Positions 1 through 64,000 of a DNA stretch of 64,000 nt are shown piece by piece (the stretch's first letter is position 1; every line of letters starts with the position of its first letter). Where the stretch lies: the IMG/VR virus record IMGVR_UViG_3300021561_000002, positions 1-64,000 of that record. The stretch is one strand, 5' to 3'. Origin of the DNA: a virus (lineage: Duplodnaviria; Caudoviricetes). The translations under genes and the position numbers were made by a program. The notes beneath the pieces are model-generated. The model was not told the DNA's origin. It searched no databases and was given only the letters and a program-made list of their open reading frames with translations.

Positions 1-1
1 C

Positions 2-97
2 TCCGCCGCCGCCTCCGCCTACGCCGCCGACGCCGACGCCGCCTCCGCCGCCGCCTCCGCCTACGCCGCCGACGCCGACGCCGCCTCCGCCGCCGCC
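2..97 (+). repeat. 42-bp perfect tandem repeat (2 full copies plus a partial copy)
   Basis: tccgccgccgcctccgcctacgccgccgacgccgacgccgcc at 2-43 and 44-85, partial at 86-97. Confidence 0.95.
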
Positions 98-169
98 AGA
101 ATCAAATACCGAAAGATGGCCTGTGACATTTTCCGGGAGCACATCAAGCCAGAGGATTTGAAGTTTTAA
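2..169 (+). CDS. 3' end of an Ala-rich low-complexity phage protein (5' truncated by the window edge)
   Basis: Frame 2 reads SAAASAYAADADAA x2, then SAAARIKYRKMACDIFREHIKPEDLKF* (TAA 167-169). AAYAADA-type repeats ending in a short basic tail are common in phage hypothetical proteins. Confidence 0.7.
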   Translation, partial: SAAASAYAADADAASAAASAYAADADAASAAARIKYRKMACDIFREHIKPEDLKF

Positions 170-364
170 CCCCACCCGCAAGGGGGTTCTACGTCGGGGC
201 CGCTTACGTGTCGGGACACGCTTCTACCGAGCGCCCGGCATAAGCCAAAGTAGGAGAGAGGACGACCGGGCAGGGTCGGAAGTCCCTCTCCGGCAAGAGC
301 GGTGCCGAAAGGCTCGAAAGAACGAGACGTTCGAGTGGTTGGGAATAGGAAGTAAGGGGAAATC

Positions 365-703
365 GTGATGGATAAAACGAGCACGCATGGAAAACAAAAA
401 GGCGAGAAGGTTGTGAAGATGCACTTCCTCATCGTGACGGATGGTGGCTCGTACAGAGCCCTCTGTTCATCGCACGGAAAGAACGCAACGTCCAGTTGGA
501 GGAGCGTGACCTGCAAGCGGTGTCGGAAGATGCGCCCTGCGTCTGATGGGGACCTGCTCACATGCAAGCCACCGAAGGGATATATCGAGTACGTGCCCTG
601 GGCGGAGGCCATGATGAAGAAGGGGCACCGGCAGGTAAGGTGCGAGACCTGCGGGAAGTTCTACTTCCCCTGCGAACATCATAGGCACGGGAGGAAGCGA
701 TGA
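365..703 (+). CDS. Small Cys/His-rich (zinc-binding) phage protein
   Basis: CxxH...CKRC and CETC...C motifs; ATGA overlap with the next ORF. Confidence 0.6.
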   Translation: MMDKTSTHGKQKGEKVVKMHFLIVTDGGSYRALCSSHGKNATSSWRSVTCKRCRKMRPASDGDLLTCKPPKGYIEYVPWAEAMMKKGHRQVRCETCGKFYFPCEHHRHGRKR

Positions 704-939
704 GAGCGATAGCCCTGATTTTCGTTCTTTGGTTCTGTTTGCATCCGCAAGGTTTTCTTGCTGATGGAAGGGTGTGGGTGAAGGTCAATGTTGAGAAGGC
801 TACGGTGGAGCAGGATGGCGATTTCATTGTGGTCCGTGAGGCCGGTCGTTCCGTGGAGGTTGCGAGGTTCCTGAAGAAGGATTTCATCTTCTACACGAAC
901 ACTCCGCCTCCCCCGAAGGCTTGGGTATTGAACCCGTGA
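700..939 (+). CDS. Hypothetical protein with N-terminal hydrophobic/signal segment
   Basis: MRAIALIFVLWFCL start; coupled to the upstream ORF. Confidence 0.55.
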   Translation: MRAIALIFVLWFCLHPQGFLADGRVWVKVNVEKATVEQDGDFIVVREAGRSVEVARFLKKDFIFYTNTPPPPKAWVLNP

Positions 940-1010
940 GCAGATGGGAGTAGAGTTGGCACTAATCGAGATGCGACCTAAAGAAGGACGGCTCTCGAAG
1001 AAAGAAACCG

Positions 1011-1247
1011 ATGAACCACCTTGCCCTGCTTGACATCTATTTCGACCGTGACTACAAAGGCTTCGCCTTCCTGCACTTCGATACCGACAGCGCCGACACG
1101 TCTTTCCTTGCGTTCGCAATGAACCAAAGATTATACGATGGCAAGATGCGCTGGCGTCTGGATATGCTCGACATCTTCTGGCTCGAACCCCTGTTCTTTC
1201 AACTGAGGATGTGGTGGCGAGGTCGTGAAATTGACCACAAAGACTAA
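1011..1247 (+). CDS. Hypothetical protein
   Basis: 78-aa ORF in the co-oriented gene run. Confidence 0.5.
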   Translation: MNHLALLDIYFDRDYKGFAFLHFDTDSADTSFLAFAMNQRLYDGKMRWRLDMLDIFWLEPLFFQLRMWWRGREIDHKD

Positions 1248-1821
1248 GACGACATCGAAGGACATCCACGAGGCGCTCGCAAAGAGGTTCTGCGCCCCTG
1301 AGTGGATTTACGCTCGGGAGTTCTCCATGCTACCGGGCTGGACGAGCCTCGGTAGGTTCGTGGACGGCGTGGCGTTCAACGTGTGGCCGTCCAAGCATCA
1401 CATCATCATCGCCTTCGAGATTAAGGTTTCGAGGAGTGACTTCCGGGCCGAACTCAAGGACCCGAGCAAGCGTGCGGCCGCCGTGAAGATGGCCGATGAG
1501 TTCTACTTCGTGACGCCAAAGGGAATGGTACAGCCGAGCGAAATCCCTCATGAGTGCGGGCTCATGGAGGTCGGCGAGAGCGGGGTCCGCATAAAGCTGA
1601 GACCGCCAAAGCCGGACTGGCGGTTCATGAACAAGTACCCCGACGCAATGCCGAGGGGGTTTGCGGCGGCTTTAATCCGCAAGATGAACCCCGACACCAT
1701 CGACATACGGAACAGGAACGATGTCATTCGTCAGCGCCGACTCATTGAGATTTTGAAAGGGAAGATGTCGGCAACGAAGGACAAGGTTAGAGAGTTGGTT
1801 AAGGACCTGAGTGTCGTTTAG
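1225..1821 (+). CDS. MmcB-like (PD-(D/E)xK) DNA repair/nuclease protein
   Basis: VDGVA...AFEIKVSRSDFRAE...K...ADEFYFVTP...EIP..CGL, the motif series typical of MmcB-family proteins. Confidence 0.8.
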   Translation: MKLTTKTKTTSKDIHEALAKRFCAPEWIYAREFSMLPGWTSLGRFVDGVAFNVWPSKHHIIIAFEIKVSRSDFRAELKDPSKRAAAVKMADEFYFVTPKGMVQPSEIPHECGLMEVGESGVRIKLRPPKPDWRFMNKYPDAMPRGFAAALIRKMNPDTIDIRNRNDVIRQRRLIEILKGKMSATKDKVRELVKDLSVV

Positions 1822-2127
1822 GTGAAGAGAGCCGTTTATTACGATTCACGGGAGCGTGGCATGGAAGGGTTTAAGTATTTCGACAGCCGAGAGACGGTCC
1901 TGAAGCACACCTACACCAAGGAGAACGGCGAGGACAAGTTGCTGAAGTCAGAGGTCATTGGTGTTTACTATCTTGGTCATACCGGGGAAATCCCCATGAA
2001 GGTCTGCGTCATGAACAACGGAACGATGAGCATCAAGGTGGGCGGTTTGTCGGTCGGACTGAATAAGGACGCCGTGGAGGACTTGAGAGCCATCCTGTCT
2101 CAGAACTCCGTGGGTCTCGCCTCATGA
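1822..2127 (+). CDS. Hypothetical protein
   Basis: Abuts the previous stop codon; ATGA overlap with the next gene. Confidence 0.55.
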   Translation: MKRAVYYDSRERGMEGFKYFDSRETVLKHTYTKENGEDKLLKSEVIGVYYLGHTGEIPMKVCVMNNGTMSIKVGGLSVGLNKDAVEDLRAILSQNSVGLAS

Positions 2128-2402
2128 AGTACCGAAAGAAGCCCGTGGTCATCGAGGCGTTCAGGTGTTCTGGCCTATTGCGGGCGGCGGCGAACGATTG
2201 GATAGCTCTGCCCCCGGCCATCCAGGCGGCCTACGAAAAACGTGAACTGTTATTCGACGAAAAGAAAAAGCGCATCATCATCAAGACCCTGGAAGGGAAT
2301 ATGACCGCCGAGGTGGATGATATGGTCATCGTCGGAGTCAAGGGCGAGATATACCCCTGCAAGCCGGACATCTTCGCCGATACCTACGAACCGGCCGAAT
2401 AA
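2124..2402 (+). CDS. Conserved small phage protein (KYRKKPVVIEA...YPCKPDIF family)
   Basis: MKYRKKPVVIEAF and TLEG.M.A...D..I.GVKGEIYPCKPDIF..TYE match a widespread phage protein family of unknown function. Confidence 0.8.
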   Translation: MKYRKKPVVIEAFRCSGLLRAAANDWIALPPAIQAAYEKRELLFDEKKKRIIIKTLEGNMTAEVDDMVIVGVKGEIYPCKPDIFADTYEPAE

Positions 2403-2425
2403 TCCTTCCGGGAGGGAGAAGAGCG

Positions 2426-2896
2426 ATGAGCAATGACTTTGATGCGTTGGAGAAGGAACAGTCACGTCTGGTTCGCAAGCGCCACGGCCGGTTCTCCGTG
2501 TGGCGTTTGGTCATCGCCGCATTCATGTTCGCGAACAGCGGACTGGTCATCGCCCGGTTCGACGGGTGGAAGGGCTACGCCATCAGCGCCGTGTGCGTCC
2601 TGATTGGTCTGTACGTTCTGGAAACCATACGTATGCGGGCCAACATGTACCGTGACCTGCTCCATTCGTTTTCGCACGGCATGTTCTCCTCCCACATCGC
2701 TCACGAACTTTCGGAGAACGTTCTGTGGGACGACCAAGATGACCGACGCCAGTACGAGCAACTCATTCAGGAGCGGAACAAGAGCAATCCCATGCCGAAG
2801 GTCGTAACGGACTCGTCCATGCCGAAGGACGCTGTGGTCGTGAAGAGCGGCAAGAGTATGGTGGTCGTGAAGAACATCAAGCCGGGGGGAAAGTAA
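2426..2896 (+). CDS. Membrane protein with two predicted TM helices
   Basis: Hydrophobic segments VWRLVIAAFMFANSGLVIA and YAISAVCVLIGLYVL; RBS-like GGAG upstream. Confidence 0.6.
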   Translation: MSNDFDALEKEQSRLVRKRHGRFSVWRLVIAAFMFANSGLVIARFDGWKGYAISAVCVLIGLYVLETIRMRANMYRDLLHSFSHGMFSSHIAHELSENVLWDDQDDRRQYEQLIQERNKSNPMPKVVTDSSMPKDAVVVKSGKSMVVVKNIKPGGK

Positions 2897-3174
2897 TGCT
2901 CAACTTCCTGAAGAGGCGCAAAGAGATGCGGGTCGAGGCCCTGAAGCACGAGACGGCTTTCAACCGAGTGGGCGATACCATCGCCATCCGTCGCGAGAAG
3001 GATTCCAAGGTCACGTTGTTGTTCTCCCCGGCGAATTGGGGAGGCCACAGCGCGGCGACTCCTCCGTGGATTCACAAGAAGGAGTTCCCGAGCATGACGG
3101 CCCTGAAGCGCTGGTGCCGTGTCCATCACCCGTGTAAGCTCTGGCCCAAGAGCGCCGATGGAGTCAGGGCGTGA
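2896..3174 (+). CDS. Hypothetical protein
   Basis: TAATG coupling to the upstream gene. Confidence 0.55.
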   Translation: MLNFLKRRKEMRVEALKHETAFNRVGDTIAIRREKDSKVTLLFSPANWGGHSAATPPWIHKKEFPSMTALKRWCRVHHPCKLWPKSADGVRA

Positions 3175-3214
3175 AATCCATTTAAAACTTAGCCAATTTT
3201 CTTTACGAATATAC

Positions 3215-3243
3215 TTGCACGTTCTCTAATCGTGTGATATACC
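3215..3243 (+). promoter_or_regulatory. Putative sigma70-type promoter
   Basis: TTGCAC-17 bp-TATACC with TG two bases upstream of the -10 box, inside an AT-rich intergenic gap (3175-3282). Confidence 0.55.
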
Positions 3244-3320
3244 TATATGCGTTAGATAGATAAATCAACCGGGAGGGCTCTTATGAAGGCGAAGGAAACC
3301 AAGGTCAAGGAGGCTGGCTT

Positions 3321-3551
3321 GTGAAATACTTTGAGGTTGAAGGCGCGGATGGCATGGAGCAGTTCACGTCGATTCGTTCACTCAGAAAGCATCTGTGCCT
3401 TCATCCCGAAGTTAACGTGGTCTATCGGTACTGGTGGTCCGGTTCCGACCTCGTGGAGTGCAAGTTTCTCCGTCGTGAAGAGGTCATGAAGGGTAAGGGA
3501 CTGAAGAATGGCATGACCGCTCAATGGGCGGCGAGTCACGGAAGACTTTAA
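3321..3551 (+). CDS. Hypothetical protein
   Basis: GTG start with AAGGAGG RBS. Confidence 0.6.
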   Translation: MKYFEVEGADGMEQFTSIRSLRKHLCLHPEVNVVYRYWWSGSDLVECKFLRREEVMKGKGLKNGMTAQWAASHGRL

Positions 3552-3567
3552 AACTCAGGAGGACACA

Positions 3568-3867
3568 ATGCTCAAGCCACGCCAAACGTCCGATTCGACC
3601 GAAGCCCGTTATCGGGTCATCTGCAACGAGACCTTGTATATCGTCCAGGAAGGTCTCAAGGCGGCTCATGTGGATTACTACCACTACGGGGCTCCATCTG
3701 GAACCCCGGGCGACTCGATGGATAAGGATATCAAGTACCTCGTGGTGGCGGTGGACGAGGATGGGAAGAAGACGCTTACTCGCGTGAAAAGCATTCTCAT
3801 CGCCACGGAGGTAGCTCGCAAGTTCGTGAGAGGGGGATACCCGTGGATGAAAGTCAAGATGGCTTGA
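3568..3867 (+). CDS. Hypothetical protein
   Basis: AGGAGG RBS; 99 aa. Confidence 0.65.
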   Translation: MLKPRQTSDSTEARYRVICNETLYIVQEGLKAAHVDYYHYGAPSGTPGDSMDKDIKYLVVAVDEDGKKTLTRVKSILIATEVARKFVRGGYPWMKVKMA

Positions 3868-3901
3868 ATCGGCAGGCAATAGCTCATGTGGGAGGAACAG
3901 C

Positions 3902-4258
3902 GTGACGAAAAAAGAGATTCTTTGCATGGCGACAGCCGCCATACGAGCCAGCAAACCGATGGGCTTGGGTTTATTTCACCATCAGAACAAAGATAGTCAA
4001 ATCACACCTTCGGAGGTATTGAAGTCCGGTGTGTTTGGGGGCTGTCCGAAACGCGAGTCGTTGGACATAGACTACTTCAACGGACGGATGGTGAAGTTTG
4101 GAGCGAGGGCCCGTGGAGACGTATGGAGCGTGACGAGGGGAGACTCGCCTCGGCCCGACTACCAGAGTTGGGCCATGAAGTATCCGACTCTTGAGGACCT
4201 GTATCTGGCAGGGCTGTATGTCGCGGACGAAATGAGGGACGCCAATGGCGTCGAATGA
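3902..4258 (+). CDS. Hypothetical phage protein
   Basis: GGAGG RBS and GTG start; DYxxGRxxK motif. Confidence 0.6.
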   Translation: MTKKEILCMATAAIRASKPMGLGLFHHQNKDSQITPSEVLKSGVFGGCPKRESLDIDYFNGRMVKFGARARGDVWSVTRGDSPRPDYQSWAMKYPTLEDLYLAGLYVADEMRDANGVE

Positions 4259-4691
4259 ATGCTCCTGTAATAAGTGCGTCCGTGCGTGCAAGAACACGCC
4301 GGGGTGGTTCGCCCCTGGCGAGGCGGAGGGGGCGGCGTCTTTGTTCGGCGTTCCTTTCGAGGAGTTCTTCAGGAAGTACCTCGTGGTCGATTATTGGGAC
4401 GGTGACGAGGATACGGACTGGAAGACGGTGCTTGTTCTGTCTCCGAACAAGAAGGACTTCCCCGAGTACGTTGGGAAGAAGGCCCCGCACACGTTCCCGT
4501 TCCTGAAGAGCCCGTGCGTCTTCCTCGTGGATAACCGGTGCTCTATCCACGCCAACAAGCCAAAGGAATGCAGGGACGTGATGTGCGACAGCAAGGACGG
4601 AATGGTGTTCCGGGAGGCCGTTCGGGACCTGTGGAATAAACCGGAGCATCAAGAAAAACTTTCTGGACTTTTGGGTAAGGTTGAAGTATAG
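4245..4691 (+). CDS. YkgJ-family cysteine-cluster (Zn/Fe-chelating) protein
   Basis: CSCNKCVRAC at the N-terminus and CVFL...CSIH..KP..CR at the C-terminus. Confidence 0.8.
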   Translation: MASNECSCNKCVRACKNTPGWFAPGEAEGAASLFGVPFEEFFRKYLVVDYWDGDEDTDWKTVLVLSPNKKDFPEYVGKKAPHTFPFLKSPCVFLVDNRCSIHANKPKECRDVMCDSKDGMVFREAVRDLWNKPEHQEKLSGLLGKVEV

Positions 4692-4717
4692 GTATATCAA
4701 TCAAACGGGAGGACGCC

Positions 4718-5056
4718 GTGGAAGAGAAACCGAAGAAGCCGGCCGTGCCGAGGGACCTCATCTTGACCGTCACGCTTCCCGAGGGGACGCCGAAGATTAC
4801 GTCTGCGCTCGGAAAGGTGTACCAACACAGTCTGTCCGACGAGCAGGCCGCTCGCCTCAAGGTCAACTCTTTGCGCCGGACCTACGAGGTCGGCAAGGTC
4901 ATCTCCGTGCATCCGCAACGCCGCCAGTTGACGGTTCAGGTTCCGGGGAACCGTGTGGCCTGGGTCGAACGAGTCCTCCTGGGCAAGGAGCCTGTCGGCA
5001 CGAACAAGCCGAAGTACGAAGTGGAAGCCCCGAAGGCGGAGGCCACCGAGCCATGA
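4718..5056 (+). CDS. Hypothetical protein
   Basis: GGAGG RBS, GTG start; ATGA overlap with the next gene. Confidence 0.6.
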   Translation: MEEKPKKPAVPRDLILTVTLPEGTPKITSALGKVYQHSLSDEQAARLKVNSLRRTYEVGKVISVHPQRRQLTVQVPGNRVAWVERVLLGKEPVGTNKPKYEVEAPKAEATEP

Positions 5057-5424
5057 GTGAACAGGTCCGCCTGGAACCGGTTGGTGAACTGAGCTTCCTC
5101 GTCTTTATCAAGATGGACAATGGCAAGGAACGACAGATTGGGAAGTTCGACCAGTACCGGGGGACCTACACCACGGAGCGGAAATTCTCCAAGCACTACT
5201 TCAAGAAGCTGGATGCTTGGGGAATCAGCGATGCGGCTCTCAAGGCCCTGAACGGCCTGAAGAAGGTCATCGTGCGTGACGTGGAGAGCCTCCGGTCTTA
5301 CGAGTCCTCCATCGAGGATATGCGGAAGTACGGCACGTACCTTTGCTTCAAGGCGAAGGGATTCGAGAAGCAGTTGTTCGTTCCGCTGTCGTGCTGGAAA
5401 GAAACGGAGTTCGGGACCAAATGA
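5053..5424 (+). CDS. Hypothetical phage protein (start reassigned to ATG 5053)
   Basis: C-terminal part of track ORF 4681..5424 from MSEQVRLE; its ATG overlaps the upstream stop. Confidence 0.6.
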   Translation: MSEQVRLEPVGELSFLVFIKMDNGKERQIGKFDQYRGTYTTERKFSKHYFKKLDAWGISDAALKALNGLKKVIVRDVESLRSYESSIEDMRKYGTYLCFKAKGFEKQLFVPLSCWKETEFGTK

Positions 5425-6068
5425 GCGACCTGAGAATCATGGTGGACATCGAGACCACCGGCAACGACCCGTCCACGGTGGACATCCTTAACATCGGCAT
5501 GTTGTCTTGCGAGAGGCAATGCGATGGGTTCTGGCATCCCGGCCCGTCCCTGAATGTTCTGCTTCATACGAGCATGGACCCTCCGACTCCATTCGCACGT
5601 GAGCATCAGGTTGAACTCTACGAAATGTGCAAAGCAGTTGACCCGAAGCCAAAAGAGGTCGTGATAAAAGCCATCCACGAGTTCTTCGATGTTCACTCCA
5701 ACGGGTATGGGGTTGGTCCTCATCGCTTCATGGGATGGAACGCCGCAGGATTTGACATGCCGATTCTCGTGAGGCATGGATACCTCATGCAACCTGTTTA
5801 TAGACAGACGACTGATGGAAAAGAGGTCCTGGTCGGAGATTTCCACTATCGCATCATGGACATCCAGAGCATCTACAATTTTGTGCGTGAGACGTTCCGT
5901 GGTGTACCGAGTGACAAGGAACAGTTCGACAATCTCCTCAAGGATAGAGAGAGGCCGATACCGACTTTTGCTGGCGAAAACGTGCGTAAGCACTTTGCTC
6001 TCGACGACTGCTATCGGCAGTTGGATACCTTGAATCGACTCATTGACCTGGCTCAGGAGCTAAAATGA
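5421..6068 (+). CDS. DEDD-superfamily 3'-5' exonuclease
   Basis: IMVDIETTG (ExoI), GWNAAGFDMPIL (ExoII), HFALDDC (ExoIII); start ATG 5421. Confidence 0.85.
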   Translation: MSDLRIMVDIETTGNDPSTVDILNIGMLSCERQCDGFWHPGPSLNVLLHTSMDPPTPFAREHQVELYEMCKAVDPKPKEVVIKAIHEFFDVHSNGYGVGPHRFMGWNAAGFDMPILVRHGYLMQPVYRQTTDGKEVLVGDFHYRIMDIQSIYNFVRETFRGVPSDKEQFDNLLKDRERPIPTFAGENVRKHFALDDCYRQLDTLNRLIDLAQELK

Positions 6069-6334
6069 AATTCATCCTCTACGTTCTCTCCCTGCTGAAG
6101 AAGTTACACGTCCATAGTTGGGGCGTGCTTGACTACGAGCGGAAGGACCATGAGTTCTACCGCAAGGTGAAGTTCCGAATCTGTCCTCGGTGCAATACCA
6201 TCCAGGAATATCGGTGCGGCGAGTGGGGTGGGGTCGTGAACTACGAAAGCCTGAAAGAGGCCATTCAATTTCAGGAAGAACAAGGTTTGGAAACAAGAAT
6301 CTTGTGTAGGGTACTGGAAAGTTTTAAGTGGTAG
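6065..6334 (+). CDS. Hypothetical protein with CPRC motif
   Basis: ATGA overlap with the exonuclease gene. Confidence 0.5.
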   Translation: MKFILYVLSLLKKLHVHSWGVLDYERKDHEFYRKVKFRICPRCNTIQEYRCGEWGGVVNYESLKEAIQFQEEQGLETRILCRVLESFKW

Positions 6335-6358
6335 AATGACGCCCTATGCGAGGGGCGG

Positions 6359-6520
6359 ATGAACGGCAAGGAACTGCGTCGTGACATCGAACGTCTTGTG
6401 AAGCGGTACGGGGCTGAATATGTCACCCGCCAGATTCTTATTGTCGAATCGGAACGAGCGAAGAGAGAAATCGAAAAGAGCAAACATGAGAATCCTAATC
6501 CTCGAAGACAGCACAGATAG
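6359..6520 (+). CDS. Small hypothetical protein (53 aa, below the ORF-track cutoff)
   Basis: ATG 6359 reads MNGKELRRDIERLVKRYGAEYVTRQILIVESERAKREIEKSKHENPNPRRQHR* and fills the gap between genes. Confidence 0.4.
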   Translation: MNGKELRRDIERLVKRYGAEYVTRQILIVESERAKREIEKSKHENPNPRRQHR

Positions 6521-6851
6521 GGTTGAGCAGTTCAAGAGAAACATCGGCCAACGTCACATGTTGTCAATCACCAGTTCGTCCAGGCAGGCCATCGACCTCT
6601 TGAAGAACAACAAGTGGGACCTATTGTGTTTGGACCACGACCTCGGAGGGCGGGTGTTCGTTCCGTCGGGCGAGGACACGGGGTACGAGGTGGCGACCTT
6701 CCTCGAAATCAACCCTGAGTTCATGCCGACGAACATCATCGTTCACAGCCTCAATCCTGTCGGGGCGAAGAACATCCTGTCCGTGCTGAAGGGCGCAAGG
6801 CAGGTTCCGTTCGCATGGACGAAATCCCTGGAAGAGATTTTGAAATCCTAG
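6486..6851 (+). CDS. Cyclic-phosphate-processing receiver (REC-like) domain protein
   Basis: MRILILED...LCLDHDLGG...GYEVA...IIVHSLNPVG carries the DHDLG and HSxNP signatures of this stand-alone receiver family; start ATG 6486. Confidence 0.8.
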   Translation: MRILILEDSTDRVEQFKRNIGQRHMLSITSSSRQAIDLLKNNKWDLLCLDHDLGGRVFVPSGEDTGYEVATFLEINPEFMPTNIIVHSLNPVGAKNILSVLKGARQVPFAWTKSLEEILKS

Positions 6852-6917
6852 TAACCGGGAGACCGGTGAAAGCGAGCCTCGGCTCGTGACTAAAAAAACA
6901 AAAAAGAGGTGTGTGAG

Positions 6918-7529
6918 ATGAAGAAAGGTTTCTTGCTGTTCATGCTGATGCTGTCAATCTTCACCGCTCCGTTTGCTTTCGCCGGGGATGACGCCACGAA
7001 TACCGATGGCTTGACCCTGACGATGACGGTCGGCGACGTGACGTTGGACGTGGATGGTGACTACACGTGGAAGAACCTCGTGGAGGAGCCCGGTCTCAAG
7101 TCCGGCACCGATGCGTACAAGAAGGCCCATTCGGAGTGCATGGCGTGGGATTCCTTGTGGGCCGATTACAGGAAGGCCAAGACCGACGGCGATTATGCGA
7201 AGGCCGAAGCGGTCGCTCCCTATTCCGTCTTGAAGGGGTGGTGTGCGTGGCATCAAGGGTGTCAGCGTATCGGCTCCATGCAAGAGGTCGAGGGACGAGG
7301 CAATATCTACGTGTACTCGCCGGATACCCCGAAGGAAGAACTGGAAGCCGCCTTGAAGGATTTCCAGCGTGCTTTGCGATGGGCCAACGTTTCCAAGACG
7401 GCGAAGGTCGTTGGCATGGGCAATCCGGCGCACAATACCGATGCTCTCATCAAGCAGGTCAAACGCTCTATCGACGTGGTGGAGACCATGTTGAACGGCG
7501 GTGACAAGCAAGTGAAGGCCAAGAAGTAA
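6918..7529 (+). CDS. Secreted/exported protein with signal peptide
   Basis: MKKGFLLFMLMLSIFTAPFAFA-G signal sequence with an AxA cleavage site; AGAGG RBS. Confidence 0.7.
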   Translation: MKKGFLLFMLMLSIFTAPFAFAGDDATNTDGLTLTMTVGDVTLDVDGDYTWKNLVEEPGLKSGTDAYKKAHSECMAWDSLWADYRKAKTDGDYAKAEAVAPYSVLKGWCAWHQGCQRIGSMQEVEGRGNIYVYSPDTPKEELEAALKDFQRALRWANVSKTAKVVGMGNPAHNTDALIKQVKRSIDVVETMLNGGDKQVKAKK

Positions 7530-7739
7530 GTGCGGATTACGGGAGCCCGGTGGAGTCCGGTCGTCAACTACCTCGACATCGAGTGTGAGTGTGGCGTCCA
7601 GTTCGTCCACCGGGCTGACCGTTGGAAGCTGAAGTGTCCCTCTTGTGGAAGGCAAGACCATCTAGGAAAAGTTCGGGAGAGGTACGTCAATGAGTCAGCC
7701 GGTCATGGAGATATGCAACAGATGTCTCGGCCACGGTGA
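7530..7739 (+). CDS. Zinc-ribbon protein
   Basis: CECG...CPSCG. Confidence 0.5.
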   Translation: MRITGARWSPVVNYLDIECECGVQFVHRADRWKLKCPSCGRQDHLGKVRERYVNESAGHGDMQQMSRPR

Positions 7740-7950
7740 AAGAGAAGTAATCCTGACAACTGGTATCCGTGAAGTGAAGAAGTGCTGGATGTGTGATGGC
7801 GCAGGCCGTTTGCCGGTATTCAAAGCTCCCTCCCCGCAGGTCTCGACCCACGCAGTTCCGGCGCCTAAAAAAGTGCAACGCCCAACGAGCCACTTGTCCG
7901 CCCCTCTTGGGGACCTGAGTTGGCTTCCGAGCAGGAGAGGAAAAGCCTAA
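7690..7950 (+). CDS. Small CxxCxGxG zinc-finger protein
   Basis: CNRCLGHG...CWMCDGAG (DnaJ-type repeat pair). Confidence 0.55.
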   Translation: MSQPVMEICNRCLGHGEREVILTTGIREVKKCWMCDGAGRLPVFKAPSPQVSTHAVPAPKKVQRPTSHLSAPLGDLSWLPSRRGKA

Positions 7951-7956
7951 AAACGG

Positions 7957-7985
7957 TTGAAGGGCTTTCGCTTTAGATATAAGAT
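7957..7985 (+). promoter_or_regulatory. Putative sigma70-type promoter
   Basis: TTGAAG-17 bp-TAAGAT in an AT-rich intergenic gap upstream of ORF 8017. Confidence 0.4.
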
Positions 7986-8016
7986 TTTTTCTAAGTTCAG
8001 ACCCAGGAGGTCTTAG

Positions 8017-8373
8017 GTGACAACCAAGAAGTCAGCCAAGCCTTCTACGGCATCCGGCAAGGCAAAGAAGCCTGCCGCCCCGAAGCAAGAGAAGAAGTCC
8101 CCCAAAGAAGTCAAGCCAGTCGTCGCTCCTCCCGCTCCCGCCCCCGTAGCGTCGGTCGATACCATCGTTGTCGAGGGCGTGAAGAACGGGTACAACAGAA
8201 ACTTCACGACGAACGTGGACCTTCGGAAGAAGGGCGAGTTCGTCCTGCTGGTCAACAACGCCCGGCAGTCTTCGCCGGGAGACTACTCGATTGTTTCGTT
8301 CGACGGCACGCAGTTCAGGTTGTCGATTGCTCCATCTCTCAGCGACCGTATCGAGGTCCGTCGGACCCGGTGA
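8017..8373 (+). CDS. Protein with Lys/Ala/Pro-rich N-terminal arm
   Basis: AGGAGG RBS; MTTKKSAKPSTASGKAKKPAAPKQEKK low-complexity N-terminus followed by a globular-looking half. Confidence 0.65.
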   Translation: MTTKKSAKPSTASGKAKKPAAPKQEKKSPKEVKPVVAPPAPAPVASVDTIVVEGVKNGYNRNFTTNVDLRKKGEFVLLVNNARQSSPGDYSIVSFDGTQFRLSIAPSLSDRIEVRRTR

Positions 8374-8418
8374 ACGAACCGCCTGCTAGATGCCACGAAG
8401 AGATGACGGGAGGATGAG

Positions 8419-8661
8419 ATGGGAAAGCCGATTAAGCTGACGAAGGACTACGTGATTCAGGGTGTCACCATCTCGGCGGGGACCGTCGGGGAGCTTGTCT
8501 CGAACCCCGGCCGTGACGACAGCCCGATGGCGAGCCAGCCGGACCAAGAGCACGGAACCGTCAAGGTCTTTTTCCCGAAGCACTCGATGGAGATTGGCGT
8601 TCCGATTGACCGGATGCCGGAGTGGTTCGAGGATGTTCCGGCCGACACGGTTCCCCTGTGA
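8419..8661 (+). CDS. Hypothetical protein
   Basis: GGAGG RBS; 80 aa. Confidence 0.6.
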   Translation: MGKPIKLTKDYVIQGVTISAGTVGELVSNPGRDDSPMASQPDQEHGTVKVFFPKHSMEIGVPIDRMPEWFEDVPADTVPL

Positions 8662-8987
8662 GTCTTCTCACCGCAGAGCACAACATGAGGAGTGCGGAAG
8701 TAGCCGTCAAGAACGCCCGTGTCGCTATCGACGGTGTTCGGCGGCTACTGTCGTTTTACTCAGAGGAGCACATCGACGAGAGTTCTTTCGATGCGGCCAT
8801 TCAAGCGATGGACCTTGCCCTCGCCGAGTTGAAGAAGCAATCGCAGGTCATCAAGGACAGCGAGCAGTATCAAGCAGAGTACCGGGACAGCTACACGGTC
8901 GCCGCTCTCGGTCGGCAGGAGGATATGTTCGATGTCATCCGGCCAATTCCTTCCAAAGATAGGGGAGTCCGTACACTTCAGGGCTGA
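8658..8987 (+). CDS. Hypothetical helical protein
   Basis: GTG 8658 overlaps the upstream TGA; amphipathic helical sequence. Confidence 0.55.
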   Translation: MSLLTAEHNMRSAEVAVKNARVAIDGVRRLLSFYSEEHIDESSFDAAIQAMDLALAELKKQSQVIKDSEQYQAEYRDSYTVAALGRQEDMFDVIRPIPSKDRGVRTLQG

Positions 8988-9204
8988 GTTGTCCGTGAGG
9001 TTCAAAGTCTTGGTCGATGGGAATAGAACCACGACTGAAGACTTCGTTGGAATGGTTGAAGCGATAGGAACGGTGATGAGCCCACCGAAAAGAGGCTACA
9101 TTCAGTTGAAGGTCGAATCGGTGCAGGACCCCGATACGGGTCTTTGGATGAACGTTCAGAATCCATTCTCGACGTTCGTGGCCCTCGACGACGTTGACCT
9201 TTGA
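8932..9204 (+). CDS. Hypothetical protein
   Basis: 90-aa ORF in the gene run. Confidence 0.5.
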   Translation: MSSGQFLPKIGESVHFRAELSVRFKVLVDGNRTTTEDFVGMVEAIGTVMSPPKRGYIQLKVESVQDPDTGLWMNVQNPFSTFVALDDVDL

Positions 9205-9215
9205 GGAGAAGTGAA

Positions 9216-9734
9216 ATGGACGAGAAACAGCTTTCCAAGGTCGCAAAAATCCCGATGCAGGCCGCCCGCATCGCTTTGAACGATGCCCATTGGAAGAAGT
9301 GGATGAGCGGCAGGGAAGAGGAGCGTGAGGCCAAGGCGAGGCTGGCGAACCTCCGCATGGTCTCCGGCTTCCAAGTTCAAGACAAGCCGATGTCCGATAA
9401 GGACATCCTTGCGGAGATGTACGAGGACTACCTACGCATGGCGCAGTTCGACCAGCGTTCCAAATACACCTTCGTCGTCGAGAACGGCGGCAAGCGTGTC
9501 GGCAAGCGTATCTTCGACATGACGTTCGACGAGTACGTGCGCGACGGCGTGAACAACCTCGATTGGATTGAGAAGACCGACGTGCCCATGTTGCTCCGAA
9601 TCGAGGAGCGAGGCGGCATCGGGACAACGAAGAAGGAAGCGGAGTTCACCTTGCAGTTGGTGGCTCGGATGCGTGAAGCCATCAACCACTACCTGTCTCT
9701 GCCGGAGGATGAAAGAAAGTTGTTCATCGAATGA
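9216..9734 (+). CDS. Hypothetical protein
   Basis: GAGGAG RBS upstream of ATG 9216. Confidence 0.65.
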   Translation: MDEKQLSKVAKIPMQAARIALNDAHWKKWMSGREEEREAKARLANLRMVSGFQVQDKPMSDKDILAEMYEDYLRMAQFDQRSKYTFVVENGGKRVGKRIFDMTFDEYVRDGVNNLDWIEKTDVPMLLRIEERGGIGTTKKEAEFTLQLVARMREAINHYLSLPEDERKLFIE

Positions 9735-10114
9735 ACGACCTCACGCCCTTCAAAAAGGTTCGTAAGGACGGGCTTCTGGCTGAGTTGGGGATTAAGGCCG
9801 AATCCGTGGAAGTCACGCCGAAGGATATTTCCGATGCTCTCGGAAGGGCGGGGGAGATGATTCGGCGTAGGTACGGGGAGAAGCAGTTCCAGAACGAATT
9901 GGGCCAAAAAATAAGGGAAGACCTGAAGACCGCTTTCAGCGGAGGGGTACTGACCGTCGTTGATAAAGGGCTCATCGTTATGGCGTCAGGGTTTGGTAGT
10001 AGCCTCGTTGTCCAGGTCGGGTTCACGGGGGAGCCCATGAAGGTTTGTGTGCTGGATGGAAAGACTAGATTCTTAACGGGCATTGGACTACACTTACTTC
10101 AGGGGGAGTCGTGA
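9731..10114 (+). CDS. Hypothetical protein
   Basis: ATGA overlap with the upstream gene. Confidence 0.55.
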   Translation: MNDLTPFKKVRKDGLLAELGIKAESVEVTPKDISDALGRAGEMIRRRYGEKQFQNELGQKIREDLKTAFSGGVLTVVDKGLIVMASGFGSSLVVQVGFTGEPMKVCVLDGKTRFLTGIGLHLLQGES

Positions 10115-10329
10115 TGGGAGAATTTCTCGATTTCCTCAAATGGGCCGGGGATAAGTGGGGCATCAACGCTGTCATCATCTCTTTGTGGGTGCTGGACCGG
10201 TGGCGGATGGAAAAGATTTTGGACCGAAGCCTCGACCGGTACATAGAACTCGGCCAAACGACGGCCGACACCCTTGCGACAATGATGACCCTCCTCAAAG
10301 AACGCCTTCCCCGAAATCACGACGACTAG
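10111..10329 (+). CDS. Small protein with a hydrophobic segment
   Basis: WGINAVIISLWVL segment; GGGGAG RBS. Confidence 0.5.
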   Translation: MMGEFLDFLKWAGDKWGINAVIISLWVLDRWRMEKILDRSLDRYIELGQTTADTLATMMTLLKERLPRNHDD

Positions 10330-10336
10330 AGGCATC

Positions 10337-10615
10337 ATGTTCGGTCTTGAACGTAAGGTAAAAGAGGCCGAGAGGGTACAGGCGCTCGTCGAGGGGAATG
10401 CGAAGGCTCTCCTAAAGACGGTCGCTATCATAGCCTCCGTTTCGTCTGAGCAGACAGTCAATGTTCGTACCGCAACCCCGAACGGGAACAATAAACCAAA
10501 AATCACCGAGCGGCAAGTCGAGGAGCAACACAAAGTAGTTCTGGCGATGGGAACAGCGGCACGGTCGTTAATGCACTTCGATAGAAGGGAACAACGTCAT
10601 GCCGCAGGGAAGTAA
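10337..10615 (+). CDS. Hypothetical protein
   Basis: GAGG RBS; 92 aa. Confidence 0.55.
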   Translation: MFGLERKVKEAERVQALVEGNAKALLKTVAIIASVSSEQTVNVRTATPNGNNKPKITERQVEEQHKVVLAMGTAARSLMHFDRREQRHAAGK

Positions 10616-10847
10616 CCCCATCGAAGTTCCTCTGTCCTCCCCGTCTGACCTCGCCAACGAGTTCAAGTATCTGACCGAGGACCAGAAGATAGTCAAAATC
10701 ATGGAGATGATGAAGAACATCTATTTCGGCGAGTTGGTCATCAAGAAGCACAAGGGAAAGATTGCCGCTTTCGACTTCAAGGGCCAGGTCTTGTTCCGGC
10801 TCGAAGAGTTCGACAAGGCCAAGGCGGCGAAGGCGGCGAAACTGTGA
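10599..10847 (+). CDS. Small protein, possibly DUF2292/YezD-like
   Basis: IYFGELVIKKHKGKI resembles the FGxVxIxxHxG pattern of DUF2292 (recalled, not searched). Confidence 0.45.
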   Translation: MPQGSNPIEVPLSSPSDLANEFKYLTEDQKIVKIMEMMKNIYFGELVIKKHKGKIAAFDFKGQVLFRLEEFDKAKAAKAAKL

Positions 10848-13800
10848 ACGATGCTCCCATGAGTTCCCAATTTGCCGGAGACCCCAGGGCTCAGTACCGT
10901 CTCCGCATGACAAAGAAGGTCGGCAACCGTATCGAGGAAGTGGACGTTCAGAAACCCGATGCGGCGGCCGAAGAGGATATGATTCTTGCCGGGCTCGAAG
11001 GATTCCAGGGCGGCGGTACGGGCTTCGCTCGGTTCCTTGCCCAAGCCGCAAAACGCTCCTCGAATCCGAGCTTCGGAGTGACCGGCGGATACATCGACGA
11101 GAATGGCGTCCCTCACACCGGCTCGGATGCCGTGCGCCAGCAGTCGGGTTCGACCGGCTTCGCCGATTTCATGCAACGTCAAGCCCTGAACCCCGATGGG
11201 AACAACGAGGAAGACCGTAGCGCCCCGGCGCATGGGTTCGGAGTCAGCGAAGGGGTGGACCCCACACGTGGTCCAGAGCGTCGTCGTGAACCGGCGAATG
11301 ATGGAGGAATGGCTCTCATGGGAGCCACTAATCGAGAACTTTATCCTCACGAGCCCGAGGAGTTGAACCGCAACCCGTTCGGCAAAGGTCAGTCGAGTGA
11401 TTCGTGCGGGGCGACGGCTTCGATGGGCAAAGAGGAAGTCATCAAGAAGCCTCTCCCCGAGCAGGTCCGTGGTGAAGGCGAAGGCACGGACCTCGTGAGC
11501 CGTTCGGGCCGTCGTCGTAGGATGGCGGCCGTCGATAGGAACGGGGCGTCAATCACCGACGGAGACAGGGTGAAGACCCCCGGTGGAGAAGTCGGGACGG
11601 TTGATTTCATCGACTACTCGACCTACCGGATTTACGTCACCCTCGACAATGGTTACGAGGGAGACTTTTCCTCGGGCGAACTTGAGAAAACCGCCGGGCG
11701 GAGAATGGCGGATGGCCCTCTCCCCAACTGGCAGTCCGAGCCCATCGACGACACGGATGTCCGTGAGCGAAACCGCCTCCCTGTCGTCGAGGACCCTTCC
11801 GGGCGTGACGTTCCGGGCAGGGAAGAAGAGAAGGCAACGCAGATTCCCCCACAGAAGTTCGACGACGAAGGCTCGTGGCCGACGCCCGGATTCTCCCAGG
11901 ACTACCCTCAAGAAAAGGTGAGGAGCACCGAAATCATGGCGCATCAGGCGACACGTGTTCGCCTTGCCGACGGGCGTGTTCTCGTCGGCAGAATCGCCTC
12001 GAACGACGGGTACATGGTGGAGTTCGTGGGGCGTATGGCCGGAGACAGGTCCGATGCCCGCTACTCCTTCCCGGCCCATGAGATTCGTGAGAAGGGTCCG
12101 TTCCGGGTTCGCCAGTCAGAACGTCGTGCGCCCGAGACCTTGGACGACGCCTATGCGGCTTTCAGGAGGGTAGGTAGCCGTGTCCCTTTCGGCCGTAAGG
12201 CGGTGAATAACGCAATGGCATCGAAGCGAACCGCCAAGACCATCGGCGCAATCCCGACGACGAAAGCCGGTGTGCCAATCAATCTTTACATCGAGGGCTT
12301 TGATGACGGTGAAGGGTTCTCCTACACCGAAGATGAGAGCAAGGCGATGGACATGGCGGGTTACGAAGGCGACTTCGAGATGATGCACCCCGAAGGAGTC
12401 ATCATGAAAGTCTCTTCGGCCGGGAGAGGAGAAACCGTCCGTACCGCTCGCGTGGTGGCCCCTGATGCTCCGATGCTCTGCGATAAATGCAATCAGGAAA
12501 TCCCTGTCAGCGGCGGTCTTATCGGCTTTTCCGTTACAGATGGGTATTACGCAAATGCTGACCTGTGCGAATCATGCGCGAACGCCGTGGCGAAAGAGCA
12601 GGAACAGAAGTACGAAATGTTTCTCAACGAGAATGATGGCGATGAGGAATATGCGAAGCGGGATTACGAACGCTGGCTCGAAGATGACGAGAGCGGCTCC
12701 CCGTTTACGGCCGAACGGTATCGTTATCGTTCGGCTTCTAGCGACGTGATTCCAGGGGGTCTCTCGGCCGGGCGCGGCGATGAAGAGTTCGACCCTCAAT
12801 CTCTCCTTGATGGCAAGATGGTTGAGAGGGAACACACCGATGACAGGGACGTTGCGAAGGAAATCGCCAAGGACCACCTGACCGAGGACCCGGCATACTA
12901 CGAGAAACTCAAGATGGTGGAATCCAGGACGGCCGGTGAAGGGACGCCTGGGTTCGACGTGGATGATGAGGTCATCGAAATCCTGCGTGCCGTCAAGAAC
13001 CAGAATGACGGCGGCATTGGAAGCCACACGTTGAGCGAGTTGTCCGACATGGGACTCATGAATTTTTCTCCCGGCGTGGAGTCAACTCTTGAGCCCGGTC
13101 GTTGGTTCCTTACGGAAAAGGGAGAGGCCATGTTGAAAGCGGCGTCAGTCAGAACGGCGGACGGATTCTCAGCGAGCGATGACGAGGGCGACCCGATGGA
13201 CCCCATCGTGCCCGGTCAACGCCGTCAATGCGATAAGTGCGGAGAGACGTATCTTCCGGCCACGCCCGAAGGTGGTCCCGCCGAGCGTGATGACTACTTG
13301 TGCGACAACTGTTACACCGAGAAGATGAAATCAAGGGGGCTGGCGATGGGCTCAAGGATTGCCGGTGCGAGTACCGCTTTCGACGTGACTCTGAACGGCG
13401 AGGTCATCGACACCGTTTATTACGACCAGGGTTCGACCGAAGAGACGGTTCGGCGTGACCTCATCGAACACGACGGGTACGACCCGTCCATCAGCGTCAC
13501 GAAACGTCAAGCCTCCAAGAAAACCGCTGAGGTCGATGTCGATACTCTCCAAAACGAGTTGGAGCCCGGCTTCATCGAGGACATCAAAAGGATGAGAGAA
13601 GAAGGAAAGTCCGATGACTATATTCGGTCGCTCTTTTCGCCTCATGCCGGTCCCGAACTTACGGAAGAGTGGATGGCGAGGGCTTCGTCCAAGCGTGTCG
13701 CCGCTGTCTCCGTCGGGGACCGCGTTCGCTATGCGAGTACCGCTTTCGACGTGACTCTGAACGGCGAGGTCATCGACACCGTTTATTACGACCAGGGTTC

Positions 13801-14269
13801 GACCGAAGAGACGGTTCGGCGTGACCTCATCGAACACGACGGGTACGACCCGTCCATCAGCGTCACGAAACGTCAAGCCTCCAAGCGTGTCGCCGCCGTG
13901 GCGGCTCCCGACCGTAACGCCGGGGAAGACAAGTCCATCGGTGATGGTCAACTGTATGGCGATGACTCGGCCATGCGTGACCAGTTGAAAATCCGTGACA
14001 AGCGCCGCAAGGCCATGAAGGAGCGGTTGACGGCGATGCTTCGCACGGCCGTTCAGTTGGACAGGGCCGGGAAGCACGCCGAGGCCAAGGCCGTTGACCG
14101 GCGAATCGAGGCGATGTACGAGACCTGGAAGCGTGAGGGGAAGGCCATCGAGGGCCTCTCTAGCTTGATGTACCGTAGGTCTCTGTCCCGCATGGCGAGA
14201 GACAACAAGAAGTCCACGTTGTTCTTCCAGAATCAGGCCAAGGCTTCGCAAGACAACCCGTTCCTTTGA
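10844..14269 (+). CDS. Modular acidic polyprotein A (1141 aa); putative internal head/cargo protein
   Basis: Series of small domains (SH3-like, two Zn-binding, DUF5661-like, a duplicated module) separated by linkers such as GRRMA, ASKRTA, ESRTA, ASKKTA, SSKRVA. Confidence 0.8.
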   Translation: MNDAPMSSQFAGDPRAQYRLRMTKKVGNRIEEVDVQKPDAAAEEDMILAGLEGFQGGGTGFARFLAQAAKRSSNPSFGVTGGYIDENGVPHTGSDAVRQQSGSTGFADFMQRQALNPDGNNEEDRSAPAHGFGVSEGVDPTRGPERRREPANDGGMALMGATNRELYPHEPEELNRNPFGKGQSSDSCGATASMGKEEVIKKPLPEQVRGEGEGTDLVSRSGRRRRMAAVDRNGASITDGDRVKTPGGEVGTVDFIDYSTYRIYVTLDNGYEGDFSSGELEKTAGRRMADGPLPNWQSEPIDDTDVRERNRLPVVEDPSGRDVPGREEEKATQIPPQKFDDEGSWPTPGFSQDYPQEKVRSTEIMAHQATRVRLADGRVLVGRIASNDGYMVEFVGRMAGDRSDARYSFPAHEIREKGPFRVRQSERRAPETLDDAYAAFRRVGSRVPFGRKAVNNAMASKRTAKTIGAIPTTKAGVPINLYIEGFDDGEGFSYTEDESKAMDMAGYEGDFEMMHPEGVIMKVSSAGRGETVRTARVVAPDAPMLCDKCNQEIPVSGGLIGFSVTDGYYANADLCESCANAVAKEQEQKYEMFLNENDGDEEYAKRDYERWLEDDESGSPFTAERYRYRSASSDVIPGGLSAGRGDEEFDPQSLLDGKMVEREHTDDRDVAKEIAKDHLTEDPAYYEKLKMVESRTAGEGTPGFDVDDEVIEILRAVKNQNDGGIGSHTLSELSDMGLMNFSPGVESTLEPGRWFLTEKGEAMLKAASVRTADGFSASDDEGDPMDPIVPGQRRQCDKCGETYLPATPEGGPAERDDYLCDNCYTEKMKSRGLAMGSRIAGASTAFDVTLNGEVIDTVYYDQGSTEETVRRDLIEHDGYDPSISVTKRQASKKTAEVDVDTLQNELEPGFIEDIKRMREEGKSDDYIRSLFSPHAGPELTEEWMARASSKRVAAVSVGDRVRYASTAFDVTLNGEVIDTVYYDQGSTEETVRRDLIEHDGYDPSISVTKRQASKRVAAVAAPDRNAGEDKSIGDGQLYGDDSAMRDQLKIRDKRRKAMKERLTAMLRTAVQLDRAGKHAEAKAVDRRIEAMYETWKREGKAIEGLSSLMYRRSLSRMARDNKKSTLFFQNQAKASQDNPFL
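13366..13885 (+). repeat. 154-bp exact direct repeat (13366-13519 and 13732-13885)
   Basis: Identical sequence encoding ASTAFDVTLNGEVIDTVYYDQGSTEETVRRDLIEHDGYDPSISVTKRQASK; offset 366 bp, in frame. Confidence 0.95.
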
Positions 14270-14276
14270 GGGGCAC

Positions 14277-14990
14277 ATGCTGACCATTTCGGCTTCGATT
14301 TCCTACGACTCTAGGGGAAACATCCTGCACAAGGGCGACAGGGTGCTGGCACCGATACCGGTGTCGGATACCTTTTCGGAGTTTTCCGTCGGTACGGATA
14401 TGACGGATACTCTTGTGGAAGCTGAAATATACGATATTCTAGTGGGCAACAGGATTGCTGTCGTCCATCCCGAAGACAAGACCCTCGTGGTCATGGACTC
14501 GGGGAGCACGACCAAGGTGGACAAGCTGGTTCAGGTCGTGGAGCATTTCGAGGGCGACCAAATCGGTCGGATGAACGAGGAGTCGGAGTTGGGCCGAGCG
14601 AGGCTTATGTCTCCGAAGGACGAACTCCTGAACGAAGTGGCTGACATCCTTCTCGACCTGATGAAGTCGGTCAAGAAGGTGGTCATGGCGACGGCCTACA
14701 ACATCAAAAAGGTGGAGAGCGTCGTTACCGCCAGGACCGGTCGTGTCATGGAGGGCAAGGTCGAAGCTGAAATTCACGTTGCCGACATGATGATGAAAAG
14801 GAAGTCCAAGCTGTACGTGGAGTTGTTGGTGCGAGAAGGGACTGTGCAGACACCATTCGGGTTCAGCACCTCGGACGGAAAGCAGTTTCCGTTCAACGAG
14901 GCTGGTATCCGAAAACATTTGAATATCCCGCTGGAACCGTACATCGGAAAGAAACCATCGGGCGCTGTCATGTCGTACAGAAAAGATTAA
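14277..14990 (+). CDS. Hypothetical virion-associated protein with an N-terminal SH3-like motif
   Basis: YDSRGNILHKGDRV resembles the DxxGxxIxxGDxV modules of the neighbouring polyproteins. Confidence 0.65.
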   Translation: MLTISASISYDSRGNILHKGDRVLAPIPVSDTFSEFSVGTDMTDTLVEAEIYDILVGNRIAVVHPEDKTLVVMDSGSTTKVDKLVQVVEHFEGDQIGRMNEESELGRARLMSPKDELLNEVADILLDLMKSVKKVVMATAYNIKKVESVVTARTGRVMEGKVEAEIHVADMMMKRKSKLYVELLVREGTVQTPFGFSTSDGKQFPFNEAGIRKHLNIPLEPYIGKKPSGAVMSYRKD

Positions 14991-15002
14991 AGGAGCCGAA
15001 AG

Positions 15003-16370
15003 ATGCCGCCTGTCAATGCGCCTCTCACCGCCGACGCCACGATGCAGGTCCCTGCGACCTCCGTGGATTTCCAGGGCCAGAAGGGTAACTCCTTCGAGCT
15101 TGGCCTTGGCGTCAACATCCAGCCGTGTAACAACATCGTTGGCATGAACACGACCTCCGTGGTCGTCGCTTCTCAGGCCAACGTCGCCGTAGCCAGCGCC
15201 CTCGAAAACGGGGACGTGGTTGACGGCGTGACTCTCGCCACCGGCAACCTCGTGTTGCTCAAGGCGCAGACCGACCCCAAAGAGAACGGTGTGTACGTGG
15301 TGCCCGCCGCTGGTGCCGCCTCCCGCTCCGCTTCCTTCGGGGCCTATGGCCTGTCGTACCACCGGACGCCCGTTCGTGTCTTGGGCGGCACGGACGCCGG
15401 GAAGATTTTCCTTCAGGCGACCCGTGGTGCCATCGTGGTCGGGACTACGCTCGTGACGTTCGAGGAGTTCGTCGGGCAGTTGGAGCACCAAGCCGACATC
15501 CTCGATGCCACCAAGGAAGCCCTGAACCGTCAGAACGTGAAGCCGTGGCACTCGATTTCCCGCCCTCGCTGGACGGATGGCATCCTGAGTTTCGACAATC
15601 AGGTCATGGAGGGTTTCTACCCGAAGGACAACGTGCGCTTGGCGACCACCGCCGCTCACGGCCTGTCCGGCCTTGCGGCCATCGACGGTGTGACCCCCGT
15701 GGCTGGCGACCGCATCCTGGTCAAGAACGGCACGACCTCTCCGTCGCTCTATACCGCCTGCCGTTGCTCGTCCGTCGGTGCGAACATCGTTCTCGCCAGC
15801 GGCCTTGAGAACGGCGACACGCTCGATTCCCTCACGCTGGCGACCGGCGACCGTGTTTTGGTCAAGGACCAGACCGACCCCATTGAGAACGGCATCTATG
15901 TCGTTCAGGCTTCGGGTGCGGCCGTCCGTGCGACCGACATGGACGTTGCGAGCGAGGTCATCCTCGGGAAGGGCGTGACCGTCACGGAAGGGACGAACGC
16001 CGGCAAGTATTACGCCGTGTCCGCCGTCCCTCATACGATGGGCGTCAACCCGCTGACCTTTGCGCTGTCTTCGGCCGCCTTGCTTGCGGCCGTCGCCAAC
16101 GGCATCTACGTGGCCGATTCCGGCTCGTGGTCCCGCTCGGCCGACGCCAACACTTCGGCGGAAGTCCGCAACGGGATGACGGTGTTCGTGACGGAGGGCG
16201 CGGCGAACGGGGAGAAGTCGTTCTTCATCAGCACGGCGGACCCCTTCTATCTCAACGTGACTCCTCTCGCCTTCAACAACCTCACGGACGTTCTCACCGA
16301 GAACATCGTGAACCAGCCGACCGATACGGTCAAGAATGCGTCGGACGCTGGAATGTACCGGTCGCTGTAA
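15003..16370 (+). CDS. Head fibre/decoration-like protein with three copies of a DGVTLxxGDRVLVKxQ...ENGIYVV domain
   Basis: Three recognisable copies of a domain common in phage fibre/decoration proteins; AAGGAG RBS. Confidence 0.7.
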   Translation: MPPVNAPLTADATMQVPATSVDFQGQKGNSFELGLGVNIQPCNNIVGMNTTSVVVASQANVAVASALENGDVVDGVTLATGNLVLLKAQTDPKENGVYVVPAAGAASRSASFGAYGLSYHRTPVRVLGGTDAGKIFLQATRGAIVVGTTLVTFEEFVGQLEHQADILDATKEALNRQNVKPWHSISRPRWTDGILSFDNQVMEGFYPKDNVRLATTAAHGLSGLAAIDGVTPVAGDRILVKNGTTSPSLYTACRCSSVGANIVLASGLENGDTLDSLTLATGDRVLVKDQTDPIENGIYVVQASGAAVRATDMDVASEVILGKGVTVTEGTNAGKYYAVSAVPHTMGVNPLTFALSSAALLAAVANGIYVADSGSWSRSADANTSAEVRNGMTVFVTEGAANGEKSFFISTADPFYLNVTPLAFNNLTDVLTENIVNQPTDTVKNASDAGMYRSL

Positions 16371-16398
16371 GACCGGGTTTTTGCAGGGCATCTTCGGC

Positions 16399-16427
16399 GG
16401 GTCCGCTCTCTTCTTGAGGGCGGACCC
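16399..16427 (+). terminator. GC-rich hairpin between the 15003 gene and polyprotein B
   Basis: gggtccgctctc-ttctt-gagggcggaccc, a 12-bp stem with one G-U pair; no clear U tract follows. Confidence 0.4.
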
Positions 16428-16445
16428 CCTCCTTCGAGGACATCA

Positions 16446-19400
16446 ATGGATAGGGCTACCCGCAGGGCACTCCGTCGGAATACCTACGCTCTCATGGCCG
16501 AGCGAGTTCGTAGGGAGGCTCAGGTCAGCGTGACCGAAGAATGGGCACCGGATGGTACGGTGAAACGCACTACCAAGATGGACAACTCGATGCCCGGAGA
16601 GGCGGAGTTGCTCCTGAAGATGTTGTCGTTGGCTCCGCCCGAGGCGGCGGAGGTCGTGAACGATGCGAAGGCCAAAGGCATCTTGCCCGAGGGGAATCCT
16701 GCGCCCGCTCCGACCGAGGAAGTAGTGGCCGAGCAGGGTCCGGCGATGCAGGAGGACGACCAGGCGGACGTGAAGGGTCGAGTCTCGGAAGGAAAGAAGG
16801 ATTTTCGGGCCTCCGGTAAGAGGTCGTTCTATCCCGACGTTTTGATGCACAAGGTTTTCAACGTTGACGCTCCCGTGACGGCCTCAAAACGCACCGCCGA
16901 TGATAGTGGTGTGTTTGCCGAGGGAGACTTAATCCGGGTGACTCGTGGCGGATACGCCGGTTTGACCGGGAAGGTTCTCGGGTATTCCAGAAACGATGCG
17001 TATTCCGTTCAGCTTGATGGAGGCCAGCCTGGCGATGGGAAGGGCGGGCAATGCGAGTTCTACTCTTCGGAGATGGAGAAGACCGCTTCCAAGCGTACCG
17101 CCGAACTCCGAATCAAAACGACCTACGAGGTCGTGACTCCCGAGAGTGCCGAGGCCGGTGACTTCGAGGAGACTGGCTGGCACGACGAAGTGGGCAAAAC
17201 CTTTTCTAGTGTCGAGGAGGCCGCCTCGTTCCTTCGCAACGAAGGGGCCACCGAGTATTCGGACAGCCGACCCGACTTCAACCAGGGCTATCGTGGATGG
17301 TACATCGGACAGCCCGACAATGATTACGAGACCGGGGCCGAGACCACGAAGAACTACCACCTGGAAGGTTTCTCTTCTGATGACGCCAGGGAACTCCACA
17401 AGCTCGTCACGGGTCAGGATACGCCTCCCATCGACCACGGCCAGCAGGAGATGTTTGCGGCGAAGCGGGTTGCGGTAACGAGGGAAGATTTTGTCAATGC
17501 GGCCACCGAACAATACTTGAAAAGTGGCGTCTCCTACGACGAAGCAAGACAGTATGCGGAAGACGATGCTGATTACATCGAGGGCCCGGCGCCAGAATTT
17601 ACCCGATATGTGCATGGCCCCTTCGATAAGGCTTCATCGAAACGCACCGCCTCGTTCCAAGTCGGCGACCGGGTTCGCATTACGCAGTACGAACACGCCG
17701 GTAAAGAAGGTGAACTCGGTTCGACCAACGATTACACGAACAAAGTCTTGGTCATCTTGGACGATGGGACTCGTGTTCGTGTCTGGCCAGGAGACCTTGA
17801 GAAGGTTGGCTCTAGGCGTACCGCCTCGTTCCAGGTAGGCGACAAGGTTCAAACGAAAGACGGGCGTTCCCCGATTTTCAACGTTGTCGAAGAATCCCGT
17901 GAGCGTGGCGACGGGTTTACGGTTTATGACCGCCTCGTTGTCGTCGAGGCTAACGGTCAACGGTACGAGATGAGCGAGAAGGACTTGGTGAAGGTTGCAT
18001 ACAGCCGTTACTCCGGCGACCCGTTTTGGATGAAGGTGAAGTATCCCACGACCTGTAAGCGGTGCGGAAAGTCCGTCCAGCCAGGCGAGGAGGTTTTCCG
18101 GTTCAAGGACGGCTCGATGTATTGCGACGCCCCTGATTGCGGTCAGCGGGAGTCGAACTCTTTCAATGCGTCGGCGCAGGACGAAGCCATGTTCGGCGGA
18201 GGCATGGACGAAGGCATGATGGAGTTCGGGTCGAAGCGCGTGGCCGCTGATTGGGAGTCTCTTCTTCGCAAGCAGAGAGACGCCGAGGGATACGTGGCCG
18301 CAATCAAGGACACCCGTGGCGGGGAAACGTATTGGGGCAAGTCCGGCGAGACGCACAAGGAACTCATCTTCCGGGTTTTCATGGAACAGAGCGACGACAA
18401 AAAAGACGTTCGGAATCTCATCATCGCGTTGGATATGTACGGCATCGGAAGCGGCCCATTCTCGCACATCGAAGCGGGATTCGTTGACCCCGAAGAGGGG
18501 CGTTTTCTATCTCAAGACGAGATGCAGAACCGCATGGGCGGAGGAGGCAAGGGGAGAATCATTACGGAATACCTTCCCTCTTACCAGACCGCCGCGAAGC
18601 GCACGGCGCAGTCCACCCGCGAGTACCTCGAAACCTTCTTCGAGGAGAAACAGCTTCCTCATCAATCGTGGGACATCACGGACCAGAACGGGACCATGCA
18701 CTACATCGACAGCGATGTGGTCATCGAGGCCCTGCTCAACGCTCCACCGCAGGAGCAGGAACAAGCGGCCAACATCATCCGCAAAATCGACTTCATGAAC
18801 GGTGACGTGAACCACTTCCTGAAACATCTTGCGACCGGGCTCGTCATGAACTCCTCGGGAGGTTCCGAGATTTTCGCCATGAGGCGTTCTCTGAAGACCG
18901 CCGGATACTCCGTCCGTAAGGGAACCAAGGCTGAAATCGAGGCCATCTATCCTTCCCTTCAGATGGTGTCGGCCAGCGGGGAAGCGAACTTCAGTAAGCC
19001 CTCTTTCGCATCCATCGAGGACGAAATCTCCATCGGCGACAATGGCTCGGTCACGGTGTTCAAGGGACCGGACCGCTCTGGCGTGACCGGCAAGTGGTGG
19101 GAGTTGGAAGGCGTTCCGGTCGAAGTGTACGACCGCACGGCCTCCAAGAGGCAAGCCGATTTCAAGGGCGGGGAGCGTGTGAAGATAAACAGCGACTTCG
19201 CGGAGTTTCCCTACGGTTTTGTGGAAAGCGTCAATGATGACGGAACCGTGAAAGTCGTTTACGACAACGAGGGAACTTGGGGACATGGAATTGGTCCCGC
19301 GAGAACGTTCTATCTCAATGAGTTGGAAAAGACTTCTTCCAAGCGTAAGGCTGATGACAGCCGTGTTCCTCAAGTCGGCGACACCGTCGGCAAGGTGACG

Positions 19401-19703
19401 AAGGTGGCGACCAAGAAGGAAGAGGGCGCGGTTCAGGCCCCGGTCGAGGTCCACAGCATCGACGACACCAAAATCCAGACGTGGTTCGAGCGCGACCGTC
19501 AGCATGTGGCTCTCGTGGACGCCGAGACCGAACAGAATACCATCATCGAGTGGTGGGACGAGGCCGTGACGGAAGCGGTGGAGGATGGTTTCCTGGACCC
19601 TCGTGACTATCACGGTTCGGCCTACGACTACGCCAAGAGTAATGGCCTCCTCATCGAGATGCCGTATGAACAACCGACGTGGGACGAAGCCTTTAGCCTG
19701 TGA
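16446..19703 (+). CDS. Modular acidic polyprotein B (1085 aa)
   Basis: About 12 modules separated by ASKRTA, AAKRVA, SSKRTA, GSRRTA, GSKRVA, AAKRTA, ASKRQA and SSKRKA linkers. Confidence 0.8.
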   Translation: MDRATRRALRRNTYALMAERVRREAQVSVTEEWAPDGTVKRTTKMDNSMPGEAELLLKMLSLAPPEAAEVVNDAKAKGILPEGNPAPAPTEEVVAEQGPAMQEDDQADVKGRVSEGKKDFRASGKRSFYPDVLMHKVFNVDAPVTASKRTADDSGVFAEGDLIRVTRGGYAGLTGKVLGYSRNDAYSVQLDGGQPGDGKGGQCEFYSSEMEKTASKRTAELRIKTTYEVVTPESAEAGDFEETGWHDEVGKTFSSVEEAASFLRNEGATEYSDSRPDFNQGYRGWYIGQPDNDYETGAETTKNYHLEGFSSDDARELHKLVTGQDTPPIDHGQQEMFAAKRVAVTREDFVNAATEQYLKSGVSYDEARQYAEDDADYIEGPAPEFTRYVHGPFDKASSKRTASFQVGDRVRITQYEHAGKEGELGSTNDYTNKVLVILDDGTRVRVWPGDLEKVGSRRTASFQVGDKVQTKDGRSPIFNVVEESRERGDGFTVYDRLVVVEANGQRYEMSEKDLVKVAYSRYSGDPFWMKVKYPTTCKRCGKSVQPGEEVFRFKDGSMYCDAPDCGQRESNSFNASAQDEAMFGGGMDEGMMEFGSKRVAADWESLLRKQRDAEGYVAAIKDTRGGETYWGKSGETHKELIFRVFMEQSDDKKDVRNLIIALDMYGIGSGPFSHIEAGFVDPEEGRFLSQDEMQNRMGGGGKGRIITEYLPSYQTAAKRTAQSTREYLETFFEEKQLPHQSWDITDQNGTMHYIDSDVVIEALLNAPPQEQEQAANIIRKIDFMNGDVNHFLKHLATGLVMNSSGGSEIFAMRRSLKTAGYSVRKGTKAEIEAIYPSLQMVSASGEANFSKPSFASIEDEISIGDNGSVTVFKGPDRSGVTGKWWELEGVPVEVYDRTASKRQADFKGGERVKINSDFAEFPYGFVESVNDDGTVKVVYDNEGTWGHGIGPARTFYLNELEKTSSKRKADDSRVPQVGDTVGKVTKVATKKEEGAVQAPVEVHSIDDTKIQTWFERDRQHVALVDAETEQNTIIEWWDEAVTEAVEDGFLDPRDYHGSAYDYAKSNGLLIEMPYEQPTWDEAFSL

Positions 19704-19724
19704 TTCCAAAGCCGTAAGGAGAAG

Positions 19725-22700
19725 ATGATGCGTACTCGCAAGACAGCCTTGACCGAGCAGTCCTTCAAGCAATCCCTGGAAGGAAAGGAGTTTATGTCTC
19801 CTTCCTGCGGAGGTCCAGTCCGCATCAATGGAGGGCGTGTCGTCCTCAATGGGTACGAGGACGTGACCGATTCCTGTGATTGGTCGAAGCTCATGGACGA
19901 ATACCAGGCGTGGAATATCGGCGGAGCGTATCAGCGCATGACGGCAAGCGACGCCAGCACGGAGTCTTCCAGGTACATCGCCCATATCGGGGACCGGGTT
20001 CGGTATCAGACCGAGGACGGCTCCGAGGGCGAGGGCATCCTTCAGGACGTTCAACTCGGGATGGACAATGGTTTCCATGACAACTTCTACATCATCAAGA
20101 AGGATGATGGCGAAGAGGCTCGAATCCCAACTTTCAGCCTGCTCATGTTCCAGAAGGTCTCCATGAAGAAAACCTCCGACATCAATCCCGATGATTACAG
20201 CTACGAGACTTACTACGATGAAATCGGAAAGCTCGACAGCGAAGGCCGCGAGGTGCGTTGGCTCAACGTTAACCGAACCGGCCCGAAAGGCTCGCATCAA
20301 GTCGCATCCATTCCCGTTCATGAAGGCCAGACTGACCCGATGAGGCTCATCGAAGACCTGAAGGCCGTGGACCGCATGGGCATGGAAGGCAGGGAATGGT
20401 CCGAGGCGTTCAATCGGGTGTTCGATAAGTACATGGTCCCTGGCATGGACGCCGTAATCTCTGCGAGTGGGATGGGCGAGTTGTATCGTTATTCCTCCGA
20501 GATGAAAAGGACCGCTTTGACCGGCTGGCTTGAAGGGATGACCGAGGACGAAGTCAAGGGGATGCCGGTTCAAGTGGTCTTCGAGGACCCGAGTGGTCGT
20601 GGCCTGAAGAGCGAGGAATATCCGAACTTCCAAGCCGCTCTTTCGGCGGGTCATGATTTCATCCGTCCGAACGATTGGCAGAATGCGATGAAGGGGGTTT
20701 CTTACGAGACCAATGCCACGGTTCTCCGATTCGAGAGCCCGGAAGCGTACCGCATTCTTTCTGCGTCGAAGAGGGTTAGGGTTGCGTGGTCAGGTCCGGT
20801 GAAGGTCGTGACCGACTCCTGCGACTGGTCGAAGCTCATGGACGAGTCTCAGGCGTGGAGCCTCGGCGGGGCGTACAATAAAATGGTCGCCAATAAAAAG
20901 ACGGCTGGCGCTACCGACATGGATGGGCAACCCATCGAGGTCGGAGATAAGGTTCGCGCTCAGTCCCTCTACAACGTTTCCGAAGGAGAGGGCCAGACGC
21001 ACGATGGCGGAACGGGAGTCGTGACGGAAATCAACGAACTCGGTCAAGTTCGCGTGAAGTGGGATGCTGGCTCCGAGGGAACCGGGGCCGACTGGAACGA
21101 GGGGGCCACTTTGTATGTGCGTCCTTCCGTTCAGATTTACGAGCCGTTTACCGGAACGAAGGTTCATGGCTCCATGACCGATGACCAGACTCGCGAGCAG
21201 ATTCTCTCCTTCGTCAAGGACTGCAAGGAGAAGGGGCGTAGCCGTACCGAGTGCATCTCCGACGCCTGTTTGCAGTACCGTGGCATGGACGACGCGGTGT
21301 ACGAGGTCGTGGACGAAGTGTACGGGAAGAACTCGAACGTGTGGGCTTCCAAGAAGACCGCCGCTGACGAGAGTGCCCTGAAGTTCTCCGCGACCGTCGT
21401 CGAGGACACCAACGACCCGAACGGTAGCGAGGGGATGTTCTTCGTCGATGTGAAGTGCACGGGGCCGGATGGCACGGTCGGCGAGTGGAGTGAGTGGTAT
21501 CCCGAAGCCGATGCCAAGAGGTATAGCGGCTTCATCAACCAGAACCCGACGTTCCAATACATGCAGGAACATCGCGGTTCTCCCGAGGCGGACATGATGC
21601 ACGAGGCATGGCAGGATTTCCGGTCCAAGGGTGGTCAACTCTACGCTTCCCGTAAGCCGAAACTCGGAGACCATGTTACCGGCATGAGTATCACCCTGGC
21701 CGGTAAGAACATCCGTGTGGCGGGTGTCCTGCTTCGCAATGAGTACGAGGACATCTACACGGTTCGCACGGCCAACGGGGACTACCCCGTCATCGAGCGT
21801 GACCTGAAGAGCGCCCCGAAGAAGTACGCCTCCATCGCCGACGAAATCCAAGACCTCAAGGGGCGGAAAGAGATGCTTGAGGTCGAGTATGACTCGGCTG
21901 AGACCGACGACCAGAAGGCGGCGTTTACCGCTCGCATCGACGAACTGGACCGGGAAATCAATGCTCTCGAAGCCAAGACCGCGATGACCGACCCGACGTT
22001 CTTCGGCCACGGTTTGAAGTGCGCCGAAATCGAGGGCGGCAACACCCCGACCTTGACTTCTCCTTCGACCGAGGAAATCTCGGACAACGCCGACGTTCCT
22101 CTCTCCATGCGCCCCAAGGGGGAGCCCGGCGAGGGCTCGGAGTACCGAACGAAGATTTCTAGGAGACGCCGCACGGCCGAAGACGCCATCAAGGCCGGAG
22201 ATGACGTGGTGGTTTTTGCCGACGCCGCTCACGAAATCGGTCAGTACGGCGGTAAGGTCGTTGAGGTCAAGCCCAACGGCTATGCGATGGTCGAGAGCTA
22301 TAAATTCCCAGGAGACCCGGAGGAAGTAGGGCTTGCCTGGGTTGAGAAAATCAGCCCCGAAGAGGCCGCTGATTGGGGCAAGGTCGGCTCGAAGCGAATC
22401 GCCGGACATAGGAGACGCCGCACGGCCGAAGACGCCATCAAGGCCGGAGATGACGTGGTGGTTTTTGCCGACGCCGCTCACGAAATCGGTCAGTACGGCG
22501 GTAAGGTCGTTGAGGTCAAGCCCAACGGCTATGCGATGGTCGAGAGCTATAAATTCCCAGGAGACCCGGAGGAAGTAGGGCTTGCCTGGGTTGAGAAAAT
22601 CAGCCCCGAAGAGGCCGCTGATTGGGGCAAGGTCGGCTCGAAGCGAATCGCCGGACAAACCATCTGCCGCAAATGCGGGGCCGTGTTTGTTCCGACCACC

Positions 22701-23378
22701 GACGACCCCGTTGAAGAGGCCGAGGACCTGGGATGGGAAATCGGGCAGATAGGCGGATACTTCACGTTCGAGAGGGAAATCGGGCAGATAGGCGGATACG
22801 TCACGTTCGAGAATAGCCTGTGCCCCGATTGCCGTAAACGCCGTAAGTCCGGCTCCGTTCGTTCCGCCGACAACGGTGCGGCCCCCACGATAGGCGGCGC
22901 TCCCGAAGGTCTCGATGACGTTGAGGGCGAAAAGAAAACGGCCGAGGTTGAACTCGATGAGAACATCTTCGAGAGCGAGGATGATGCTCCTCACCGTTTC
23001 CGTGGCGAGGAGAAGGACCAGTCAGTCATGCGTTCATCTTCGGACGGGGCCAAGGGCTACCAGTCAAGCGGGCCGTTCGTTGCCCCTCCCTCGGCGTTGC
23101 CGGGCGCGTATGCCTCTTGCCCGACCGGCATCCCGAAGGACGTGAAAGATGAAGTCATCGACGAATACGGCAAGGACAGCCCCAAGACCTACATGACCTT
23201 GAACAAAATCAAGGACGACATGAAGGAGGGCAAGACTGCCTCGTTCATGGGGGACCAGATGGACGAAATCTTCAAGGCCAAGGTCGAACAGTACGTGGCC
23301 GAGGGGATGAGTGAAGAAGAGGCCAAGAAGAAGGCCGAGGATGCGGTTCTGTCCGAATACTCCTTTTGGGCGGACTAA
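19725..23378 (+). CDS. Modular acidic polyprotein C (1217 aa)
   Basis: About 17 modules separated by RKTA, MKRTA, NKKTA, ASKKTA, RRRTA, GSKRIA and EKKTA linkers; contains exact internal duplications. Confidence 0.8.
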   Translation: MMRTRKTALTEQSFKQSLEGKEFMSPSCGGPVRINGGRVVLNGYEDVTDSCDWSKLMDEYQAWNIGGAYQRMTASDASTESSRYIAHIGDRVRYQTEDGSEGEGILQDVQLGMDNGFHDNFYIIKKDDGEEARIPTFSLLMFQKVSMKKTSDINPDDYSYETYYDEIGKLDSEGREVRWLNVNRTGPKGSHQVASIPVHEGQTDPMRLIEDLKAVDRMGMEGREWSEAFNRVFDKYMVPGMDAVISASGMGELYRYSSEMKRTALTGWLEGMTEDEVKGMPVQVVFEDPSGRGLKSEEYPNFQAALSAGHDFIRPNDWQNAMKGVSYETNATVLRFESPEAYRILSASKRVRVAWSGPVKVVTDSCDWSKLMDESQAWSLGGAYNKMVANKKTAGATDMDGQPIEVGDKVRAQSLYNVSEGEGQTHDGGTGVVTEINELGQVRVKWDAGSEGTGADWNEGATLYVRPSVQIYEPFTGTKVHGSMTDDQTREQILSFVKDCKEKGRSRTECISDACLQYRGMDDAVYEVVDEVYGKNSNVWASKKTAADESALKFSATVVEDTNDPNGSEGMFFVDVKCTGPDGTVGEWSEWYPEADAKRYSGFINQNPTFQYMQEHRGSPEADMMHEAWQDFRSKGGQLYASRKPKLGDHVTGMSITLAGKNIRVAGVLLRNEYEDIYTVRTANGDYPVIERDLKSAPKKYASIADEIQDLKGRKEMLEVEYDSAETDDQKAAFTARIDELDREINALEAKTAMTDPTFFGHGLKCAEIEGGNTPTLTSPSTEEISDNADVPLSMRPKGEPGEGSEYRTKISRRRRTAEDAIKAGDDVVVFADAAHEIGQYGGKVVEVKPNGYAMVESYKFPGDPEEVGLAWVEKISPEEAADWGKVGSKRIAGHRRRRTAEDAIKAGDDVVVFADAAHEIGQYGGKVVEVKPNGYAMVESYKFPGDPEEVGLAWVEKISPEEAADWGKVGSKRIAGQTICRKCGAVFVPTTDDPVEEAEDLGWEIGQIGGYFTFEREIGQIGGYVTFENSLCPDCRKRRKSGSVRSADNGAAPTIGGAPEGLDDVEGEKKTAEVELDENIFESEDDAPHRFRGEEKDQSVMRSSSDGAKGYQSSGPFVAPPSALPGAYASCPTGIPKDVKDEVIDEYGKDSPKTYMTLNKIKDDMKEGKTASFMGDQMDEIFKAKVEQYVAEGMSEEEAKKKAEDAVLSEYSFWAD
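22160..22657 (+). repeat. 249-bp exact tandem duplication (22160-22408 and 22409-22657)
   Basis: Two identical 83-codon units encoding RRRRTAEDAIKAGDDVVV...GSKRIAG. Confidence 0.95.
22735..22812 (+). repeat. 39-bp tandem duplication with one mismatch
   Basis: gggaaatcgggcagataggcggatac[t/g]tcacgttcgaga x2; encodes EIGQIGGY[F/V]TFE. Confidence 0.9.
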
Positions 23379-24985
23379 TGAACAAGACCGCTACCATCTT
23401 CGATAAGAGTGGGCTCATTGCCCTTCAGCTTGGAATGACCGTTGAGGTTCAGACCAATCCGTACTGGTACGGAGAAATCGTGGACATCGAAGGTCGTGAG
23501 GGACAAGAGAAGGTCGAGGTCGAAGGTCTCCATGAACCGAAGAGGGAATGGGTCTCGGTTAAGGACGTAGTGGCGTGGAAGGGCAAAACTGAAGGCTCGA
23601 AGAGGACTGCCATGTTCAACAAAGGCGACCGCATCAAGTTCGTTGGCGACTTCCCGGCTGGCTCGGTCGGCGAGAAGTATCGCAATGAAGGGTCGGAGGG
23701 CGTCGTTCAGGGAGAGGGATACGACCCCGATTATTTCGACCTTGAGGGCAACGGTCCTACGGGTAGCGATGGTCAATACTCCGTCCTCATGGATGACGGG
23801 TATGACCTCATGGTGCCGGAAAAGAACTTGGAGAAGGTGGCCTCGATGAATAAGACATCCGCTATCGACAGTAATGGTCAGGAACTCAAAGTCGGCGATA
23901 TGGTCCGGGTGTTAGGCTTCGCAGGAGAGACAGTAGAGGCCGAAGTCACGAGCGTCACCGAAAGGCAAATCCAGGTCTCTTGGGTTGAGGACGGGATGAA
24001 GATGGCGACGAACATCTGGACCGATGGGCGTAGCAAAATTGAAAAGGTTGCCGCTTGGCGGTCGGGCAATCACCTTCGCCTCGCCTCCAAGAAGACCGCA
24101 TGGAACCCCGAAGGAACCGATGCCACTCCGAATGCCGAAAAAATCATGCGGGCTTTCGATGATGTCGAAAGAGAAACCGGTGCTCAGTCCGGCACGGCCG
24201 TCCGTGAGGAGCCGTGGGCCTCGAAGTTCCTGGCCCACTTTGTTGCTGACGGTTGCAAACCGGCGAGCGACGACGACCTGAAGGCCCTCGAAGATTACAA
24301 CTATCACTCGGCCATCTACATCCTCACGATGAACGGACTCGTGACCGGGAACTACTACACGAAGTCCACTTATGGCTCGAAGAAGACCGCCAGCGAACTC
24401 ACCGACGCCATCGGGGAGCCCATCCTGGTCGGCGACAAAGTTCTCGATACGGAGACGGACGAAGAGGGCGATGTCATCGAGGTTTCAGGCGTCGAGGCTT
24501 TCATCGAATGGTTGTCTTCCGGTCGTCAGGAGTGGACGACGGGCGACATGCTCGTCAAGGCCATGAAGAAGGAAGCCGAATACTTCGAGGACGAAATCTT
24601 CGATGAGGACACGACCGACGACGAGGGCGCTTTCAACCCGAACTCTTCTTCCGCCGTGAGTCATTCGTTCGCCGTCGGAGACATCCTTCATGGTTCCTTT
24701 GGGTATGACGAGACCCACAACTACTTCGCAGAGGTCACGGGCCTCGTGGGGTCCTCTACGTTACTCGTTCGCCCAATCTCTTACGAGCAGGTCGGGGAGA
24801 TGGAAGACAGATTTTCAAGCAGGGTTCGTCCGATTCCCGGAAAATACATTGGCCCCGAGGTTCGTACGAGAGTTAACCGTAGCGGGAACTACGCTAAGGT
24901 TCCGGTTCCGAACATTAGCGAAATGATGTCGGCCAGCAAGTGCAATCCGAGCGACACGTTCTACGCCTCGTCTGGTTTTCATTGA
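23378..24985 (+). CDS. Modular acidic polyprotein D (535 aa)
   Basis: ATG 23378 overlaps the stop of polyprotein C (TAATG); modules separated by NKTA, GSKRTA, EKVA, ASKKTA and GSKKTA. Confidence 0.8.
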   Translation: MNKTATIFDKSGLIALQLGMTVEVQTNPYWYGEIVDIEGREGQEKVEVEGLHEPKREWVSVKDVVAWKGKTEGSKRTAMFNKGDRIKFVGDFPAGSVGEKYRNEGSEGVVQGEGYDPDYFDLEGNGPTGSDGQYSVLMDDGYDLMVPEKNLEKVASMNKTSAIDSNGQELKVGDMVRVLGFAGETVEAEVTSVTERQIQVSWVEDGMKMATNIWTDGRSKIEKVAAWRSGNHLRLASKKTAWNPEGTDATPNAEKIMRAFDDVERETGAQSGTAVREEPWASKFLAHFVADGCKPASDDDLKALEDYNYHSAIYILTMNGLVTGNYYTKSTYGSKKTASELTDAIGEPILVGDKVLDTETDEEGDVIEVSGVEAFIEWLSSGRQEWTTGDMLVKAMKKEAEYFEDEIFDEDTTDDEGAFNPNSSSAVSHSFAVGDILHGSFGYDETHNYFAEVTGLVGSSTLLVRPISYEQVGEMEDRFSSRVRPIPGKYIGPEVRTRVNRSGNYAKVPVPNISEMMSASKCNPSDTFYASSGFH

Positions 24986-25010
24986 CGAGAATTGATGGTA
25001 TAGGTACAGT
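24982..25010 (+). promoter_or_regulatory. Putative sigma70-type promoter upstream of the portal gene
   Basis: TTGACG-17 bp-TACAGT. Confidence 0.45.
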
Positions 25011-25027
25011 AGAACGAAGGGGAAACA

Positions 25028-27901
25028 ATGAGCGACCGCACATACCGACCTGTAAACCAGCGCCAGATTCTCGGCTTCGATGGTAAACCTCTTACCTCGA
25101 AGCCGAAGTCCGTTATCGTTCCTGGCACCAGGAGGTCGGCCGCTGATGTGGCGCTCACGTCGCCGGAGATTCGTAACCCTCTACTCAACATCGTCAACTT
25201 CTTCCTCCCGTACAACTACAAGGTACTGAATCAATGGATTCGGTACTACGACCGCTTTCATCCGATGGTCGGTAACTGTATCGACCTGCACGGGTACTTC
25301 CCCATTTCCAAGTTCGACTTGAAGTTGGGGAAGCAGGACGAAGAGGTTCTCAACGTGTACGAGGATTGTTCGGAGGAAATAGAACTATTCCAGAGATTCC
25401 TCGAAATGAGCCGCGAGTTTGAACTCATTGGGGAGGAGTATCCTTACCTGCATTGGAGCGATGAACTCAACTTCTTCGACTCCATGACCTTGATGAACCC
25501 CGACTTCATCAACGTCAAGATGCACCCGTTGGCTTTAGGCATGAAGCCGACTATCGAACTTGAGCCGGACGAACTCCTGAAGAGCCTCATCCAGTCCAAT
25601 GAGCCCGAGGACATCGAAATCAAGCAGTCCTTGGACCCCGTTGTGATTTCGGCTGTGATGATGGGCCAGAACATCCGCATCGACCAGTTCAACACCGAGC
25701 AGATTGCCCGTAAGGCTTCTCCTTACGAGCCCCGTGGCACCTCCATCGTCCTCCGCATCCTGAAGGACCTGTTGTACGAGGACAAGCTCCGTGAGGCGCA
25801 GTATTCGGTGGCCGACGGCATGATTACGCCGAAGGTCATTTACAAACTTGGCGACCCGAACAACGGCTACATGCCTACCACCGAGGACCTGACAGACTTC
25901 CGAGCCCTGCTCCAAGCTCAGGCCCATGACCCGCTTGCGGCAATCGTGACTCACTACGGTCTGTCCCTTGAGTACGTGGGGGCATACGGGAAGATTCTTC
26001 CCATCGTGCCGGAGTTCCAGTTCATCGAGGACCGCATCCTGACTGGCCTATACACGAACAAGGCCCTGACGCATGGTGAGGGCCCGTGTGCGAGTTCCGA
26101 CACAGAAACACTTACTCGTCGAGGATTCAAATTCTACGATGAAATCACGGATGAGGATGAGATTGCGACGTACAACTCCGTGACCGGAAAATTGGAATAC
26201 CACAAACCGACAGGTCGAGTTAAGTTCAATGTGGACAGCGAACTCATCCTGTTCGAGAATAGATGTCTTGACCATTTTGTTACCCCGAATCATAAGGTTT
26301 GGGCAAGGAAGCCCAACGGTAAGTTTGAGAAGATGAGGGCTGATGAGGTTTCGGAAAAATACGAGTTTATGACAACCCCGGAAAATGGTTGGGATGGAGC
26401 CTCGCCTGAATACGTCCAGGTAGGGGACCGAAAAATTCCGACGAATGATTACATGAGGTTCGTCGGTCTTTATCTGTCGGAAGGCTCGATGGAATTTTCT
26501 AGGACGGCGGAATTTGTTAAGACGGGAAATAAATCATGTACCCGCCCAATCGAAATCCGAATTACTCAAACCGAGGTTCACAAGTCCGGCCTTAATCCGT
26601 GGTACGGACGTGTCAAAGAGGCCGTCTTGAAAGCGTTCCCCGACGCCATCGAAAGACAGGCAAAAAGACAAAATGGAAACTACGGGACTTTCAGGATTAA
26701 GGGAGGAGACATAGCGGCTCATTTCCTTTTGAATTACGGAGAGGGGAGCGCCGTTAAGACCGTTCCTGCTTGGGTTAAGAGTTTTGGGATGGATGCTTTA
26801 AAGGCTCTGATTGACGGGTTTCATATCGGAGACGGCTCGGATTTCTCGAACTCGGATAGCGGATTTGAGCTTAACACCGTATCGAAGGTTCTAGCCGATG
26901 ACTTGCAAGAAATCTGTTTGAAGTGCGGCTATTACTCAAAAAATTCAGTTCGGACAAGAACCGGAAGAAAGAAACTGTACAGATTGAAAATCCATCCCTT
27001 TAACATTCGGAGGGATTATGGATTTACTCCAATGTTGTCGAAGGGCGACATCAAGCGAATCCCTTACAAGGGGTGGGTCTATTGTTTTGAGGTTCCCAAT
27101 CGTCTTTTCGTCATGCGACGAAATGGAAAGATTTGCATAACTCATAACACCTACGCCAACGCCACCGTGGCGATGGAGGCTCTCCAAGGTCGGTACATGG
27201 CGAAGCGGGAGAAGTTAGAGGACTTTGCCATCCGAAAGATTTTCACTCCGGTCGCTCTCGCCAACGAGTTCTACGAACCTCTCACCGAGGCGCAGTCCTC
27301 CCACGGCGTCCGTCCTTCGCGCAAGGACCGCAAGCTGAATATACCGACCTTCGAGTGGAAGCAGAAATTGAGGCTCGTGGACGACATTCAACGGAAGCAG
27401 ATGGTCATCAACCTCCGCAACCGTCCCATCCCCGAGGTTTCCCTGCGGAAGATTTACGACGAGCTTGGTATCGACTTCGACACCGAAATGCAGGCGTTGA
27501 AGGAAGAGGCCAAGATTATGAAGCAGATGAAGCAGGACTACGGCGTGGAGAACCCGTTGTTGAATCCCGGTTCTCGTCCTGGCGGTCAGATGCCTGGTTT
27601 GCCGGGCGAGAGCGGAACGACGAGACCCGTTCAGCCTCCAAGGGACATCTCGATGGTCAAGGCCCCAGGCGGCGGAGGAAGCAAGTCCTCTACCCAGGAG
27701 CCAGGTGGCCCGTCCAAGACCAAGGAACCCGGCGGCGAACTGAAGGGGGCAAGCGCATCATGGAACTCCGAATTACAACAGGCTCGCAAAGAAAAGGCCA
27801 AACTTCTCGTGGCGTTGTCGGACCCGCCGAAATTCTTCTCGGAGGACGGGCGGCTGAAGGACGTTCACGCTCTCGAAGCGGAAGCGGCATTGAGGTCGTA
27901 A
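25028..27901 (+). CDS. Portal protein interrupted by an intein
   Basis: First gene of the head module (before MuF, protease and capsid); LLYEDKLREAQ..VAD..ITP...KLGD and ILP...F..IEDRILTGL resemble portals of large myoviruses; about 603 aa after intein removal. Confidence 0.8.
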   Translation: MSDRTYRPVNQRQILGFDGKPLTSKPKSVIVPGTRRSAADVALTSPEIRNPLLNIVNFFLPYNYKVLNQWIRYYDRFHPMVGNCIDLHGYFPISKFDLKLGKQDEEVLNVYEDCSEEIELFQRFLEMSREFELIGEEYPYLHWSDELNFFDSMTLMNPDFINVKMHPLALGMKPTIELEPDELLKSLIQSNEPEDIEIKQSLDPVVISAVMMGQNIRIDQFNTEQIARKASPYEPRGTSIVLRILKDLLYEDKLREAQYSVADGMITPKVIYKLGDPNNGYMPTTEDLTDFRALLQAQAHDPLAAIVTHYGLSLEYVGAYGKILPIVPEFQFIEDRILTGLYTNKALTHGEGPCASSDTETLTRRGFKFYDEITDEDEIATYNSVTGKLEYHKPTGRVKFNVDSELILFENRCLDHFVTPNHKVWARKPNGKFEKMRADEVSEKYEFMTTPENGWDGASPEYVQVGDRKIPTNDYMRFVGLYLSEGSMEFSRTAEFVKTGNKSCTRPIEIRITQTEVHKSGLNPWYGRVKEAVLKAFPDAIERQAKRQNGNYGTFRIKGGDIAAHFLLNYGEGSAVKTVPAWVKSFGMDALKALIDGFHIGDGSDFSNSDSGFELNTVSKVLADDLQEICLKCGYYSKNSVRTRTGRKKLYRLKIHPFNIRRDYGFTPMLSKGDIKRIPYKGWVYCFEVPNRLFVMRRNGKICITHNTYANATVAMEALQGRYMAKREKLEDFAIRKIFTPVALANEFYEPLTEAQSSHGVRPSRKDRKLNIPTFEWKQKLRLVDDIQRKQMVINLRNRPIPEVSLRKIYDELGIDFDTEMQALKEEAKIMKQMKQDYGVENPLLNPGSRPGGQMPGLPGESGTTRPVQPPRDISMVKAPGGGGSKSSTQEPGGPSKTKEPGGELKGASASWNSELQQARKEKAKLLVALSDPPKFFSEDGRLKDVHALEAEAALRS
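26087..27148 (+). mobile_element. Intein (354 aa) with a LAGLIDADG-type homing endonuclease domain
   Basis: Starts at Cys (GEGP|CASSDTETLTRRG); block B FVTPNHKVW; endonuclease motifs FVGLYLSEGS and ALIDGFHIGDGS; block F/G WVYCFEVP...ICITHN|T with Thr at +1; DNA visibly more AT-rich than the flanks. Confidence 0.92.
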
Positions 27902-27978
27902 GGTCCATTAAGACCATTCAAGCCTGTCTTCATCCAGAGGAACACGCCGACCATGTATGCCATTGCGGCATCACACGG

Positions 27979-29517
27979 ATGGCGTTGTCCGAGTGGCAAG
28001 ACGGACTCTCCCGAACACGGCTTGATTCCAATACCATCCGGCATATCGTTGAACTCGAACAGTCGGTGTCCGAACACTACGACAAGGGCGGGGCGGACTT
28101 CGTTGATTTCCTCATGGACATCTATGAGAAGAAGGGTGGCATCCAGCCCGAAGACCTGAATCAAGCCTTCCTGTCCTCTTACTACAACGTGACCCAGGAC
28201 ATCTCGACTCCGTACACGCTCTATTACAAATCCATCGTTGACTCCGGCCGGGACCGTGCCCTCAAGGACCTCGGAATCGAACGTGAGGCCCGCCGCAAGA
28301 TGCGTCGGACGGCCGCTATCGGTGACACGTACATCCAGGACAGCCTCGACAAGTCCTTTAGCCAGGTGAAGACCGTTGGCGATGAGGTCATCAAGCAGTT
28401 GACCGATAAGTGGACCGAGAGCGGCGGCACGAGCAATGTGGTCATGGACCTGCTCAAGGAATACGAGGACGAGGCAAGGGACGAGGGCCTGACCCGTCAG
28501 CAGTTGAGGCAAAAGCTCTATGAGATTTGGCAGGGCAAGAGGTTCCTGCTCGAACGCATCGTGCGGACCGAGACCGTGAACACCTACGCCCGTGCTCAAC
28601 TGCAAGAGTGGTACGAGCAAGGCGTGAGGAAAGTTGAGCGGCACGAAATCAAGGACATGCGTACCTGCCCGCTTTGCCGGGACACGCTGGATGGGAAAAT
28701 CTACGACGTGGAGATGTTGCTGAACGGTGGATATGTAAACCAGGAGACCGGAATCTCAAGCGCCGCATATCCCATCTCGTTCGACTCGCATCCCAACTGC
28801 CGTGGGTCGTACACGCCTATCGTGAACTGGTCGGTATTCGAGGAGTTCGAGAAACTGTACCTTGAGCCCGACGCTTTGACGGAGTTCCAGAACGCAAGCG
28901 ACGTGGTGACTCAGGATTCCAAGGCCGAGAACGTTCCAATCGAGTACCAGGAGCAGGTTCAGCGAGCCCTTGAGGATTTCGGGCCTGACTATCGGCTCCG
29001 GTTCGTGCCGGAGATAACGGAGTCTCCTGAGTGGCAAGAAGACCGCCTGCATGACCTACGGTACTACTATTCCGAGGGGGAGGCCCAGGCGCACCTGAAT
29101 CTTGAAAAAGGGGAAAACAGGGGCAAGCTGGTGCAATATACGTCCAGGAGCGGTACTGTCCTGGTCAGCGGTAGCGCCGGGAACGTGAACGACGTGGTTG
29201 TCCCCATCCTGCGGGAACACGCTCATCAGGCTTGGGGAGCGGCGGAGGAAGAGAAGAAGGCTTGGGTCATTGAGCGGTACAAGAACAAGATGGAAGAGAT
29301 GGAGTTCACTCTCGAAGAAGAGGGCGTTCAAATCATCGGCGACACGCCGTTCGTTTCTCCGATTGCGAAGGAGAGCCCCGAGGATTATTTCGTCGAGTGC
29401 TACGCCGCATACGTGGCCGACCCGACGACTTTGCTCTACTTCGACGAACCTTTTTATGATTTCCTTCGAGCCAACTTCATCAACCGTGAGTACATCGCTC
29501 GTGGAGGCGTGAATTGA
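27979..29517 (+). CDS. Head morphogenesis protein (SPP1 gp7/Mu gpF-like) with a C-terminal extension; start uncertain
   Basis: RIVRTETVNTY...D.RTCPLCR...HPNCRGS is the MuF/gp7 signature; the reading frame is open back to 27355. Confidence 0.8.
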   Translation: MALSEWQDGLSRTRLDSNTIRHIVELEQSVSEHYDKGGADFVDFLMDIYEKKGGIQPEDLNQAFLSSYYNVTQDISTPYTLYYKSIVDSGRDRALKDLGIEREARRKMRRTAAIGDTYIQDSLDKSFSQVKTVGDEVIKQLTDKWTESGGTSNVVMDLLKEYEDEARDEGLTRQQLRQKLYEIWQGKRFLLERIVRTETVNTYARAQLQEWYEQGVRKVERHEIKDMRTCPLCRDTLDGKIYDVEMLLNGGYVNQETGISSAAYPISFDSHPNCRGSYTPIVNWSVFEEFEKLYLEPDALTEFQNASDVVTQDSKAENVPIEYQEQVQRALEDFGPDYRLRFVPEITESPEWQEDRLHDLRYYYSEGEAQAHLNLEKGENRGKLVQYTSRSGTVLVSGSAGNVNDVVVPILREHAHQAWGAAEEEKKAWVIERYKNKMEEMEFTLEEEGVQIIGDTPFVSPIAKESPEDYFVECYAAYVADPTTLLYFDEPFYDFLRANFINREYIARGGVN

Positions 29518-29876
29518 AGCGGTTTTTAGTGGTCAAAGATTCTGATATAGGTATGCTTGCGGCAATTCTTGTTCAGAACGAACAAGATGGAAAAATTGGA
29601 ATAACGGCGTACAATAAATCGTATGAAGAAGTTCTTCGGAGGCTTGTCTCTGATGAGCATTTCTTCTTCGAGGAAAAGCGTGACGACAGGACCATCGCAC
29701 GAGTCGAGGTGACACGAAGCGACCCTAGATTCCTCGACATGTTGAAAACAAGAATCGGCCCGCCGTGTGTAGTCCACCTGCGGGGATTGATTCAGGCGGC
29801 AACCGTAGAAGAGGCGGCGGAGAGACTTTGGAAGATGTTCTCTCCGAAGGAGTCTCGACCAATCACGGGAGTCTGA
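29514..29876 (+). CDS. Hypothetical protein
   Basis: TTG start overlapping the MuF stop; GGAGG RBS. Confidence 0.55.
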   Translation: MKRFLVVKDSDIGMLAAILVQNEQDGKIGITAYNKSYEEVLRRLVSDEHFFFEEKRDDRTIARVEVTRSDPRFLDMLKTRIGPPCVVHLRGLIQAATVEEAAERLWKMFSPKESRPITGV

Positions 29877-29877
29877 A

Positions 29878-30048
29878 ATGTTTAAGAAGGCAGGAGCAAC
29901 TCCGACGGGGCGTATCGAGGCCGTTGGCACCCTCGAACCCAAAGACGTTCCCATCGAGAAAAGCGCGAGTGCAGAAGCCACCCGCAAGCAGGTCGCCGAC
30001 AGCATCAAATGGCAACCGACTGGCGGAGGGACGCAGGATGACAAGTAA
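29878..30048 (+). CDS. Small protein (56 aa, below the ORF-track cutoff)
   Basis: MFKKAGATPTGRIEAVGTLEPKDVPIEKSASAEATRKQVADSIKWQPTGGGTQDDK*; GGGAG upstream; exactly fills the intergenic gap. Confidence 0.5.
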   Translation: MFKKAGATPTGRIEAVGTLEPKDVPIEKSASAEATRKQVADSIKWQPTGGGTQDDK

Positions 30049-30532
30049 TGCCTCTCTTCTTTTCAAAAAAGTAGCCTTATGGCAGAAGGCCGGGCAGGTC
30101 AGCGCAAGCGACCAGTCCATCTCGACCCGCATCGGCGAAGCGGCTTTGGCCCGTGAGATTTCCGCTCTCGACAAGAAGGCCATGCTTGAGTTCAAGGACG
30201 AACTCAAAGTGGCCGTCGCCTGTTTGAAGATGGCCGACTCTTTCGCCACCGCCCGCCGTACCCGAAACCCGAAGACCGCCGCCGAGGCCGAGACGCTCGA
30301 TGCGCTCATTCAGGGCGTCGATGACCTCACGGATGTCATCTCGACCTCCGGCGATGAGAACCTCGTGATGGTCCAGAAGATGCTCTCGGACTTCCTCATG
30401 GAACTCAAGACGAGCAACCAGACGACCTCCAAGGAGCAGGAAGACTACGAGCGCGCCGACGCTCGGCCGGAAGTCGCCATCGGTCCCAAAGCCGAACCTT
30501 CGAGCAACGAGGAGCGCACGAATGTTGGTTAA
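30038..30532 (+). CDS. Helical head-associated protein (start reassigned to ATG 30038)
   Basis: GGAGG RBS upstream of MTSNASLLFKKVALWQKAG; overlaps the protease start. Confidence 0.6.
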   Translation: MTSNASLLFKKVALWQKAGQVSASDQSISTRIGEAALAREISALDKKAMLEFKDELKVAVACLKMADSFATARRTRNPKTAAEAETLDALIQGVDDLTDVISTSGDENLVMVQKMLSDFLMELKTSNQTTSKEQEDYERADARPEVAIGPKAEPSSNEERTNVG

Positions 30533-33089
30533 ACACGGAGCATTCATCGGCATCGCCGAGTTCGCCACGGCCAGTAAGCGTGAGTTGCCCTGGTTCGTGC
30601 GGAACGATGCTTCGGCGATGAAGCGGCTTGCGGCCATCGAGCCGGTGATGCTGAACCCGGAGAAGTTCCTTTACATGCGTACTCGCATGGTCAGCGCCGT
30701 CGAGGCCCACGGGCCGAACGCAAACGGTGACGCCTTCGAGGACGCTGAGTTGGCCGCTCGGTATGCAACCTTCATCCAGTCGGCGGTCAACATCGACCAC
30801 GACAATGACGACCCGAAGAAAGCTGTGGGGTTCATCCTCGATGCGAGGTATATCCCCGAGGCGAAGTACGTCGAAGGCATTCACGCCATCGACAGGACGC
30901 TGGCCGAGGCGAAGCGCCCCGGCATCATCCGTGCCATCGAGGGCGGTGTCGTTACCGATACCTCGATGGGTTGCTACGTGGAAAAGTCCCTCTGCTCCGA
31001 GTGTTTGAAGGAGGCCGGTTGGGACGGCAAGGATTTCTCGCAACTCAACAAGTACGCCGCTCTGTTGTCGGTCGGGCGTGGGATTGCGACGGTCCCCGAG
31101 GAATACTGCCATCACATCGGCAAGTACGGAGAGAAAAAAGGTGGGGCGAACGGTCCCTATGAGATAAACCGTGGCGTGACGTTCTTCGAGGACTCCATCA
31201 TTACGACGGCGGGGGCCGACAAGGATGCGAAGTATCTGGAAAAGCTGGCGCAGTTGGGCATTGATTGGACTCGTTTCATAATCGACAGGAGCAAGGGAGG
31301 TAGTGAGATGAACGGAGTGAAGGTCGCCGCCGATGGCCTGAAGTTGGATACCATGAAGGAACCGGGCGATAACCCCGGCACCCCCGCCGATAAGGACAAG
31401 GCCCTGCACGACCAAGCCAAGGGCAAGTCCGAAAGCACGGATGCCAAGGGCAACGCCGTTCAGACGGGGGACGAGAAGGGCGATTACGTCCTCGCCAACA
31501 AGCGCAACCTCGAAGCCATCGCCATCGTCCGTAAGATGGCGAAGGACAACCCCGAGGCCGTGAAGGACCTCGTGTTCGATGACAAGGCCGACGTGGGTGG
31601 CGTTCCGCCCGCCGTCAAGGCCGGGGAAGAGGACCGGGATTCGGCCAAGGAAGACGCCGCCACCGAGCGTAAGCCCGAGGGCGTGGTCGAGGACAAAGAC
31701 AAGGGCCTCATCGACAAGGTGGTGGCCGCTGTGAAGTCGCTCTTGCCGAAGCAAGCCATCGACGGCACCGGCAATCCGACCGAGACGGCGACCGAGAAGA
31801 CGGAGCAGATGCCCCCGAAGTCCGGCGACCCCGACAAGGCGTTGGCGGGCCAGGCCAAGGGCACGTCCGAGAAGACCGGCATGAATGGCAACCCCGTGCA
31901 GACCGCCGAGGACCCCAAGGACCATCCGCTGACCGCTTCTCGCCGGGCCTCCGACGAGTCGGCCCGTCTCGACATGATGGTCTCCGAGATGCAGAAGGGC
32001 CGTTCCTTCGACGACGCCGAGAAGTCGGCCAAGGAGAAGTTGGGCATGGACGCTCGTATCGCTCGTCGCCGGGCCATCGCCGAGGACCTGAACAAGGGCT
32101 CGATGGGCTCCCCCGAGGTTCCCGATAACGTCAAGGCCGAGCAAGAAGAGAGCAAGGATGCCAAGTGCGGCCGGGTGGCGATGGACAAGCCGAACGAGTC
32201 GCCCGAGCAACGTCAGGACGAAGGCACGACGGAGACCAAGACCACGGCCCCCATTCGTACCGACGCCGGTAAGAAGACCGCTCAGGGTACGCCCGGTGCT
32301 CCGGCCTCCGACGCCTCCACCGCTCCCCCGGAGCTTCCGCCCGTGACTTCCAAGGACGGCCCGGACAAGGTGGTCAAGAACCTGGACCAGAAGGCCGATG
32401 CGATGGAAGCCATCGGTCGTGCCAAGCGTATCCGTGCCTCGGTTCTCGCCAAGGCCGGGTATTCCGCCGCCGCCAAGAGGAACCTGATGGACATCGCCCG
32501 CATCGAGGCGTCCATCGGCAACTTCGAGCGCATCGCCAACAACATCGAGAACGTCATGGAGAGCCTGAAGACCAAGGTTGCCGGGGCTTCTCGTGGCGCT
32601 CTCGTCGCCCATGTCCGGTCGCTCGTGGCTCAGGCCATGAAGGCTATGGCCGAAGAGGACAAGGCGATGGAGGACATGGAGAAGATGGACAAGGCCGACG
32701 ACGAGAAGGTCGAGGCGTCCCGAAAGAGCGCCGCTATGGAGGCCGAGCTTCGTCGCATGAAGGCCGAGCGTCAGGAGGACCGCAATCGTTTGGTGGCGCT
32801 GTTGAAGTCTAAGGCCATCAAAGAGGTCATCGACCTCGGGCGTCAGAAGGGTCTCGTGACGACCGCCAACCTTCAGGCGAAGTTGAGCGAGTTGTCGGGC
32901 ATGAACGATGCGGAGTTCGAGGCCACCCGTAAGGTGTGGGCCTCCCTCCCGAACGCTTCTCGTCCGGGCTTCGTGAGCCGTTCCGTCCGTGAAGCCGCTC
33001 GTGTGGCCGGGACCGGCATGAGTACCGTGGAGCCGTCTTCCGGTTCCACGCCGACTGGTGACATCAACGCCGGGACGCTGTTCTCGTAA
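30522..33089 (+). CDS. Prohead (capsid maturation) protease fused to a scaffold domain
   Basis: N-terminal ~255 aa contain NANGDAF, NIDHDN (His), DTSMGC (Ser) and FFEDSII...AD..A, followed by an acidic, low-complexity, coiled-coil C-terminus; lies upstream of the capsid genes. Confidence 0.8.
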   Translation: MLVKHGAFIGIAEFATASKRELPWFVRNDASAMKRLAAIEPVMLNPEKFLYMRTRMVSAVEAHGPNANGDAFEDAELAARYATFIQSAVNIDHDNDDPKKAVGFILDARYIPEAKYVEGIHAIDRTLAEAKRPGIIRAIEGGVVTDTSMGCYVEKSLCSECLKEAGWDGKDFSQLNKYAALLSVGRGIATVPEEYCHHIGKYGEKKGGANGPYEINRGVTFFEDSIITTAGADKDAKYLEKLAQLGIDWTRFIIDRSKGGSEMNGVKVAADGLKLDTMKEPGDNPGTPADKDKALHDQAKGKSESTDAKGNAVQTGDEKGDYVLANKRNLEAIAIVRKMAKDNPEAVKDLVFDDKADVGGVPPAVKAGEEDRDSAKEDAATERKPEGVVEDKDKGLIDKVVAAVKSLLPKQAIDGTGNPTETATEKTEQMPPKSGDPDKALAGQAKGTSEKTGMNGNPVQTAEDPKDHPLTASRRASDESARLDMMVSEMQKGRSFDDAEKSAKEKLGMDARIARRRAIAEDLNKGSMGSPEVPDNVKAEQEESKDAKCGRVAMDKPNESPEQRQDEGTTETKTTAPIRTDAGKKTAQGTPGAPASDASTAPPELPPVTSKDGPDKVVKNLDQKADAMEAIGRAKRIRASVLAKAGYSAAAKRNLMDIARIEASIGNFERIANNIENVMESLKTKVAGASRGALVAHVRSLVAQAMKAMAEEDKAMEDMEKMDKADDEKVEASRKSAAMEAELRRMKAERQEDRNRLVALLKSKAIKEVIDLGRQKGLVTTANLQAKLSELSGMNDAEFEATRKVWASLPNASRPGFVSRSVREAARVAGTGMSTVEPSSGSTPTGDINAGTLFS

Positions 33090-33145
33090 TAGCGTCCTCG
33101 GAGTTGTAAGTTGTAGGATTCTTAAAGGAAAGGGAGTGATTTAGA

Positions 33146-33616
33146 ATGGGTGCGACTCTGAGGAATGGCGGGGTGCGGCACGGTGAGTACAAGCTCAACG
33201 TGGCCGACGCTCAGGCCAACAAATACTTCGGGGGCCAGCCCTTGTGTATCGACGCCAACGGCGTTCGGTTGTGCAAGGCGGCTGACCGTGCCAACTTCAT
33301 CGGCTTGGCGGCGGTTTCCTCTTACGAGGACTTGAAGAACGGCAACGTGACGGTCTTGACGGGTTCGGGGGCGGTCGTGAAATTGTACGACGGTTCCGTC
33401 TCGCAGGACAACACGGACGCCGTGGGTACGGTTGTGGAGGGCGCTCCCTTCGACACGAACCTCGTGTTCGTCGCTGGCGAAAAAGTGTATATCGACGCCA
33501 ACGGCAAGTTCACGAACGTTCTTGACGCAGGGAAGGCCGTGGGCATCGTCATCAAGGGTCAGGGCGTGAACGACAACTCTGTCGAAATCGAACTGGCTCC
33601 TGTGACCATCGACTAA
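33146..33616 (+). CDS. Capsid decoration/cement protein
   Basis: 156-aa beta-rich protein between the protease-scaffold and MCP genes, the usual position for this protein. Confidence 0.6.
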   Translation: MGATLRNGGVRHGEYKLNVADAQANKYFGGQPLCIDANGVRLCKAADRANFIGLAAVSSYEDLKNGNVTVLTGSGAVVKLYDGSVSQDNTDAVGTVVEGAPFDTNLVFVAGEKVYIDANGKFTNVLDAGKAVGIVIKGQGVNDNSVEIELAPVTID

Positions 33617-33629
33617 AGGAGGCTGAGGG

Positions 33630-34604
33630 ATGGTCTCACAACAAGACATCATCGCTGGCCTTCAAAGTCTTTTGAATGGTGCCAGCAAGCAGGGGCGTCA
33701 CGTCCGCCACGCCGGTCAAACGACCGTCGAGGAGCGTCTCGCCAAGTCTCGCAACGAACTGCGTAAGGAAGCGCAGTTGACTCAAGCCTTGCAGTCCCCG
33801 GCCGGTCTGACGAAAATCGCCGCTAACATGGCGAACCCCGTCCGATTCCGCCTGGACTACAAGGGCATCTTCCGCAAGTTCGCCATCGTCGAGCAGATGC
33901 CGGACGGCGTGCCTCTCATCTACGACAAGGACCAGCCTTTGGCCCCTGCCGTTAAGGTGGGCAAGTACGGCTCCCCCGGTCTCATCGAGATGGTGGGCAA
34001 GCGTGTGGAACTGGAACCCTTCGAGATTGCGTCGAGGGTCAAGGTTCCCTACGCCGAGCTTTACAACCGTCGCTATCGGGCTTTGGACCGGGCGAAGGAC
34101 CGTCTCATCGAGGGCATGGAACTCCGTGAGGACCTCATCGGGTTCGGGCTCTTGGAAGCGGCTTCCGCTTTGTCCAACGTGCCGGTGGTCAACGTCGGTC
34201 TTCCGTTCGACCGTGACCTGATGGCCCGTGGTTTCGCTCAGGTCGAGAAGAACCGTCTCCCCGTGGGTGCGGTTCTCATGTCGCCCTTTGCGACGATGGG
34301 CATCCGTCGTCTGACGTTCCAGACCCTCGACCAAGTGGGGATGCAGGAAGTCCGGGAGACCGGCTACCTGGGTTCCTATTGGGGGGCGGACTTCTATGTC
34401 ACGGACCAAATCCCGCAAGGGACCGCCTACGCTTTGACCACGCCGAAGTATCTGGCGTGGATGCCGATTCGCAAAGATGTCGATGTCATCCCGGCGGATG
34501 ACCCCGACAACCTGCGTTTGGGCTTCGTCGGCTACGAGTTGCTCGGCATGACCGTGTTCAACTCGTTGGGCGTCGAGAAGATGACGTTCGACCCGACCGT
34601 GTAA
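33630..34604 (+). CDS. Major capsid protein (HK97 fold)
   Basis: 324 aa; MANPVRFRLDYKGIFRK...IYDKD...FEIASRVKV...RRY..LDRA...ED...F.LL pattern of large-myovirus MCPs; AGGAGG RBS; followed by a hairpin. Confidence 0.85.
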   Translation: MVSQQDIIAGLQSLLNGASKQGRHVRHAGQTTVEERLAKSRNELRKEAQLTQALQSPAGLTKIAANMANPVRFRLDYKGIFRKFAIVEQMPDGVPLIYDKDQPLAPAVKVGKYGSPGLIEMVGKRVELEPFEIASRVKVPYAELYNRRYRALDRAKDRLIEGMELREDLIGFGLLEAASALSNVPVVNVGLPFDRDLMARGFAQVEKNRLPVGAVLMSPFATMGIRRLTFQTLDQVGMQEVRETGYLGSYWGADFYVTDQIPQGTAYALTTPKYLAWMPIRKDVDVIPADDPDNLRLGFVGYELLGMTVFNSLGVEKMTFDPTV

Positions 34605-34630
34605 TAGCGGTTGGTGAAGTAACTGAAGGA

Positions 34631-34660
34631 CGGGGGAGGAAACCCCTCCCCCGCCTCTTT
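34631..34660 (+). terminator. Putative intrinsic terminator after the MCP gene
   Basis: cgggggagg-aaacc-cctcccccg stem-loop followed by cctcttt. Confidence 0.6.
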
Positions 34661-34695
34661 CAGAGGATGGAAAACAACGTTCAGGGAGAACGAAC

Positions 34696-35244
34696 ATGAA
34701 GACGTATACGGTGGAAGAACTGAAGAAGGTCGAGTGGGTGCAGAACATCTCCGGTGGGCTTGCGTATCTCGGCGACCTGTCGGAGGACGGCAAAGAGGGC
34801 AAGGGCGTCACCCTTCGCCCGGACGAGATTCTCGAACTGAAGACCGTCGTGAGCGAAGAGGCGAAGTTGCGGTCGAAGAGCCTCAAGAAGGGCCTGGAAG
34901 GTTTCCCAGGCGATATGGGATTTGCCCCCGTCGCTCCGTGTCTCCGGGCCATCAGCGGGCCGAAAGACACGAACATCATCAAGACGGCGCTGAAGGGGAG
35001 CCTCATCGACAAGGGTTCTCCGAAGACCCGTGAGAAGAACATCTTCGACGTGACTCTCATGGAGCAGAACCTCAAGGAACTGCGTGACGAGTTGGAGACC
35101 ACGCAGGACGCCGGTAAGCGTGCCGTCTTGGAGACCACCATCTCTCAGATGGAGAATAGCATTGCGGAACTGAAGAAGGCTACCCCGACTGGCGTGGAGG
35201 CCAACGTGGTCGTCCTTCCCAACGACGAGGCGGGCGTGCTGTAA
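34696..35244 (+). CDS. Virion-associated protein with a shared N-terminal domain and a coiled coil
   Basis: VQNISGGLAYLGDL...VTLRPDEILEL...SKSLKKGL; GGGAG RBS. Confidence 0.65.
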   Translation: MKTYTVEELKKVEWVQNISGGLAYLGDLSEDGKEGKGVTLRPDEILELKTVVSEEAKLRSKSLKKGLEGFPGDMGFAPVAPCLRAISGPKDTNIIKTALKGSLIDKGSPKTREKNIFDVTLMEQNLKELRDELETTQDAGKRAVLETTISQMENSIAELKKATPTGVEANVVVLPNDEAGVL

Positions 35245-35258
35245 GAAGAAACCAGGGT

Positions 35259-35288
35259 CTCCCCCGGAGCAATCCGGGGGAGGTTCTT
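35259..35288 (+). terminator. Putative terminator hairpin with a GCAA tetraloop
   Basis: ctcccccgga-gcaa-tccgggggag followed by gttctt. Confidence 0.6.
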
Positions 35289-35305
35289 AGGTCAAGGAGA
35301 GCGGA

Positions 35306-35632
35306 ATGAGCGTGGCAATCGGAAGCCTCAAAATCGACGAGACGTTCACGGGGGTCGAAACGAAATACTCGTTGCCCCTGAACCTGTCCGGCCGTACCGC
35401 CGGGGACCTTGTTGGTCTCGCCGAAACGGCCAACGTGGTCGTGACGCTAGAGGTTTCTTCCGATAACGAAGCCGGTACATATACGGGCATGGGGGCCGCC
35501 GTGACTTTCGTGGCCGGTACTCCGAACAAACTCTCCATCTCCGAGTTGCACGGGTGGGTGAGGTTCAAGATGGTGTCGGCTGGCAATGCGACTTTGAAGG
35601 CGACGTACCGCTCGAATCCCGTTGCTCAGTAA
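35306..35632 (+). CDS. Small beta-rich structural protein
   Basis: AAGGAG RBS; 108 aa. Confidence 0.6.
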   Translation: MSVAIGSLKIDETFTGVETKYSLPLNLSGRTAGDLVGLAETANVVVTLEVSSDNEAGTYTGMGAAVTFVAGTPNKLSISELHGWVRFKMVSAGNATLKATYRSNPVAQ

Positions 35633-35644
35633 GAAGGTGGCATA

Positions 35645-36364
35645 ATGGCCGCTCCCTCAAAGCCGTCTATCATTAGTGTTAATTTTTATTACGTAGATGG
35701 TCTTCGTCAAGGAGATGCCGGGGGGTCGGCGAGCCTTAATGCGGTCGTCTATGCCCCTGGCTCTACGTGGGCGATGCTTTACATTAGGCGCAGTCCCGAG
35801 AAGCCATTTGAATATGTTGGGGCATCTAGGACTGGATTTGGTGCGGGTGCTAATTCCGATAGGGCTATCTTCTCGAAGTATTTTCAGCTTCTTGAGAGCC
35901 CCTCGGCGGAGTTCAAGTGCGTCGCATACTCATCGGAGACGGAAGCCTCTGAGGAGAGCGATATTTTTACGGCGACGGTCGATGACATTCTCCCTCTTCC
36001 TAAAACTCCGATAAATTTGTCGGCAGTACAGCAATCCGGGAATCTTGTGAAGGTCTCTTGGAACGAAGTCACCTATAACACGATTGCGGTTGGAATTTTG
36101 AGGGGCGAAGACGAATTTGGTGACGACGCCATTATGATTGGATACGCAAACGGTGAAAACAAAAATTTCGACACTCTCGATAATTTCTTCGTTGACCCGA
36201 CGTGTGAATACGGAAAAACGTACTACTACTGGGTGTGGGCCGAAGGGATTAAGATTGGCTACTTTTCTAATCAGACCGCTGACATCTGTTCCGTTACTCT
36301 TAGTGACGCTCCTCCCATGCCTCCGGTGCCTCCTGCGCCAACAAACTTGAGGGTCGGTGCGTAA
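35645..36364 (+). CDS. Fibronectin type III (FN3)-like domain protein
   Basis: PKTPINLSA...VKVSW...YYYWVWA. Confidence 0.7.
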   Translation: MAAPSKPSIISVNFYYVDGLRQGDAGGSASLNAVVYAPGSTWAMLYIRRSPEKPFEYVGASRTGFGAGANSDRAIFSKYFQLLESPSAEFKCVAYSSETEASEESDIFTATVDDILPLPKTPINLSAVQQSGNLVKVSWNEVTYNTIAVGILRGEDEFGDDAIMIGYANGENKNFDTLDNFFVDPTCEYGKTYYYWVWAEGIKIGYFSNQTADICSVTLSDAPPMPPVPPAPTNLRVGA

Positions 36365-36666
36365 TGGAAACCGTCATCATTCAATGGGATACGGTGAGCG
36401 GGGCGGAAAGCTACAACGTTTACCGCTCGACGGACTCTCTTGACATCGGAACGAAAATCAACGCCTCTCCCGTTCTTCCTTCGGGCGGTGCCGTGGAGTC
36501 TTATACTGACTCCGCCGCATCTGGTATGGTATATTTTTATCGGGTGACTACCTTAATCAGCGGTATGGAATCCCTGCCGTCGTCGGCCTTGAGGGTCTCA
36601 GTCGGGTCTCCTCAAGACATCACCCCGAGACAAGCTACCATCATCGGCATCGAGACAAGGGGATAA
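36364..36666 (+). CDS. Single FN3-like domain protein
   Basis: IIQWDTVSGAESYNVYRS...YFYRVTT...ES.PS. Confidence 0.7.
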   Translation: METVIIQWDTVSGAESYNVYRSTDSLDIGTKINASPVLPSGGAVESYTDSAASGMVYFYRVTTLISGMESLPSSALRVSVGSPQDITPRQATIIGIETRG

Positions 36667-36670
36667 GGCC

Positions 36671-37447
36671 ATGAGCATTCTCATCCGTTGGGCCGTCCCC
36701 GAGCGATACGAGGTTGGACCGGACCCCGATGTCCGAAAGGTCATCATCCAAAAGCAGACCGGTGGGTTTGGTGTGTTCGCTCAAATCGCTGAAATCGACG
36801 CCACGAGCGATGGGCTCGCCAAGAGTGCGACGAATACGTGGGTCAGCGAGTACGAGGACGCCACGGGAACCATCACCGATATGTATCGAGTGGCCTTCAA
36901 AGACGCCTCTGGACGAATCGGCACGTTTTCTGTTCCTGGGTCCGGTGGTTACTTGAGTCGTATCCACGAGGTCATGGACCTCGTTCGGTACGACCTCGGA
37001 GATATGGACCCGTCCTTCTATCAACTCGATTCCATAACTCAAAACAAATGGACCGGAACGCAGTTGTATATGTGGCTCCGTGCGGCCATCAACGATTTCA
37101 ACGGCTCCGGGTCGATGGTCACGAACTACACGTGGGACACGTTGCCGGAAGATGCGATTCCCGTCATCGAGGAAGCTGTTAAATGCCGGGCGCTGTTCGA
37201 GCGGGCAACCAAGGAAGTTCCGAACGTTCTCGACTATAATGACGGTGTGAGTTTCAGGATTACGAACCGCCCCGCCGATTACAGGGCCATGAAGGACGAG
37301 GCTTGCCGATACTTCATGGAGAAGGTCAAGATGTGGAAACTGTCTCACCGGCCGAGAGCAATCGGTCTCGGGAGTCAGAGGTTGCCTTTCCGGGTCACGA
37401 GACCCCTTTCGATGTTGCCTAACATGAGCAATACCTTTGGACTGTAA
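36671..37447 (+). CDS. Head-tail adaptor (neck) protein
   Basis: Position after the capsid genes; helical C-terminal domain VRYDLGD...WLRAAINDFN...PVIEEAVKCRAL; beta-rich N-terminal extension. Confidence 0.55.
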   Translation: MSILIRWAVPERYEVGPDPDVRKVIIQKQTGGFGVFAQIAEIDATSDGLAKSATNTWVSEYEDATGTITDMYRVAFKDASGRIGTFSVPGSGGYLSRIHEVMDLVRYDLGDMDPSFYQLDSITQNKWTGTQLYMWLRAAINDFNGSGSMVTNYTWDTLPEDAIPVIEEAVKCRALFERATKEVPNVLDYNDGVSFRITNRPADYRAMKDEACRYFMEKVKMWKLSHRPRAIGLGSQRLPFRVTRPLSMLPNMSNTFGL

Positions 37448-37458
37448 GGAGATTTGAA

Positions 37459-38022
37459 ATGGGAATCCGAGTGAAGGGCATGGTTGACCCGAAGGTCGTT
37501 ATCTATGACCTCGGTGGCATTTCGATTTACAAAGACCAAGTGGTTGAACTGACGGCTGTTCAGTTCAATGGGAGCCCCAACACTCAGGCGATGGTGGCCG
37601 GTGGCGTCCTGAGTGTCGTCATCGACGCCGTGACCCCTCCGCACGTGGACCCGTCCATCTCGGACGTTGACCAATCCTTCAACTTGAGGAACGGTGTGGT
37701 CGAGCAAGCCCACATGAGCGATTCCCTCATGCTCGTCCTTCAGAGTGCGGAGAACGTTGTTTTCAATCCGGCCACGACCATCTTTTCGTCCGCCGACGTT
37801 CAGGCTCTCGGGGTGGAGTTGAGCACGCTCCTTGCGGATACCGGTGCCCTGGACTTGAAGTACAACCTTTCGGCCTCCGTGGCTCCTGGTGTGGACGACG
37901 ATGGCACGGATGGTTACTCGAAGGGGTCTCGCTGGTATCATGATGACGGCATGGGGACGCAGGACGAATACGTGTGCCTCTCCAACGTCACGGGTGCCGC
38001 TGTGTGGAAGAAGACGACGTAA
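37459..38022 (+). CDS. Virion protein with a shared N-terminal domain
   Basis: VVIYDLGGISI...VELT N-terminus; C-terminal GYSKGSRWY...YVC..N.TGAAVW fibre-like motif. Confidence 0.6.
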   Translation: MGIRVKGMVDPKVVIYDLGGISIYKDQVVELTAVQFNGSPNTQAMVAGGVLSVVIDAVTPPHVDPSISDVDQSFNLRNGVVEQAHMSDSLMLVLQSAENVVFNPATTIFSSADVQALGVELSTLLADTGALDLKYNLSASVAPGVDDDGTDGYSKGSRWYHDDGMGTQDEYVCLSNVTGAAVWKKTT

Positions 38023-38032
38023 GGAGAGAGCC

Positions 38033-38278
38033 ATGCAGTTCAAGATGCCGATGGCCCGTGAGGGCAAGAAAGAACCCGAGGTCTTCATCCCGTCGGTGGT
38101 AAGGGCCGCCAGGGCGACGGTTTTCATCTCAGACCTTGAGAAGCCCCTGAACATCCCGGCCGACAGGCCGACGAACATCGCGGGGCTCCGCTCGCTGAAG
38201 GAGCTTCAGAGGAGCCGTGTCTTGAAGAAGGCGCTGAAGATGGGTATGGTCGTTGAGGCCAAAGAACAAATCCTGTAA
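38033..38278 (+). CDS. Small protein consisting mainly of the shared domain
   Basis: AAGGAG RBS, ATG 38033; VFISDL...LNIP...SRVLKKALKMG. Confidence 0.6.
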   Translation: MQFKMPMAREGKKEPEVFIPSVVRAARATVFISDLEKPLNIPADRPTNIAGLRSLKELQRSRVLKKALKMGMVVEAKEQIL

Positions 38279-38287
38279 GAGGTCGTC

Positions 38288-41200
38288 ATGTCCGATGTGG
38301 TTCTGAGGGGCAAGACACTTCCTGCGGTCAATATCTACGACCTTGACCCGGAAATCATTGTCCATTACGAAGAAGAAGTGACGCTGACTCTCGACCAGTA
38401 TGTGTCGAGCCCGGTGGCGCAGAGGTATGTCGAGACGAACCTCTTGCAGATGCTTTCCGGCCCGTCGATTCTTCCTCGTACTGTTCTCGACACGGATGTT
38501 GACCCTCAGACGTTCAATCTTCGTCAGCACGTCGTTGATTGGGACAACATATCAGTAAGCCTTCAGTCGTTGCTCTCCGTATTGTCGCTTAACTATTATT
38601 GGTTGAGCGACCCGAGATTCACGGAAGACCCGCTGACCGATACCATTTCGTTCGGTAACGCCGTCCTTCTTTACGGAAGCGAGCCTTATGCCCTTTCCGC
38701 TGGCTCCATTGGTCCTGCGACAGAAGATTCCATCATCGTTGGTACTGCTAACCTCCTCAATACCCTGTCGCTTCGATTTGAGCCGATGGGCTATATCCCG
38801 GCGCCCGTCAACGAACTCGTCATTGGCGCCTACGATTTCACGCTGAAGCGTGGGGTGTTCCCCCGTAGCATCTCCGTGGAGGCTCGTGACGTTGCATACG
38901 ATAGTTCGACAAGCCTCATTCCGGCGACGACCGTTCAGGGGGCCATCGACTACATTGTAGGGATGTCCGCTTCGTCTCTTGGGACGAACGAGGCTTCGTG
39001 GTCGGTCAACCTTGACCGGACGGCCGACCCAACGCTGAGTCTGTTTTTCCGTCGGAACTCCCTGTCGGGAGACCCGGCGCTCCGATGGATTGAGGCGGCG
39101 AACCGCCTTTACCTCGACAACCCAATCCCGAACTCTCACCTGTCCATCGACACGACGGGGGTAACGAGTTCCATCGACATCATTTCAGGCGGAAGCCTTG
39201 ACTTGCGAGGGGTCGCTGGTTCTGCGTCTCTCTACGGTTTGACAAGCGCCGTCGTCGGGAGCGAGACGGGCTCCATGACTATCGGAGCCTCCGGCACGGA
39301 TATTGTTTCCGGTGGCTATATGGTTCCAATCGTCGTTTATGCGGCGGACAGCAATGTGCAGGTTCGTGGATACGACTATGTTCAACTGAACAGCACTCAT
39401 GGTCCTATCTACCTGAATGCCGCCACTTCCATTACTGGTACATTCGGTGCCGACGGGATGGGAATGAGCGGCGTCGGCCCGGTCCTTTACAATCATACGG
39501 GTCTCTACACCCACTCTTCCGGCACGGGCTTCTTGTTGCAGAGCCCTCTCTTTAACCTGACCGCCAACGTTGCCGGAACGACGACTCTGAACAGCGGCTC
39601 GAACGACCTCGTGATTCAGGCCGCTACGTATGGCAAGAGTATCACTATCCAGCCCGATGCCAACATCAGCCTGACGCCGGTCTCTGTTGGAGGAAGGGTA
39701 TTTGTCGGGAGAACGATTCTTCCCACGGCGCCTTCCATCGACATCGGCACTACCTTGACTCCCTTCGGGACCTTGTACGCCACGGACATCGTGATTCCGG
39801 GAGGAGTCTTCAAGGCCAACGGTTCCGTGACGGCGACCGGCGACTTCAACTTGGGAACCAAGAAAATCACGAGCATGGGGAATCCCGTGTTGCCCGGGGA
39901 TGCGGTGAACCTCGGGTATCTTCAAGCCTACGTTTCGGGATACGTTTACAAGTCGCCCGTTCGCCTTACGACAACTGCTCCCGGAACCCTCGCCACGGAT
40001 TTCGAGGCCGGAGACCTGATTGACACCAAGGCTCTTGCCCTCGGCGACCGAATCCTTATCAAGGACCAAGTGGACCCCATTGAGAACGGCATCTATACGG
40101 TCAACGCGACCGGAGCACCAACGAGGGCCACGGACGCCGACCAGCCCGGAGAACTCGCTGGTGGCATGACTGTCTTCGTTGAAGACGGTGATGTGAACAA
40201 GAATACCGGGTGGGTCGTTACGTCTGACGGACCCTTGACTCCGGGAACCGACCCTATTGTGTGGGGTCAGATTTTCGGTCCGGGCTCGGTCGTTGCGGGG
40301 AACGGCCTCGGCCAAAGTGGGAATACCCTGTTCGTCAACGTGGGTGCCAGCGGCGGCATTCAAATCGTTACGGATGCCCTCGAAGTCAAGTTGAATGGCT
40401 CGACTCTTCAACTAGGCCCGGCGGGTCTTTCCGTCAACCAGTCATCTCTGTCTTTGAACAGCATCGGCGGGACGCTCGCCGCAAACAAGGGCGGAACGAA
40501 CGCCGATTCGTCCGGGTGGACCGGATTCGTCAAGGTCACGTCCGGCGTTTGGTCCGCTACGTCCATCTCGACGACGGATGTGTCGGAAGGCACACATCTC
40601 TATTACACGGACGAGCGAGTCGATGACCGTGTGGACGGCCTGCTCGTTGCCGGGACCGGTATCCAAAAGGCTTACGACGACCTCCTCGGAACGTTGACTC
40701 TATCCGTCGTTGCCGATACCACGGTCCAGCGCACGAACATCCTGTATGGCGGTTCGGCCATCGGAAGCCGTCCGGCCATCAATTTCATCGCCGGGTCCGG
40801 CATCGGTATGACCGTTACCGACAACATTGGTTCCAACAGGGTCGATGTGACCATTGCGAGCTCCGCTTCCGGTGAATACAACACGGCGTCCAACGTCAAT
40901 GTTGGCGGGGTTGGCGTATTCAATTCCAAGGTCGGCGTGGACCTTCAATTCCGTGGAGTGAATGCGGGTAGCACCAAGGTCGGGGTCACACTCGATACCC
41001 CGAATAATGAAATCGACATTGATGTCAACGAGGCGAACCTTACCCTAAATAATATCGGAGGGACACTTTCAATCACGAAGGGCGGGACGGGTCAAATCAC
41101 GTCTTCGGCGGCTTTCGATGCTCTCGCTCCGACTACGACGCAGGGCGACGTGATTGTTCGCGGGGCGTCTTCCAACGCGAGGCTCGCCATCGGGGCGAAC

Positions 41201-43105
41201 GGAACGTATCTCGGCTCAAACGGGACAACGGCAAGCTGGTCGGTCCCTGCTGGTACGGGCGTTCCTTACTCGGGGGCCACCGGTGCCGTTGACCTGAACA
41301 GCCAGAACCTTACGAACGTCAATAACCTATCCGTGCTTGGGTACATGTATGGCGGCCCGACGGTTGGCGTCTTGACAAACAACGGAACGTACACCTTGAG
41401 TACCATCACCTATGGGACCGGTACGATTGGTGCGGGGTTTATTTTCAACGACATATCCGGGGCAAAACATCTTCTCACGACGTATGGGTACAACCTTACG
41501 TTCTTCAAGCATCGCTCGACGGACTCTACCTACTACCAAACTTTTCAAATCGTCGGGGGTTCAGCGACTTCGATTGGGGCCACGGGCTACAATTTCAACA
41601 TCGGAACGACTACCCCTGTCTCTATTAACTCCACGGGCCAGTTGGTGAGTTCTCTTGCCATCGGCACGGCTCCTTTCCTAGTTACGTCAACGACGGCTGT
41701 GACAAACCTGAACGCCGACCTTCTCGACGGGAATCATGCGTCGGATTTCGAGGATGCTCTAGGGAACCCGGCCTCTGACGGAAGACTCCTTTCTTCCACC
41801 GCCGCCGGAGTGAGAAGTTGGGTGGGTTTCGACCCAGGCTCGAATGGCATCATGGTCAGAACGGCCTTGAACGATACCTCTGCGACCGCAATCGCTCAGG
41901 GAGACCTGTTCTATGGTTCCGCCGCAAATACATTGACCGCTTTAGCGAAGAGCACGACCGCCACCCGTTATCTTTCCAATACGGGGACGACCAATAATCC
42001 CGCCTGGGCTCAAGTCAATCTTACGAACGGCGTTACGGGACTCCTTCCTTTCGCCAACATTGCAGATGGCTCGGCGCTGTCCGTCCTGGGGAGGGCGTCA
42101 AACAGCGCGGGTGTCATGGCTTCGATTGCCGCTGGAACGGACAATCAAGTTCTTCGTCGCTCCGGTACGACCCTCGCGTTTGGCTCCGTGAATCTTGCGT
42201 CGGCCAACGCCGTGACCGGACTTCTTCCTTTCGCGAACATCGCCGACGGCTCGGCGCTCTCGGTCTTCGGAAGAGCGTCCAACTCGTCTGGCGTTCAGGC
42301 TAGTATCGCGGCTGGTACGGATAATCAGGTTCTTCGCCGTTCCGGGACCTCTCTCGCTTTCGGGGCGGTCAACCTTGCCTCCTCGGATGCCGTGACGGGT
42401 GCCCTTGCCATTGCCAACGGTGGTACGGGCCAGACTACGAAGACGGCGGCGATGGATGCCTTGTCTCCGACGACCACCAAGGGCGACCTTCTGGTGGACA
42501 ACGGGACGAACGTGATTCGTGTTGCGGTCGGTACGAACAATCAAGTCCTTACCGCAGATTCGGCTCAAGCGTCGGGCGTCAAGTGGGCGGCGGCTTCTGG
42601 CGGAGCGCACACGTTCGAGGCGTCAAATGCGGCTACCGTGTCGTCTTCCTACGCGATGCTGTCGAAACATTGTATCGACACGAACAACCCTTCAGGGCTT
42701 CCCACGGGCTCTCCGTACACCTATTGGGGCTCCGGCGGCGCTGACCCGTTCCTTGCTGTGGAAGCCATGACAATCACGAAGGCTATGGTTTCGGTTCAAA
42801 CGTGCTGTGTTTCTCAGGATACGGTTGGAGCCACGGCAACTCTACGAATCGACGTGTACCAAGAGGACTACTCATCGCGGACGCTTCTTGGTTCTCTGGA
42901 CTTCTCCATGAATACGGCCAAGGTTCAGACCAGTAATACGCTGTCCGCTACGGATAACGCGCAGTCTGTGGCCCTGACGGGATTGAGCATATCTATTCCG
43001 GCTGGAACCCGGTTTAGTATGCAATTCACGAATCGAAGCGCGGATAACACGCAAATCAACGGGGTTGCGCGTGCCATCTGCCGCTTGTACGCCACTCCGT
43101 CGTAA
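38288..43105 (+). CDS. Long mosaic fibre protein (1605 aa)
   Basis: G/T/S/N-rich; contains the GDRILIKDQ...ENGIY domain, fibre-like xGDLLxxxGxN repeats and a 60-aa internal repeat. Confidence 0.8.
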   Translation: MSDVVLRGKTLPAVNIYDLDPEIIVHYEEEVTLTLDQYVSSPVAQRYVETNLLQMLSGPSILPRTVLDTDVDPQTFNLRQHVVDWDNISVSLQSLLSVLSLNYYWLSDPRFTEDPLTDTISFGNAVLLYGSEPYALSAGSIGPATEDSIIVGTANLLNTLSLRFEPMGYIPAPVNELVIGAYDFTLKRGVFPRSISVEARDVAYDSSTSLIPATTVQGAIDYIVGMSASSLGTNEASWSVNLDRTADPTLSLFFRRNSLSGDPALRWIEAANRLYLDNPIPNSHLSIDTTGVTSSIDIISGGSLDLRGVAGSASLYGLTSAVVGSETGSMTIGASGTDIVSGGYMVPIVVYAADSNVQVRGYDYVQLNSTHGPIYLNAATSITGTFGADGMGMSGVGPVLYNHTGLYTHSSGTGFLLQSPLFNLTANVAGTTTLNSGSNDLVIQAATYGKSITIQPDANISLTPVSVGGRVFVGRTILPTAPSIDIGTTLTPFGTLYATDIVIPGGVFKANGSVTATGDFNLGTKKITSMGNPVLPGDAVNLGYLQAYVSGYVYKSPVRLTTTAPGTLATDFEAGDLIDTKALALGDRILIKDQVDPIENGIYTVNATGAPTRATDADQPGELAGGMTVFVEDGDVNKNTGWVVTSDGPLTPGTDPIVWGQIFGPGSVVAGNGLGQSGNTLFVNVGASGGIQIVTDALEVKLNGSTLQLGPAGLSVNQSSLSLNSIGGTLAANKGGTNADSSGWTGFVKVTSGVWSATSISTTDVSEGTHLYYTDERVDDRVDGLLVAGTGIQKAYDDLLGTLTLSVVADTTVQRTNILYGGSAIGSRPAINFIAGSGIGMTVTDNIGSNRVDVTIASSASGEYNTASNVNVGGVGVFNSKVGVDLQFRGVNAGSTKVGVTLDTPNNEIDIDVNEANLTLNNIGGTLSITKGGTGQITSSAAFDALAPTTTQGDVIVRGASSNARLAIGANGTYLGSNGTTASWSVPAGTGVPYSGATGAVDLNSQNLTNVNNLSVLGYMYGGPTVGVLTNNGTYTLSTITYGTGTIGAGFIFNDISGAKHLLTTYGYNLTFFKHRSTDSTYYQTFQIVGGSATSIGATGYNFNIGTTTPVSINSTGQLVSSLAIGTAPFLVTSTTAVTNLNADLLDGNHASDFEDALGNPASDGRLLSSTAAGVRSWVGFDPGSNGIMVRTALNDTSATAIAQGDLFYGSAANTLTALAKSTTATRYLSNTGTTNNPAWAQVNLTNGVTGLLPFANIADGSALSVLGRASNSAGVMASIAAGTDNQVLRRSGTTLAFGSVNLASANAVTGLLPFANIADGSALSVFGRASNSSGVQASIAAGTDNQVLRRSGTSLAFGAVNLASSDAVTGALAIANGGTGQTTKTAAMDALSPTTTKGDLLVDNGTNVIRVAVGTNNQVLTADSAQASGVKWAAASGGAHTFEASNAATVSSSYAMLSKHCIDTNNPSGLPTGSPYTYWGSGGADPFLAVEAMTITKAMVSVQTCCVSQDTVGATATLRIDVYQEDYSSRTLLGSLDFSMNTAKVQTSNTLSATDNAQSVALTGLSISIPAGTRFSMQFTNRSADNTQINGVARAICRLYATPS

Positions 43106-43174
43106 CGTAAACTGTTTGTAATGTCCCTCGACGAGGAAGGCTCGAAGAGGGACAAAACTTAAAGGAGATGTGAC

Positions 43175-43420
43175 ATGGGCGAGGAAAACAAGTTCGAGGC
43201 CGGTATCCGTGAGACGGTGGAGAAAACGAAGGAGGCGCTCCGACGGCAGTTCAAGGACGCCGAGTACACGGTGGATGAGGTTTCGGTGGTGTTGACGATG
43301 CGTGCCGTCTCGAAGGACGACGAATCCATCGTCCTGCAACAACCCTCCATCGCCATCACGGCCTTCGGGACCGACCATGAGCGTGTCATCAAGGCCAAGC
43401 CGCAGGGCCAGCAGGGGTAA
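43175..43420 (+). CDS. Hypothetical protein
   Basis: AAGGAG RBS; 81 aa. Confidence 0.6.
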   Translation: MGEENKFEAGIRETVEKTKEALRRQFKDAEYTVDEVSVVLTMRAVSKDDESIVLQQPSIAITAFGTDHERVIKAKPQGQQG

Positions 43421-43429
43421 GAGGACGGG

Positions 43430-44245
43430 ATGGCTCCACAGACAGTTCAGGGAGTTACAGTAACCAATCCGATGACTGGAACGAGTTTGCTCGTCTCTTG
43501 GGCGGCATCCTTGTCTCCGGTCATCGGATATTCCGTTTACAGGGGACTCTCGCAGGCGGGGCCGTTCGAGTTGTTGCAGGCCAACATCGCAGTAACTTTT
43601 TTCATGGACCTGACGGCCGACCAGAGGCAACGGACGGACTACTGGTACGCCGTAACTGCTACCGATGGGACCGGTGAGAGCCTGATGTCGGTGGCCGCAA
43701 ACCAGATTCCTTTCGCCCGGATTTCGTCCGCAGAGGAGATGACCCGTCTCGGCGAACAGGCGGAGATGAACCATCGGCTCATCCTTGCCGAGGTCGTGAG
43801 AAGGAATGAGTACCTTCTTCGCCGTGGTGGGGAGGTCGTTGACATCTACATCCGCAAGACCGCTGGCGTCAAGTGTTCCAACTGTTTCGACCCGATTCGT
43901 AATCAACCGAAGTTTCCCGAATGTCCGGTGTGCTATGGAACAACCTATGAGGGCGGATACGATTCGTTCCCGTCGGTGCTGGCGAAAATCGAGCCGTACC
44001 GAGACTACCGTGAGCTTGCGGACGCCGGGTACAAGTGGCGTGTCATTCCTCGTAGTTGGATTACTACCTATCCGCTTATCCGTCCTGGTGACATCTTGGT
44101 CCGCCGCCTGAGCAACCGACGGTATGAGTTGCAGAACATCGACGTGAAACTGTCTCGTGGAATCATCACGAGGCAAGAGTTCGACATCATGGAGTTCCAG
44201 AGGACCGAGCGCCCCGAAATCTTTGCCCTGGGGGTCGGGACATGA
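43430..44245 (+). CDS. Neck/head-completion protein with N-terminal FN3-like and Cys4 motifs
   Basis: LLVSW...GYSVYRG...YWYAVTA (FN3-like), then KCSNC...ECPVCYGT..EGGY and GDILVR...RRY. Confidence 0.65.
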   Translation: MAPQTVQGVTVTNPMTGTSLLVSWAASLSPVIGYSVYRGLSQAGPFELLQANIAVTFFMDLTADQRQRTDYWYAVTATDGTGESLMSVAANQIPFARISSAEEMTRLGEQAEMNHRLILAEVVRRNEYLLRRGGEVVDIYIRKTAGVKCSNCFDPIRNQPKFPECPVCYGTTYEGGYDSFPSVLAKIEPYRDYRELADAGYKWRVIPRSWITTYPLIRPGDILVRRLSNRRYELQNIDVKLSRGIITRQEFDIMEFQRTERPEIFALGVGT

Positions 44246-44856
44246 CCACCGTGAATTACGGAGTCGAAATGGTCGGTACGAACCTCCCGCTGAAAATCAG
44301 CCAAGGAAAGGCGATGGAGCAGTTCATCGTAACGAAGCTCCTGCCCGAAATCGGGAATATCATCCGCAAGAAAGTCGTGGACCGAATCGAAAGGGAGAAC
44401 TTTAAACGCTCGAACGGAAGAATGAAGTCCGCCGTGAAGGTTCGTGTTCTTCCAGGGGAGATGGCGGTCGAGGTCTATAACGATAGCTCGCTGGCTCCTT
44501 ATGCGAAGTGGCAGGAGATTGGCGTGCGTCCGCACTCGATGACGTACCTCCTGAACAAGAAGAACCCGAATCGCATCCCCTACAAAATCGTCGGCGGAGA
44601 GTTCGTGTTCGCAGGTCGTGGCACGGGAGACGCCTATAACCCGAAGGCCCGTGGTATCCGGTGGGCGACCGTGACTCCCGAGGCGCTTGCGAAGGGGAAG
44701 TTCTTCAATCCTGGATACTCTGGCCGCTACCTCTACCGGAATGGCATGAGGGACGCCTTGCGGGAAATCGAAGATAAGTTCAAGTGGTTCACGTACCGCA
44801 TCGCACAGGAACAGAGCGGGGAAACGGGAGGAGTTCACCATGCCGCCGCTCAATGA
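44242..44856 (+). CDS. Putative tail completion/neck protein (HK97 gp10/Mu gpG-like position)
   Basis: Basic protein with YAKWQEIGVRPH; located between neck and terminator genes. Confidence 0.5.
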   Translation: MTTVNYGVEMVGTNLPLKISQGKAMEQFIVTKLLPEIGNIIRKKVVDRIERENFKRSNGRMKSAVKVRVLPGEMAVEVYNDSSLAPYAKWQEIGVRPHSMTYLLNKKNPNRIPYKIVGGEFVFAGRGTGDAYNPKARGIRWATVTPEALAKGKFFNPGYSGRYLYRNGMRDALREIEDKFKWFTYRIAQEQSGETGGVHHAAAQ

Positions 44857-45835
44857 GAACGGTCTCTACTTCTCGATGGTCGAGGAGGTCCAGAACTACC
44901 TCATCCAAGAACTTCGGAAGTTCTTCGGACAGCTTCCTCCCTACGTGGACAAATACCCGACCGGGCTCATCCCGACCGACCTGATTTACAGAGAGAGTTC
45001 CCCTGGCGTGCCGACCGGCAACATGAACATCGTGGACGAAGAGAACTTCGACGACCGCCGCCTCCCCTGCATCATCCTGACAGGCTTCAACGGGGACGCC
45101 GTGGAGTTGGGTCTCGGGCAGGCTGGCATGAGGCCCCCGCAGACAAGGGAGGCGAACACGGTTATGGCTTCGGCCGTGAGGGCCGCTACCGTGGTGGCCG
45201 GAAACCTGACCTCAGACTTCGATGCTGGAAAGATTATCGACGGGGTGACTCTGGCGGCCGGTAACAGGGTCCTCATCAAAAATCAGGCCCTCCCGGCGCA
45301 AAACGGGGTGTATGTGGTTCAGGCGACAGGGGCTCCCCTACGTGCGACTGATTTCGATACAGCCGTGGAGTTCTTGAAGTGGACCACGATTCCCGTGACT
45401 GAGGGAACGGAGAACGCAGGCAGGTACTTTAGTCAGGTATCCGTACCCCCGACGACCTTGGGGGTGGACCCGGTGCTTTATGATGACCGGGGGCTGGAAA
45501 CGCTTGAGTGGGATGAACGGGTAGGGGCACGGAACATCAATATAACGTACTCTATTCGGGCTCGTAGCACCTCTCAGAGGGCCAGGCTTACTGACCTTCT
45601 GATGGTGGCTGTGCAGGACAAGAGATTCGTTAGAGGCGAAATAGAGAAACAGAGCGTTTTTATCACTCCCCCCTTCGTAAGAGAAACGGGTTCGAGTGAA
45701 GAGTTTACGGTGTCTCCCGGTACTGATATGATATATCGGGTGGACTACACAAGTGTTTTCTTCGCTCAATGGAGCCATAGGCTCCTTAAAACGGAGAACG
45801 TGGCAAAGGCTATCATCCCGACAGCAACATTTTAA
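44840..45835 (+). CDS. Putative tail terminator/sheath-stabilising protein with an inserted fibre-type domain
   Basis: Immediately upstream of the sheath gene; RLPCIIL and RARLTDLL motifs flank an inserted DGVTLAAGNRVLIKNQ...NGVYVV domain. Confidence 0.55.
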   Translation: MPPLNENGLYFSMVEEVQNYLIQELRKFFGQLPPYVDKYPTGLIPTDLIYRESSPGVPTGNMNIVDEENFDDRRLPCIILTGFNGDAVELGLGQAGMRPPQTREANTVMASAVRAATVVAGNLTSDFDAGKIIDGVTLAAGNRVLIKNQALPAQNGVYVVQATGAPLRATDFDTAVEFLKWTTIPVTEGTENAGRYFSQVSVPPTTLGVDPVLYDDRGLETLEWDERVGARNINITYSIRARSTSQRARLTDLLMVAVQDKRFVRGEIEKQSVFITPPFVRETGSSEEFTVSPGTDMIYRVDYTSVFFAQWSHRLLKTENVAKAIIPTATF

Positions 45836-45847
45836 GGAGGCCGTGAG

Positions 45848-47617
45848 ATGGACATTCCGAAGACAAGGTTAGGGGTTTTCAGCGTCGAAGACCCGACTTT
45901 GGGAACGGCGGTCGTTGCCGGATACGATACGACCGTGGCAGTCATCGGCAAGACTTTCGGCGAGGTTGCGACCCTCTCCGACGAGGCCGTGGAAAGGGGT
46001 GATACCCCGGACCTGAGCGACCTTCTGCTCCACAACACCATCACCCGTATCTCTCGTGTGTCCGACATCCAGGGCGGCGTTGCCTCTTACGTTCGGGACG
46101 TGGACTACCGCCTCGTCACGGCGAACAGCATCGAGTGGCTCGGCACGACGGTTCCGGCTCCCGTGGGTCTCGTGGGCTCCGCTCAGACCGTGACTCCCGT
46201 TGCTCCGAACGTCGGTCTCGCCGCCAACACATACGACTTCGTGGTGACGGCCATCAGGAAAATCGACACCGACCCCGAGACCTACGGCGAGACCGTGGTT
46301 TCCTCACAAGTCGAGGTCGTGGTTGGCGGCGGCGCTCCGGCGACGAATGCCGTGAGGTTGACGTGGACCCCTTCCGATGGTGGCGAGGGCTACCGCATCT
46401 ACCGTAAGTTGAGCACCGACCCCAACTACACCGACAAGCTCATCGCCGAGGTTCCGGGCGGGGCGAGCAACTACTTCGTGGACGACGGTTACGCCACGGC
46501 CACCGGAACGCCTCCGGGCGTGAACAACGCCTACAAGCGTCCGGCGGACGGGGCCACGTACTACGTGACCTACGTCGCCACGCTGTTCGATTACTTCACT
46601 CCTCGCACGTTCTTCAGCCTGACCGAACTCATCAAGAAGCACTCCCTCGGGAGTGACCTCGCCATTGCGGGGTCAATGATTATCGGCGGTCCGGGCGTGG
46701 GGCAGGGTGCGAGTAAGGTTATGACCATCGCCATCCCCGATACGACCGAGGCGAGTTTCTTGACGGCCCTGGAAGCCTTGGAGACCGAGGACGTGGACAT
46801 CATCGTTCCCTTCTCGTTCGACCCGGCGGTTCAGTTGGCCGTTGCGGAACACGTGGTCGCCATGTCGAACCCCATCACGGGCCGTCGGCGTCAGGCGTTC
46901 ATGGGTTGTGCGAGGGGCACGCTCATCGGCGACCCCGATACCGTGGGAACGTCCGTTTGGGCGGCTCGTCGCTTGGAACTCCAAGACGACGATACCGTTC
47001 CGCAGGGCAAGCTCATCGTCTTCGTGGCGGAGAACGGGTGCAACTACGACGTTCAGTTGCCCAACAACGTCCTCCTTCCGACGGACCTGGACGGCTGGTT
47101 CCTTGCGGCGGCGGTGGCCGGTCGGGTGGCGTCCTTGCCGGACCCCGCTACCCCGGTGACGTACAAGCAGTTGCGAGGCATCAACTCCCTGGCTCAGAAC
47201 TTCAGTCCCAACGAGCGGGACTACCTCGACTCCAACGGCTTGCTGACCTGCTTCGACGATAGCGGGGTCATCAAGGTGTATCACGGTCGGACCATCGACT
47301 TGCTGACCGTTGAGCACGGCGAGGTCAGCATGGTCCGCACGATGCACACGCTTCAGCGTCGGATGGCCGTTCGGTTCGCTTCCTTCATCGGGGCGAAAAT
47401 CACGGAGATGTTCCTCAAGTCAATCGAGACGGGCACAGACCAGGAACTCGGCATCGCCCTGAAAGATGAACTCCTGTCGGACTACGACAAGAGTTCCATC
47501 GAGGCGACCCAGGATAGCGGTCCTGGCGCTGACCCTCGCCTCATCAACGTGACCTTCAGGGCCACGGGGATGTACCCCGCCAACCAAATCGTCTTCAAGT
47601 TCGGCTTCAACCTGTAA
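45848..47617 (+). CDS. Contractile tail sheath protein
   Basis: 589 aa; C-terminal FLAAAVAGRVA...PVTYKQLRG...ERDYLDSNG...E.S.VR sheath pattern; precedes the tube gene; FN3-like insert. Confidence 0.85.
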   Translation: MDIPKTRLGVFSVEDPTLGTAVVAGYDTTVAVIGKTFGEVATLSDEAVERGDTPDLSDLLLHNTITRISRVSDIQGGVASYVRDVDYRLVTANSIEWLGTTVPAPVGLVGSAQTVTPVAPNVGLAANTYDFVVTAIRKIDTDPETYGETVVSSQVEVVVGGGAPATNAVRLTWTPSDGGEGYRIYRKLSTDPNYTDKLIAEVPGGASNYFVDDGYATATGTPPGVNNAYKRPADGATYYVTYVATLFDYFTPRTFFSLTELIKKHSLGSDLAIAGSMIIGGPGVGQGASKVMTIAIPDTTEASFLTALEALETEDVDIIVPFSFDPAVQLAVAEHVVAMSNPITGRRRQAFMGCARGTLIGDPDTVGTSVWAARRLELQDDDTVPQGKLIVFVAENGCNYDVQLPNNVLLPTDLDGWFLAAAVAGRVASLPDPATPVTYKQLRGINSLAQNFSPNERDYLDSNGLLTCFDDSGVIKVYHGRTIDLLTVEHGEVSMVRTMHTLQRRMAVRFASFIGAKITEMFLKSIETGTDQELGIALKDELLSDYDKSSIEATQDSGPGADPRLINVTFRATGMYPANQIVFKFGFNL

Positions 47618-47635
47618 AACAAGGAGGATTGAGTC

Positions 47636-48142
47636 ATGGGATTGGTCAAGCACGGGTACGGAGTCGGTCTCGCTCCGCAGAATCAGGTGGTCATCAGCAC
47701 CGCCATCACGGTGTTCGATGAGCAGGGAAACGAAATCGGCTTCATCCAGTCGTTGAACCGGAACGATACCCGGGGCACGACGCCGATTCGCCACCTGAAC
47801 AAGGCCGACGCTGGCCGCATCGTCGAGCAAGTGCCCGGCGTTGAGAACTACGGTCTCTCGGCTTCGTCCTTCGGTCTCTGGAACGCCTCGAACTCCGACA
47901 AGAGGAGCCTGATGAACCGCCTGGCTGGCCTGGGCGGCCCCGGCGGCGGAGGCGCTTTCCAAGTGCTGAACCAACAGCAAATCCCGTTCGTTATCCGTCA
48001 GGTCGAAGAGCACCCTTCGACCGGCGCTCAGAACGTGACGCTGTTCTTGGGGTGCATGTTGACTTCGTTCAGCCGCCCGGTGGCCGTCGGCACGGCGACC
48101 ATCTCGGAGACCTGCGCCATCACTCCCTCCTGGGTCGAATAA
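47636..48142 (+). CDS. Tail tube protein (T4 gp19-like)
   Basis: 168 aa directly after the sheath; IGFIQSLN..DTRGTT.IR.L...EQVPG...PF.I...GC.LTS.S. Confidence 0.8.
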   Translation: MGLVKHGYGVGLAPQNQVVISTAITVFDEQGNEIGFIQSLNRNDTRGTTPIRHLNKADAGRIVEQVPGVENYGLSASSFGLWNASNSDKRSLMNRLAGLGGPGGGGAFQVLNQQQIPFVIRQVEEHPSTGAQNVTLFLGCMLTSFSRPVAVGTATISETCAITPSWVE

Positions 48143-48202
48143 GACCAGGAGGGTAGTGAAGCATTTCAATGCCCGGCCAAGGTCGGGCAATGGGGGTAAG
48201 CA

Positions 48203-48664
48203 ATGAGTGATGGTATTCCTTCGTTCATCGAGAAGAAGAAGTTTCTCATGGACCTGTTGATGATGGGCGTGATTGAGGATGAGTTCGACATCATCGGGAA
48301 CAAGGTGAAGTTTCGGTCCTTGAACTCCGATGAAAACCTTGAATCCATGAAGGAAGCGACGGGCTACGACGGGGCGACGAAGGTGTTCATGCTTCAGATG
48401 TCCCTCATGTCCAAGGCTCTCGTTTCTATCAACGGGGACTTCATTCCGACTGTCGAAGAGGCCAGGACTCTGTTCGGCAAATTGCCGCCTGTCGTGGTCG
48501 AGGAGTTTTGGAGGAGGTACGACGAACTTCGGGCTCGACGAGACCTTCTGGTGGAACGGGGAATCATCGACTTAAAAAAATCATTGCGGAACCCGAGTCC
48601 CGACAATTCTGGCGATACTGTAAAATCTGCCAGCCCCTCTGGTTCCGCTCCCTCTATCCTGTAA
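48203..48664 (+). CDS. Tail assembly chaperone (gpG-like)
   Basis: Lies between tube and tape measure genes; contains an A7 slippery run. Confidence 0.7.
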   Translation: MSDGIPSFIEKKKFLMDLLMMGVIEDEFDIIGNKVKFRSLNSDENLESMKEATGYDGATKVFMLQMSLMSKALVSINGDFIPTVEEARTLFGKLPPVVVEEFWRRYDELRARRDLLVERGIIDLKKSLRNPSPDNSGDTVKSASPSGSAPSIL

Positions 48665-49020
48665 GGTCGAACGTCGATGCGTTCAGGGCGGCTTGGATTT
48701 CAGCCAACCAGAACCAAGACGAGTACGAGATGTTGTCGTGGGTGGACATGTATGCGGATTACATTGCGGCGTTCGTGAACCCCGAGGCGTTCAAGAAGTT
48801 CAATGATATGCAGTCGGTGACGGCCGGAGCCTCGATGGACATGACGTTCGTGAACCCGGACGCATTGAAGAAGATGAAGGACGCCGAAGCCGGAGTGAAG
48901 TTCGAGCCCGCCTTTGATGGTGACATCGCCGAGCGGGTCCGCCGAGTGAGAAACCGCCTGGGCCGCAAGGTCTCCGAGCGGCAAGAGGACATTGGGATAG
49001 AGGGTAAGCCGAATGGCTGA
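48203..49020 (+). CDS. Frameshifted tail assembly chaperone (gpGT-like, about 272 aa) via a -1 shift at 48574-48580
   Basis: TTA AAA AAA gives an A AAA AAA heptamer; the -1 frame continues LKKIIAEPESRQFWRYCK to the stop at 49020, overlapping the TMP start. Confidence 0.7.
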
Positions 49021-51103
49021 TGGCGGCGAGAGCTTCATTGAGACCGTATCGGTAAAGTTCAAGGTCATGGAGGAATCCCTTCAGGGCCTCAAGGAGGCTT
49101 TGCGTAAGGCCAACCAGACCGTCCTCGAAGCCCAGGGAGAAGTCGGGAAGAGTTTGGAGGAAAAAGAGAGGTCAACCCAAGAAGAACTCACGAGAATCCG
49201 TGAGTCTCACTTGGATAAGACCACTCAGATGCGACTCCGTGAGCAACGCTCCATCTACGAACTTCATGAGAAACAGAAGGCGTGGCTGATGGAGCGTAAT
49301 GACCTCGACCTCAAAGTAAAAAATGACATGATGGCCGCCGAGCAGAATGCTATGGACCATGCCAAGAAGAACATCGAAGAAATGAAGAAGGGGTACGGTG
49401 ATTTATCGAATAGCATCAACGAGGTCAGCAAAGCCATCGGCATCAACGTCGGCGAGCTCGCCAAGGCGGGGACAATGGTTACTGCTATTTTCTCTGCATG
49501 GGGAGAGGGAACGAAGATAGAAAGAGACGAGCTTGTTTTTCAAACAATGAGAGGAACGGCTCTGAGCGCAGGTGAGAAAGGTCTTTACGAGGAGTGGTAT
49601 AACAGCGCAACCAAAAAAGGGATTGGGATGGAAGGTGTTGGTGGAAATGTGTCTCCCGCGGTAGCAACTCGTGTCGGGGCAAGTCTGATGAGTTCGAGCG
49701 CCGGTCTCGTCAATCCGGCCGACGTGTTTAAGAAGGGCGGACTCGCAGACATCGCTCTCTACACCGCTCCTGGCGCTGGTATTTCGACGGATAAGGCTCT
49801 CGAACATTTTAAGGACATGATTTCATCACTTCGTATGTCAACGGGCGAGGTGTCAACAGAGTTCATGAAGCTGGTTCATACATCAAGGCAACTCAATGAC
49901 ATGAATGGGAAATCCATCGAGGCTACTATCGGTCTCGCAAAGAATTTCTCGGCCTATAACCTCGACATCGACACGGCCAGCCGGGCCGTTCGTAGCTTCT
50001 GGCGTGAAATCAAAGACGGAAAGATGTCCGTGGAAGAACTCGTGAAGGTGTTCCAGGTCGGCGGGAAAATGAGCGAGGGACAGGCGGCGTATGCTGGCAT
50101 GGAAATCCTCGGGAAGGACCCGGCGTTCGCAAGTCTATTGGGAGACGAGAGCGGTTTCGGAATGGCAAGACAAGTGAAACGTATTATGTTCGCAAACCCC
50201 CTCCTTGGGGAAAATCTACCAATGGGCACGTCCGAAGAAAGAAAAAAGACGAAAGAGATGCTCAACGAGCGCCGGAATCATGCTATCCGGCTTTATGCCG
50301 AGAAGGCGGCGTCGTTGGCGCAGGAGGGCGGAGGGACCCCTTCGGAAATCTCTGCGAAGACCTCGAAGTTTCTGCAAGCAATCGTTCCGATAAATTGGAG
50401 CAATCTTTCTCCTGATATGGAGGACACGCTAATAAAGGACATGCGCTCAGGCACGTTGTCCAAAAGAGGGGAGGAAGCGTATAAACTTGGCTCGATGGAC
50501 CCGACAGTAGCCGAACTCACGAAACTCGGAATGGACATCCGCCGTCTCGATACATCTCCTCTTCAGGACATCCTGAACACGGTCAAGGAACTGTTGACGG
50601 TAGTTGGCTCTGGATTCATGGTTGTGGCGTCATACCTTGTTGGGGACACGAAGGGGGCGTCGAGATATGCCGCTATGGTCCGCAGTCATCTTCCTGGGTA
50701 TGAAAAGTTAAATAATGGAGATGATTCTGGACTCAGCCTGTCCCCCGACGCTCTCATGGCTCGTGGTAGGCAAGAGGCCACGCAGTATCTTCAGACCGCA
50801 AAATTCGATAGCCCCGAACAATTTAGCAGAGCTGTCATGGGAGCGATTGGCGGAAAATCTTCTAGCGTCCAAAAAGGATGGGCCGACATCCTCGGGTCCG
50901 GTGCCTTGAAGACAACTCTCGATGGAAAGCTCGTTTTCGATTTTGGGCATTTTGGGGAGTATGATGTTGTCGTGGAGAAAAATAGACTCGTCAGGGCGGA
51001 CAGGATGCCGAAGTCGGGGCTGGTTCCATCGAGCGGTTCTTCTACGGCATACCCGGCACCGACCAATACGCCGACGCCGAGCCCTACGTTAGCGGTACAA
51101 TAG
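49013..51103 (+). CDS. Tape measure protein
   Basis: 696-aa helical, Ala/Gly/Lys-rich protein directly after the chaperone pair. Confidence 0.75.
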   Translation: MADGGESFIETVSVKFKVMEESLQGLKEALRKANQTVLEAQGEVGKSLEEKERSTQEELTRIRESHLDKTTQMRLREQRSIYELHEKQKAWLMERNDLDLKVKNDMMAAEQNAMDHAKKNIEEMKKGYGDLSNSINEVSKAIGINVGELAKAGTMVTAIFSAWGEGTKIERDELVFQTMRGTALSAGEKGLYEEWYNSATKKGIGMEGVGGNVSPAVATRVGASLMSSSAGLVNPADVFKKGGLADIALYTAPGAGISTDKALEHFKDMISSLRMSTGEVSTEFMKLVHTSRQLNDMNGKSIEATIGLAKNFSAYNLDIDTASRAVRSFWREIKDGKMSVEELVKVFQVGGKMSEGQAAYAGMEILGKDPAFASLLGDESGFGMARQVKRIMFANPLLGENLPMGTSEERKKTKEMLNERRNHAIRLYAEKAASLAQEGGGTPSEISAKTSKFLQAIVPINWSNLSPDMEDTLIKDMRSGTLSKRGEEAYKLGSMDPTVAELTKLGMDIRRLDTSPLQDILNTVKELLTVVGSGFMVVASYLVGDTKGASRYAAMVRSHLPGYEKLNNGDDSGLSLSPDALMARGRQEATQYLQTAKFDSPEQFSRAVMGAIGGKSSSVQKGWADILGSGALKTTLDGKLVFDFGHFGEYDVVVEKNRLVRADRMPKSGLVPSSGSSTAYPAPTNTPTPSPTLAVQ

Positions 51104-51115
51104 GAGTTAATTAAA

Positions 51116-51793
51116 ATGCTAGACACATCTCTGTCTCCAAAACCGAACTGGCTTCAGTCGAGCCAGGCGTACCCCGGCTCGGGGAACACGGTCAACGACG
51201 TTCTGCGTCAGTTGAACCAGATGATTATCTATGACCCTTCCGTGATGAGCCTGACGAGTGGAGCCACAGCCATCGGCGACATCCTCGAAGCGGCAAAGAG
51301 GGCCGTGACCTCGAAGCGACCGTATTTTTTCCGGTTCTTCATCAATCCGTCCACGGTGGCCTTCTCCTTGAGAAAGACATCGAAACCAATCCTTGAGAAG
51401 AAGGGATGGGACATCGTTCACTTCGATGGGACTCCGAATGAGATGATTCCTCTCAAGTTCGGCGGGAATACTGGCTCTATTGTTCCTCCGATAGCTTTGT
51501 GGAACAAGGGCATCCGTGAAACGAAGTTCTCCGTGAACTACCAACGGTTCCAGCAGTTGTTTGAACTGGCCCGCACCGCCAGCAATGACCTGAAACTTTT
51601 CTATGACGGGAAGCTCTACGAGGGTGCGTTCTCAGATTTCAGCTTCGACGAGAACGCCAACGAGCCGTTCTCCATCCGATACTCCTTCACGTTCATGACC
51701 TACCCCGACCGCACGAAGAACATCACGTCCTTCTCTCAGGTAACATCCCTTCCGATTGCCAGCGCCATCCTTCAGGCGGGGGTTCCGATTTGA
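51116..51793 (+). CDS. Tail tube initiator/baseplate-proximal protein
   Basis: FFINPSTV...LFYDGKLYEGAFSDFSFDENANEPFSIRYSFTF pattern; follows the TMP gene. Confidence 0.6.
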   Translation: MLDTSLSPKPNWLQSSQAYPGSGNTVNDVLRQLNQMIIYDPSVMSLTSGATAIGDILEAAKRAVTSKRPYFFRFFINPSTVAFSLRKTSKPILEKKGWDIVHFDGTPNEMIPLKFGGNTGSIVPPIALWNKGIRETKFSVNYQRFQQLFELARTASNDLKLFYDGKLYEGAFSDFSFDENANEPFSIRYSFTFMTYPDRTKNITSFSQVTSLPIASAILQAGVPI

Positions 51794-53895
51794 TTGAAAC
51801 GTCTGCAAGGATTTATATTCAGGTGAGAGAAACGGGCGAAATCATCCAGTTGGATGACTTCGTTTCAATAAACACGACTCAATCTATCAAGGGGGATTCG
51901 ACGGCGAGTATTGTAATCGTGAATAAGGCCGATAAGTGGTACAACTTCCGTTCTACCAAGGACCGGAAACAAACAGACGTGGCCCAACTGCTTGCGAACA
52001 CCTACACTCGTCCGCTGTTCAAAGACATCAATCGAGCCATCGCCGAGAAGTCCAAGCAGGTCTATAAGGATGCGGTGAGGGCGGAGGAAACAGGGAACGT
52101 CAAGTACGTGACCAACAGCGATGCCCTCCGTGAAATGGCCTCTCTTGAAGAGTACCTGATATTCGACCTCATGTACCGTGTTTGGGTTGACTTCCGTGGC
52201 AGGGATAACCTGTACGAGATGGCGGCTCCCCCGGCGGCAAAAACGAGTAGGCCACGGTGGTACGCCGGGTTCACGGGCATCATCACAACGATGAATGAAT
52301 CCTATACGGCCGGGAGGGAGTCTTCCCTTATCGTCTCGGCGCAGAACATGTTGCAGTTATTCAGGACCACCAAGGCCGTTACGGACAGGGGATTCAAGCC
52401 TTTGATGGAAGGCGTGACGGACGTGAAAGCGTCCTATCAGGCTTACACGAATAGTTTCTCGCAGTTCGTTGACGGTGGAGCCATCATCGGGTTCCTCGCT
52501 ACCTTGGTGATGAGGACTTTCCAATCCGATGAAGGGACGATTTACGGCGGCCCGAAACTCTGGACGTTGCCGGAAGTGGAGATGGTCGCAAAACGTGGCA
52601 AGGGTTTCATACCGAGCGAAAAGATTGGTCTTGCAAAGGAGTGGATTAACGACATCCTCAAGAGGGAATACCGAGGAGTCAGTCATCGTCGGCCGGAGAC
52701 CGGTCTCGCTGGAATGTCTTCGAGCGAAAGTTTCCTCTCCAACTTGACCATGAAGGACTTCTACGAGAACGGTTCTCTCCGAGTTAAAAAGTCGGACATC
52801 ATCAGGTTCCTCACGGGTCCGGCCGTCTCTGCGGCCGTGGAACATAACGATGACAATGTGATGCAGTACCTACAATCGAGCTTCCTCATCGACGCCATGC
52901 TTCGTGCCCAAAACACGACGGGGGATATTGATAGCAACCCTTACCAGCAGATGATTAAGAACGGCTTCGAGTTCGAGAGCCAGCGACTCAGCGCCGACAA
53001 CATCATGCGCGCCGTTGCGAACTTAATGAACTATGACGTTTACTTCGACGCAAAAGGAAACCTCATCTACCAGAAAGCCAGGTACGATGATTTTCCGGGT
53101 CAGGAGGCAGATGTTGACTATGACGAGATGAACGAAGAAAGTCGTGGGTATGCCTTCATCGACGGCGACGGGAATCCGAACTCTCGATTGTTTTACAAAT
53201 TGGGCAAAGGGCGATTCGACAGGAGTAGCGGCCTGTATTTCCACGGAAGAAATTACATCATTGGCGACGAAAGCCTGATGAGTTGGAACATCTCTCACAA
53301 TGAGCATAACGTTCTGACCCATGTTGTCGTTCCGCAAGCCCTGAACTTCCTCACAATCAGCCAGGCTCTTCAGGCGATGGGTCCGGCCGGAACGGTGTCG
53401 CATCCAGACCTAGAAAGAAAATTCGGAACAAGGATGGCGACGGGTTCTGCGCTCCTAACAAATACTCTGAATACACAGTTGGCGGAACTTCTCGCCGAGG
53501 GAATCTTGCGCCGGTCGAATGCGACGCTTGAGTCCGCAACCGTCACTTTAAATACGAGGCCGGACCTTCAGTTGGGCCGGACCATGTATCTTGCCGAGCG
53601 GCGTCGTCTCTACTACATCACCAGCATCACGAACAGGTTGGTGTGGGGGCACGAGTTCAGGACGACCGTGGAGGGAGCTTATGGGCATCATCCAACATCT
53701 CCCATTGGAGACCCGTGGTCCCTTGTGATGAACGGAGACAAGTTTATGCCTTCCTTCGGACCGACATCGGGAGGCGCTTCTCTTCAGGACCAACAGACCG
53801 CTACGGCCGTAAACGGTCCTACGTCGGGCGGGGCCTCTTTCAATGATGCCAAGACGGCTTTGAACAACCAAGTCATACCCATCGAGAACAGCTAA
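51790..53895 (+). CDS. Baseplate hub protein (T4 gp27/P2 gpD-like)
   Basis: 701 aa; C-terminal ATVTLNTRPDLQLGR...YYITSI..RL.WG..F.TT motif; TTG start overlaps the upstream stop. Confidence 0.7.
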   Translation: MIETSARIYIQVRETGEIIQLDDFVSINTTQSIKGDSTASIVIVNKADKWYNFRSTKDRKQTDVAQLLANTYTRPLFKDINRAIAEKSKQVYKDAVRAEETGNVKYVTNSDALREMASLEEYLIFDLMYRVWVDFRGRDNLYEMAAPPAAKTSRPRWYAGFTGIITTMNESYTAGRESSLIVSAQNMLQLFRTTKAVTDRGFKPLMEGVTDVKASYQAYTNSFSQFVDGGAIIGFLATLVMRTFQSDEGTIYGGPKLWTLPEVEMVAKRGKGFIPSEKIGLAKEWINDILKREYRGVSHRRPETGLAGMSSSESFLSNLTMKDFYENGSLRVKKSDIIRFLTGPAVSAAVEHNDDNVMQYLQSSFLIDAMLRAQNTTGDIDSNPYQQMIKNGFEFESQRLSADNIMRAVANLMNYDVYFDAKGNLIYQKARYDDFPGQEADVDYDEMNEESRGYAFIDGDGNPNSRLFYKLGKGRFDRSSGLYFHGRNYIIGDESLMSWNISHNEHNVLTHVVVPQALNFLTISQALQAMGPAGTVSHPDLERKFGTRMATGSALLTNTLNTQLAELLAEGILRRSNATLESATVTLNTRPDLQLGRTMYLAERRRLYYITSITNRLVWGHEFRTTVEGAYGHHPTSPIGDPWSLVMNGDKFMPSFGPTSGGASLQDQQTATAVNGPTSGGASFNDAKTALNNQVIPIENS

Positions 53896-54716
53896 TGGAC
53901 CACCCGGAAGACGGAAATATCTACGAACGACTTCAACTCGGCGTTGTGACCGACGTGAAGCCGCTCATGGGCGACGATGAACAGCCCACCGAGTTTTTCA
54001 GCGGGTACGTGTCCGTTCGACTCCTTACGTCTTGTGAGGAGTTCCATTGGGTCAAGTGGTCCTATCCGCACATCGGCCAGTCGAACAAGAGCGGAATCAT
54101 TGCGTGTCCCTCCGTGGACGATGTGGTCGTCCTTCAGTTCGACCCTCGTGGATACCCCGTCGTATTGGGAACCATGCTTTACAGCCAAGCGGTGAAGCCC
54201 ATCTATGACCAGACGGACTTCACGACCACGCAGACGCCCGAAGGCGAGAAGACAAAAGAGTCCGACGACCTCCGGCTGAAACTGAAGCAAGGCGAGGTCA
54301 TGGTTCGTGGAAGTAACGGGACCAGCGTACACTTCAGGAACGACGGAACGACCATCCTCAAGCTGGACGACACGAAGGAAGATGCCGACACCACGGTTAT
54401 CGGCGTTGATGTGAACAAGAACATCTTCATTCTCGGTGCTCAGAACGTGACGGTGAAAGGTACGGAGACGGCCAGGGTTGAGTGTAAAAACGCTGAAATC
54501 GAGGCGACGGAGAAGGTCTCGGTCAAGGCGGATGAGGCTACCGTGGAAGCCTCGCAAGCGAAGGTCATCTCTGATAACATAGAGTTAGGCGGAAGCGGCG
54601 TCAAAGCCGCCATCATCCGTGAGTTGGATAAGGCTCAGCACATCGACCCCGTTATCGGGGTTCCTGTCGTCTCAGTACGGTACTTGACGAAATCTAAATC
54701 GACGAAGGCTACGTGA
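53895..54716 (+). CDS. Baseplate spike protein (gpV/gp5-like OB fold plus beta-helix)
   Basis: LGVVTDV...CPSVDDVVVLQF...PVVLG, followed by repeated short beta strands (V.A.E..VEA). Confidence 0.75.
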   Translation: MDHPEDGNIYERLQLGVVTDVKPLMGDDEQPTEFFSGYVSVRLLTSCEEFHWVKWSYPHIGQSNKSGIIACPSVDDVVVLQFDPRGYPVVLGTMLYSQAVKPIYDQTDFTTTQTPEGEKTKESDDLRLKLKQGEVMVRGSNGTSVHFRNDGTTILKLDDTKEDADTTVIGVDVNKNIFILGAQNVTVKGTETARVECKNAEIEATEKVSVKADEATVEASQAKVISDNIELGGSGVKAAIIRELDKAQHIDPVIGVPVVSVRYLTKSKSTKAT

Positions 54717-54964
54717 TGCCAGGCGAACTCACGAAGGACATGGTTGTCGGGGAGATTCGTAGGCAGATGCTCCTCATGCAGTTCGATGTCCCGGTCATCA
54801 ACGAGTCCGGGGATGTCGTGGGGACCACCAAATCTCCCCCGACGGGCGCTGGCATTGAACAGTTCGCAACCTCTATTGGTACGGCTATTTTCAACATCTT
54901 GAAAACTCAGGTCATCGTTGACGTGACTACGACCGGCGGGCCTGGAACGGGGAAGATTCGATGA
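54713..54964 (+). CDS. Small spike-associated protein
   Basis: 83 aa between the spike and gp25-like genes; ends GGPGTGKIR. Confidence 0.5.
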   Translation: MMPGELTKDMVVGEIRRQMLLMQFDVPVINESGDVVGTTKSPPTGAGIEQFATSIGTAIFNILKTQVIVDVTTTGGPGTGKIR

Positions 54965-55407
54965 GGGACTGGCGGCTGAGAAATGCCAACGGGCAAGATA
55001 TGTTCGGCCGTCCGCTCGACATCGAGTACGACCAGAACGGCGAAATCACGTTTGTCCAGAATATGCTCATGCTCGACCAGAACCTCAAAAAGATTTCCAT
55101 GACGCAGTTCGGCTCCTCTCAGTTGAACCCTCAGTATGGGACTGCTGTGGCTTCCCTGACCGGCTCGAAGCTGGACCCCGTGATGACCGGCTCGCTCATC
55201 GTTTCTGAAATCGAGCGTGTCGTGACGTACATGAAGACCATGATGCAAAAGCAAATGAAGGCGACCCCGCAAGAGCGTATTGCCTCCATTGACGACGTTC
55301 TCGTGGACAGCGTGAGTTCGGACCCGAGGAAGCTCCTTGTGACGACGCTCGTAAGGACAGAGGACGAGAACAGCATCCAGATGCAGACCACGGTTCAACC
55401 GTTCTAG
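54961..55407 (+). CDS. Baseplate wedge/sheath initiator (T4 gp25-like)
   Basis: L.QNLKKI.MTQFGS...PQYGT...ERIASIDDV. Confidence 0.75.
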   Translation: MRDWRLRNANGQDMFGRPLDIEYDQNGEITFVQNMLMLDQNLKKISMTQFGSSQLNPQYGTAVASLTGSKLDPVMTGSLIVSEIERVVTYMKTMMQKQMKATPQERIASIDDVLVDSVSSDPRKLLVTTLVRTEDENSIQMQTTVQPF

Positions 55408-55417
55408 GAGAGAAGAC

Positions 55418-56881
55418 ATGGCGAACACTTTGAGGACAACGGAACAGGTTAAAAAGGCCCTGTCCGACTTCTTCGGCTCCAACGCCCCTGACGTTTTGGT
55501 CCAGCCGGGTAGCGGACCGCAGGATGTCATCGACACCGTTTCTCAGGAGGCCGGTCGCCTCTACGTCATTCTGACTTTCATCTCTCTCACGAAGTCCGTG
55601 GCTGGTCTCAGGGACCTCATTGCGGACACCAACGAGTCCTCCGCATTCCGTGAGCAGTTGCGCCAGGCCCTTGAGCTTACCGAGTCCGACCTGGAAATCC
55701 TCATCAACGAAACCGTTGATAATTTTGCCGCCAACTACGGTCGCACGAGGGTTCCGGCAACGTCCTCTACGACCGTCCTGCGATTCATGAAGGGCTCCTC
55801 GGCGCTTGGGACCATTCCAATCGGCACGACCGCTCGGACCCCTGGGCTGAACGCAATCGAGTACGCAACCTCAATCGACATCCTCTCTCAGCCCGTCGTT
55901 CATGACCCCGTGACTGGCCTCTACTACATTGATGTCCCGGCGACCGCTACGTCCTCCGGGACGTTGAGCCGGGTTCCCATCAACCGTGTGACTCAGTTAA
56001 GCCCTCCGATTACTGGATTTTCTACGGTTACGAACATCGTGTCCTCTTCGGGCGGGACGAATACGGAGTCCAATTCGGCTCTCTTGGACCGGTGCATGAC
56101 CGCCCTGAAGGGCCGGGAACTCGACACCGTTTATGGCCTGGATGGATTCGTGCGGGGGCAGGCAGGCGTGGAGGATGCGCTCGTCATCGACAACTCCGAC
56201 CCCCTGATGCTCCGTGGAAACGGAAACGAGGTTGATATTTATGTCGTGGCCGACAACGAGCAGTCGGCGTCCGACTCCGTGACATTCAACTCGTCCATCA
56301 TGGGCGATTCCGTCATCCTCAACCACCAGCCGGTAACGATGATTTTTCAGGTCCTCGTGAACGGCACTCTTCAGACCGCTGGCGTTGATTACAATTTCAC
56401 GAAGGACTCGGGCGGGTTCGCAGGGAGTTCCATTGCGGTCGATAAGGTCCAGTTCCTTTCTGGTCACGCCCCCTCCGATGGGGACACCGTGGCCGTCTCT
56501 TACTCCTACAATACGATGATAGGCGACATCCAGGGGCAGTTCACGTTGCCGGAGAACGACATCCCGAACTCCGACATCCTCATTAAGACCGCAGAGCGCA
56601 TCTTGGTGGACATGACCATCACGGTCGTTAAGCTCGCCAGCTTCTCGACCATCCAGGTTCAGACGAACGTGACGACGGCCCTCGAAAACTTCTTCGATGC
56701 CCTCATGCTCGGCGATAGCGTGTATGTGTCGGACGTAGTGGCGGTCATCGAGGCAACGGCTGGCGTTAACCGGGTGAACGTTCCTTTTACCAAGATGGCA
56801 CCCGTCGGCCAGGTCGGTGCGTCGGACATCACCATCCAAAAGAATCAGTTCGCACGCCTGAACAGCGTCCTGTTCCTGTGA
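55418..56881 (+). CDS. Baseplate J-like wedge protein
   Basis: RTRVPATSST...IPIGT...ATATSSG...VTN...GGTNTESN.AL..R motifs. Confidence 0.85.
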   Translation: MANTLRTTEQVKKALSDFFGSNAPDVLVQPGSGPQDVIDTVSQEAGRLYVILTFISLTKSVAGLRDLIADTNESSAFREQLRQALELTESDLEILINETVDNFAANYGRTRVPATSSTTVLRFMKGSSALGTIPIGTTARTPGLNAIEYATSIDILSQPVVHDPVTGLYYIDVPATATSSGTLSRVPINRVTQLSPPITGFSTVTNIVSSSGGTNTESNSALLDRCMTALKGRELDTVYGLDGFVRGQAGVEDALVIDNSDPLMLRGNGNEVDIYVVADNEQSASDSVTFNSSIMGDSVILNHQPVTMIFQVLVNGTLQTAGVDYNFTKDSGGFAGSSIAVDKVQFLSGHAPSDGDTVAVSYSYNTMIGDIQGQFTLPENDIPNSDILIKTAERILVDMTITVVKLASFSTIQVQTNVTTALENFFDALMLGDSVYVSDVVAVIEATAGVNRVNVPFTKMAPVGQVGASDITIQKNQFARLNSVLFL

Positions 56882-56888
56882 GGATAAA

Positions 56889-58511
56889 ATGCCGATAACG
56901 ATAAACCCACTCTCGTACCCATACCGGACCAACCGGTACTACCGACATCTTCTTGAGCGGTTGACCGACAAGAACGTGTACGACGTGAGTTACGCCGCCG
57001 TCGGAAGGCGGCAGTCCTACTTCCTTTCGCCGACCATCAACTCCGCTATTCCAGCCGTTGTCCCAGGGGCCAGCCTTGCGCCTGGCACGTATTACTTCAC
57101 GGTGGTCGGGGTAACGGCCTACGGGGAGACCTTGCCAGCAAGCGAGATGTCGGTCGTCGTGACCGCTCCGAACAACGCCGTGATTCTCTCTTGGTCGGGG
57201 GTCGCCTATGCGACTGCCTATCGAATTTTTCGCTCCTTCGTTTCGGGCGGGTATAACGACACGTTCTTAGCGGAAGTCACCGGGGTCACTTTCACCGACT
57301 CTGGATATGTGGCTCAGTTGGGATTTCCAATGGCCTCCTTGGTCAAGGTCACGGGGGCCGTGACTCCGGCGGGGACTTACGAAGTCAGCCTGATGACAAG
57401 GAACCGTGAAGAAGACATCTACACGGAGATGATGAAGACAACGACAAAACCCGACGGTACTTTCGAGTTCACCGCCTCGTTACCGAGGGGAGAGAACGAG
57501 ATGTACGCCGTGGCGTCGGGCGAGAACAGCGAGCGGGTGTATGTGAACGTCTATAACCTGCACCTGTATTTCGAGGCCATCGCAAGCGAGTTAATCAACT
57601 TCTGGCAGGAGATGTCGGACCGGGAACGGGCCGACTCTTTCATCGAGCCGACAAAGAACCTCTTCGACTCGAATCTGAGATACCCGTCAGACGAAGCCCT
57701 CCGTAAGATTTGGGGCGACCTTCTCGACGCCTATCGCCCCTCGACTTACTCGACCGAAGACTACCGGCTAATGCTGAAGGGCATCCTTGCGGCTCATGGC
57801 GAAGCCACGACGTTTGAGGCAATCAAACGGGTCTTTGAGATGTTCCAGAGCGCCCCGGACTACCGGCGCATCGTGTTCTTTGACAAGGGTTCCATGCCGT
57901 TCCGAATCGGAGAGAGGTTTGGGTTCAAAGCCGTGCGGACGCTCGGCGTCGGGAATCCTACCCTGGACTACGAGTGGACCGGCGGGAATATGTTTTTTGG
58001 CGGGGGGCGGGGAGACATTCCAAACGGGTCTGGTTCTTTTTCGGCGACGGGGGGCGGGAGCTTCATCCACACTTTTTACATCGACGGAGAGAGGGATTCC
58101 GACGGATACTTCATGGTTAAAATCATCCAGTCGGCCTGGAATACACTTGGCTTTGTCCCGACACTCCCGCTCGGAGTGAAAGTGCTTGCGATGTTCTGTG
58201 TGACGAATGACGACATCGTGGGTATCTATGGGCAAGGTTTTGTTGGCTCATATACCACGCTTCTTTCCTACGAGGGTCCGTACCATGTTGGCCCTTCGTA
58301 TATAACTAGCAACGCCCGGATTATGAGCGAGGGATACCGAGGGTCTCGATTTATGGTTTACTTCAATACCATCTTCGGTACGGGGTATCTGACCGACCCC
58401 GAATATCTTCAGAAAAGGAAGATGATTTCTGACATCTTGAAGGCCGTCAAGCCTGCGAAGACCACGATTGGATTCGGCGAAGCGTCGAACTATACTCTTA
58501 CAGAGATTTAG
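56889..58511 (+). CDS. Baseplate wedge protein (gpI-like position) with an FN3-like insert
   Basis: Follows the J-like gene; YRLMLKGIL.AH..ATT..AI and I.DIL.AVKPAKT motifs. Confidence 0.6.
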   Translation: MPITINPLSYPYRTNRYYRHLLERLTDKNVYDVSYAAVGRRQSYFLSPTINSAIPAVVPGASLAPGTYYFTVVGVTAYGETLPASEMSVVVTAPNNAVILSWSGVAYATAYRIFRSFVSGGYNDTFLAEVTGVTFTDSGYVAQLGFPMASLVKVTGAVTPAGTYEVSLMTRNREEDIYTEMMKTTTKPDGTFEFTASLPRGENEMYAVASGENSERVYVNVYNLHLYFEAIASELINFWQEMSDRERADSFIEPTKNLFDSNLRYPSDEALRKIWGDLLDAYRPSTYSTEDYRLMLKGILAAHGEATTFEAIKRVFEMFQSAPDYRRIVFFDKGSMPFRIGERFGFKAVRTLGVGNPTLDYEWTGGNMFFGGGRGDIPNGSGSFSATGGGSFIHTFYIDGERDSDGYFMVKIIQSAWNTLGFVPTLPLGVKVLAMFCVTNDDIVGIYGQGFVGSYTTLLSYEGPYHVGPSYITSNARIMSEGYRGSRFMVYFNTIFGTGYLTDPEYLQKRKMISDILKAVKPAKTTIGFGEASNYTLTEI

Positions 58512-58522
58512 GGGAGGACGAG

Positions 58523-61060
58523 ATGAAGGGCTACAAGGCGAACGACGGCTTCAATGCGATGAAGGAGGACTTTGACTTCTTGCAGGGCTCCCTGCAAGAA
58601 GGCATCAAGTACCGCTCCAAGGATATGTTCGGGGTCGGTGGCTTCATCAGCGGTGGCATCGTCACTCCCAACGGCGTGAACCCCGACAACATTGACATCT
58701 CGGCTGGCATCGGATACGACGCCAACGGCGAGCGATTCTTCTTCTCCGCTCAGTCGGATATTGTCATGCCGTACTTGCCGGGCAACAACTATGTTCTGGT
58801 GAGTTATCAGAACTACGACGATACCCCGAAAGCCGACCCGACGTTCGGCACGCTTCAGAACACACGGACGCAAGAGCGGGCCATCATCGCCGTCAAGCCC
58901 ACATACGCTCCTGGCGACTTGGATACCTACGGCAACCCCTATGTTCCCATCGCTCTCGTGACGAAGCCGAGTTCCCTCAACATCGACCAGAACATCCGTG
59001 TGGACATCTTGAGCCTGAAGTTCGACTCGGTTGATACCTCTCAAATCGTCAACTCCGCCGTCACGTTCGCAAAATTGTCAAGCTATCTCCGTCCGCTGAT
59101 TTGGGTCACGGACGAACCGAACATCCACTACGACAAAGAGACCGAGACGTTTCGGACGCAGAGCGCCGGAACGTTCATGTTGCCGGGCGGAAGCACCCTG
59201 AACACCGTGGACGGGTTCCCTATCGCTCGTGTCCCCGCTGTTCCGAACGTGATGCTTCTCACGCCGTCCGTTATCCCGGACCATTGGGACGTGTCGGTTG
59301 TCTCCGTTGCGGGTTTTAACCCAACCACTCTTTTGAAGACCCAAATCCTGCTCGGATACCTCAACGAGCATGACCAGTTCATCAACCTGCAAGCCTCGAC
59401 GCCGGACGAAATCATCCACATGTCCGAGGATGAGGCCGAGACCACTCGTGTCTCGATGCACGAGAACATGTGGCGTCGTCGCAACGAGGCGTTCCAATCT
59501 TTCACGTCCATCACCCGTGATGGGACCCCCCTCGTGGATTCTCATCTGGTGTACCAGTCCGGCACGGACTACGTGGTCTCTCCTGGCGTGTCTCATGTGG
59601 CCGGTCGAAGGATTAGTACGACGGCCCCCGAGACCATCGGGGCCTCGAACACCGAGAACTACCCCGTTCCGTTTGCCGGAGACTATGGGCTGTGGGTCCA
59701 GCGTGAGTCTTCTGTCGGCAAGAGGTTCAGGCTCGACCAAGGCACGGTTGCGAACGCCTATCTGCTTGCGACCGTGACCTATGACATCGCCAGTCAGGCC
59801 ATCGCCACGCCGGTCGATAGGCGGAAGTTCACTCCCGTTGCCGAAATCGAGTTTCTCGAAACGGCCACGAGGAACGTCCTGTTGGGATGTAGCTTGTCCT
59901 GGAAGAGCAACACCGAGGTCATCGTTGGTCCTGGCGAGGTTGGGTTTCCCGACGGCCAGGTCCGCAAGAATACGACCTCGAAGGTCATCAACTTCACGGA
60001 CACCGCCCTCGACATCCTTTCTGCCGACGTGAGTGGCGGGCGCATGGCCGAAGGCTCCATGACTCCTTATCGCTGGTTCTGCGTCTTCGCAACAGCGAGC
60101 CATGCTGGAAACGAGTTCAATCTGGTTGCCTCACGCATCCCCTACTTCGAGGGCGTTTCGGGCGCATCGGGGACCTATACCGGCGCTGGCTTCACGGGCT
60201 TCGTGAACGGGCAAAGGGTTCGTCTTTATAAAACGAACGCCTCGGGGCAGAACATCGTCACGACTAGCGAAAATGATTTTTCGGGCGTCACGACGGCGGG
60301 CGTCGAGGGCGAGACCATCGTGGCGTGGAACGCTGGCGGCATCAGCACGACCGGAATCTCTCCGGTTGGAAGCCTGTCCAGCGGAACAGTCGTGGCCCTG
60401 AACAAATTTTCCCCGAACCTTGCTGGCGTGACGAACTACCGACTCATCGGGTTCGTTGGGACCGATGCTTCCGGTTACATCAAAAAGTTCACGCAGGTTT
60501 CTCCCGGAAAGATGCTCATCACATCCGCCGACACTAGCGCCGCTGGTGTAACCAGCATGTATCCCCTGCGGCTTGATTGGGGAGTGGCGAGTGAATACGT
60601 TCCGTTTTTAGGGAAGACGGTGTACGGCGGAGGGCAAGGACCAAACAGTTATGGGCCGTGTGCGAAGGACATCGTGAAATATGCCCCTTCGTGTGCCGAC
60701 TCGCTTTCCCTTCGGTTGGTGCATTACTGGAAAGACGACAGTTCGACAAACCCAACTAATGACCCGCACGGAAACTATGCTTTTGCCGGGCGGAGGATAG
60801 CCGAAATAACAGGGGCTCCTCAACATATTGTTGGAGGGTTCCAGCTTCAGCCGTGGGGCGGGCTTGATGAAATCTCAGGACGAGGCTCCGGCGGGGTCGC
60901 CATCTTTGACTGTCCGGCGTTCCAGGGCACGGTTGCCATCGAAACGACATCTTACGGATATACGAACATGTCCAGCCTGCACCTCACGATTACCGGATTT
61001 GAGTTCGACCTAAAGAAAGAGTGGAGCTTACAAACCGCTGGTGGAGGATTCTTGCCATGA
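58523..61060 (+). CDS. Baseplate/tail fibre-attachment structural protein (845 aa)
   Basis: Beta-rich; GIGYDANGER...YVPIALV N-terminal motif; downstream of the wedge genes. Confidence 0.6.
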   Translation: MKGYKANDGFNAMKEDFDFLQGSLQEGIKYRSKDMFGVGGFISGGIVTPNGVNPDNIDISAGIGYDANGERFFFSAQSDIVMPYLPGNNYVLVSYQNYDDTPKADPTFGTLQNTRTQERAIIAVKPTYAPGDLDTYGNPYVPIALVTKPSSLNIDQNIRVDILSLKFDSVDTSQIVNSAVTFAKLSSYLRPLIWVTDEPNIHYDKETETFRTQSAGTFMLPGGSTLNTVDGFPIARVPAVPNVMLLTPSVIPDHWDVSVVSVAGFNPTTLLKTQILLGYLNEHDQFINLQASTPDEIIHMSEDEAETTRVSMHENMWRRRNEAFQSFTSITRDGTPLVDSHLVYQSGTDYVVSPGVSHVAGRRISTTAPETIGASNTENYPVPFAGDYGLWVQRESSVGKRFRLDQGTVANAYLLATVTYDIASQAIATPVDRRKFTPVAEIEFLETATRNVLLGCSLSWKSNTEVIVGPGEVGFPDGQVRKNTTSKVINFTDTALDILSADVSGGRMAEGSMTPYRWFCVFATASHAGNEFNLVASRIPYFEGVSGASGTYTGAGFTGFVNGQRVRLYKTNASGQNIVTTSENDFSGVTTAGVEGETIVAWNAGGISTTGISPVGSLSSGTVVALNKFSPNLAGVTNYRLIGFVGTDASGYIKKFTQVSPGKMLITSADTSAAGVTSMYPLRLDWGVASEYVPFLGKTVYGGGQGPNSYGPCAKDIVKYAPSCADSLSLRLVHYWKDDSSTNPTNDPHGNYAFAGRRIAEITGAPQHIVGGFQLQPWGGLDEISGRGSGGVAIFDCPAFQGTVAIETTSYGYTNMSSLHLTITGFEFDLKKEWSLQTAGGGFLP

Positions 61061-62322
61061 GGATAGTTTACAGTCTCGCTAATGGTGCCGTGATTGCGGC
61101 GGCTCAATGGGATTCTTACGAGCCGTCCACCGTGGAGACGTATCCGGCCTTCAACCCAAGTTATCACGGGTCTTTCACGAAGGCTCAAAACCTTCTGCCC
61201 GGAGACTTCTCCGGCGATGGCATCAAGCGATACAACGTGGACGACACCGTGACGCCAACCGATGTCGTGGAAAAGAATCACTTTACGGTCGAGTTGTCCG
61301 GTTCTCAGTTACAGCCCGCCGACGGCTCTACGAGGCTTTCCCTGACCGTTACTCATCGTGACCCGGATGGACTGCCCCTGGCGGTCTCATCTAGCACGAC
61401 GGTCAATCTCGTTGCAAACAACGGTTTCCTTGAGAACAACCAAGTCACCATCTTGTCCGGTCAGTCATCGGCTCCCTTGTACCTTTATACGGCGAGGACG
61501 AACGGCTCCGCCGTCGTGTCGGCCTATGACTCTAGCACATCGGCAACGGCTCCTGACCCTGCCATTCTTCCTGGACATTCCCCTGAGATTTACTTCGTGG
61601 CGACCGCCAGCGTACCCACCCCGATGTCTCCGCAGGCGAATCAGGGAGCCATTCCGAAGCCGGAGTACGCACAGCACTCCCTCGTGAACTTCTACAACGG
61701 CAAGGCCATCGGTGTCGGCGTGGAAATCGAGAGCGATGTTTCCGGTAGTTCCATCGTTGAGAGCCCTTCTAACGGAAGCCACGTCCTTACGAAGTACGAG
61801 AACTCCGGCGTCCTGAATGACGTTGCGGGGTTCAACGCTTATCGAAATCACATCACCGCAGGGATGCGCCCGAGGGTGACGTTCGTTTTCAGTACCAATG
61901 GAGTGCAGACGGCGGACACGCTCATGATGTTTGGCTTCTCCAAGACAGACATCTCGGCTACCGGCGGGCTCGCCTCGGACATTTTCGTGGGGCTGAAATT
62001 CCTGGCCTCTGAAGATACCGAGTTTAGTGTCGTGGTCGGAACCGGGTCGTTTCTTAACCAGGCCGCTACGACGGCGAAGCCCACGGACGACATCCTGTGG
62101 CGTGTTGTGTTTGAGTTCAAAACAAGCGGGTACGCCGGTCCGGGGCTTTACGTCAGTTTGCTCGGCCTTACGACGGGGCACTCGGATGTCCTGTTTCTCG
62201 GAACTGGTTCCAACGTTCCTTCGCCGACGGAACTGATGGGCGTGTTTGCGTTTGCGAAGTGCCTCAATGCCGGGACGGTCGGAAACGTCATCTTGAAGAA
62301 CGTGTACGTCCAGCACGACTAA
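61057..62322 (+). CDS. Structural protein with an Ig-like domain (start reassigned to ATG 61057)
   Basis: ADGSTRLSLTVTHRDPDG.P...V.L..NNG Ig-like pattern; ATGA overlap with the upstream gene. Confidence 0.6.
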   Translation: MRIVYSLANGAVIAAAQWDSYEPSTVETYPAFNPSYHGSFTKAQNLLPGDFSGDGIKRYNVDDTVTPTDVVEKNHFTVELSGSQLQPADGSTRLSLTVTHRDPDGLPLAVSSSTTVNLVANNGFLENNQVTILSGQSSAPLYLYTARTNGSAVVSAYDSSTSATAPDPAILPGHSPEIYFVATASVPTPMSPQANQGAIPKPEYAQHSLVNFYNGKAIGVGVEIESDVSGSSIVESPSNGSHVLTKYENSGVLNDVAGFNAYRNHITAGMRPRVTFVFSTNGVQTADTLMMFGFSKTDISATGGLASDIFVGLKFLASEDTEFSVVVGTGSFLNQAATTAKPTDDILWRVVFEFKTSGYAGPGLYVSLLGLTTGHSDVLFLGTGSNVPSPTELMGVFAFAKCLNAGTVGNVILKNVYVQHD

Positions 62323-62331
62323 GGAGACGCC

Positions 62332-62967
62332 ATGCAACTGACACGTGAGGACTGGATTGAGAAGGTCGCTCCTTTTCATTTCCCGTCGAACTACGCTCGG
62401 CCAATCCAGGGACTTTCCGCTGTGTGGAAGAACACGGTGGACCCTCTCGGCTCGTTGTTGGAGATGCTCAAGTGGGCCAGACTTGCTCCGACCTACGATT
62501 GCAACCCGGCTGTCTTCGTGGCGCAGGTTGTCTTGGAGTCGAACTTCGGTCTCAAGACGGACGCCCTGCTCGGCATCAAGGCGACCAGGGCCGACGTTGC
62601 CGCCGGGAAATACAAGCGCCTTGCTACCCGAGAGGTCTTTACCGCCGAAGAGGTGGAGAGAGTCCGAGCGGCAGGGGACCTCATCTCTATCGAGAGCGAG
62701 GTCAAAGGCTCGACACCCAGGTTGTACCGAATCCGGTGCTATCAACTATTCCACTTCGAGCCGGGACTGACTGACGATTTCGAGCGATACTTCAGGTACT
62801 ATGTGAGCCGGAAGCCCAAACGGGCTCGGTACATGAGGGATACGGAATCCTTCATCCGGTATGCTTGTGAAGAGCCATACGCCTACGCCACGGACGACAA
62901 ATACGTCTCGATGATTTTGAGCGTGGTGAAGCGGTACGCCTTAGAAGACCTGAACGCATCCATCTAG
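62332..62967 (+). CDS. Endolysin, GH73 (glucosaminidase/FlgJ-like) muramidase
   Basis: AQVVLESNFG...LLGIKA...T.E...YAYATDDKY; AAGGAG RBS; no evident cell-wall-binding domain. Confidence 0.8.
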   Translation: MQLTREDWIEKVAPFHFPSNYARPIQGLSAVWKNTVDPLGSLLEMLKWARLAPTYDCNPAVFVAQVVLESNFGLKTDALLGIKATRADVAAGKYKRLATREVFTAEEVERVRAAGDLISIESEVKGSTPRLYRIRCYQLFHFEPGLTDDFERYFRYYVSRKPKRARYMRDTESFIRYACEEPYAYATDDKYVSMILSVVKRYALEDLNASI

Positions 62968-62977
62968 GAGGAATGAC

Positions 62978-63301
62978 ATGGCGATGACGAAAGAACAGGT
63001 CGCAGAGAACATCAAGCAGGTTTCCGTTCTCTACTCTGAAATCTCCGACCTTCAAGACATCGGCTTCTCGGCCAAGGAAACCCCCGAAGGGAAATACCTT
63101 GTTATGAGCGGCAACAAGATGCTCAAGGGTATCGAGTGTGGCGTGAAGCTCCCCGCAACCCTGACCACGGATGAAGTGACCCTCTTGGTCACGACCATGA
63201 ACGAGAACGTCGATACCGCCGTGAAGTCGCTCGTGAAGAATCGCAAGCACGCCATCAAGACGATTCTTGCGGCCCTCACGACAGAGATGAGTAACGTCTA
63301 A
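62978..63301 (+). CDS. Hypothetical protein in the lysis region
   Basis: AGGAGG RBS; 107 aa. Confidence 0.6.
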   Translation: MAMTKEQVAENIKQVSVLYSEISDLQDIGFSAKETPEGKYLVMSGNKMLKGIECGVKLPATLTTDEVTLLVTTMNENVDTAVKSLVKNRKHAIKTILAALTTEMSNV

Positions 63302-63319
63302 AATTCAAGGAGGAATAGC

Positions 63320-63604
63320 ATGGCGACGAAAAAGTGGTGGCAGAAGGTGTTGGATGCCGTGAAGGCGGTGGTGCTGTGGGCGTGGTCCGGCATCCTGTGG
63401 TTGTACCGGGCGCTGGTGAACAAGGTGAAGTTGCTCAACGGCCTCATCGACGACCTCCTGGTGGATGCGAGCGGCTGGCGGAACAAGCTCGTCATCGCCG
63501 TGTGGGTCATCGTGTGGTTCAACCCAACGAATTGGGTTTACATGGTCTGCGCCACGTTCCTGACCGGCATCTATATGTGGCGGTACGACAGCGGGAAAGG
63601 CTGA
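63320..63604 (+). CDS. Holin-like membrane protein
   Basis: 94 aa with 2-3 hydrophobic, Trp-rich segments; near the endolysin gene; AAGGAGG RBS. Confidence 0.55.
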   Translation: MATKKWWQKVLDAVKAVVLWAWSGILWLYRALVNKVKLLNGLIDDLLVDASGWRNKLVIAVWVIVWFNPTNWVYMVCATFLTGIYMWRYDSGKG

Positions 63605-63608
63605 TTCC

Positions 63609-64000
63609 ATGAAGAAGGTCATCGAGTGGGTCAAGTCGAATCCCGTGGTGGCTTTGGTCTTCGTCATCCTGCTTCTTCTGCTCGCTTTCACGGGCGACAA
63701 GTTGCGGAAGACGGAGACCAAGCTGGTCACGACCGTAGAGGAGAAGAGCGTTCTCCAAAAGAATCTCGACATGAGCGCAAGCGAGTTCGCTGAATATAAG
63801 AAGAACGTTCAGCAAAGCTCCCGGCACTATGTCAGCTACTACGAGAATGGGAACAAGAGCAAGGAGTGGTGGATTCTCAAGTCCAACTCAAGCTCTAGCG
63901 GTTCTTCGTCCTCTTCCGTTACGGTTCATGAGGCCGTGACCATCACCGTGACGAAGGCCGTCACCGTGGTCGAGACGAGGACGGAGCAGGTCGGCCGCCA
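63609..64000 (+). CDS. Membrane-anchored protein, possible i-spanin (3' truncated by the window edge)
   Basis: MKKVIEWVKSNPVVALVFVILLLLLAFTG, a single N-terminal TM helix followed by a helical soluble region; open to the window end. Confidence 0.45.
   Translation, partial: MKKVIEWVKSNPVVALVFVILLLLLAFTGDKLRKTETKLVTTVEEKSVLQKNLDMSASEFAEYKKNVQQSSRHYVSYYENGNKSKEWWILKSNSSSSGSSSSSVTVHEAVTITVTKAVTVVETRTEQVGR

Follow-up and report, generated by a model that had tools for sequence, protein, structure and literature searches.

The head-internal proteins IPI-III and Alt of phage T4 are processed by gp21 and injected with the DNA; they are single proteins with one N-terminal targeting peptide, which is cut past a Glu. 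In phiKZ and SPN3US, the inner-body and ejection proteins are processed at a short motif, A-x-E, by gp175/gp245, some of them at multiple sites, and the DNA is packaged together with a large mass of protein (PMC10052503); they are encoded by separate paralogous genes, with no evidence that linker-bounded modules are shuffled among them. Polyvalent proteins (Iyer, Burroughs, Anand, de Souza, Aravind 2017), which their authors liken to viral polyproteins, carry 2-15 mostly enzymatic domains, are encoded beside portal and MuF genes, and have been proposed to be packaged and delivered with the DNA, their domains being thought to be released via embedded peptidases (PMC5512222). [quoted passage not shown]

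We analyzed a 64,000-nucleotide stretch of DNA (the window) from an uncultured myovirus, in which four giant acidic ORFs (polyproteins A-D, 3,982 aa in total) lie just upstream of the portal gene. We give a probability of roughly one half to the reading that these are head-module polyproteins that would be cut at recurrent linkers by the prohead protease, packaged and delivered with the DNA. Among published concepts, the polyvalent proteins and the protease-processed internal head proteins come closest. Like the former, the ORFs place many unrelated domains on one polypeptide beside portal and MuF genes; unlike them, they link about 40 small non-enzymatic cassettes through a single standard peptide, with the cut assigned to the prohead protease. 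A sequence-only reading of this locus had known of no phage head polyproteins with so many independent cargo modules, and although the polyvalent proteins are a published relative of that idea, the cassettes and their standard peptide set this locus apart. The predicted cargo role and the gp21-fold protease recall T4, but here the substrates would be polyproteins with many sites ending in Ala; no T4-type targeting peptide of ~10 aa with L/I-x-E was found, the N-termini reading M-N-K-T-A in polyprotein D and M-M-R-T-R-K-T-A in polyprotein C. The cassette organization likewise differs from the separate genes of phiKZ and SPN3US. The protease ORF of this phage resembles UL26 in its fusion and its candidate sites, and Ala at P1 would be common to both (PrV assemblin ends at Ala225); assemblin, however, has few substrates (itself and the scaffold), whereas here a similar site would recur about 40 times in four additional proteins, with P1' not restricted to Ser. 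Phage G is the closest cultured relative for the portal (gp14), protease (gp19) and capsid (gp27) proteins, with 33%, 32% and 38% identity, respectively, and the leader of its capsid protein is removed past an Ala, but no linker recurs in those of its proteins that are encoded upstream of the portal, gp7 among them.

Layout of the locus and the recurrent linker

All four frames are open on the + strand, and they are contiguous and co-oriented with the portal, MuF, protease and capsid genes (Table 1). Together they comprise about 36-40 segments, separated by a linker with the consensus [A/G/S]-[S/M]-K-[K/R]-[T/V/I/Q/K]-A. The strict form S-[KR]-[KR]-x-A occurs 17 times in the four ORFs (4 + 7 + 3 + 3), exactly the number that had been counted by hand in the sequence-only reading, and 3 times in all other + strand ORFs of the window. 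The form [SA][KR][KR][TVIQKM]A occurs 20 times in the four ORFs but never in the other + strand ORFs (about 12,900 aa), and a PWM trained on the linkers themselves found 26-29 sites compared with 0.2-1.5 in shuffled sequences. The core [KR][TVILMQK]A was counted 58 times where shuffles gave 13.4 ± 3.6 (z 12.5), an excess that fits the earlier estimate of 45-50 looser sites. This core is at chance in tail proteins (26 versus 20.9) and in the upstream small ORFs (10 versus 9.7), and in weak excess in head proteins (18 versus 11.9, z 2.0). At the second basic position of the linker AAG, CGT, CGC, AGG, CGA, AAA, AGA and CGG are all used, and this synonymous variation, seen already in the sequence-only reading, indicates that conservation acts at the protein level. 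The linker Ala is present in 32 of 36 copies, the dibasic pair is equally conserved and P1' is highly variable.

Table 1. Genes and linkers of the head module (nt, positions in the window; +, strand)
Feature	nt	Strand	Details
Polyprotein A	10844..14269	+	1141 aa, pI 4.9
A, linkers RRRMA; GRRMA	11513-11527; 11696-11710		aa 224-228; aa 285-289
A, linker SKRTA	12221-12235	+	aa 460-464
A, double linker TKRQA+SKKTA	13499-13528	+	aa 886-895
A, linker SKRVA	13688-13702	+	aa 949-953
A, double linker TKRQA+SKRVA	13865-13894	+	aa 1008-1017
A, degenerate linkers			near aa 697, 772, 840
Conserved protein between A and B	14277..14990	+	237 aa
Repeat-domain virion-type protein (decoration or fibre-like)	15003..16370	+	455 aa; phrog_24595, phrog_2647, E 1e-45
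Polyprotein B	16446..19703	+	1085 aa, pI 4.9
B, linkers	16884-16898, 17088-17102, 17460-17474, 17637-17651, 17811-17825, 18231-18245, 18594-18608, 19143-19157, 19338-19352
B, degenerate linker			aa 811-819
Polyprotein C	19725..23378	+	1217 aa, pI 4.75
C, linkers	19734-19748, 20163-20177, 20502-20516, 20892-20906, 21348-21362, 22164-22178, 22389-22403, 22413-22427, 22638-22652, 22929-22943
Polyprotein D	23378..24985	+	about 535 aa from ATG at 23378; frame open from 23366
D, linkers	23378-23392, 23597-23611, 23846-23860, 24086-24100, 24377-24391
Portal protein with intein	25028..27901	+	phrog_16240, E 1e-56
Portal intein	26087-27148		Cys354 to His-Asn707, then Thr
MuF-like minor head protein	27760..29517	+	PF04233, phrog_115; start uncertain, ORF open from 27355
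Prohead protease fused to scaffold	30522..33089	+	855 aa; protease aa 1-243, scaffold aa ~270-855; phrog_18299
Protease, E-K-[VLI]-A	31242-31250
Decoration-like head protein	33146..33616	+	weak phrog_122 match; position as phage G gp26
Major capsid protein	33630..34604	+	324 aa; phrog_2522, E 9e-41
Capsid protein, Ala64 at predicted cut	33819-33821

Of the genes between polyproteins A and B, the first encodes a protein with no Pfam, PHROG or NCBIfam match that shares 44% identity with a same-length protein of relative L006 and holds the same position on the P0009 contig; the repeat-domain protein is 39% identical to its L006 counterpart. The portal gene of relative L001 lacks the intein.

Module borders and their relatives

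In polyprotein B the N-terminal domain (aa 1-125) is constant and the cassettes that come after it are shuffled; in polyprotein A residues 19-443 and 1014-1140 are kept in a relative, the middle being a variable cassette region. Among the cassettes are SH3/KOW-like barrels and zinc ribbons, as well as copies of small proteins for which other phages have separate genes. That the modules are unrelated, as had been described, holds only in part: HMM searches identified 11 SH3/KOW-like modules across the four proteins (Pfam detects KOW), so that at least 11 modules are paralogues. Two modules are perfect recent duplicates. An exact 154-nt duplicate is present in polyprotein A (nt 13366-13519 and 13732-13885), as are two copies of the phrog_6353 module, and in polyprotein C one module and its linker are perfectly duplicated in tandem as a 249-nt unit (nt 22160-22657).

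Searches of Pfam, PHROGs and NCBIfam with the polyproteins of this phage and of nine relatives matched no module to a family of known function, yielding only KOW/Tudor-like domains, DUF5661 (polyprotein A aa 660-694), PHROGs without known function and a sub-threshold match to DUF4314 (16.9 bits against a cut-off of 27 bits). They revealed no MPTase, ArdC-N, methylase, helicase, ART, PBECR or similar effector or hub domain.

Several modules exist elsewhere as stand-alone phage proteins of 70-110 aa, the Met of which aligns just past the linker Ala. In polyprotein B, modules 221-324, 509-586, 722-802 and 1004-1070 have such homologues, and those of modules 221-324, 722-802 and others begin 0-3 residues past the Ala. 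The ends of BLAST segments fell within 8 aa of linkers in 30% of cases, compared with 13% (maximum 20%) in random placements. In an AlphaFold model of polyprotein B aa 140-470, three of the five linkers fall where pLDDT is below 50, in each case next to a domain of pLDDT above 85 on at least one side, and the surroundings of the other two are modelled throughout with low or at best moderate confidence; as the sequence-only reading had expected, no confident domain spans a linker. That the linkers mark true module borders is thus supported.

Comparison with relatives, which that reading had also suggested, showed that synteny is retained, that modules are shuffled and that a related linker, mostly A-M-K-K-K-A, is used; module 253-343 of polyprotein D, for example, recurs in polyprotein D of L001 and polyprotein C of L006. 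A linker can also stand for a gene boundary, since an internal cassette of polyprotein A is the first module of an L001 gene and since the N-termini of polyproteins C (R-K-T-A, aa 5-8; kept in L001 and L006) and D bear the motif themselves, which relatives retain. The ATG of polyprotein D overlaps the stop codon of polyprotein C.

The prohead protease and the predicted cut of the capsid protein

The neighboring 855-aa ORF had been taken for the protease gene, correctly by the structural model: it encodes a protease of the assemblin/T4 gp21 fold fused to a scaffold. It also has matches annotated as "capsid maturation protease" in Gordonia phages. The candidate catalytic residues His93 and Ser148 are invariant in 26 homologues, and their spacing of 55 residues is that of His85/Ser140 in T4 gp21. 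The AlphaFold model of aa 1-270 has a core with pLDDT above 90, and VIA-align matched it to T4 gp21 (5jbl) with Z 10.6 over 130 aa (rmsd 3.1) and to the VZV, PrV, HSV and HCMV assemblins with Z 8.4-10.5, the next unrelated folds scoring Z 6.7 or less. The scaffold part is a 600-aa Ala/Lys/Glu-rich helical region, in which conservation of [KR]-x-A with L001 (10 of 16) is no better than that of the control A-x-[KR] (11 of 20). Across the family the motif E-K-[VLI]-A closes the folded protease domain exactly where pLDDT falls; here it is followed by K-V-A↓A-D-G at aa 267-269 (arrows, putative cuts).

The phage G capsid protein is shortened from 282 to 255 aa, as established by N-terminal sequencing (PMC5646251), and the cut therefore follows Ala27. 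The homologous column reads K-I-A↓A in our phage, L001 and L002, and K-L-A↓A in two other relatives, which predicts capsid maturation past Ala64 here (T-K-I-A↓A-N-M). This column has the form of the linker core, and the interpretation of the linker as a protease site thereby gains indirect support from the alignment. In the mapped phage G site P3 is Ala, not Lys/Arg, so that the experimentally anchored residue is the P1 Ala only. Candidate sites occur in other head proteins as well. In the portal the N-terminal ~38 aa are divergent, and next come a conserved motif and then the conserved body of the protein, with R-R-S-A↓A (aa 35-39) placing K-x-A ahead of that body, and the MuF-like protein has a motif-like M-R-R-T-A↓A, kept as M-K-R-A↓T in L001.

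Proposed processing and alternative explanations

In the mechanism that we propose, each polyprotein would consist of one or two constant parts (the N-terminal domain of B, the N- and C-terminal regions of A) and a string of small, mostly acidic cassettes. The phage's own prohead protease, of the assemblin/gp21 fold, would recognize the linker and cut past its invariant Ala, with Ala at P1 and Lys/Arg at P3. The polyproteins would co-assemble into the procapsid with the protease-scaffold and, during maturation, be cut into roughly 40 proteins of 4-25 kDa, which would remain in the head and exit with the DNA; the modules may have anti-defence or host-takeover roles. The linker would double as the joint at which cassettes duplicate, swap and split into separate genes. 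The hypothesis is directly testable because the proposed cut rule ties to the published N-terminal sequence of phage G.

The same features could belong to uncleaved virion or internal proteins arranged as beads on a string, with the basic peptide a flexible spacer or a patch docking to DNA, scaffold or portal between acidic domains. The linker is the sole basic patch of otherwise acidic chains and could serve charge interactions, and some junctions in relatives, such as P0014, lack it. A spacer, however, needs neither a near-invariant Ala nor a fixed register to the native N-terminus of the next module, it is hard to reconcile with tandem double linkers and N-terminal copies, and the core matches the mapped protease site in the family; we regard this explanation as rather unlikely. 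If the prohead protease does cut the polyproteins, they might still act as an auxiliary core or scaffold, with fragments expelled before or during DNA packaging instead of reaching the host. Scaffold peptides leave the maturing capsid in T4 and HK97, small acidic fragments could do likewise, similar K/R-x-A sites are found in the scaffold part of the protease ORF, and the constant terminal parts suggest a role in assembly. Cassette turnover, recent duplications and the homology of some modules to small stand-alone genes in early-type regions of other phages resemble instead the evolution of effectors, and we consider an expelled scaffold unlikely.

We give little weight to cleavage by another enzyme or at another bond, for example by a cytoplasmic protease of host or phage acting inside the dibasic pair, which would make the polyprotein an expression device without a link to the capsid. 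The dibasic pair is conserved as well as the Ala; the complete six-residue linker hardly occurs in canonical head substrates, where a high score is reached at the N-terminus of the protease alone (S-A-M-K-R-L-A, aa 31-37, 13.6 bits); and another protease may exist, since the record is about 50% complete (CheckV), half of the genome being missing. Pfam, PHROGs and NCBIfam nevertheless matched no peptidase domain in the polyproteins or their neighbors, though HMM searches may miss a novel peptidase, and the head-operon position and the P1 Ala shared with the phage G cut favor the prohead protease. That the linkers are internal translation starts, or that small genes were fused by assembly or gene-calling artefacts, is highly improbable. 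Met is usual in the linkers of relatives, and linkers can coincide with gene starts, but Ser replaces Met at most sites here, Shine-Dalgarno-like sequences precede linker ATGs (5 of 25) no more often than the remaining internal ATGs (21 of 142), and at least six independent contigs have open frames exceeding 1000 codons.

More tentatively, large tailed phages might generally use linker-punctuated cassette polyproteins as a platform for protein delivery. Small takeover or anti-defence proteins that are early gene products elsewhere would be made late as polyproteins, loaded into the procapsid via constant anchor domains, cut by the maturation protease at a peptide specific to the lineage and injected in finished form; the peptide would serve also as the recombination joint for swapping, duplicating and splitting off cassettes. 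If the linkers are cut, one phage would preload about 40 distinct small proteins from four genes, far more cargo species than T4 or phiKZ-like phages carry. The simple code K-K/R-x-A would be readable in metagenomes and would flag candidate injected effectors among phage ORFans independently of function, and it would account for the passage of such proteins from stand-alone genes to fusions and back. The arrangement would also supply a natural design by which foreign proteins could be loaded into capsids.

Genomic setting and the head region

The window takes in the first 64 kb of the 74,470-bp source record, a single IMG/VR virus entry whose completeness is put by CheckV at about 50%, with half of the genome missing. 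It encodes a contractile-tail phage, with sheath and baseplate wedge genes, and the last two of its four polyprotein ORFs (C and D) are joined by a stop-to-start overlap. For the portal, protease and capsid proteins the closest cultured relatives are gp14, gp19 and gp27 of Bacillus phage G (33, 32 and 38% identity, respectively), followed by those of cluster C-type actinophages. A scan for promoters and terminators returned chance level only. The CCG-rich repeat at the start of the contig is possibly a terminal repeat, or else an artefact of assembly at the contig end, and the tRNA called by ARAGORN inside the sheath gene is probably a false positive. The 1605-aa and 455-aa proteins have a repeated domain in common (phrog_2647 / phrog_30390), whose annotation reads head decoration or fibre.

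Features of the window, with coordinates in nucleotides
Feature	Coordinates	Remarks
42-nt unit, 2.3 exact copies	1-97	contig start
Polyproteins A, B, C, D (1141, 1085, 1217, 539 aa)	10844-14269, 16446-19703, 19725-23378, 23366/23378-24985	directly upstream of portal, same strand
154-nt copy	13366-13519, 13732-13885	366 nt away
237-aa conserved protein		between polyproteins A and B
455-aa repeat-domain virion-type protein	15003-16370	between polyproteins A and B
249-nt tandem copy	22160-22657	one module + linker
Portal	25028-27901
Intein-like insert (354 aa)	26087-27148	in portal gene
Open frame upstream of MuF-like ORF	27355-27901	~550 nt
MuF-like protein		between portal and protease-scaffold, head module
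Protease-scaffold (855 aa)	30522-33089
Cysteine/histidine insert	30993-31118	protease aa 158-198
Decoration-like protein		between protease-scaffold and major capsid protein
Major capsid protein	33630-34604
1605-aa protein	38288-43105
Sheath	45848-47617
tRNA-Ser(tga) call	47501-47594	- strand, antisense
Baseplate wedge	55418-56881

The portal gene carries an intein-like insert that begins with Cys354, after H-G-E-G-P, and ends with His-Asn707, followed by Thr; its match to LAGLIDADG is weak, and the portal of the metagenomic relative L001, 80% identical, lacks it. Upstream of the MuF-like ORF its frame stays open, reaching back into the 3' end of the portal gene (read in a different frame), and homology to L001 begins near 27760. 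From these sequences the portal and MuF genes seem to overlap by ~140 nt, both here and in L001.

The linker and the module borders

The four polyproteins contain 17 copies of the strict linker S-[KR]-[KR]-x-A, exactly the count of the sequence-only reading, compared with 3 in the remaining + strand ORFs (~12,900 aa). The form [SA][KR][KR][TVIQKM]A is found 20 times in the polyproteins and in none of the other + strand ORFs. For the core [KR][TVILMQK]A the count in the polyproteins is 58, compared with 13.4 ± 3.6 expected from residue shuffles, an excess of about 45 that agrees with the 45-50 looser sites counted earlier; in the tail proteins the core is at chance level, as it is in the upstream small ORFs, with a weak excess in head proteins (18 versus 11.9). 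Outside the polyproteins the full six-residue linker is almost absent, its sole strong match there lying near the N terminus of the protease. Across 36 sites the consensus is A/G/S at P6, S (17) or M (4) at P5, K (25) or R (8) at P4, R (24) or K (12) at P3, T (20) at P2 and A (32) or S (4) at P1, with P1' variable. Eight different, synonymously varying codons are in use at the basic positions, so selection acts on the peptide, which bears out the earlier claim of conservation at the protein level. In the relatives the linker is mostly A-M-K-[KR]-[KT]-A, and in the two closest of them (P0008 and L008) Ser and Met forms occur side by side; P5 is therefore a tolerant position. We rejected internal translation initiation at the linker Met, as Shine-Dalgarno-like sequences precede linker ATGs no more often than they precede other internal ATGs.

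The linkers mark the borders between modules. A complete HMMER search of 1.84 billion representatives with polyprotein B returned 1,287 matches at E ≤ 0.001, in which modules 221-324, 509-586, 722-802 and 1004-1070 exist as stand-alone proteins of 70-110 aa; these homologues themselves lack the linker, and their first residue aligns 0-3 positions past the linker Ala. The first 120 residues of polyprotein B are N-terminal in every match. By BLAST, 30% of segment ends fall within 8 residues of a linker, compared with 13% at random (maximum 20% in 500 trials). In an AlphaFold model of polyprotein B residues 140-470, three of the five linkers lie in segments of pLDDT <50 with a domain of pLDDT >85 on at least one side, one such domain starting two residues past the linker Ala (pLDDT rising from 44 to 92), and the remaining two are in stretches where confidence is low or at best moderate. 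In this model no linker is spanned by a confident domain, in accord with the expectation from sequence that domain boundaries would coincide with linkers.

Nearly all modules are acidic (pI 4.2-5.4). Their earlier description as unrelated does not hold for at least 11 modules of an SH3/KOW-like family, nor for two that are perfect duplicates, each copied with its own linker; the perfect duplications arose very recently or else are artefacts of assembly. PDB sequence searches with all four polyproteins returned only two weak Spt5 KOW matches, Foldseek found no meaningful PDB match for the multi-module model of polyprotein B residues 140-470, and the ESM Atlas held no usable match to the N-terminal domain of polyprotein B. 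P0003 had no short homologues in a word-index search and no match in cultured phages. Mixed stand-alone-family MAFFT alignments (A2 and A5) were misaligned and were left out of folding. Among the stand-alone homologues of cassettes are a gene of 47 aa that lies in a promoter-rich region of small genes in Pseudomonas phage PAK_P3 and, in mycobacteriophage Hashim76, a gene of the right arm; solely from homology to such small genes, we suggest that the cassettes may be early-type effectors.

The relatives compared (L001, L002, L006/L007, L008 and P0008-P0012) are all metagenomic. Among them the order polyprotein A, 237-aa protein, repeat protein, polyproteins B, C and D, portal is kept while the cassettes differ, and the same modules recur at other positions and in other polyproteins across this phage and its few relatives. 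A cassette inside polyprotein A here comes first among the modules of a separate L001 gene, and polyproteins C and D start with the motif, that of C being kept in L001 and L006; judged from these sequences, linker and gene boundary are interchangeable. Scans with the N-terminal domain of polyprotein B found one locus in IMG/VR and one in JGI metagenomes, so this clade is rare in those collections. Endonuclease-like genes lie beside the polyprotein genes of L001 (176-886) and L008 (2513-3268), with none at the corresponding places in this phage.

The prohead protease and its predicted cleavage site

Residues 1-243 of the protease-scaffold ORF adopt a high-confidence fold that matches T4 gp21 (Z 10.6) and herpesvirus assemblins (Z 8.4-10.5), with His93 and Ser148 invariant across 26 homologues. 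The rest of the ORF is a long scaffold-like region, and this protease-then-scaffold arrangement is therefore the layout of UL26 of herpesviruses: there the protease cuts itself loose at a release site, ends in Ala when mature, and trims the scaffold near its C terminus (PMC4498786). Throughout the family, E-K-[VLI]-A closes the folded protease domain. The domain also has a conserved Cys-x-x-Cys ... Cys-His-His insert, poorly modelled, in which C158, C161 and C196 are invariant or almost invariant; it may form a zinc ribbon that T4 gp21 does not have.

The capsid protein of phage G is shortened from 282 aa (31.2 kDa) to a mature 255 aa (28.2 kDa), as established by N-terminal sequencing (Hua et al. 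2017, PMC5646251); removal of 27 residues reproduces both masses and puts the cut after Ala27. In the family alignment this column (arrow, cut) reads T-K-I-A↓A here; L001 and L002 have N-K-I-A↓A, two other relatives K-L-A↓A, and cluster C-type phages R-L-G↓Q. T-K-I-A↓A corresponds to the core of the linker in the polyproteins. Sites like it stand ahead of the conserved portal body (R-R-S-A↓A in this phage, M-R-T-A↓A in L001) and are also present in MuF; from these we infer that the scissile bond of the linker lies after the invariant Ala. In phage G itself P3 of the site is Ala, which leaves P1 as the only anchored position. A candidate N-terminal capsid site, H-V-R-H-A↓G, was discarded, since in L001 it is not kept (Glu for Ala); the capsid site adopted in its place is K-I-A↓A, the counterpart of the phage G cut. 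Scaffold [KR]-x-A sites were no better conserved than a control pattern and were therefore not used as support. No recurrent linker was found in phage G gp7 and its neighbours.

Predicted fate of the cassettes

The linker-punctuated modules described from sequence are thus confirmed, and the interpretation placed on them, that the prohead protease cuts the chains into many small head-packaged proteins, is supported in part. A literature search found no account of such punctuated cassette polyproteins. The nearest published concept, the polyvalent protein (PMC5512222), resembles them in context and in the multi-domain idea but is characterised by enzymatic and peptidase domains, which these polyproteins lack. 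The capsid-cargo idea draws on gene position and on analogy. In mechanism the polyproteins would resemble the internal proteins of T4 and the ejection proteins of phiKZ and SPN3US, which a prohead protease processes, albeit with an Ala-ending site, a polyprotein format and far more predicted products. We put the odds that the prohead protease cuts the linkers within the capsid at about even, and those that the resulting pieces would be delivered as effectors lower.

Follow-up and report, generated by a model that had tools for sequence, protein, structure and literature searches.

Genes and linkers at the polyprotein locus

The window analysed here, a 64,000-nucleotide stretch of DNA, derives from an uncultured myovirus that is represented by one 74-kb metagenomic record, about half complete. 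On its forward strand, as for all features described below, positions 16446 to 19703 encode ORF B (P0001), which is translated into a modular polyprotein of 1085 amino acids (aa) and is preceded by a GAGGA Shine-Dalgarno-like site 7 to 11 nucleotides 5' of the ATG. Three sister polyproteins are encoded nearby: ORF A (10844 to 14269; 1141 aa, 7 linker motifs), ORF C (19725 to 23378; 1217 aa, 8 linker motifs, beginning M-M-R-T-RKTA), and a 539-aa ORF (23366 to 24985; 3 linker motifs). The four ORFs are located directly upstream of, and in the same direction as, genes for a portal protein with an insert of about 300 aa (25028 to 27901), a MuF-like protein, a protease-scaffold protein (30522 to 33089), and the major head protein (33630 to 34604). 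The protease-scaffold ORF has an N-terminal head-maturation protease domain of about 260 aa (30522 to 31301), recognized through PHROG, and a long scaffold-like tail. A promoter and terminator scan of positions 9500 to 28000 returned no more sites than in shuffled sequence.

Nine linkers with the consensus [AGST][SA]-[KR]-[KR]-[TVQK]-A divide ORF B into ten units of about 50 to 180 aa. The linkers lie at residues 148, 216, 340, 399, 457, 597, 718, 901, and 966, and were located by motif: linker 1 (TAS-KRTA-D) at 16887 to 16898; linkers 2 to 5 at 17091 to 17102, 17463 to 17474, 17640 to 17651, and 17814 to 17825; and linkers 6 to 9 at 18234 to 18245, 18597 to 18608, 19146 to 19157, and 19341 to 19352. 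The motif occurs 27 times in the 3982 aa of the four adjacent ORFs versus 5 times in the 16410 aa of the remaining ORFs, a 22-fold enrichment (Fisher P value = 4.7e-15). Because synonymous codons vary freely across the linker sites, selection acts on the peptide and not on the DNA, and a role of the linker DNA as a recombination signal is ruled out for the window by the same variation.

The first unit, M0 (aa 1 to 147; 16446 to 16886), is conserved in related proteins of 117 to 853 aa, where it is N-terminal every time and shows 41 to 56% identity (alignment A4). This conserved leader of about 115 aa is a candidate capsid-targeting or carrier domain; it is absent from ORF A, ORF C, and the 539-aa ORF. 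M1 (16899 to 17090) is a KOW/SH3-like small barrel that matches Pfam KOW (PF00467) at 24.5 to 28.5 bits, above the gathering cutoff of 22.3. M4 (17652 to 17813) is KOW-like at 17.3 bits, below that cutoff, and the first half of M5 (17826 to 17969) and M8 (19158 to 19340) are KOW-like by similarity to M1. When the whole ORF and each unit alone were compared with Pfam, KOW was the only domain found, with no enzymatic, LPD, effector, or zincin-like peptidase domain, and an NCBIfam scan of the units gave sub-threshold matches only. Neither M3 (aa 344 to 398; 17475 to 17639), a short acidic unit, nor M6 (aa 601 to 717; 18246 to 18596) had a detectable relative in PHROG, in Pfam, or among the ORF B phmmer matches listed, and for M6 an IMG/VR scan was likewise negative. 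M7b (aa 806 to 900; 18861 to 19145) has homologues in larger proteins and no others among the matches listed or in the IMG/VR scan; it accompanies M7a in some linker-free proteins (P0141, P0202) and is parted from it in related polyproteins. The short unit M9a (aa 970 to 1003; 19353 to 19454) precedes M9b in several other proteins too.

Stand-alone homologues of the ORF B units

An exhaustive phmmer search with ORF B against 1.84 billion representatives produced 1287 matches at E ≤ 1e-3, including 4 at E < 1e-30; the counts per module given here rest on the matches listed (the best 150 of 1287). No full-length equivalent of ORF B was among the matches listed from this search. A preliminary description of the sequence had proposed that four segments, at 17103 to 17474, 18000 to 18150, 18609 to 18902, and 19443 to 19703, resemble complete small proteins encoded independently elsewhere. 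The peptide strings that it quoted are all present in the translation of 16446 to 19703, and the segments agree with linker-delimited units (aa 220 to 343, within aa 509 to 596, aa 722 to 819, and aa 1000 to 1085, respectively). All four modules were found to be homologues of complete, independent small proteins (64 to 130 aa), with module boundaries at the linkers and the N termini of the stand-alone proteins falling a few residues or less from a linker.

Among the matches listed, stand-alone proteins of ≤130 aa numbered at least 8 for M2 (aa 220 to 324), at least 2 for the zinc module, at least 26 for M7a (aa 722 to 805), and at least 68 for M9b (aa 1004 to 1070), and the matches are thus not confined to equivalent large polyproteins. 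The module alignments span 80 to 91% of each small protein, with a median N-terminal overhang of the stand-alone proteins of 3 to 7 residues for three modules and 12.5 for the two zinc-module proteins, and alignments A1, A2, A3, and A5 run end to end. Matched stretches that cross a linker were few (9 among the matches listed), and at least 5 of them came from related polyproteins or from proteins sharing adjacent modules. Single-module E-values reached 1e-22, and the similarity is far above chance. As judged from these alignments, at least four ORF B units correspond to small accessory proteins that have genes of their own in other phages and on plasmids. The preliminary reading of the modules as complete small ORFs with linker-bounded ends is upheld; the early-type status that it gave them is drawn from gene context.

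M2 (aa 220 to 339; 17103 to 17462) belongs to a TTYEVVTPESAE.GD family, with stand-alone homologues of 101 to 135 aa that include Pseudomonas phage SS2019XI GP063; an Atlas feature search with M2 reached a score of 0.76, which is too low to be useful. The zinc module (aa 509 to 596; 17970 to 18233) has a CxxC...CxxxxC pattern with a GDP.W motif and follows the KOW-like half of M5 directly, with no linker between them. Its stand-alone homologues are P0110 (100 aa) and P0179 (71 aa), the latter encoded upstream of a RadC gene, two genes away; the module also has weak PHROG matches. A word-index search with this module returned zero candidates, and the exhaustive phmmer search gave the two.

M7a (aa 722 to 805; 18609 to 18860) is a member of PHROG 6004 (profile E-value of 2.3e-10, with profile positions 6 to 84 of 88 aligned to unit residues 5 to 79). 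It is 43 to 58% identical to solo proteins of 78 to 117 aa, among them FtMidnight gp35, BirdsNest gp98, and pHT77 WP_002134110. PHROG 6004 members in cultured phages are separate genes of 88 to 91 aa, whereas M7a is embedded between linkers of a 1085-aa ORF. Its predicted fold is confident and compact (pLDDT of 92.5), and a fold search with the model found no solved relative (best Foldseek E-value of 0.76). A resemblance to the Zuotin helical bundle (best VIA Z of 5.7) was rejected, as the score falls under the noise that this tool shows with helical models.

M9b (aa 1004 to 1085; 19455 to 19700) represents a TWFERDR...EWWDE.V.EAVEDGFLDP family, and its stand-alone homologues of ≤130 aa, at least 68 among the matches listed, are 50 to 74% identical to it. 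The family includes a 73-aa protein on a Deinococcus wulumuqiensis plasmid and is also found fused N-terminally to RadC/JAB proteins. The predicted fold is again confident and compact (pLDDT of 88.5), with no solved relative found by fold search of the model (best Foldseek E-value of 0.19, best VIA Z of 3.9). A weak row for AcrF1 (TM of 0.39 to 0.43, Z of 3.1) was inside noise, and assignment to the NCBIfam PA4570 family (E-value of 0.009, 16 bits versus a cutoff of 100) was not accepted.

In cultured phages, the stand-alone genes are located in small-gene arrays beside primase, MazG, dCMP deaminase, or HNH genes, and the carriers, coliphage FtMidnight (gp35), mycobacteriophage BirdsNest (gp98), and Pseudomonas phage SS2019XI (GP063), are mutually unrelated. 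Homologues are also encoded in small-ORF arrays on conjugative Bacillus plasmids and on Deinococcus and Rhizobium plasmids. The proposal that the modules derive from early regions is borne out insofar as the arrays in cultured phages are of early or replication type, with early expression taken from gene context; the description of the modules as phage genes is accurate but too narrow, as two also occur frequently on plasmids and a RadC/JAB fusion exists for one. Stand-alone homologues also occur on plasmids, which form no capsids, and this favors an action of the modules on the host over a part in head assembly.

Capture of solo genes into the polyprotein is the direction favored by parsimony, because solo forms greatly outnumber the embedded ones and have a much wider distribution, spanning phages of Actinobacteria, Pseudomonas, and E. 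coli and plasmids of Bacillus, Deinococcus, and Rhizobium. We consider it extremely unlikely that the polyprotein modules are ancestral and the solo genes were released from such polyproteins. The M7a domain tree, in which copies embedded in polyproteins cluster together, is too weakly resolved for rooting (3 of 58 branches supported) and so leaves some room for this reverse direction, but stand-alone forms dominate (at least 68 of the 119 M9b matches listed are ≤130 aa) across many phage and plasmid groups, and linker-type polyproteins are few among the retrieved ORF B relatives (the 4 matches at E < 1e-30).

Proposed capsid cargo and alternative readings

In relatives whose portal is 72% identical, the architecture is the same and the M0 leader is shared, with a variant linker, A-M-K-[KR]-K-A; the modules there differ, occur in a different order, and move between ORFs. 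By this comparison the module rack is evolutionarily fluid, with leader and linker kept while modules are swapped, reordered, and moved between ORFs. Among the nearest cultured portal relatives, gp7 of Bacillus phage G has no linker motif, and the 2175-aa ORF of virus Rctr197k upstream of its portal gene has only 4.

The Met in the relatives' linker is pertinent to whether the ORFs could be cytoplasmic polyproteins or fused gene arrays, resolved by another protease or by internal starts and unconnected with the virion. The N terminus of one database protein coincides with the Met of the A-M-K-K-K-A linker, and the start of ORF C likewise fits such a reading. However, the ORF B linkers in the window carry Ser where the relatives have Met, stand-alone homologues do not start with MKKKA, and gene position favors coexpression with the head genes. 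Internal starts at the relatives' linker Met codons were rejected, since a Shine-Dalgarno-like site was present at 0 of 8 linkers in the closest ORF B homologue. We therefore regard the cytoplasmic alternative as very unlikely.

We favor, with modest confidence, the reading of ORF B as a capsid-loaded cargo polyprotein that is cut at its linkers by the head protease. At least four units of this polyprotein, which is encoded in the head gene block, are complete copies of separately encoded small proteins, and for this reason the phage probably preloads small accessory proteins into its capsid. ORF B would be one of four neighboring polyproteins of the "beads on a string" kind, with a leader followed by about 10 independently folding units. 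The polyprotein would be made alongside the head proteins and enter the procapsid via its leader, the prohead protease of 30522 to 33089 would cut it at the linkers, and the freed small proteins would exit with the DNA at infection; we propose that they would therefore already be in the new host ahead of any phage gene expression.

The protease of 30522 to 33089 is a candidate enzyme for the linkers, and the scaffold tail of the same ORF contains basic-x-Ala sites at positions common to a relative. Linker cutting by this enzyme is supported indirectly, by the enrichment of the motif, its conservation as peptide, and these similar tail sites. The protease domain had zero matches by sequence in PDB, Pfam, and NCBIfam and matched only two PHROG families (E-values of 2e-7 and 3e-13), and its specificity thus cannot be argued from relatives. 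No documented prohead-protease rule known to us matches the linker. Should this peptide prove to be a protease site, it would represent a new type of head-protease cleavage rule (basic-basic-x-Ala) and possibly a natural blueprint for packing several foreign proteins into one capsid.

The location of the four ORFs in the head gene block would also fit a role as head-core or scaffold material that is cut and mostly expelled before DNA packaging, which would leave the modules without a function in the next host. In T4, the core proteins gp22, gp67, and gp68 are cut to many fragments that leave the head (PMC9026906), and the module variation between close relatives is what low-constraint parts would show. 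Yet the modules are well-conserved folded domains, as exemplified by the identity of M9b to proteins of plasmids and unrelated phages, and the genes for their homologues lie well away from any capsid genes and also on elements that form no capsid. Disposable core material is hence an unlikely explanation.

The virion RNA polymerase of N4 is packaged and delivered as one long multidomain protein. ORF B might similarly be a polyvalent protein that is packaged and delivered whole, its basic motif serving as a flexible, perhaps DNA-binding spacer, and the Lys/Arg-rich linker would suit contact with packaged DNA. Phage polyvalent proteins of 2 to 15 domains are known, and some are delivered unprocessed (PMC5512222). 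A spacer, however, needs no fixed five-residue pattern ending in Ala, and here the pattern is conserved as peptide at 27 sites and has a variant form in relatives. The same type of site is present in the scaffold tail of the protease ORF, and Pfam shows neither a typical polyvalent domain nor a zincin peptidase. Delivery of the uncut protein thus seems rather unlikely to us.

Small orphan genes, most without a known role, crowd phage early regions and plasmid small-gene arrays. Modules strung together in a head gene block tie virion cargo to early genes and to first-entering plasmid genes, all of them proteins needed at entry. It is tentatively possible that the polyproteins, cuttable by protease, are an exchangeable rack through which accessory genes from early or leading regions of phages and plasmids yield premade, capsid-delivered proteins, that the M2, M7a, M9b, and zinc-module families serve in host takeover or antidefense and are valuable at DNA entry, and that the polyproteins could be used as a discovery catalogue. 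The families to test for counterdefense or takeover are PHROG 6004, TWFERDR...EWWDE, TTYEVVTPES, and the GDP.W zinc ribbon.

Comparison with known systems

Our literature search found no description of such phage polyproteins. The internal proteins of T4 are small, nonessential, and fast evolving and are made with the head and placed into the prohead core (PMC9026906). After targeting to the head, IPI, IPII, IPIII, and Alt are processed by gp21 following the rule L/I-x-E and later ejected; IPI is an inhibitor of a type IV restriction enzyme (PMC9026906). The head loading, protease release, and ejection proposed for the ORF B modules resemble those of IPI. In contrast, the T4 proteins are separate genes, each with a targeting peptide of 10 to 19 aa and one L/I-x-E cut, whereas ORF B has about 10 units on one leader of about 115 aa with K/R-K/R-x-A joints. 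The short targeting sequence cut at L/I-x-E that typifies the T4 proteins is absent from ORF B, given its long leader and [KR][KR]xA sites, and no sequence similarity of ORF B to the T4 internal proteins was found.

In phiKZ, with its gp175-type protease, the cleavage rule ends in Glu (S/A/G-x-E). Two reports describe many head-internal proteins of phiKZ-like giant phages as being cut by the prohead protease, some at several sites, and delivered to the cell (PMC5694885, PMC7411985). The multisite cutting and delivery proposed for ORF B are similar, but the inner-body and ejection proteins, unlike ORF B, are not known to consist of small modules in series that have stand-alone homologues, and a tblastn search of 50,697 phage records revealed no similarity between them and ORF B.

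The polyvalent proteins of phages and conjugative elements were described by Iyer, Burroughs, Anand, de Souza, and Aravind in 2017 (PMC5512222). Those of phages are encoded beside virion genes and are predicted to be injected; they consist mostly of enzymatic domains and LPD families, and their processing is thought to occur via an embedded zincin-like peptidase (PMC5512222). ORF B differs in lacking effector, LPD, and zincin-like peptidase domains in Pfam, and its units are proteins of 50 to 120 aa parted by a regular, conserved linker. On the other hand, ORF B resembles these proteins in combining many unrelated domains that also occur solo, in mosaic architectures, and in the location of its gene among virion genes, upstream of the portal and head genes. 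A further likeness is the fusion of M9b elsewhere to RadC/JAB, a hallmark domain of the polyvalent proteins of conjugative elements (PMC5512222).

A recurrent basic linker in four adjacent ORFs

ORF B (16446-19703, + strand; 1085 aa) is carried in the first 64 kb of an IMG/VR record of 74.5 kb rated about 50% complete, and a GAGGA site lies 7-11 nt 5' of its ATG. Every peptide string quoted in the preliminary description of this region was found in its translation. Nine copies of a linker, [AGST][SA]-[KR]-[KR]-[TVQK]-A (residues 148, 216, 340, 399, 457, 597, 718, 901, and 966), split the protein into a leader, M0 (aa 1-147), and nine units, M1 to M9, and the four ranges that had been singled out as modules coincide with, or sit within, these units. 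Four adjacent ORFs (ORF A, 10844-14269; ORF B; ORF C, 19725-23378; and a 539-aa ORF, 23366-24985), 3982 aa in all, contain 27 copies of the shorter pattern [KR][KR][TVQK]A, against 5 copies in the window's remaining nonoverlapping ORFs (16,410 aa). The densities, 6.8 versus 0.30 copies per 1000 aa, correspond to an odds ratio of 22, and the recurrence in the four ORFs is beyond chance (Fisher p = 4.7e-15). The linker codons vary freely (AAG/AAA, CGC/CGT/CGG/AGG, ACC/ACG/ACT, and GCC/GCT/GCG), and therefore it is the peptide rather than the DNA that is constrained.

Linker contexts are also repeated exactly within two of the ORFs: 'RRRRTAEDAIKAGD' appears in ORF C at aa 815 and 898 (22167-22430), and ORF A has 'PSISVTKRQASK' at aa 887 and 1009 (13502-13900). 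These repeats indicate that whole units, linkers included, were duplicated recently.

Stand-alone homologues of the units

An exhaustive phmmer search with ORF B against 1.84 billion cluster representatives (cutoff, E<=1e-3) matched 1287 proteins, only four of them at E<1e-30, and no full-length counterpart of ORF B was found among these matches. Counts for individual modules rest on 206 retrieved proteins mapped back onto ORF B and hold among the matches listed. M2 (residues 220-324) had at least 22 matches, at least 8 of them of 130 aa or less; the alignments listed begin at query residues 219-223, with a median overhang of 3 residues in the small protein. M7a (18609-18860; residues 722-805), a full-length member of PHROG 6004 (E = 2e-10), had at least 60 matches, at least 26 of this small size, and among those listed 91% of the small protein was aligned, with overhangs of 3 residues at either end. 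M9b (19455-19700; matches mapped over residues 1004-1070) had at least 119 matches (at least 68 of 130 aa or less; 50-74% identity), and the zinc module in the second half of M5 (17970-18233; matches mapped over residues 509-586) had at least two, both small (71 and 100 aa; 42-47% identity). Multiple alignments run end to end, with the Met of the small protein at most a few residues away from the end of the linker.

Judged by these alignments, the four modules are homologues of stand-alone proteins. This bears out the earlier proposal that they resemble complete small independent proteins. That proposal took matches extending across linkers, in a search module by module, as evidence against it; only nine of the matched stretches listed crossed a linker, at least five of them in related polyproteins or in proteins with neighboring units in common. 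AlphaFold models built from the alignments gave confident compact domains for M7a (pLDDT, 92.5) and M9b (pLDDT, 88.5; three strands and two helices), and searches with both models found no relatives among solved structures. M3 and M6 had no relatives among the retrieved phmmer matches, M7b (18861-19145) had relatives inside larger proteins only, and ORF B contains four KOW/SH3-like barrels.

The small genes were predicted to lie in early, replication, or accessory regions, and their gene contexts agree, with primase, MazG, and dCMP deaminase genes and small-gene arrays as neighbors. The M7a homologue of coliphage FtMidnight (gp35, 91 aa) is directly 3' of the DNA primase gene and close to MazG and dCMP deaminase genes, and that of mycobacteriophage BirdsNest (gp98, 88 aa) is part of an extended stretch of small genes that also includes an HNH gene and a DNA-binding gene. 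An M2 homologue, GP063 of Pseudomonas phage vB_Pae-SS2019XI (103 aa), belongs to a small-gene run between NTP pyrophosphohydrolase and primase, and others on metagenomic contigs adjoin Phage_TreK, DUF3310, and resolvase genes. An M9b homologue on a phage contig lies between portal and Cro-like genes, M9b forms the N terminus of two RadC/JAB-domain proteins, and the 71-aa zinc-module homologue has a RadC gene two genes downstream.

Plasmid locations go beyond what was predicted. M7a occurs on about 40 plasmids of Bacillus thuringiensis, B. cereus, and B. licheniformis, including pHT77, where an 87-aa gene sits in a codirectional array of some 25 small hypothetical genes. M9b homologues occur on Rhizobium and Piscinibacter plasmids and, as one 73-aa gene of an array of small ORFs, on a 669-kb Deinococcus wulumuqiensis plasmid. 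Among plasmid records matched by ORF B, 31 of 43 were typed conjugative. Parsimony favors capture into the polyprotein as the direction of transfer; the M7a domain tree was poorly resolved and gave no direction. The Deinococcus plasmid (CP031163) carries three tblastn matches to M9b, of which one copy was inspected, and the family is therefore multicopy there.

Head-gene setting and metagenomic relatives

The four polyprotein ORFs sit just upstream of the portal and head genes. The portal (25028-27901; PHROG E = 1e-56) is followed by a MuF-like ORF within 27355-29517 (Pfam Phage_Mu_F, E = 5.5e-6; 27.5 bits, just under the 29.6-bit cutoff), an 855-aa ORF with a head maturation protease domain (30522-33089), the major head protein (33630-34604), a tail sheath (45848-47617), and a baseplate wedge (55418-56881). 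In polyvalent proteins, injected effector domains are commonly carried by MuF; the listed start of this ORF overlaps the portal ORF, and the true start is probably 3' of 27901. The protease domain (about 260 aa) precedes an acidic, Lys-rich, low-complexity tail of about 600 aa that resembles a scaffold, and the relative in L021 shows this fusion too (932 aa; 57% identity over residues 1-630). Repeated Ig-like domains of the head-decoration type occur in two proteins (PHROG 2647 and 24595; E down to 1e-46), one encoded between ORFs A and B (15003-16370) and the other at 38288-43105.

Among cultured viruses, the portals closest to that of the window belong to Bacillus phage G (33% identity), virus Rctr197k, and actinobacteriophages 135-165 kb in size. 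Phage G gp7 has no linker motif, and a 2175-aa ORF upstream of the Rctr197k portal has only four.

Two metagenomic relatives, L016 (portal 72% identical) and L014 (its homologue of the 455-aa Ig-like protein 37% identical), have the same gene order as the window, with B-like ORFs of 1097 and 853 aa, respectively, each followed by a 1410-aa C-like ORF. The M0 leader opens both B-like ORFs (42% identity; leader alignment A4), and it occurs in proteins of 117 to 853 aa, always from residue 1. The relatives' linker is a variant, A-M-K-[KR]-K-A; 11 of 13 B-homologue linkers (L016, 909-4202; L014, 1817-4378) have Met just ahead of the basic pair, a position taken by Ser in the window. Only some units are shared with ORF B, in a different order: M7a is the last unit, after M7b-M8, M2 is found in one relative only, and neither relative has M9b, the zinc module, M3, or M6. 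Residues 2-78 of a 453-aa L016 ORF match ORF A residues 461-536, and residues 595-701 of the L014 C-like ORF match the 539-aa ORF. On such matches, units are seen to shift between ORFs among relatives.

A database protein, P0070, starts exactly at such a linker Met, possibly through a truncated gene call. The window portal carries an insert of about 300 aa (about aa 400-702) with a weak match to LAGLIDADG_3 at aa 592-655 (E = 4.8e-4). The L016 portal has no such insert, and its residues 355-475 align with residues 703-820 of the window portal. The insert resembles an intein that contains a homing endonuclease.

A putative capsid-loaded cargo polyprotein

The best explanation for ORF B is a cargo polyprotein loaded into the capsid and cut at its linkers by the prohead protease, because a fixed short peptide stands at every domain boundary and is kept as protein, and as a variant in relatives, because ORF B and its relatives have the N-terminal leader in common, because the ORFs are placed in the head gene block, and because the scaffold tail of the protease ORF has basic-x-Ala sites at conserved positions. 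From the timing of translation onward, we infer the steps: ORF B would be loaded into the capsid, the prohead protease would cut it at the linkers, and the ten or so small proteins freed might then enter the next host along with the DNA. T4 provides a precedent (PMC9026906): an N-terminal peptide directs IPI-III and Alt to the prohead, gp21 cleaves them, and they are then ejected; IPI inhibits a restriction enzyme of type IV. The ORF B system differs in that many cargo units are chained behind one long leader and in that the putative cut site is basic, whereas the T4 site ends in Glu.

A literature search turned up no report of comparable phage polyproteins. ORF B resembles the polyvalent proteins described by Iyer et al. 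(PMC5512222) in its mosaic multidomain design, its virion-gene context, and one RadC link; it differs from them in having a regular linker and in lacking enzymatic domains, LPD domains, and an embedded zincin peptidase.
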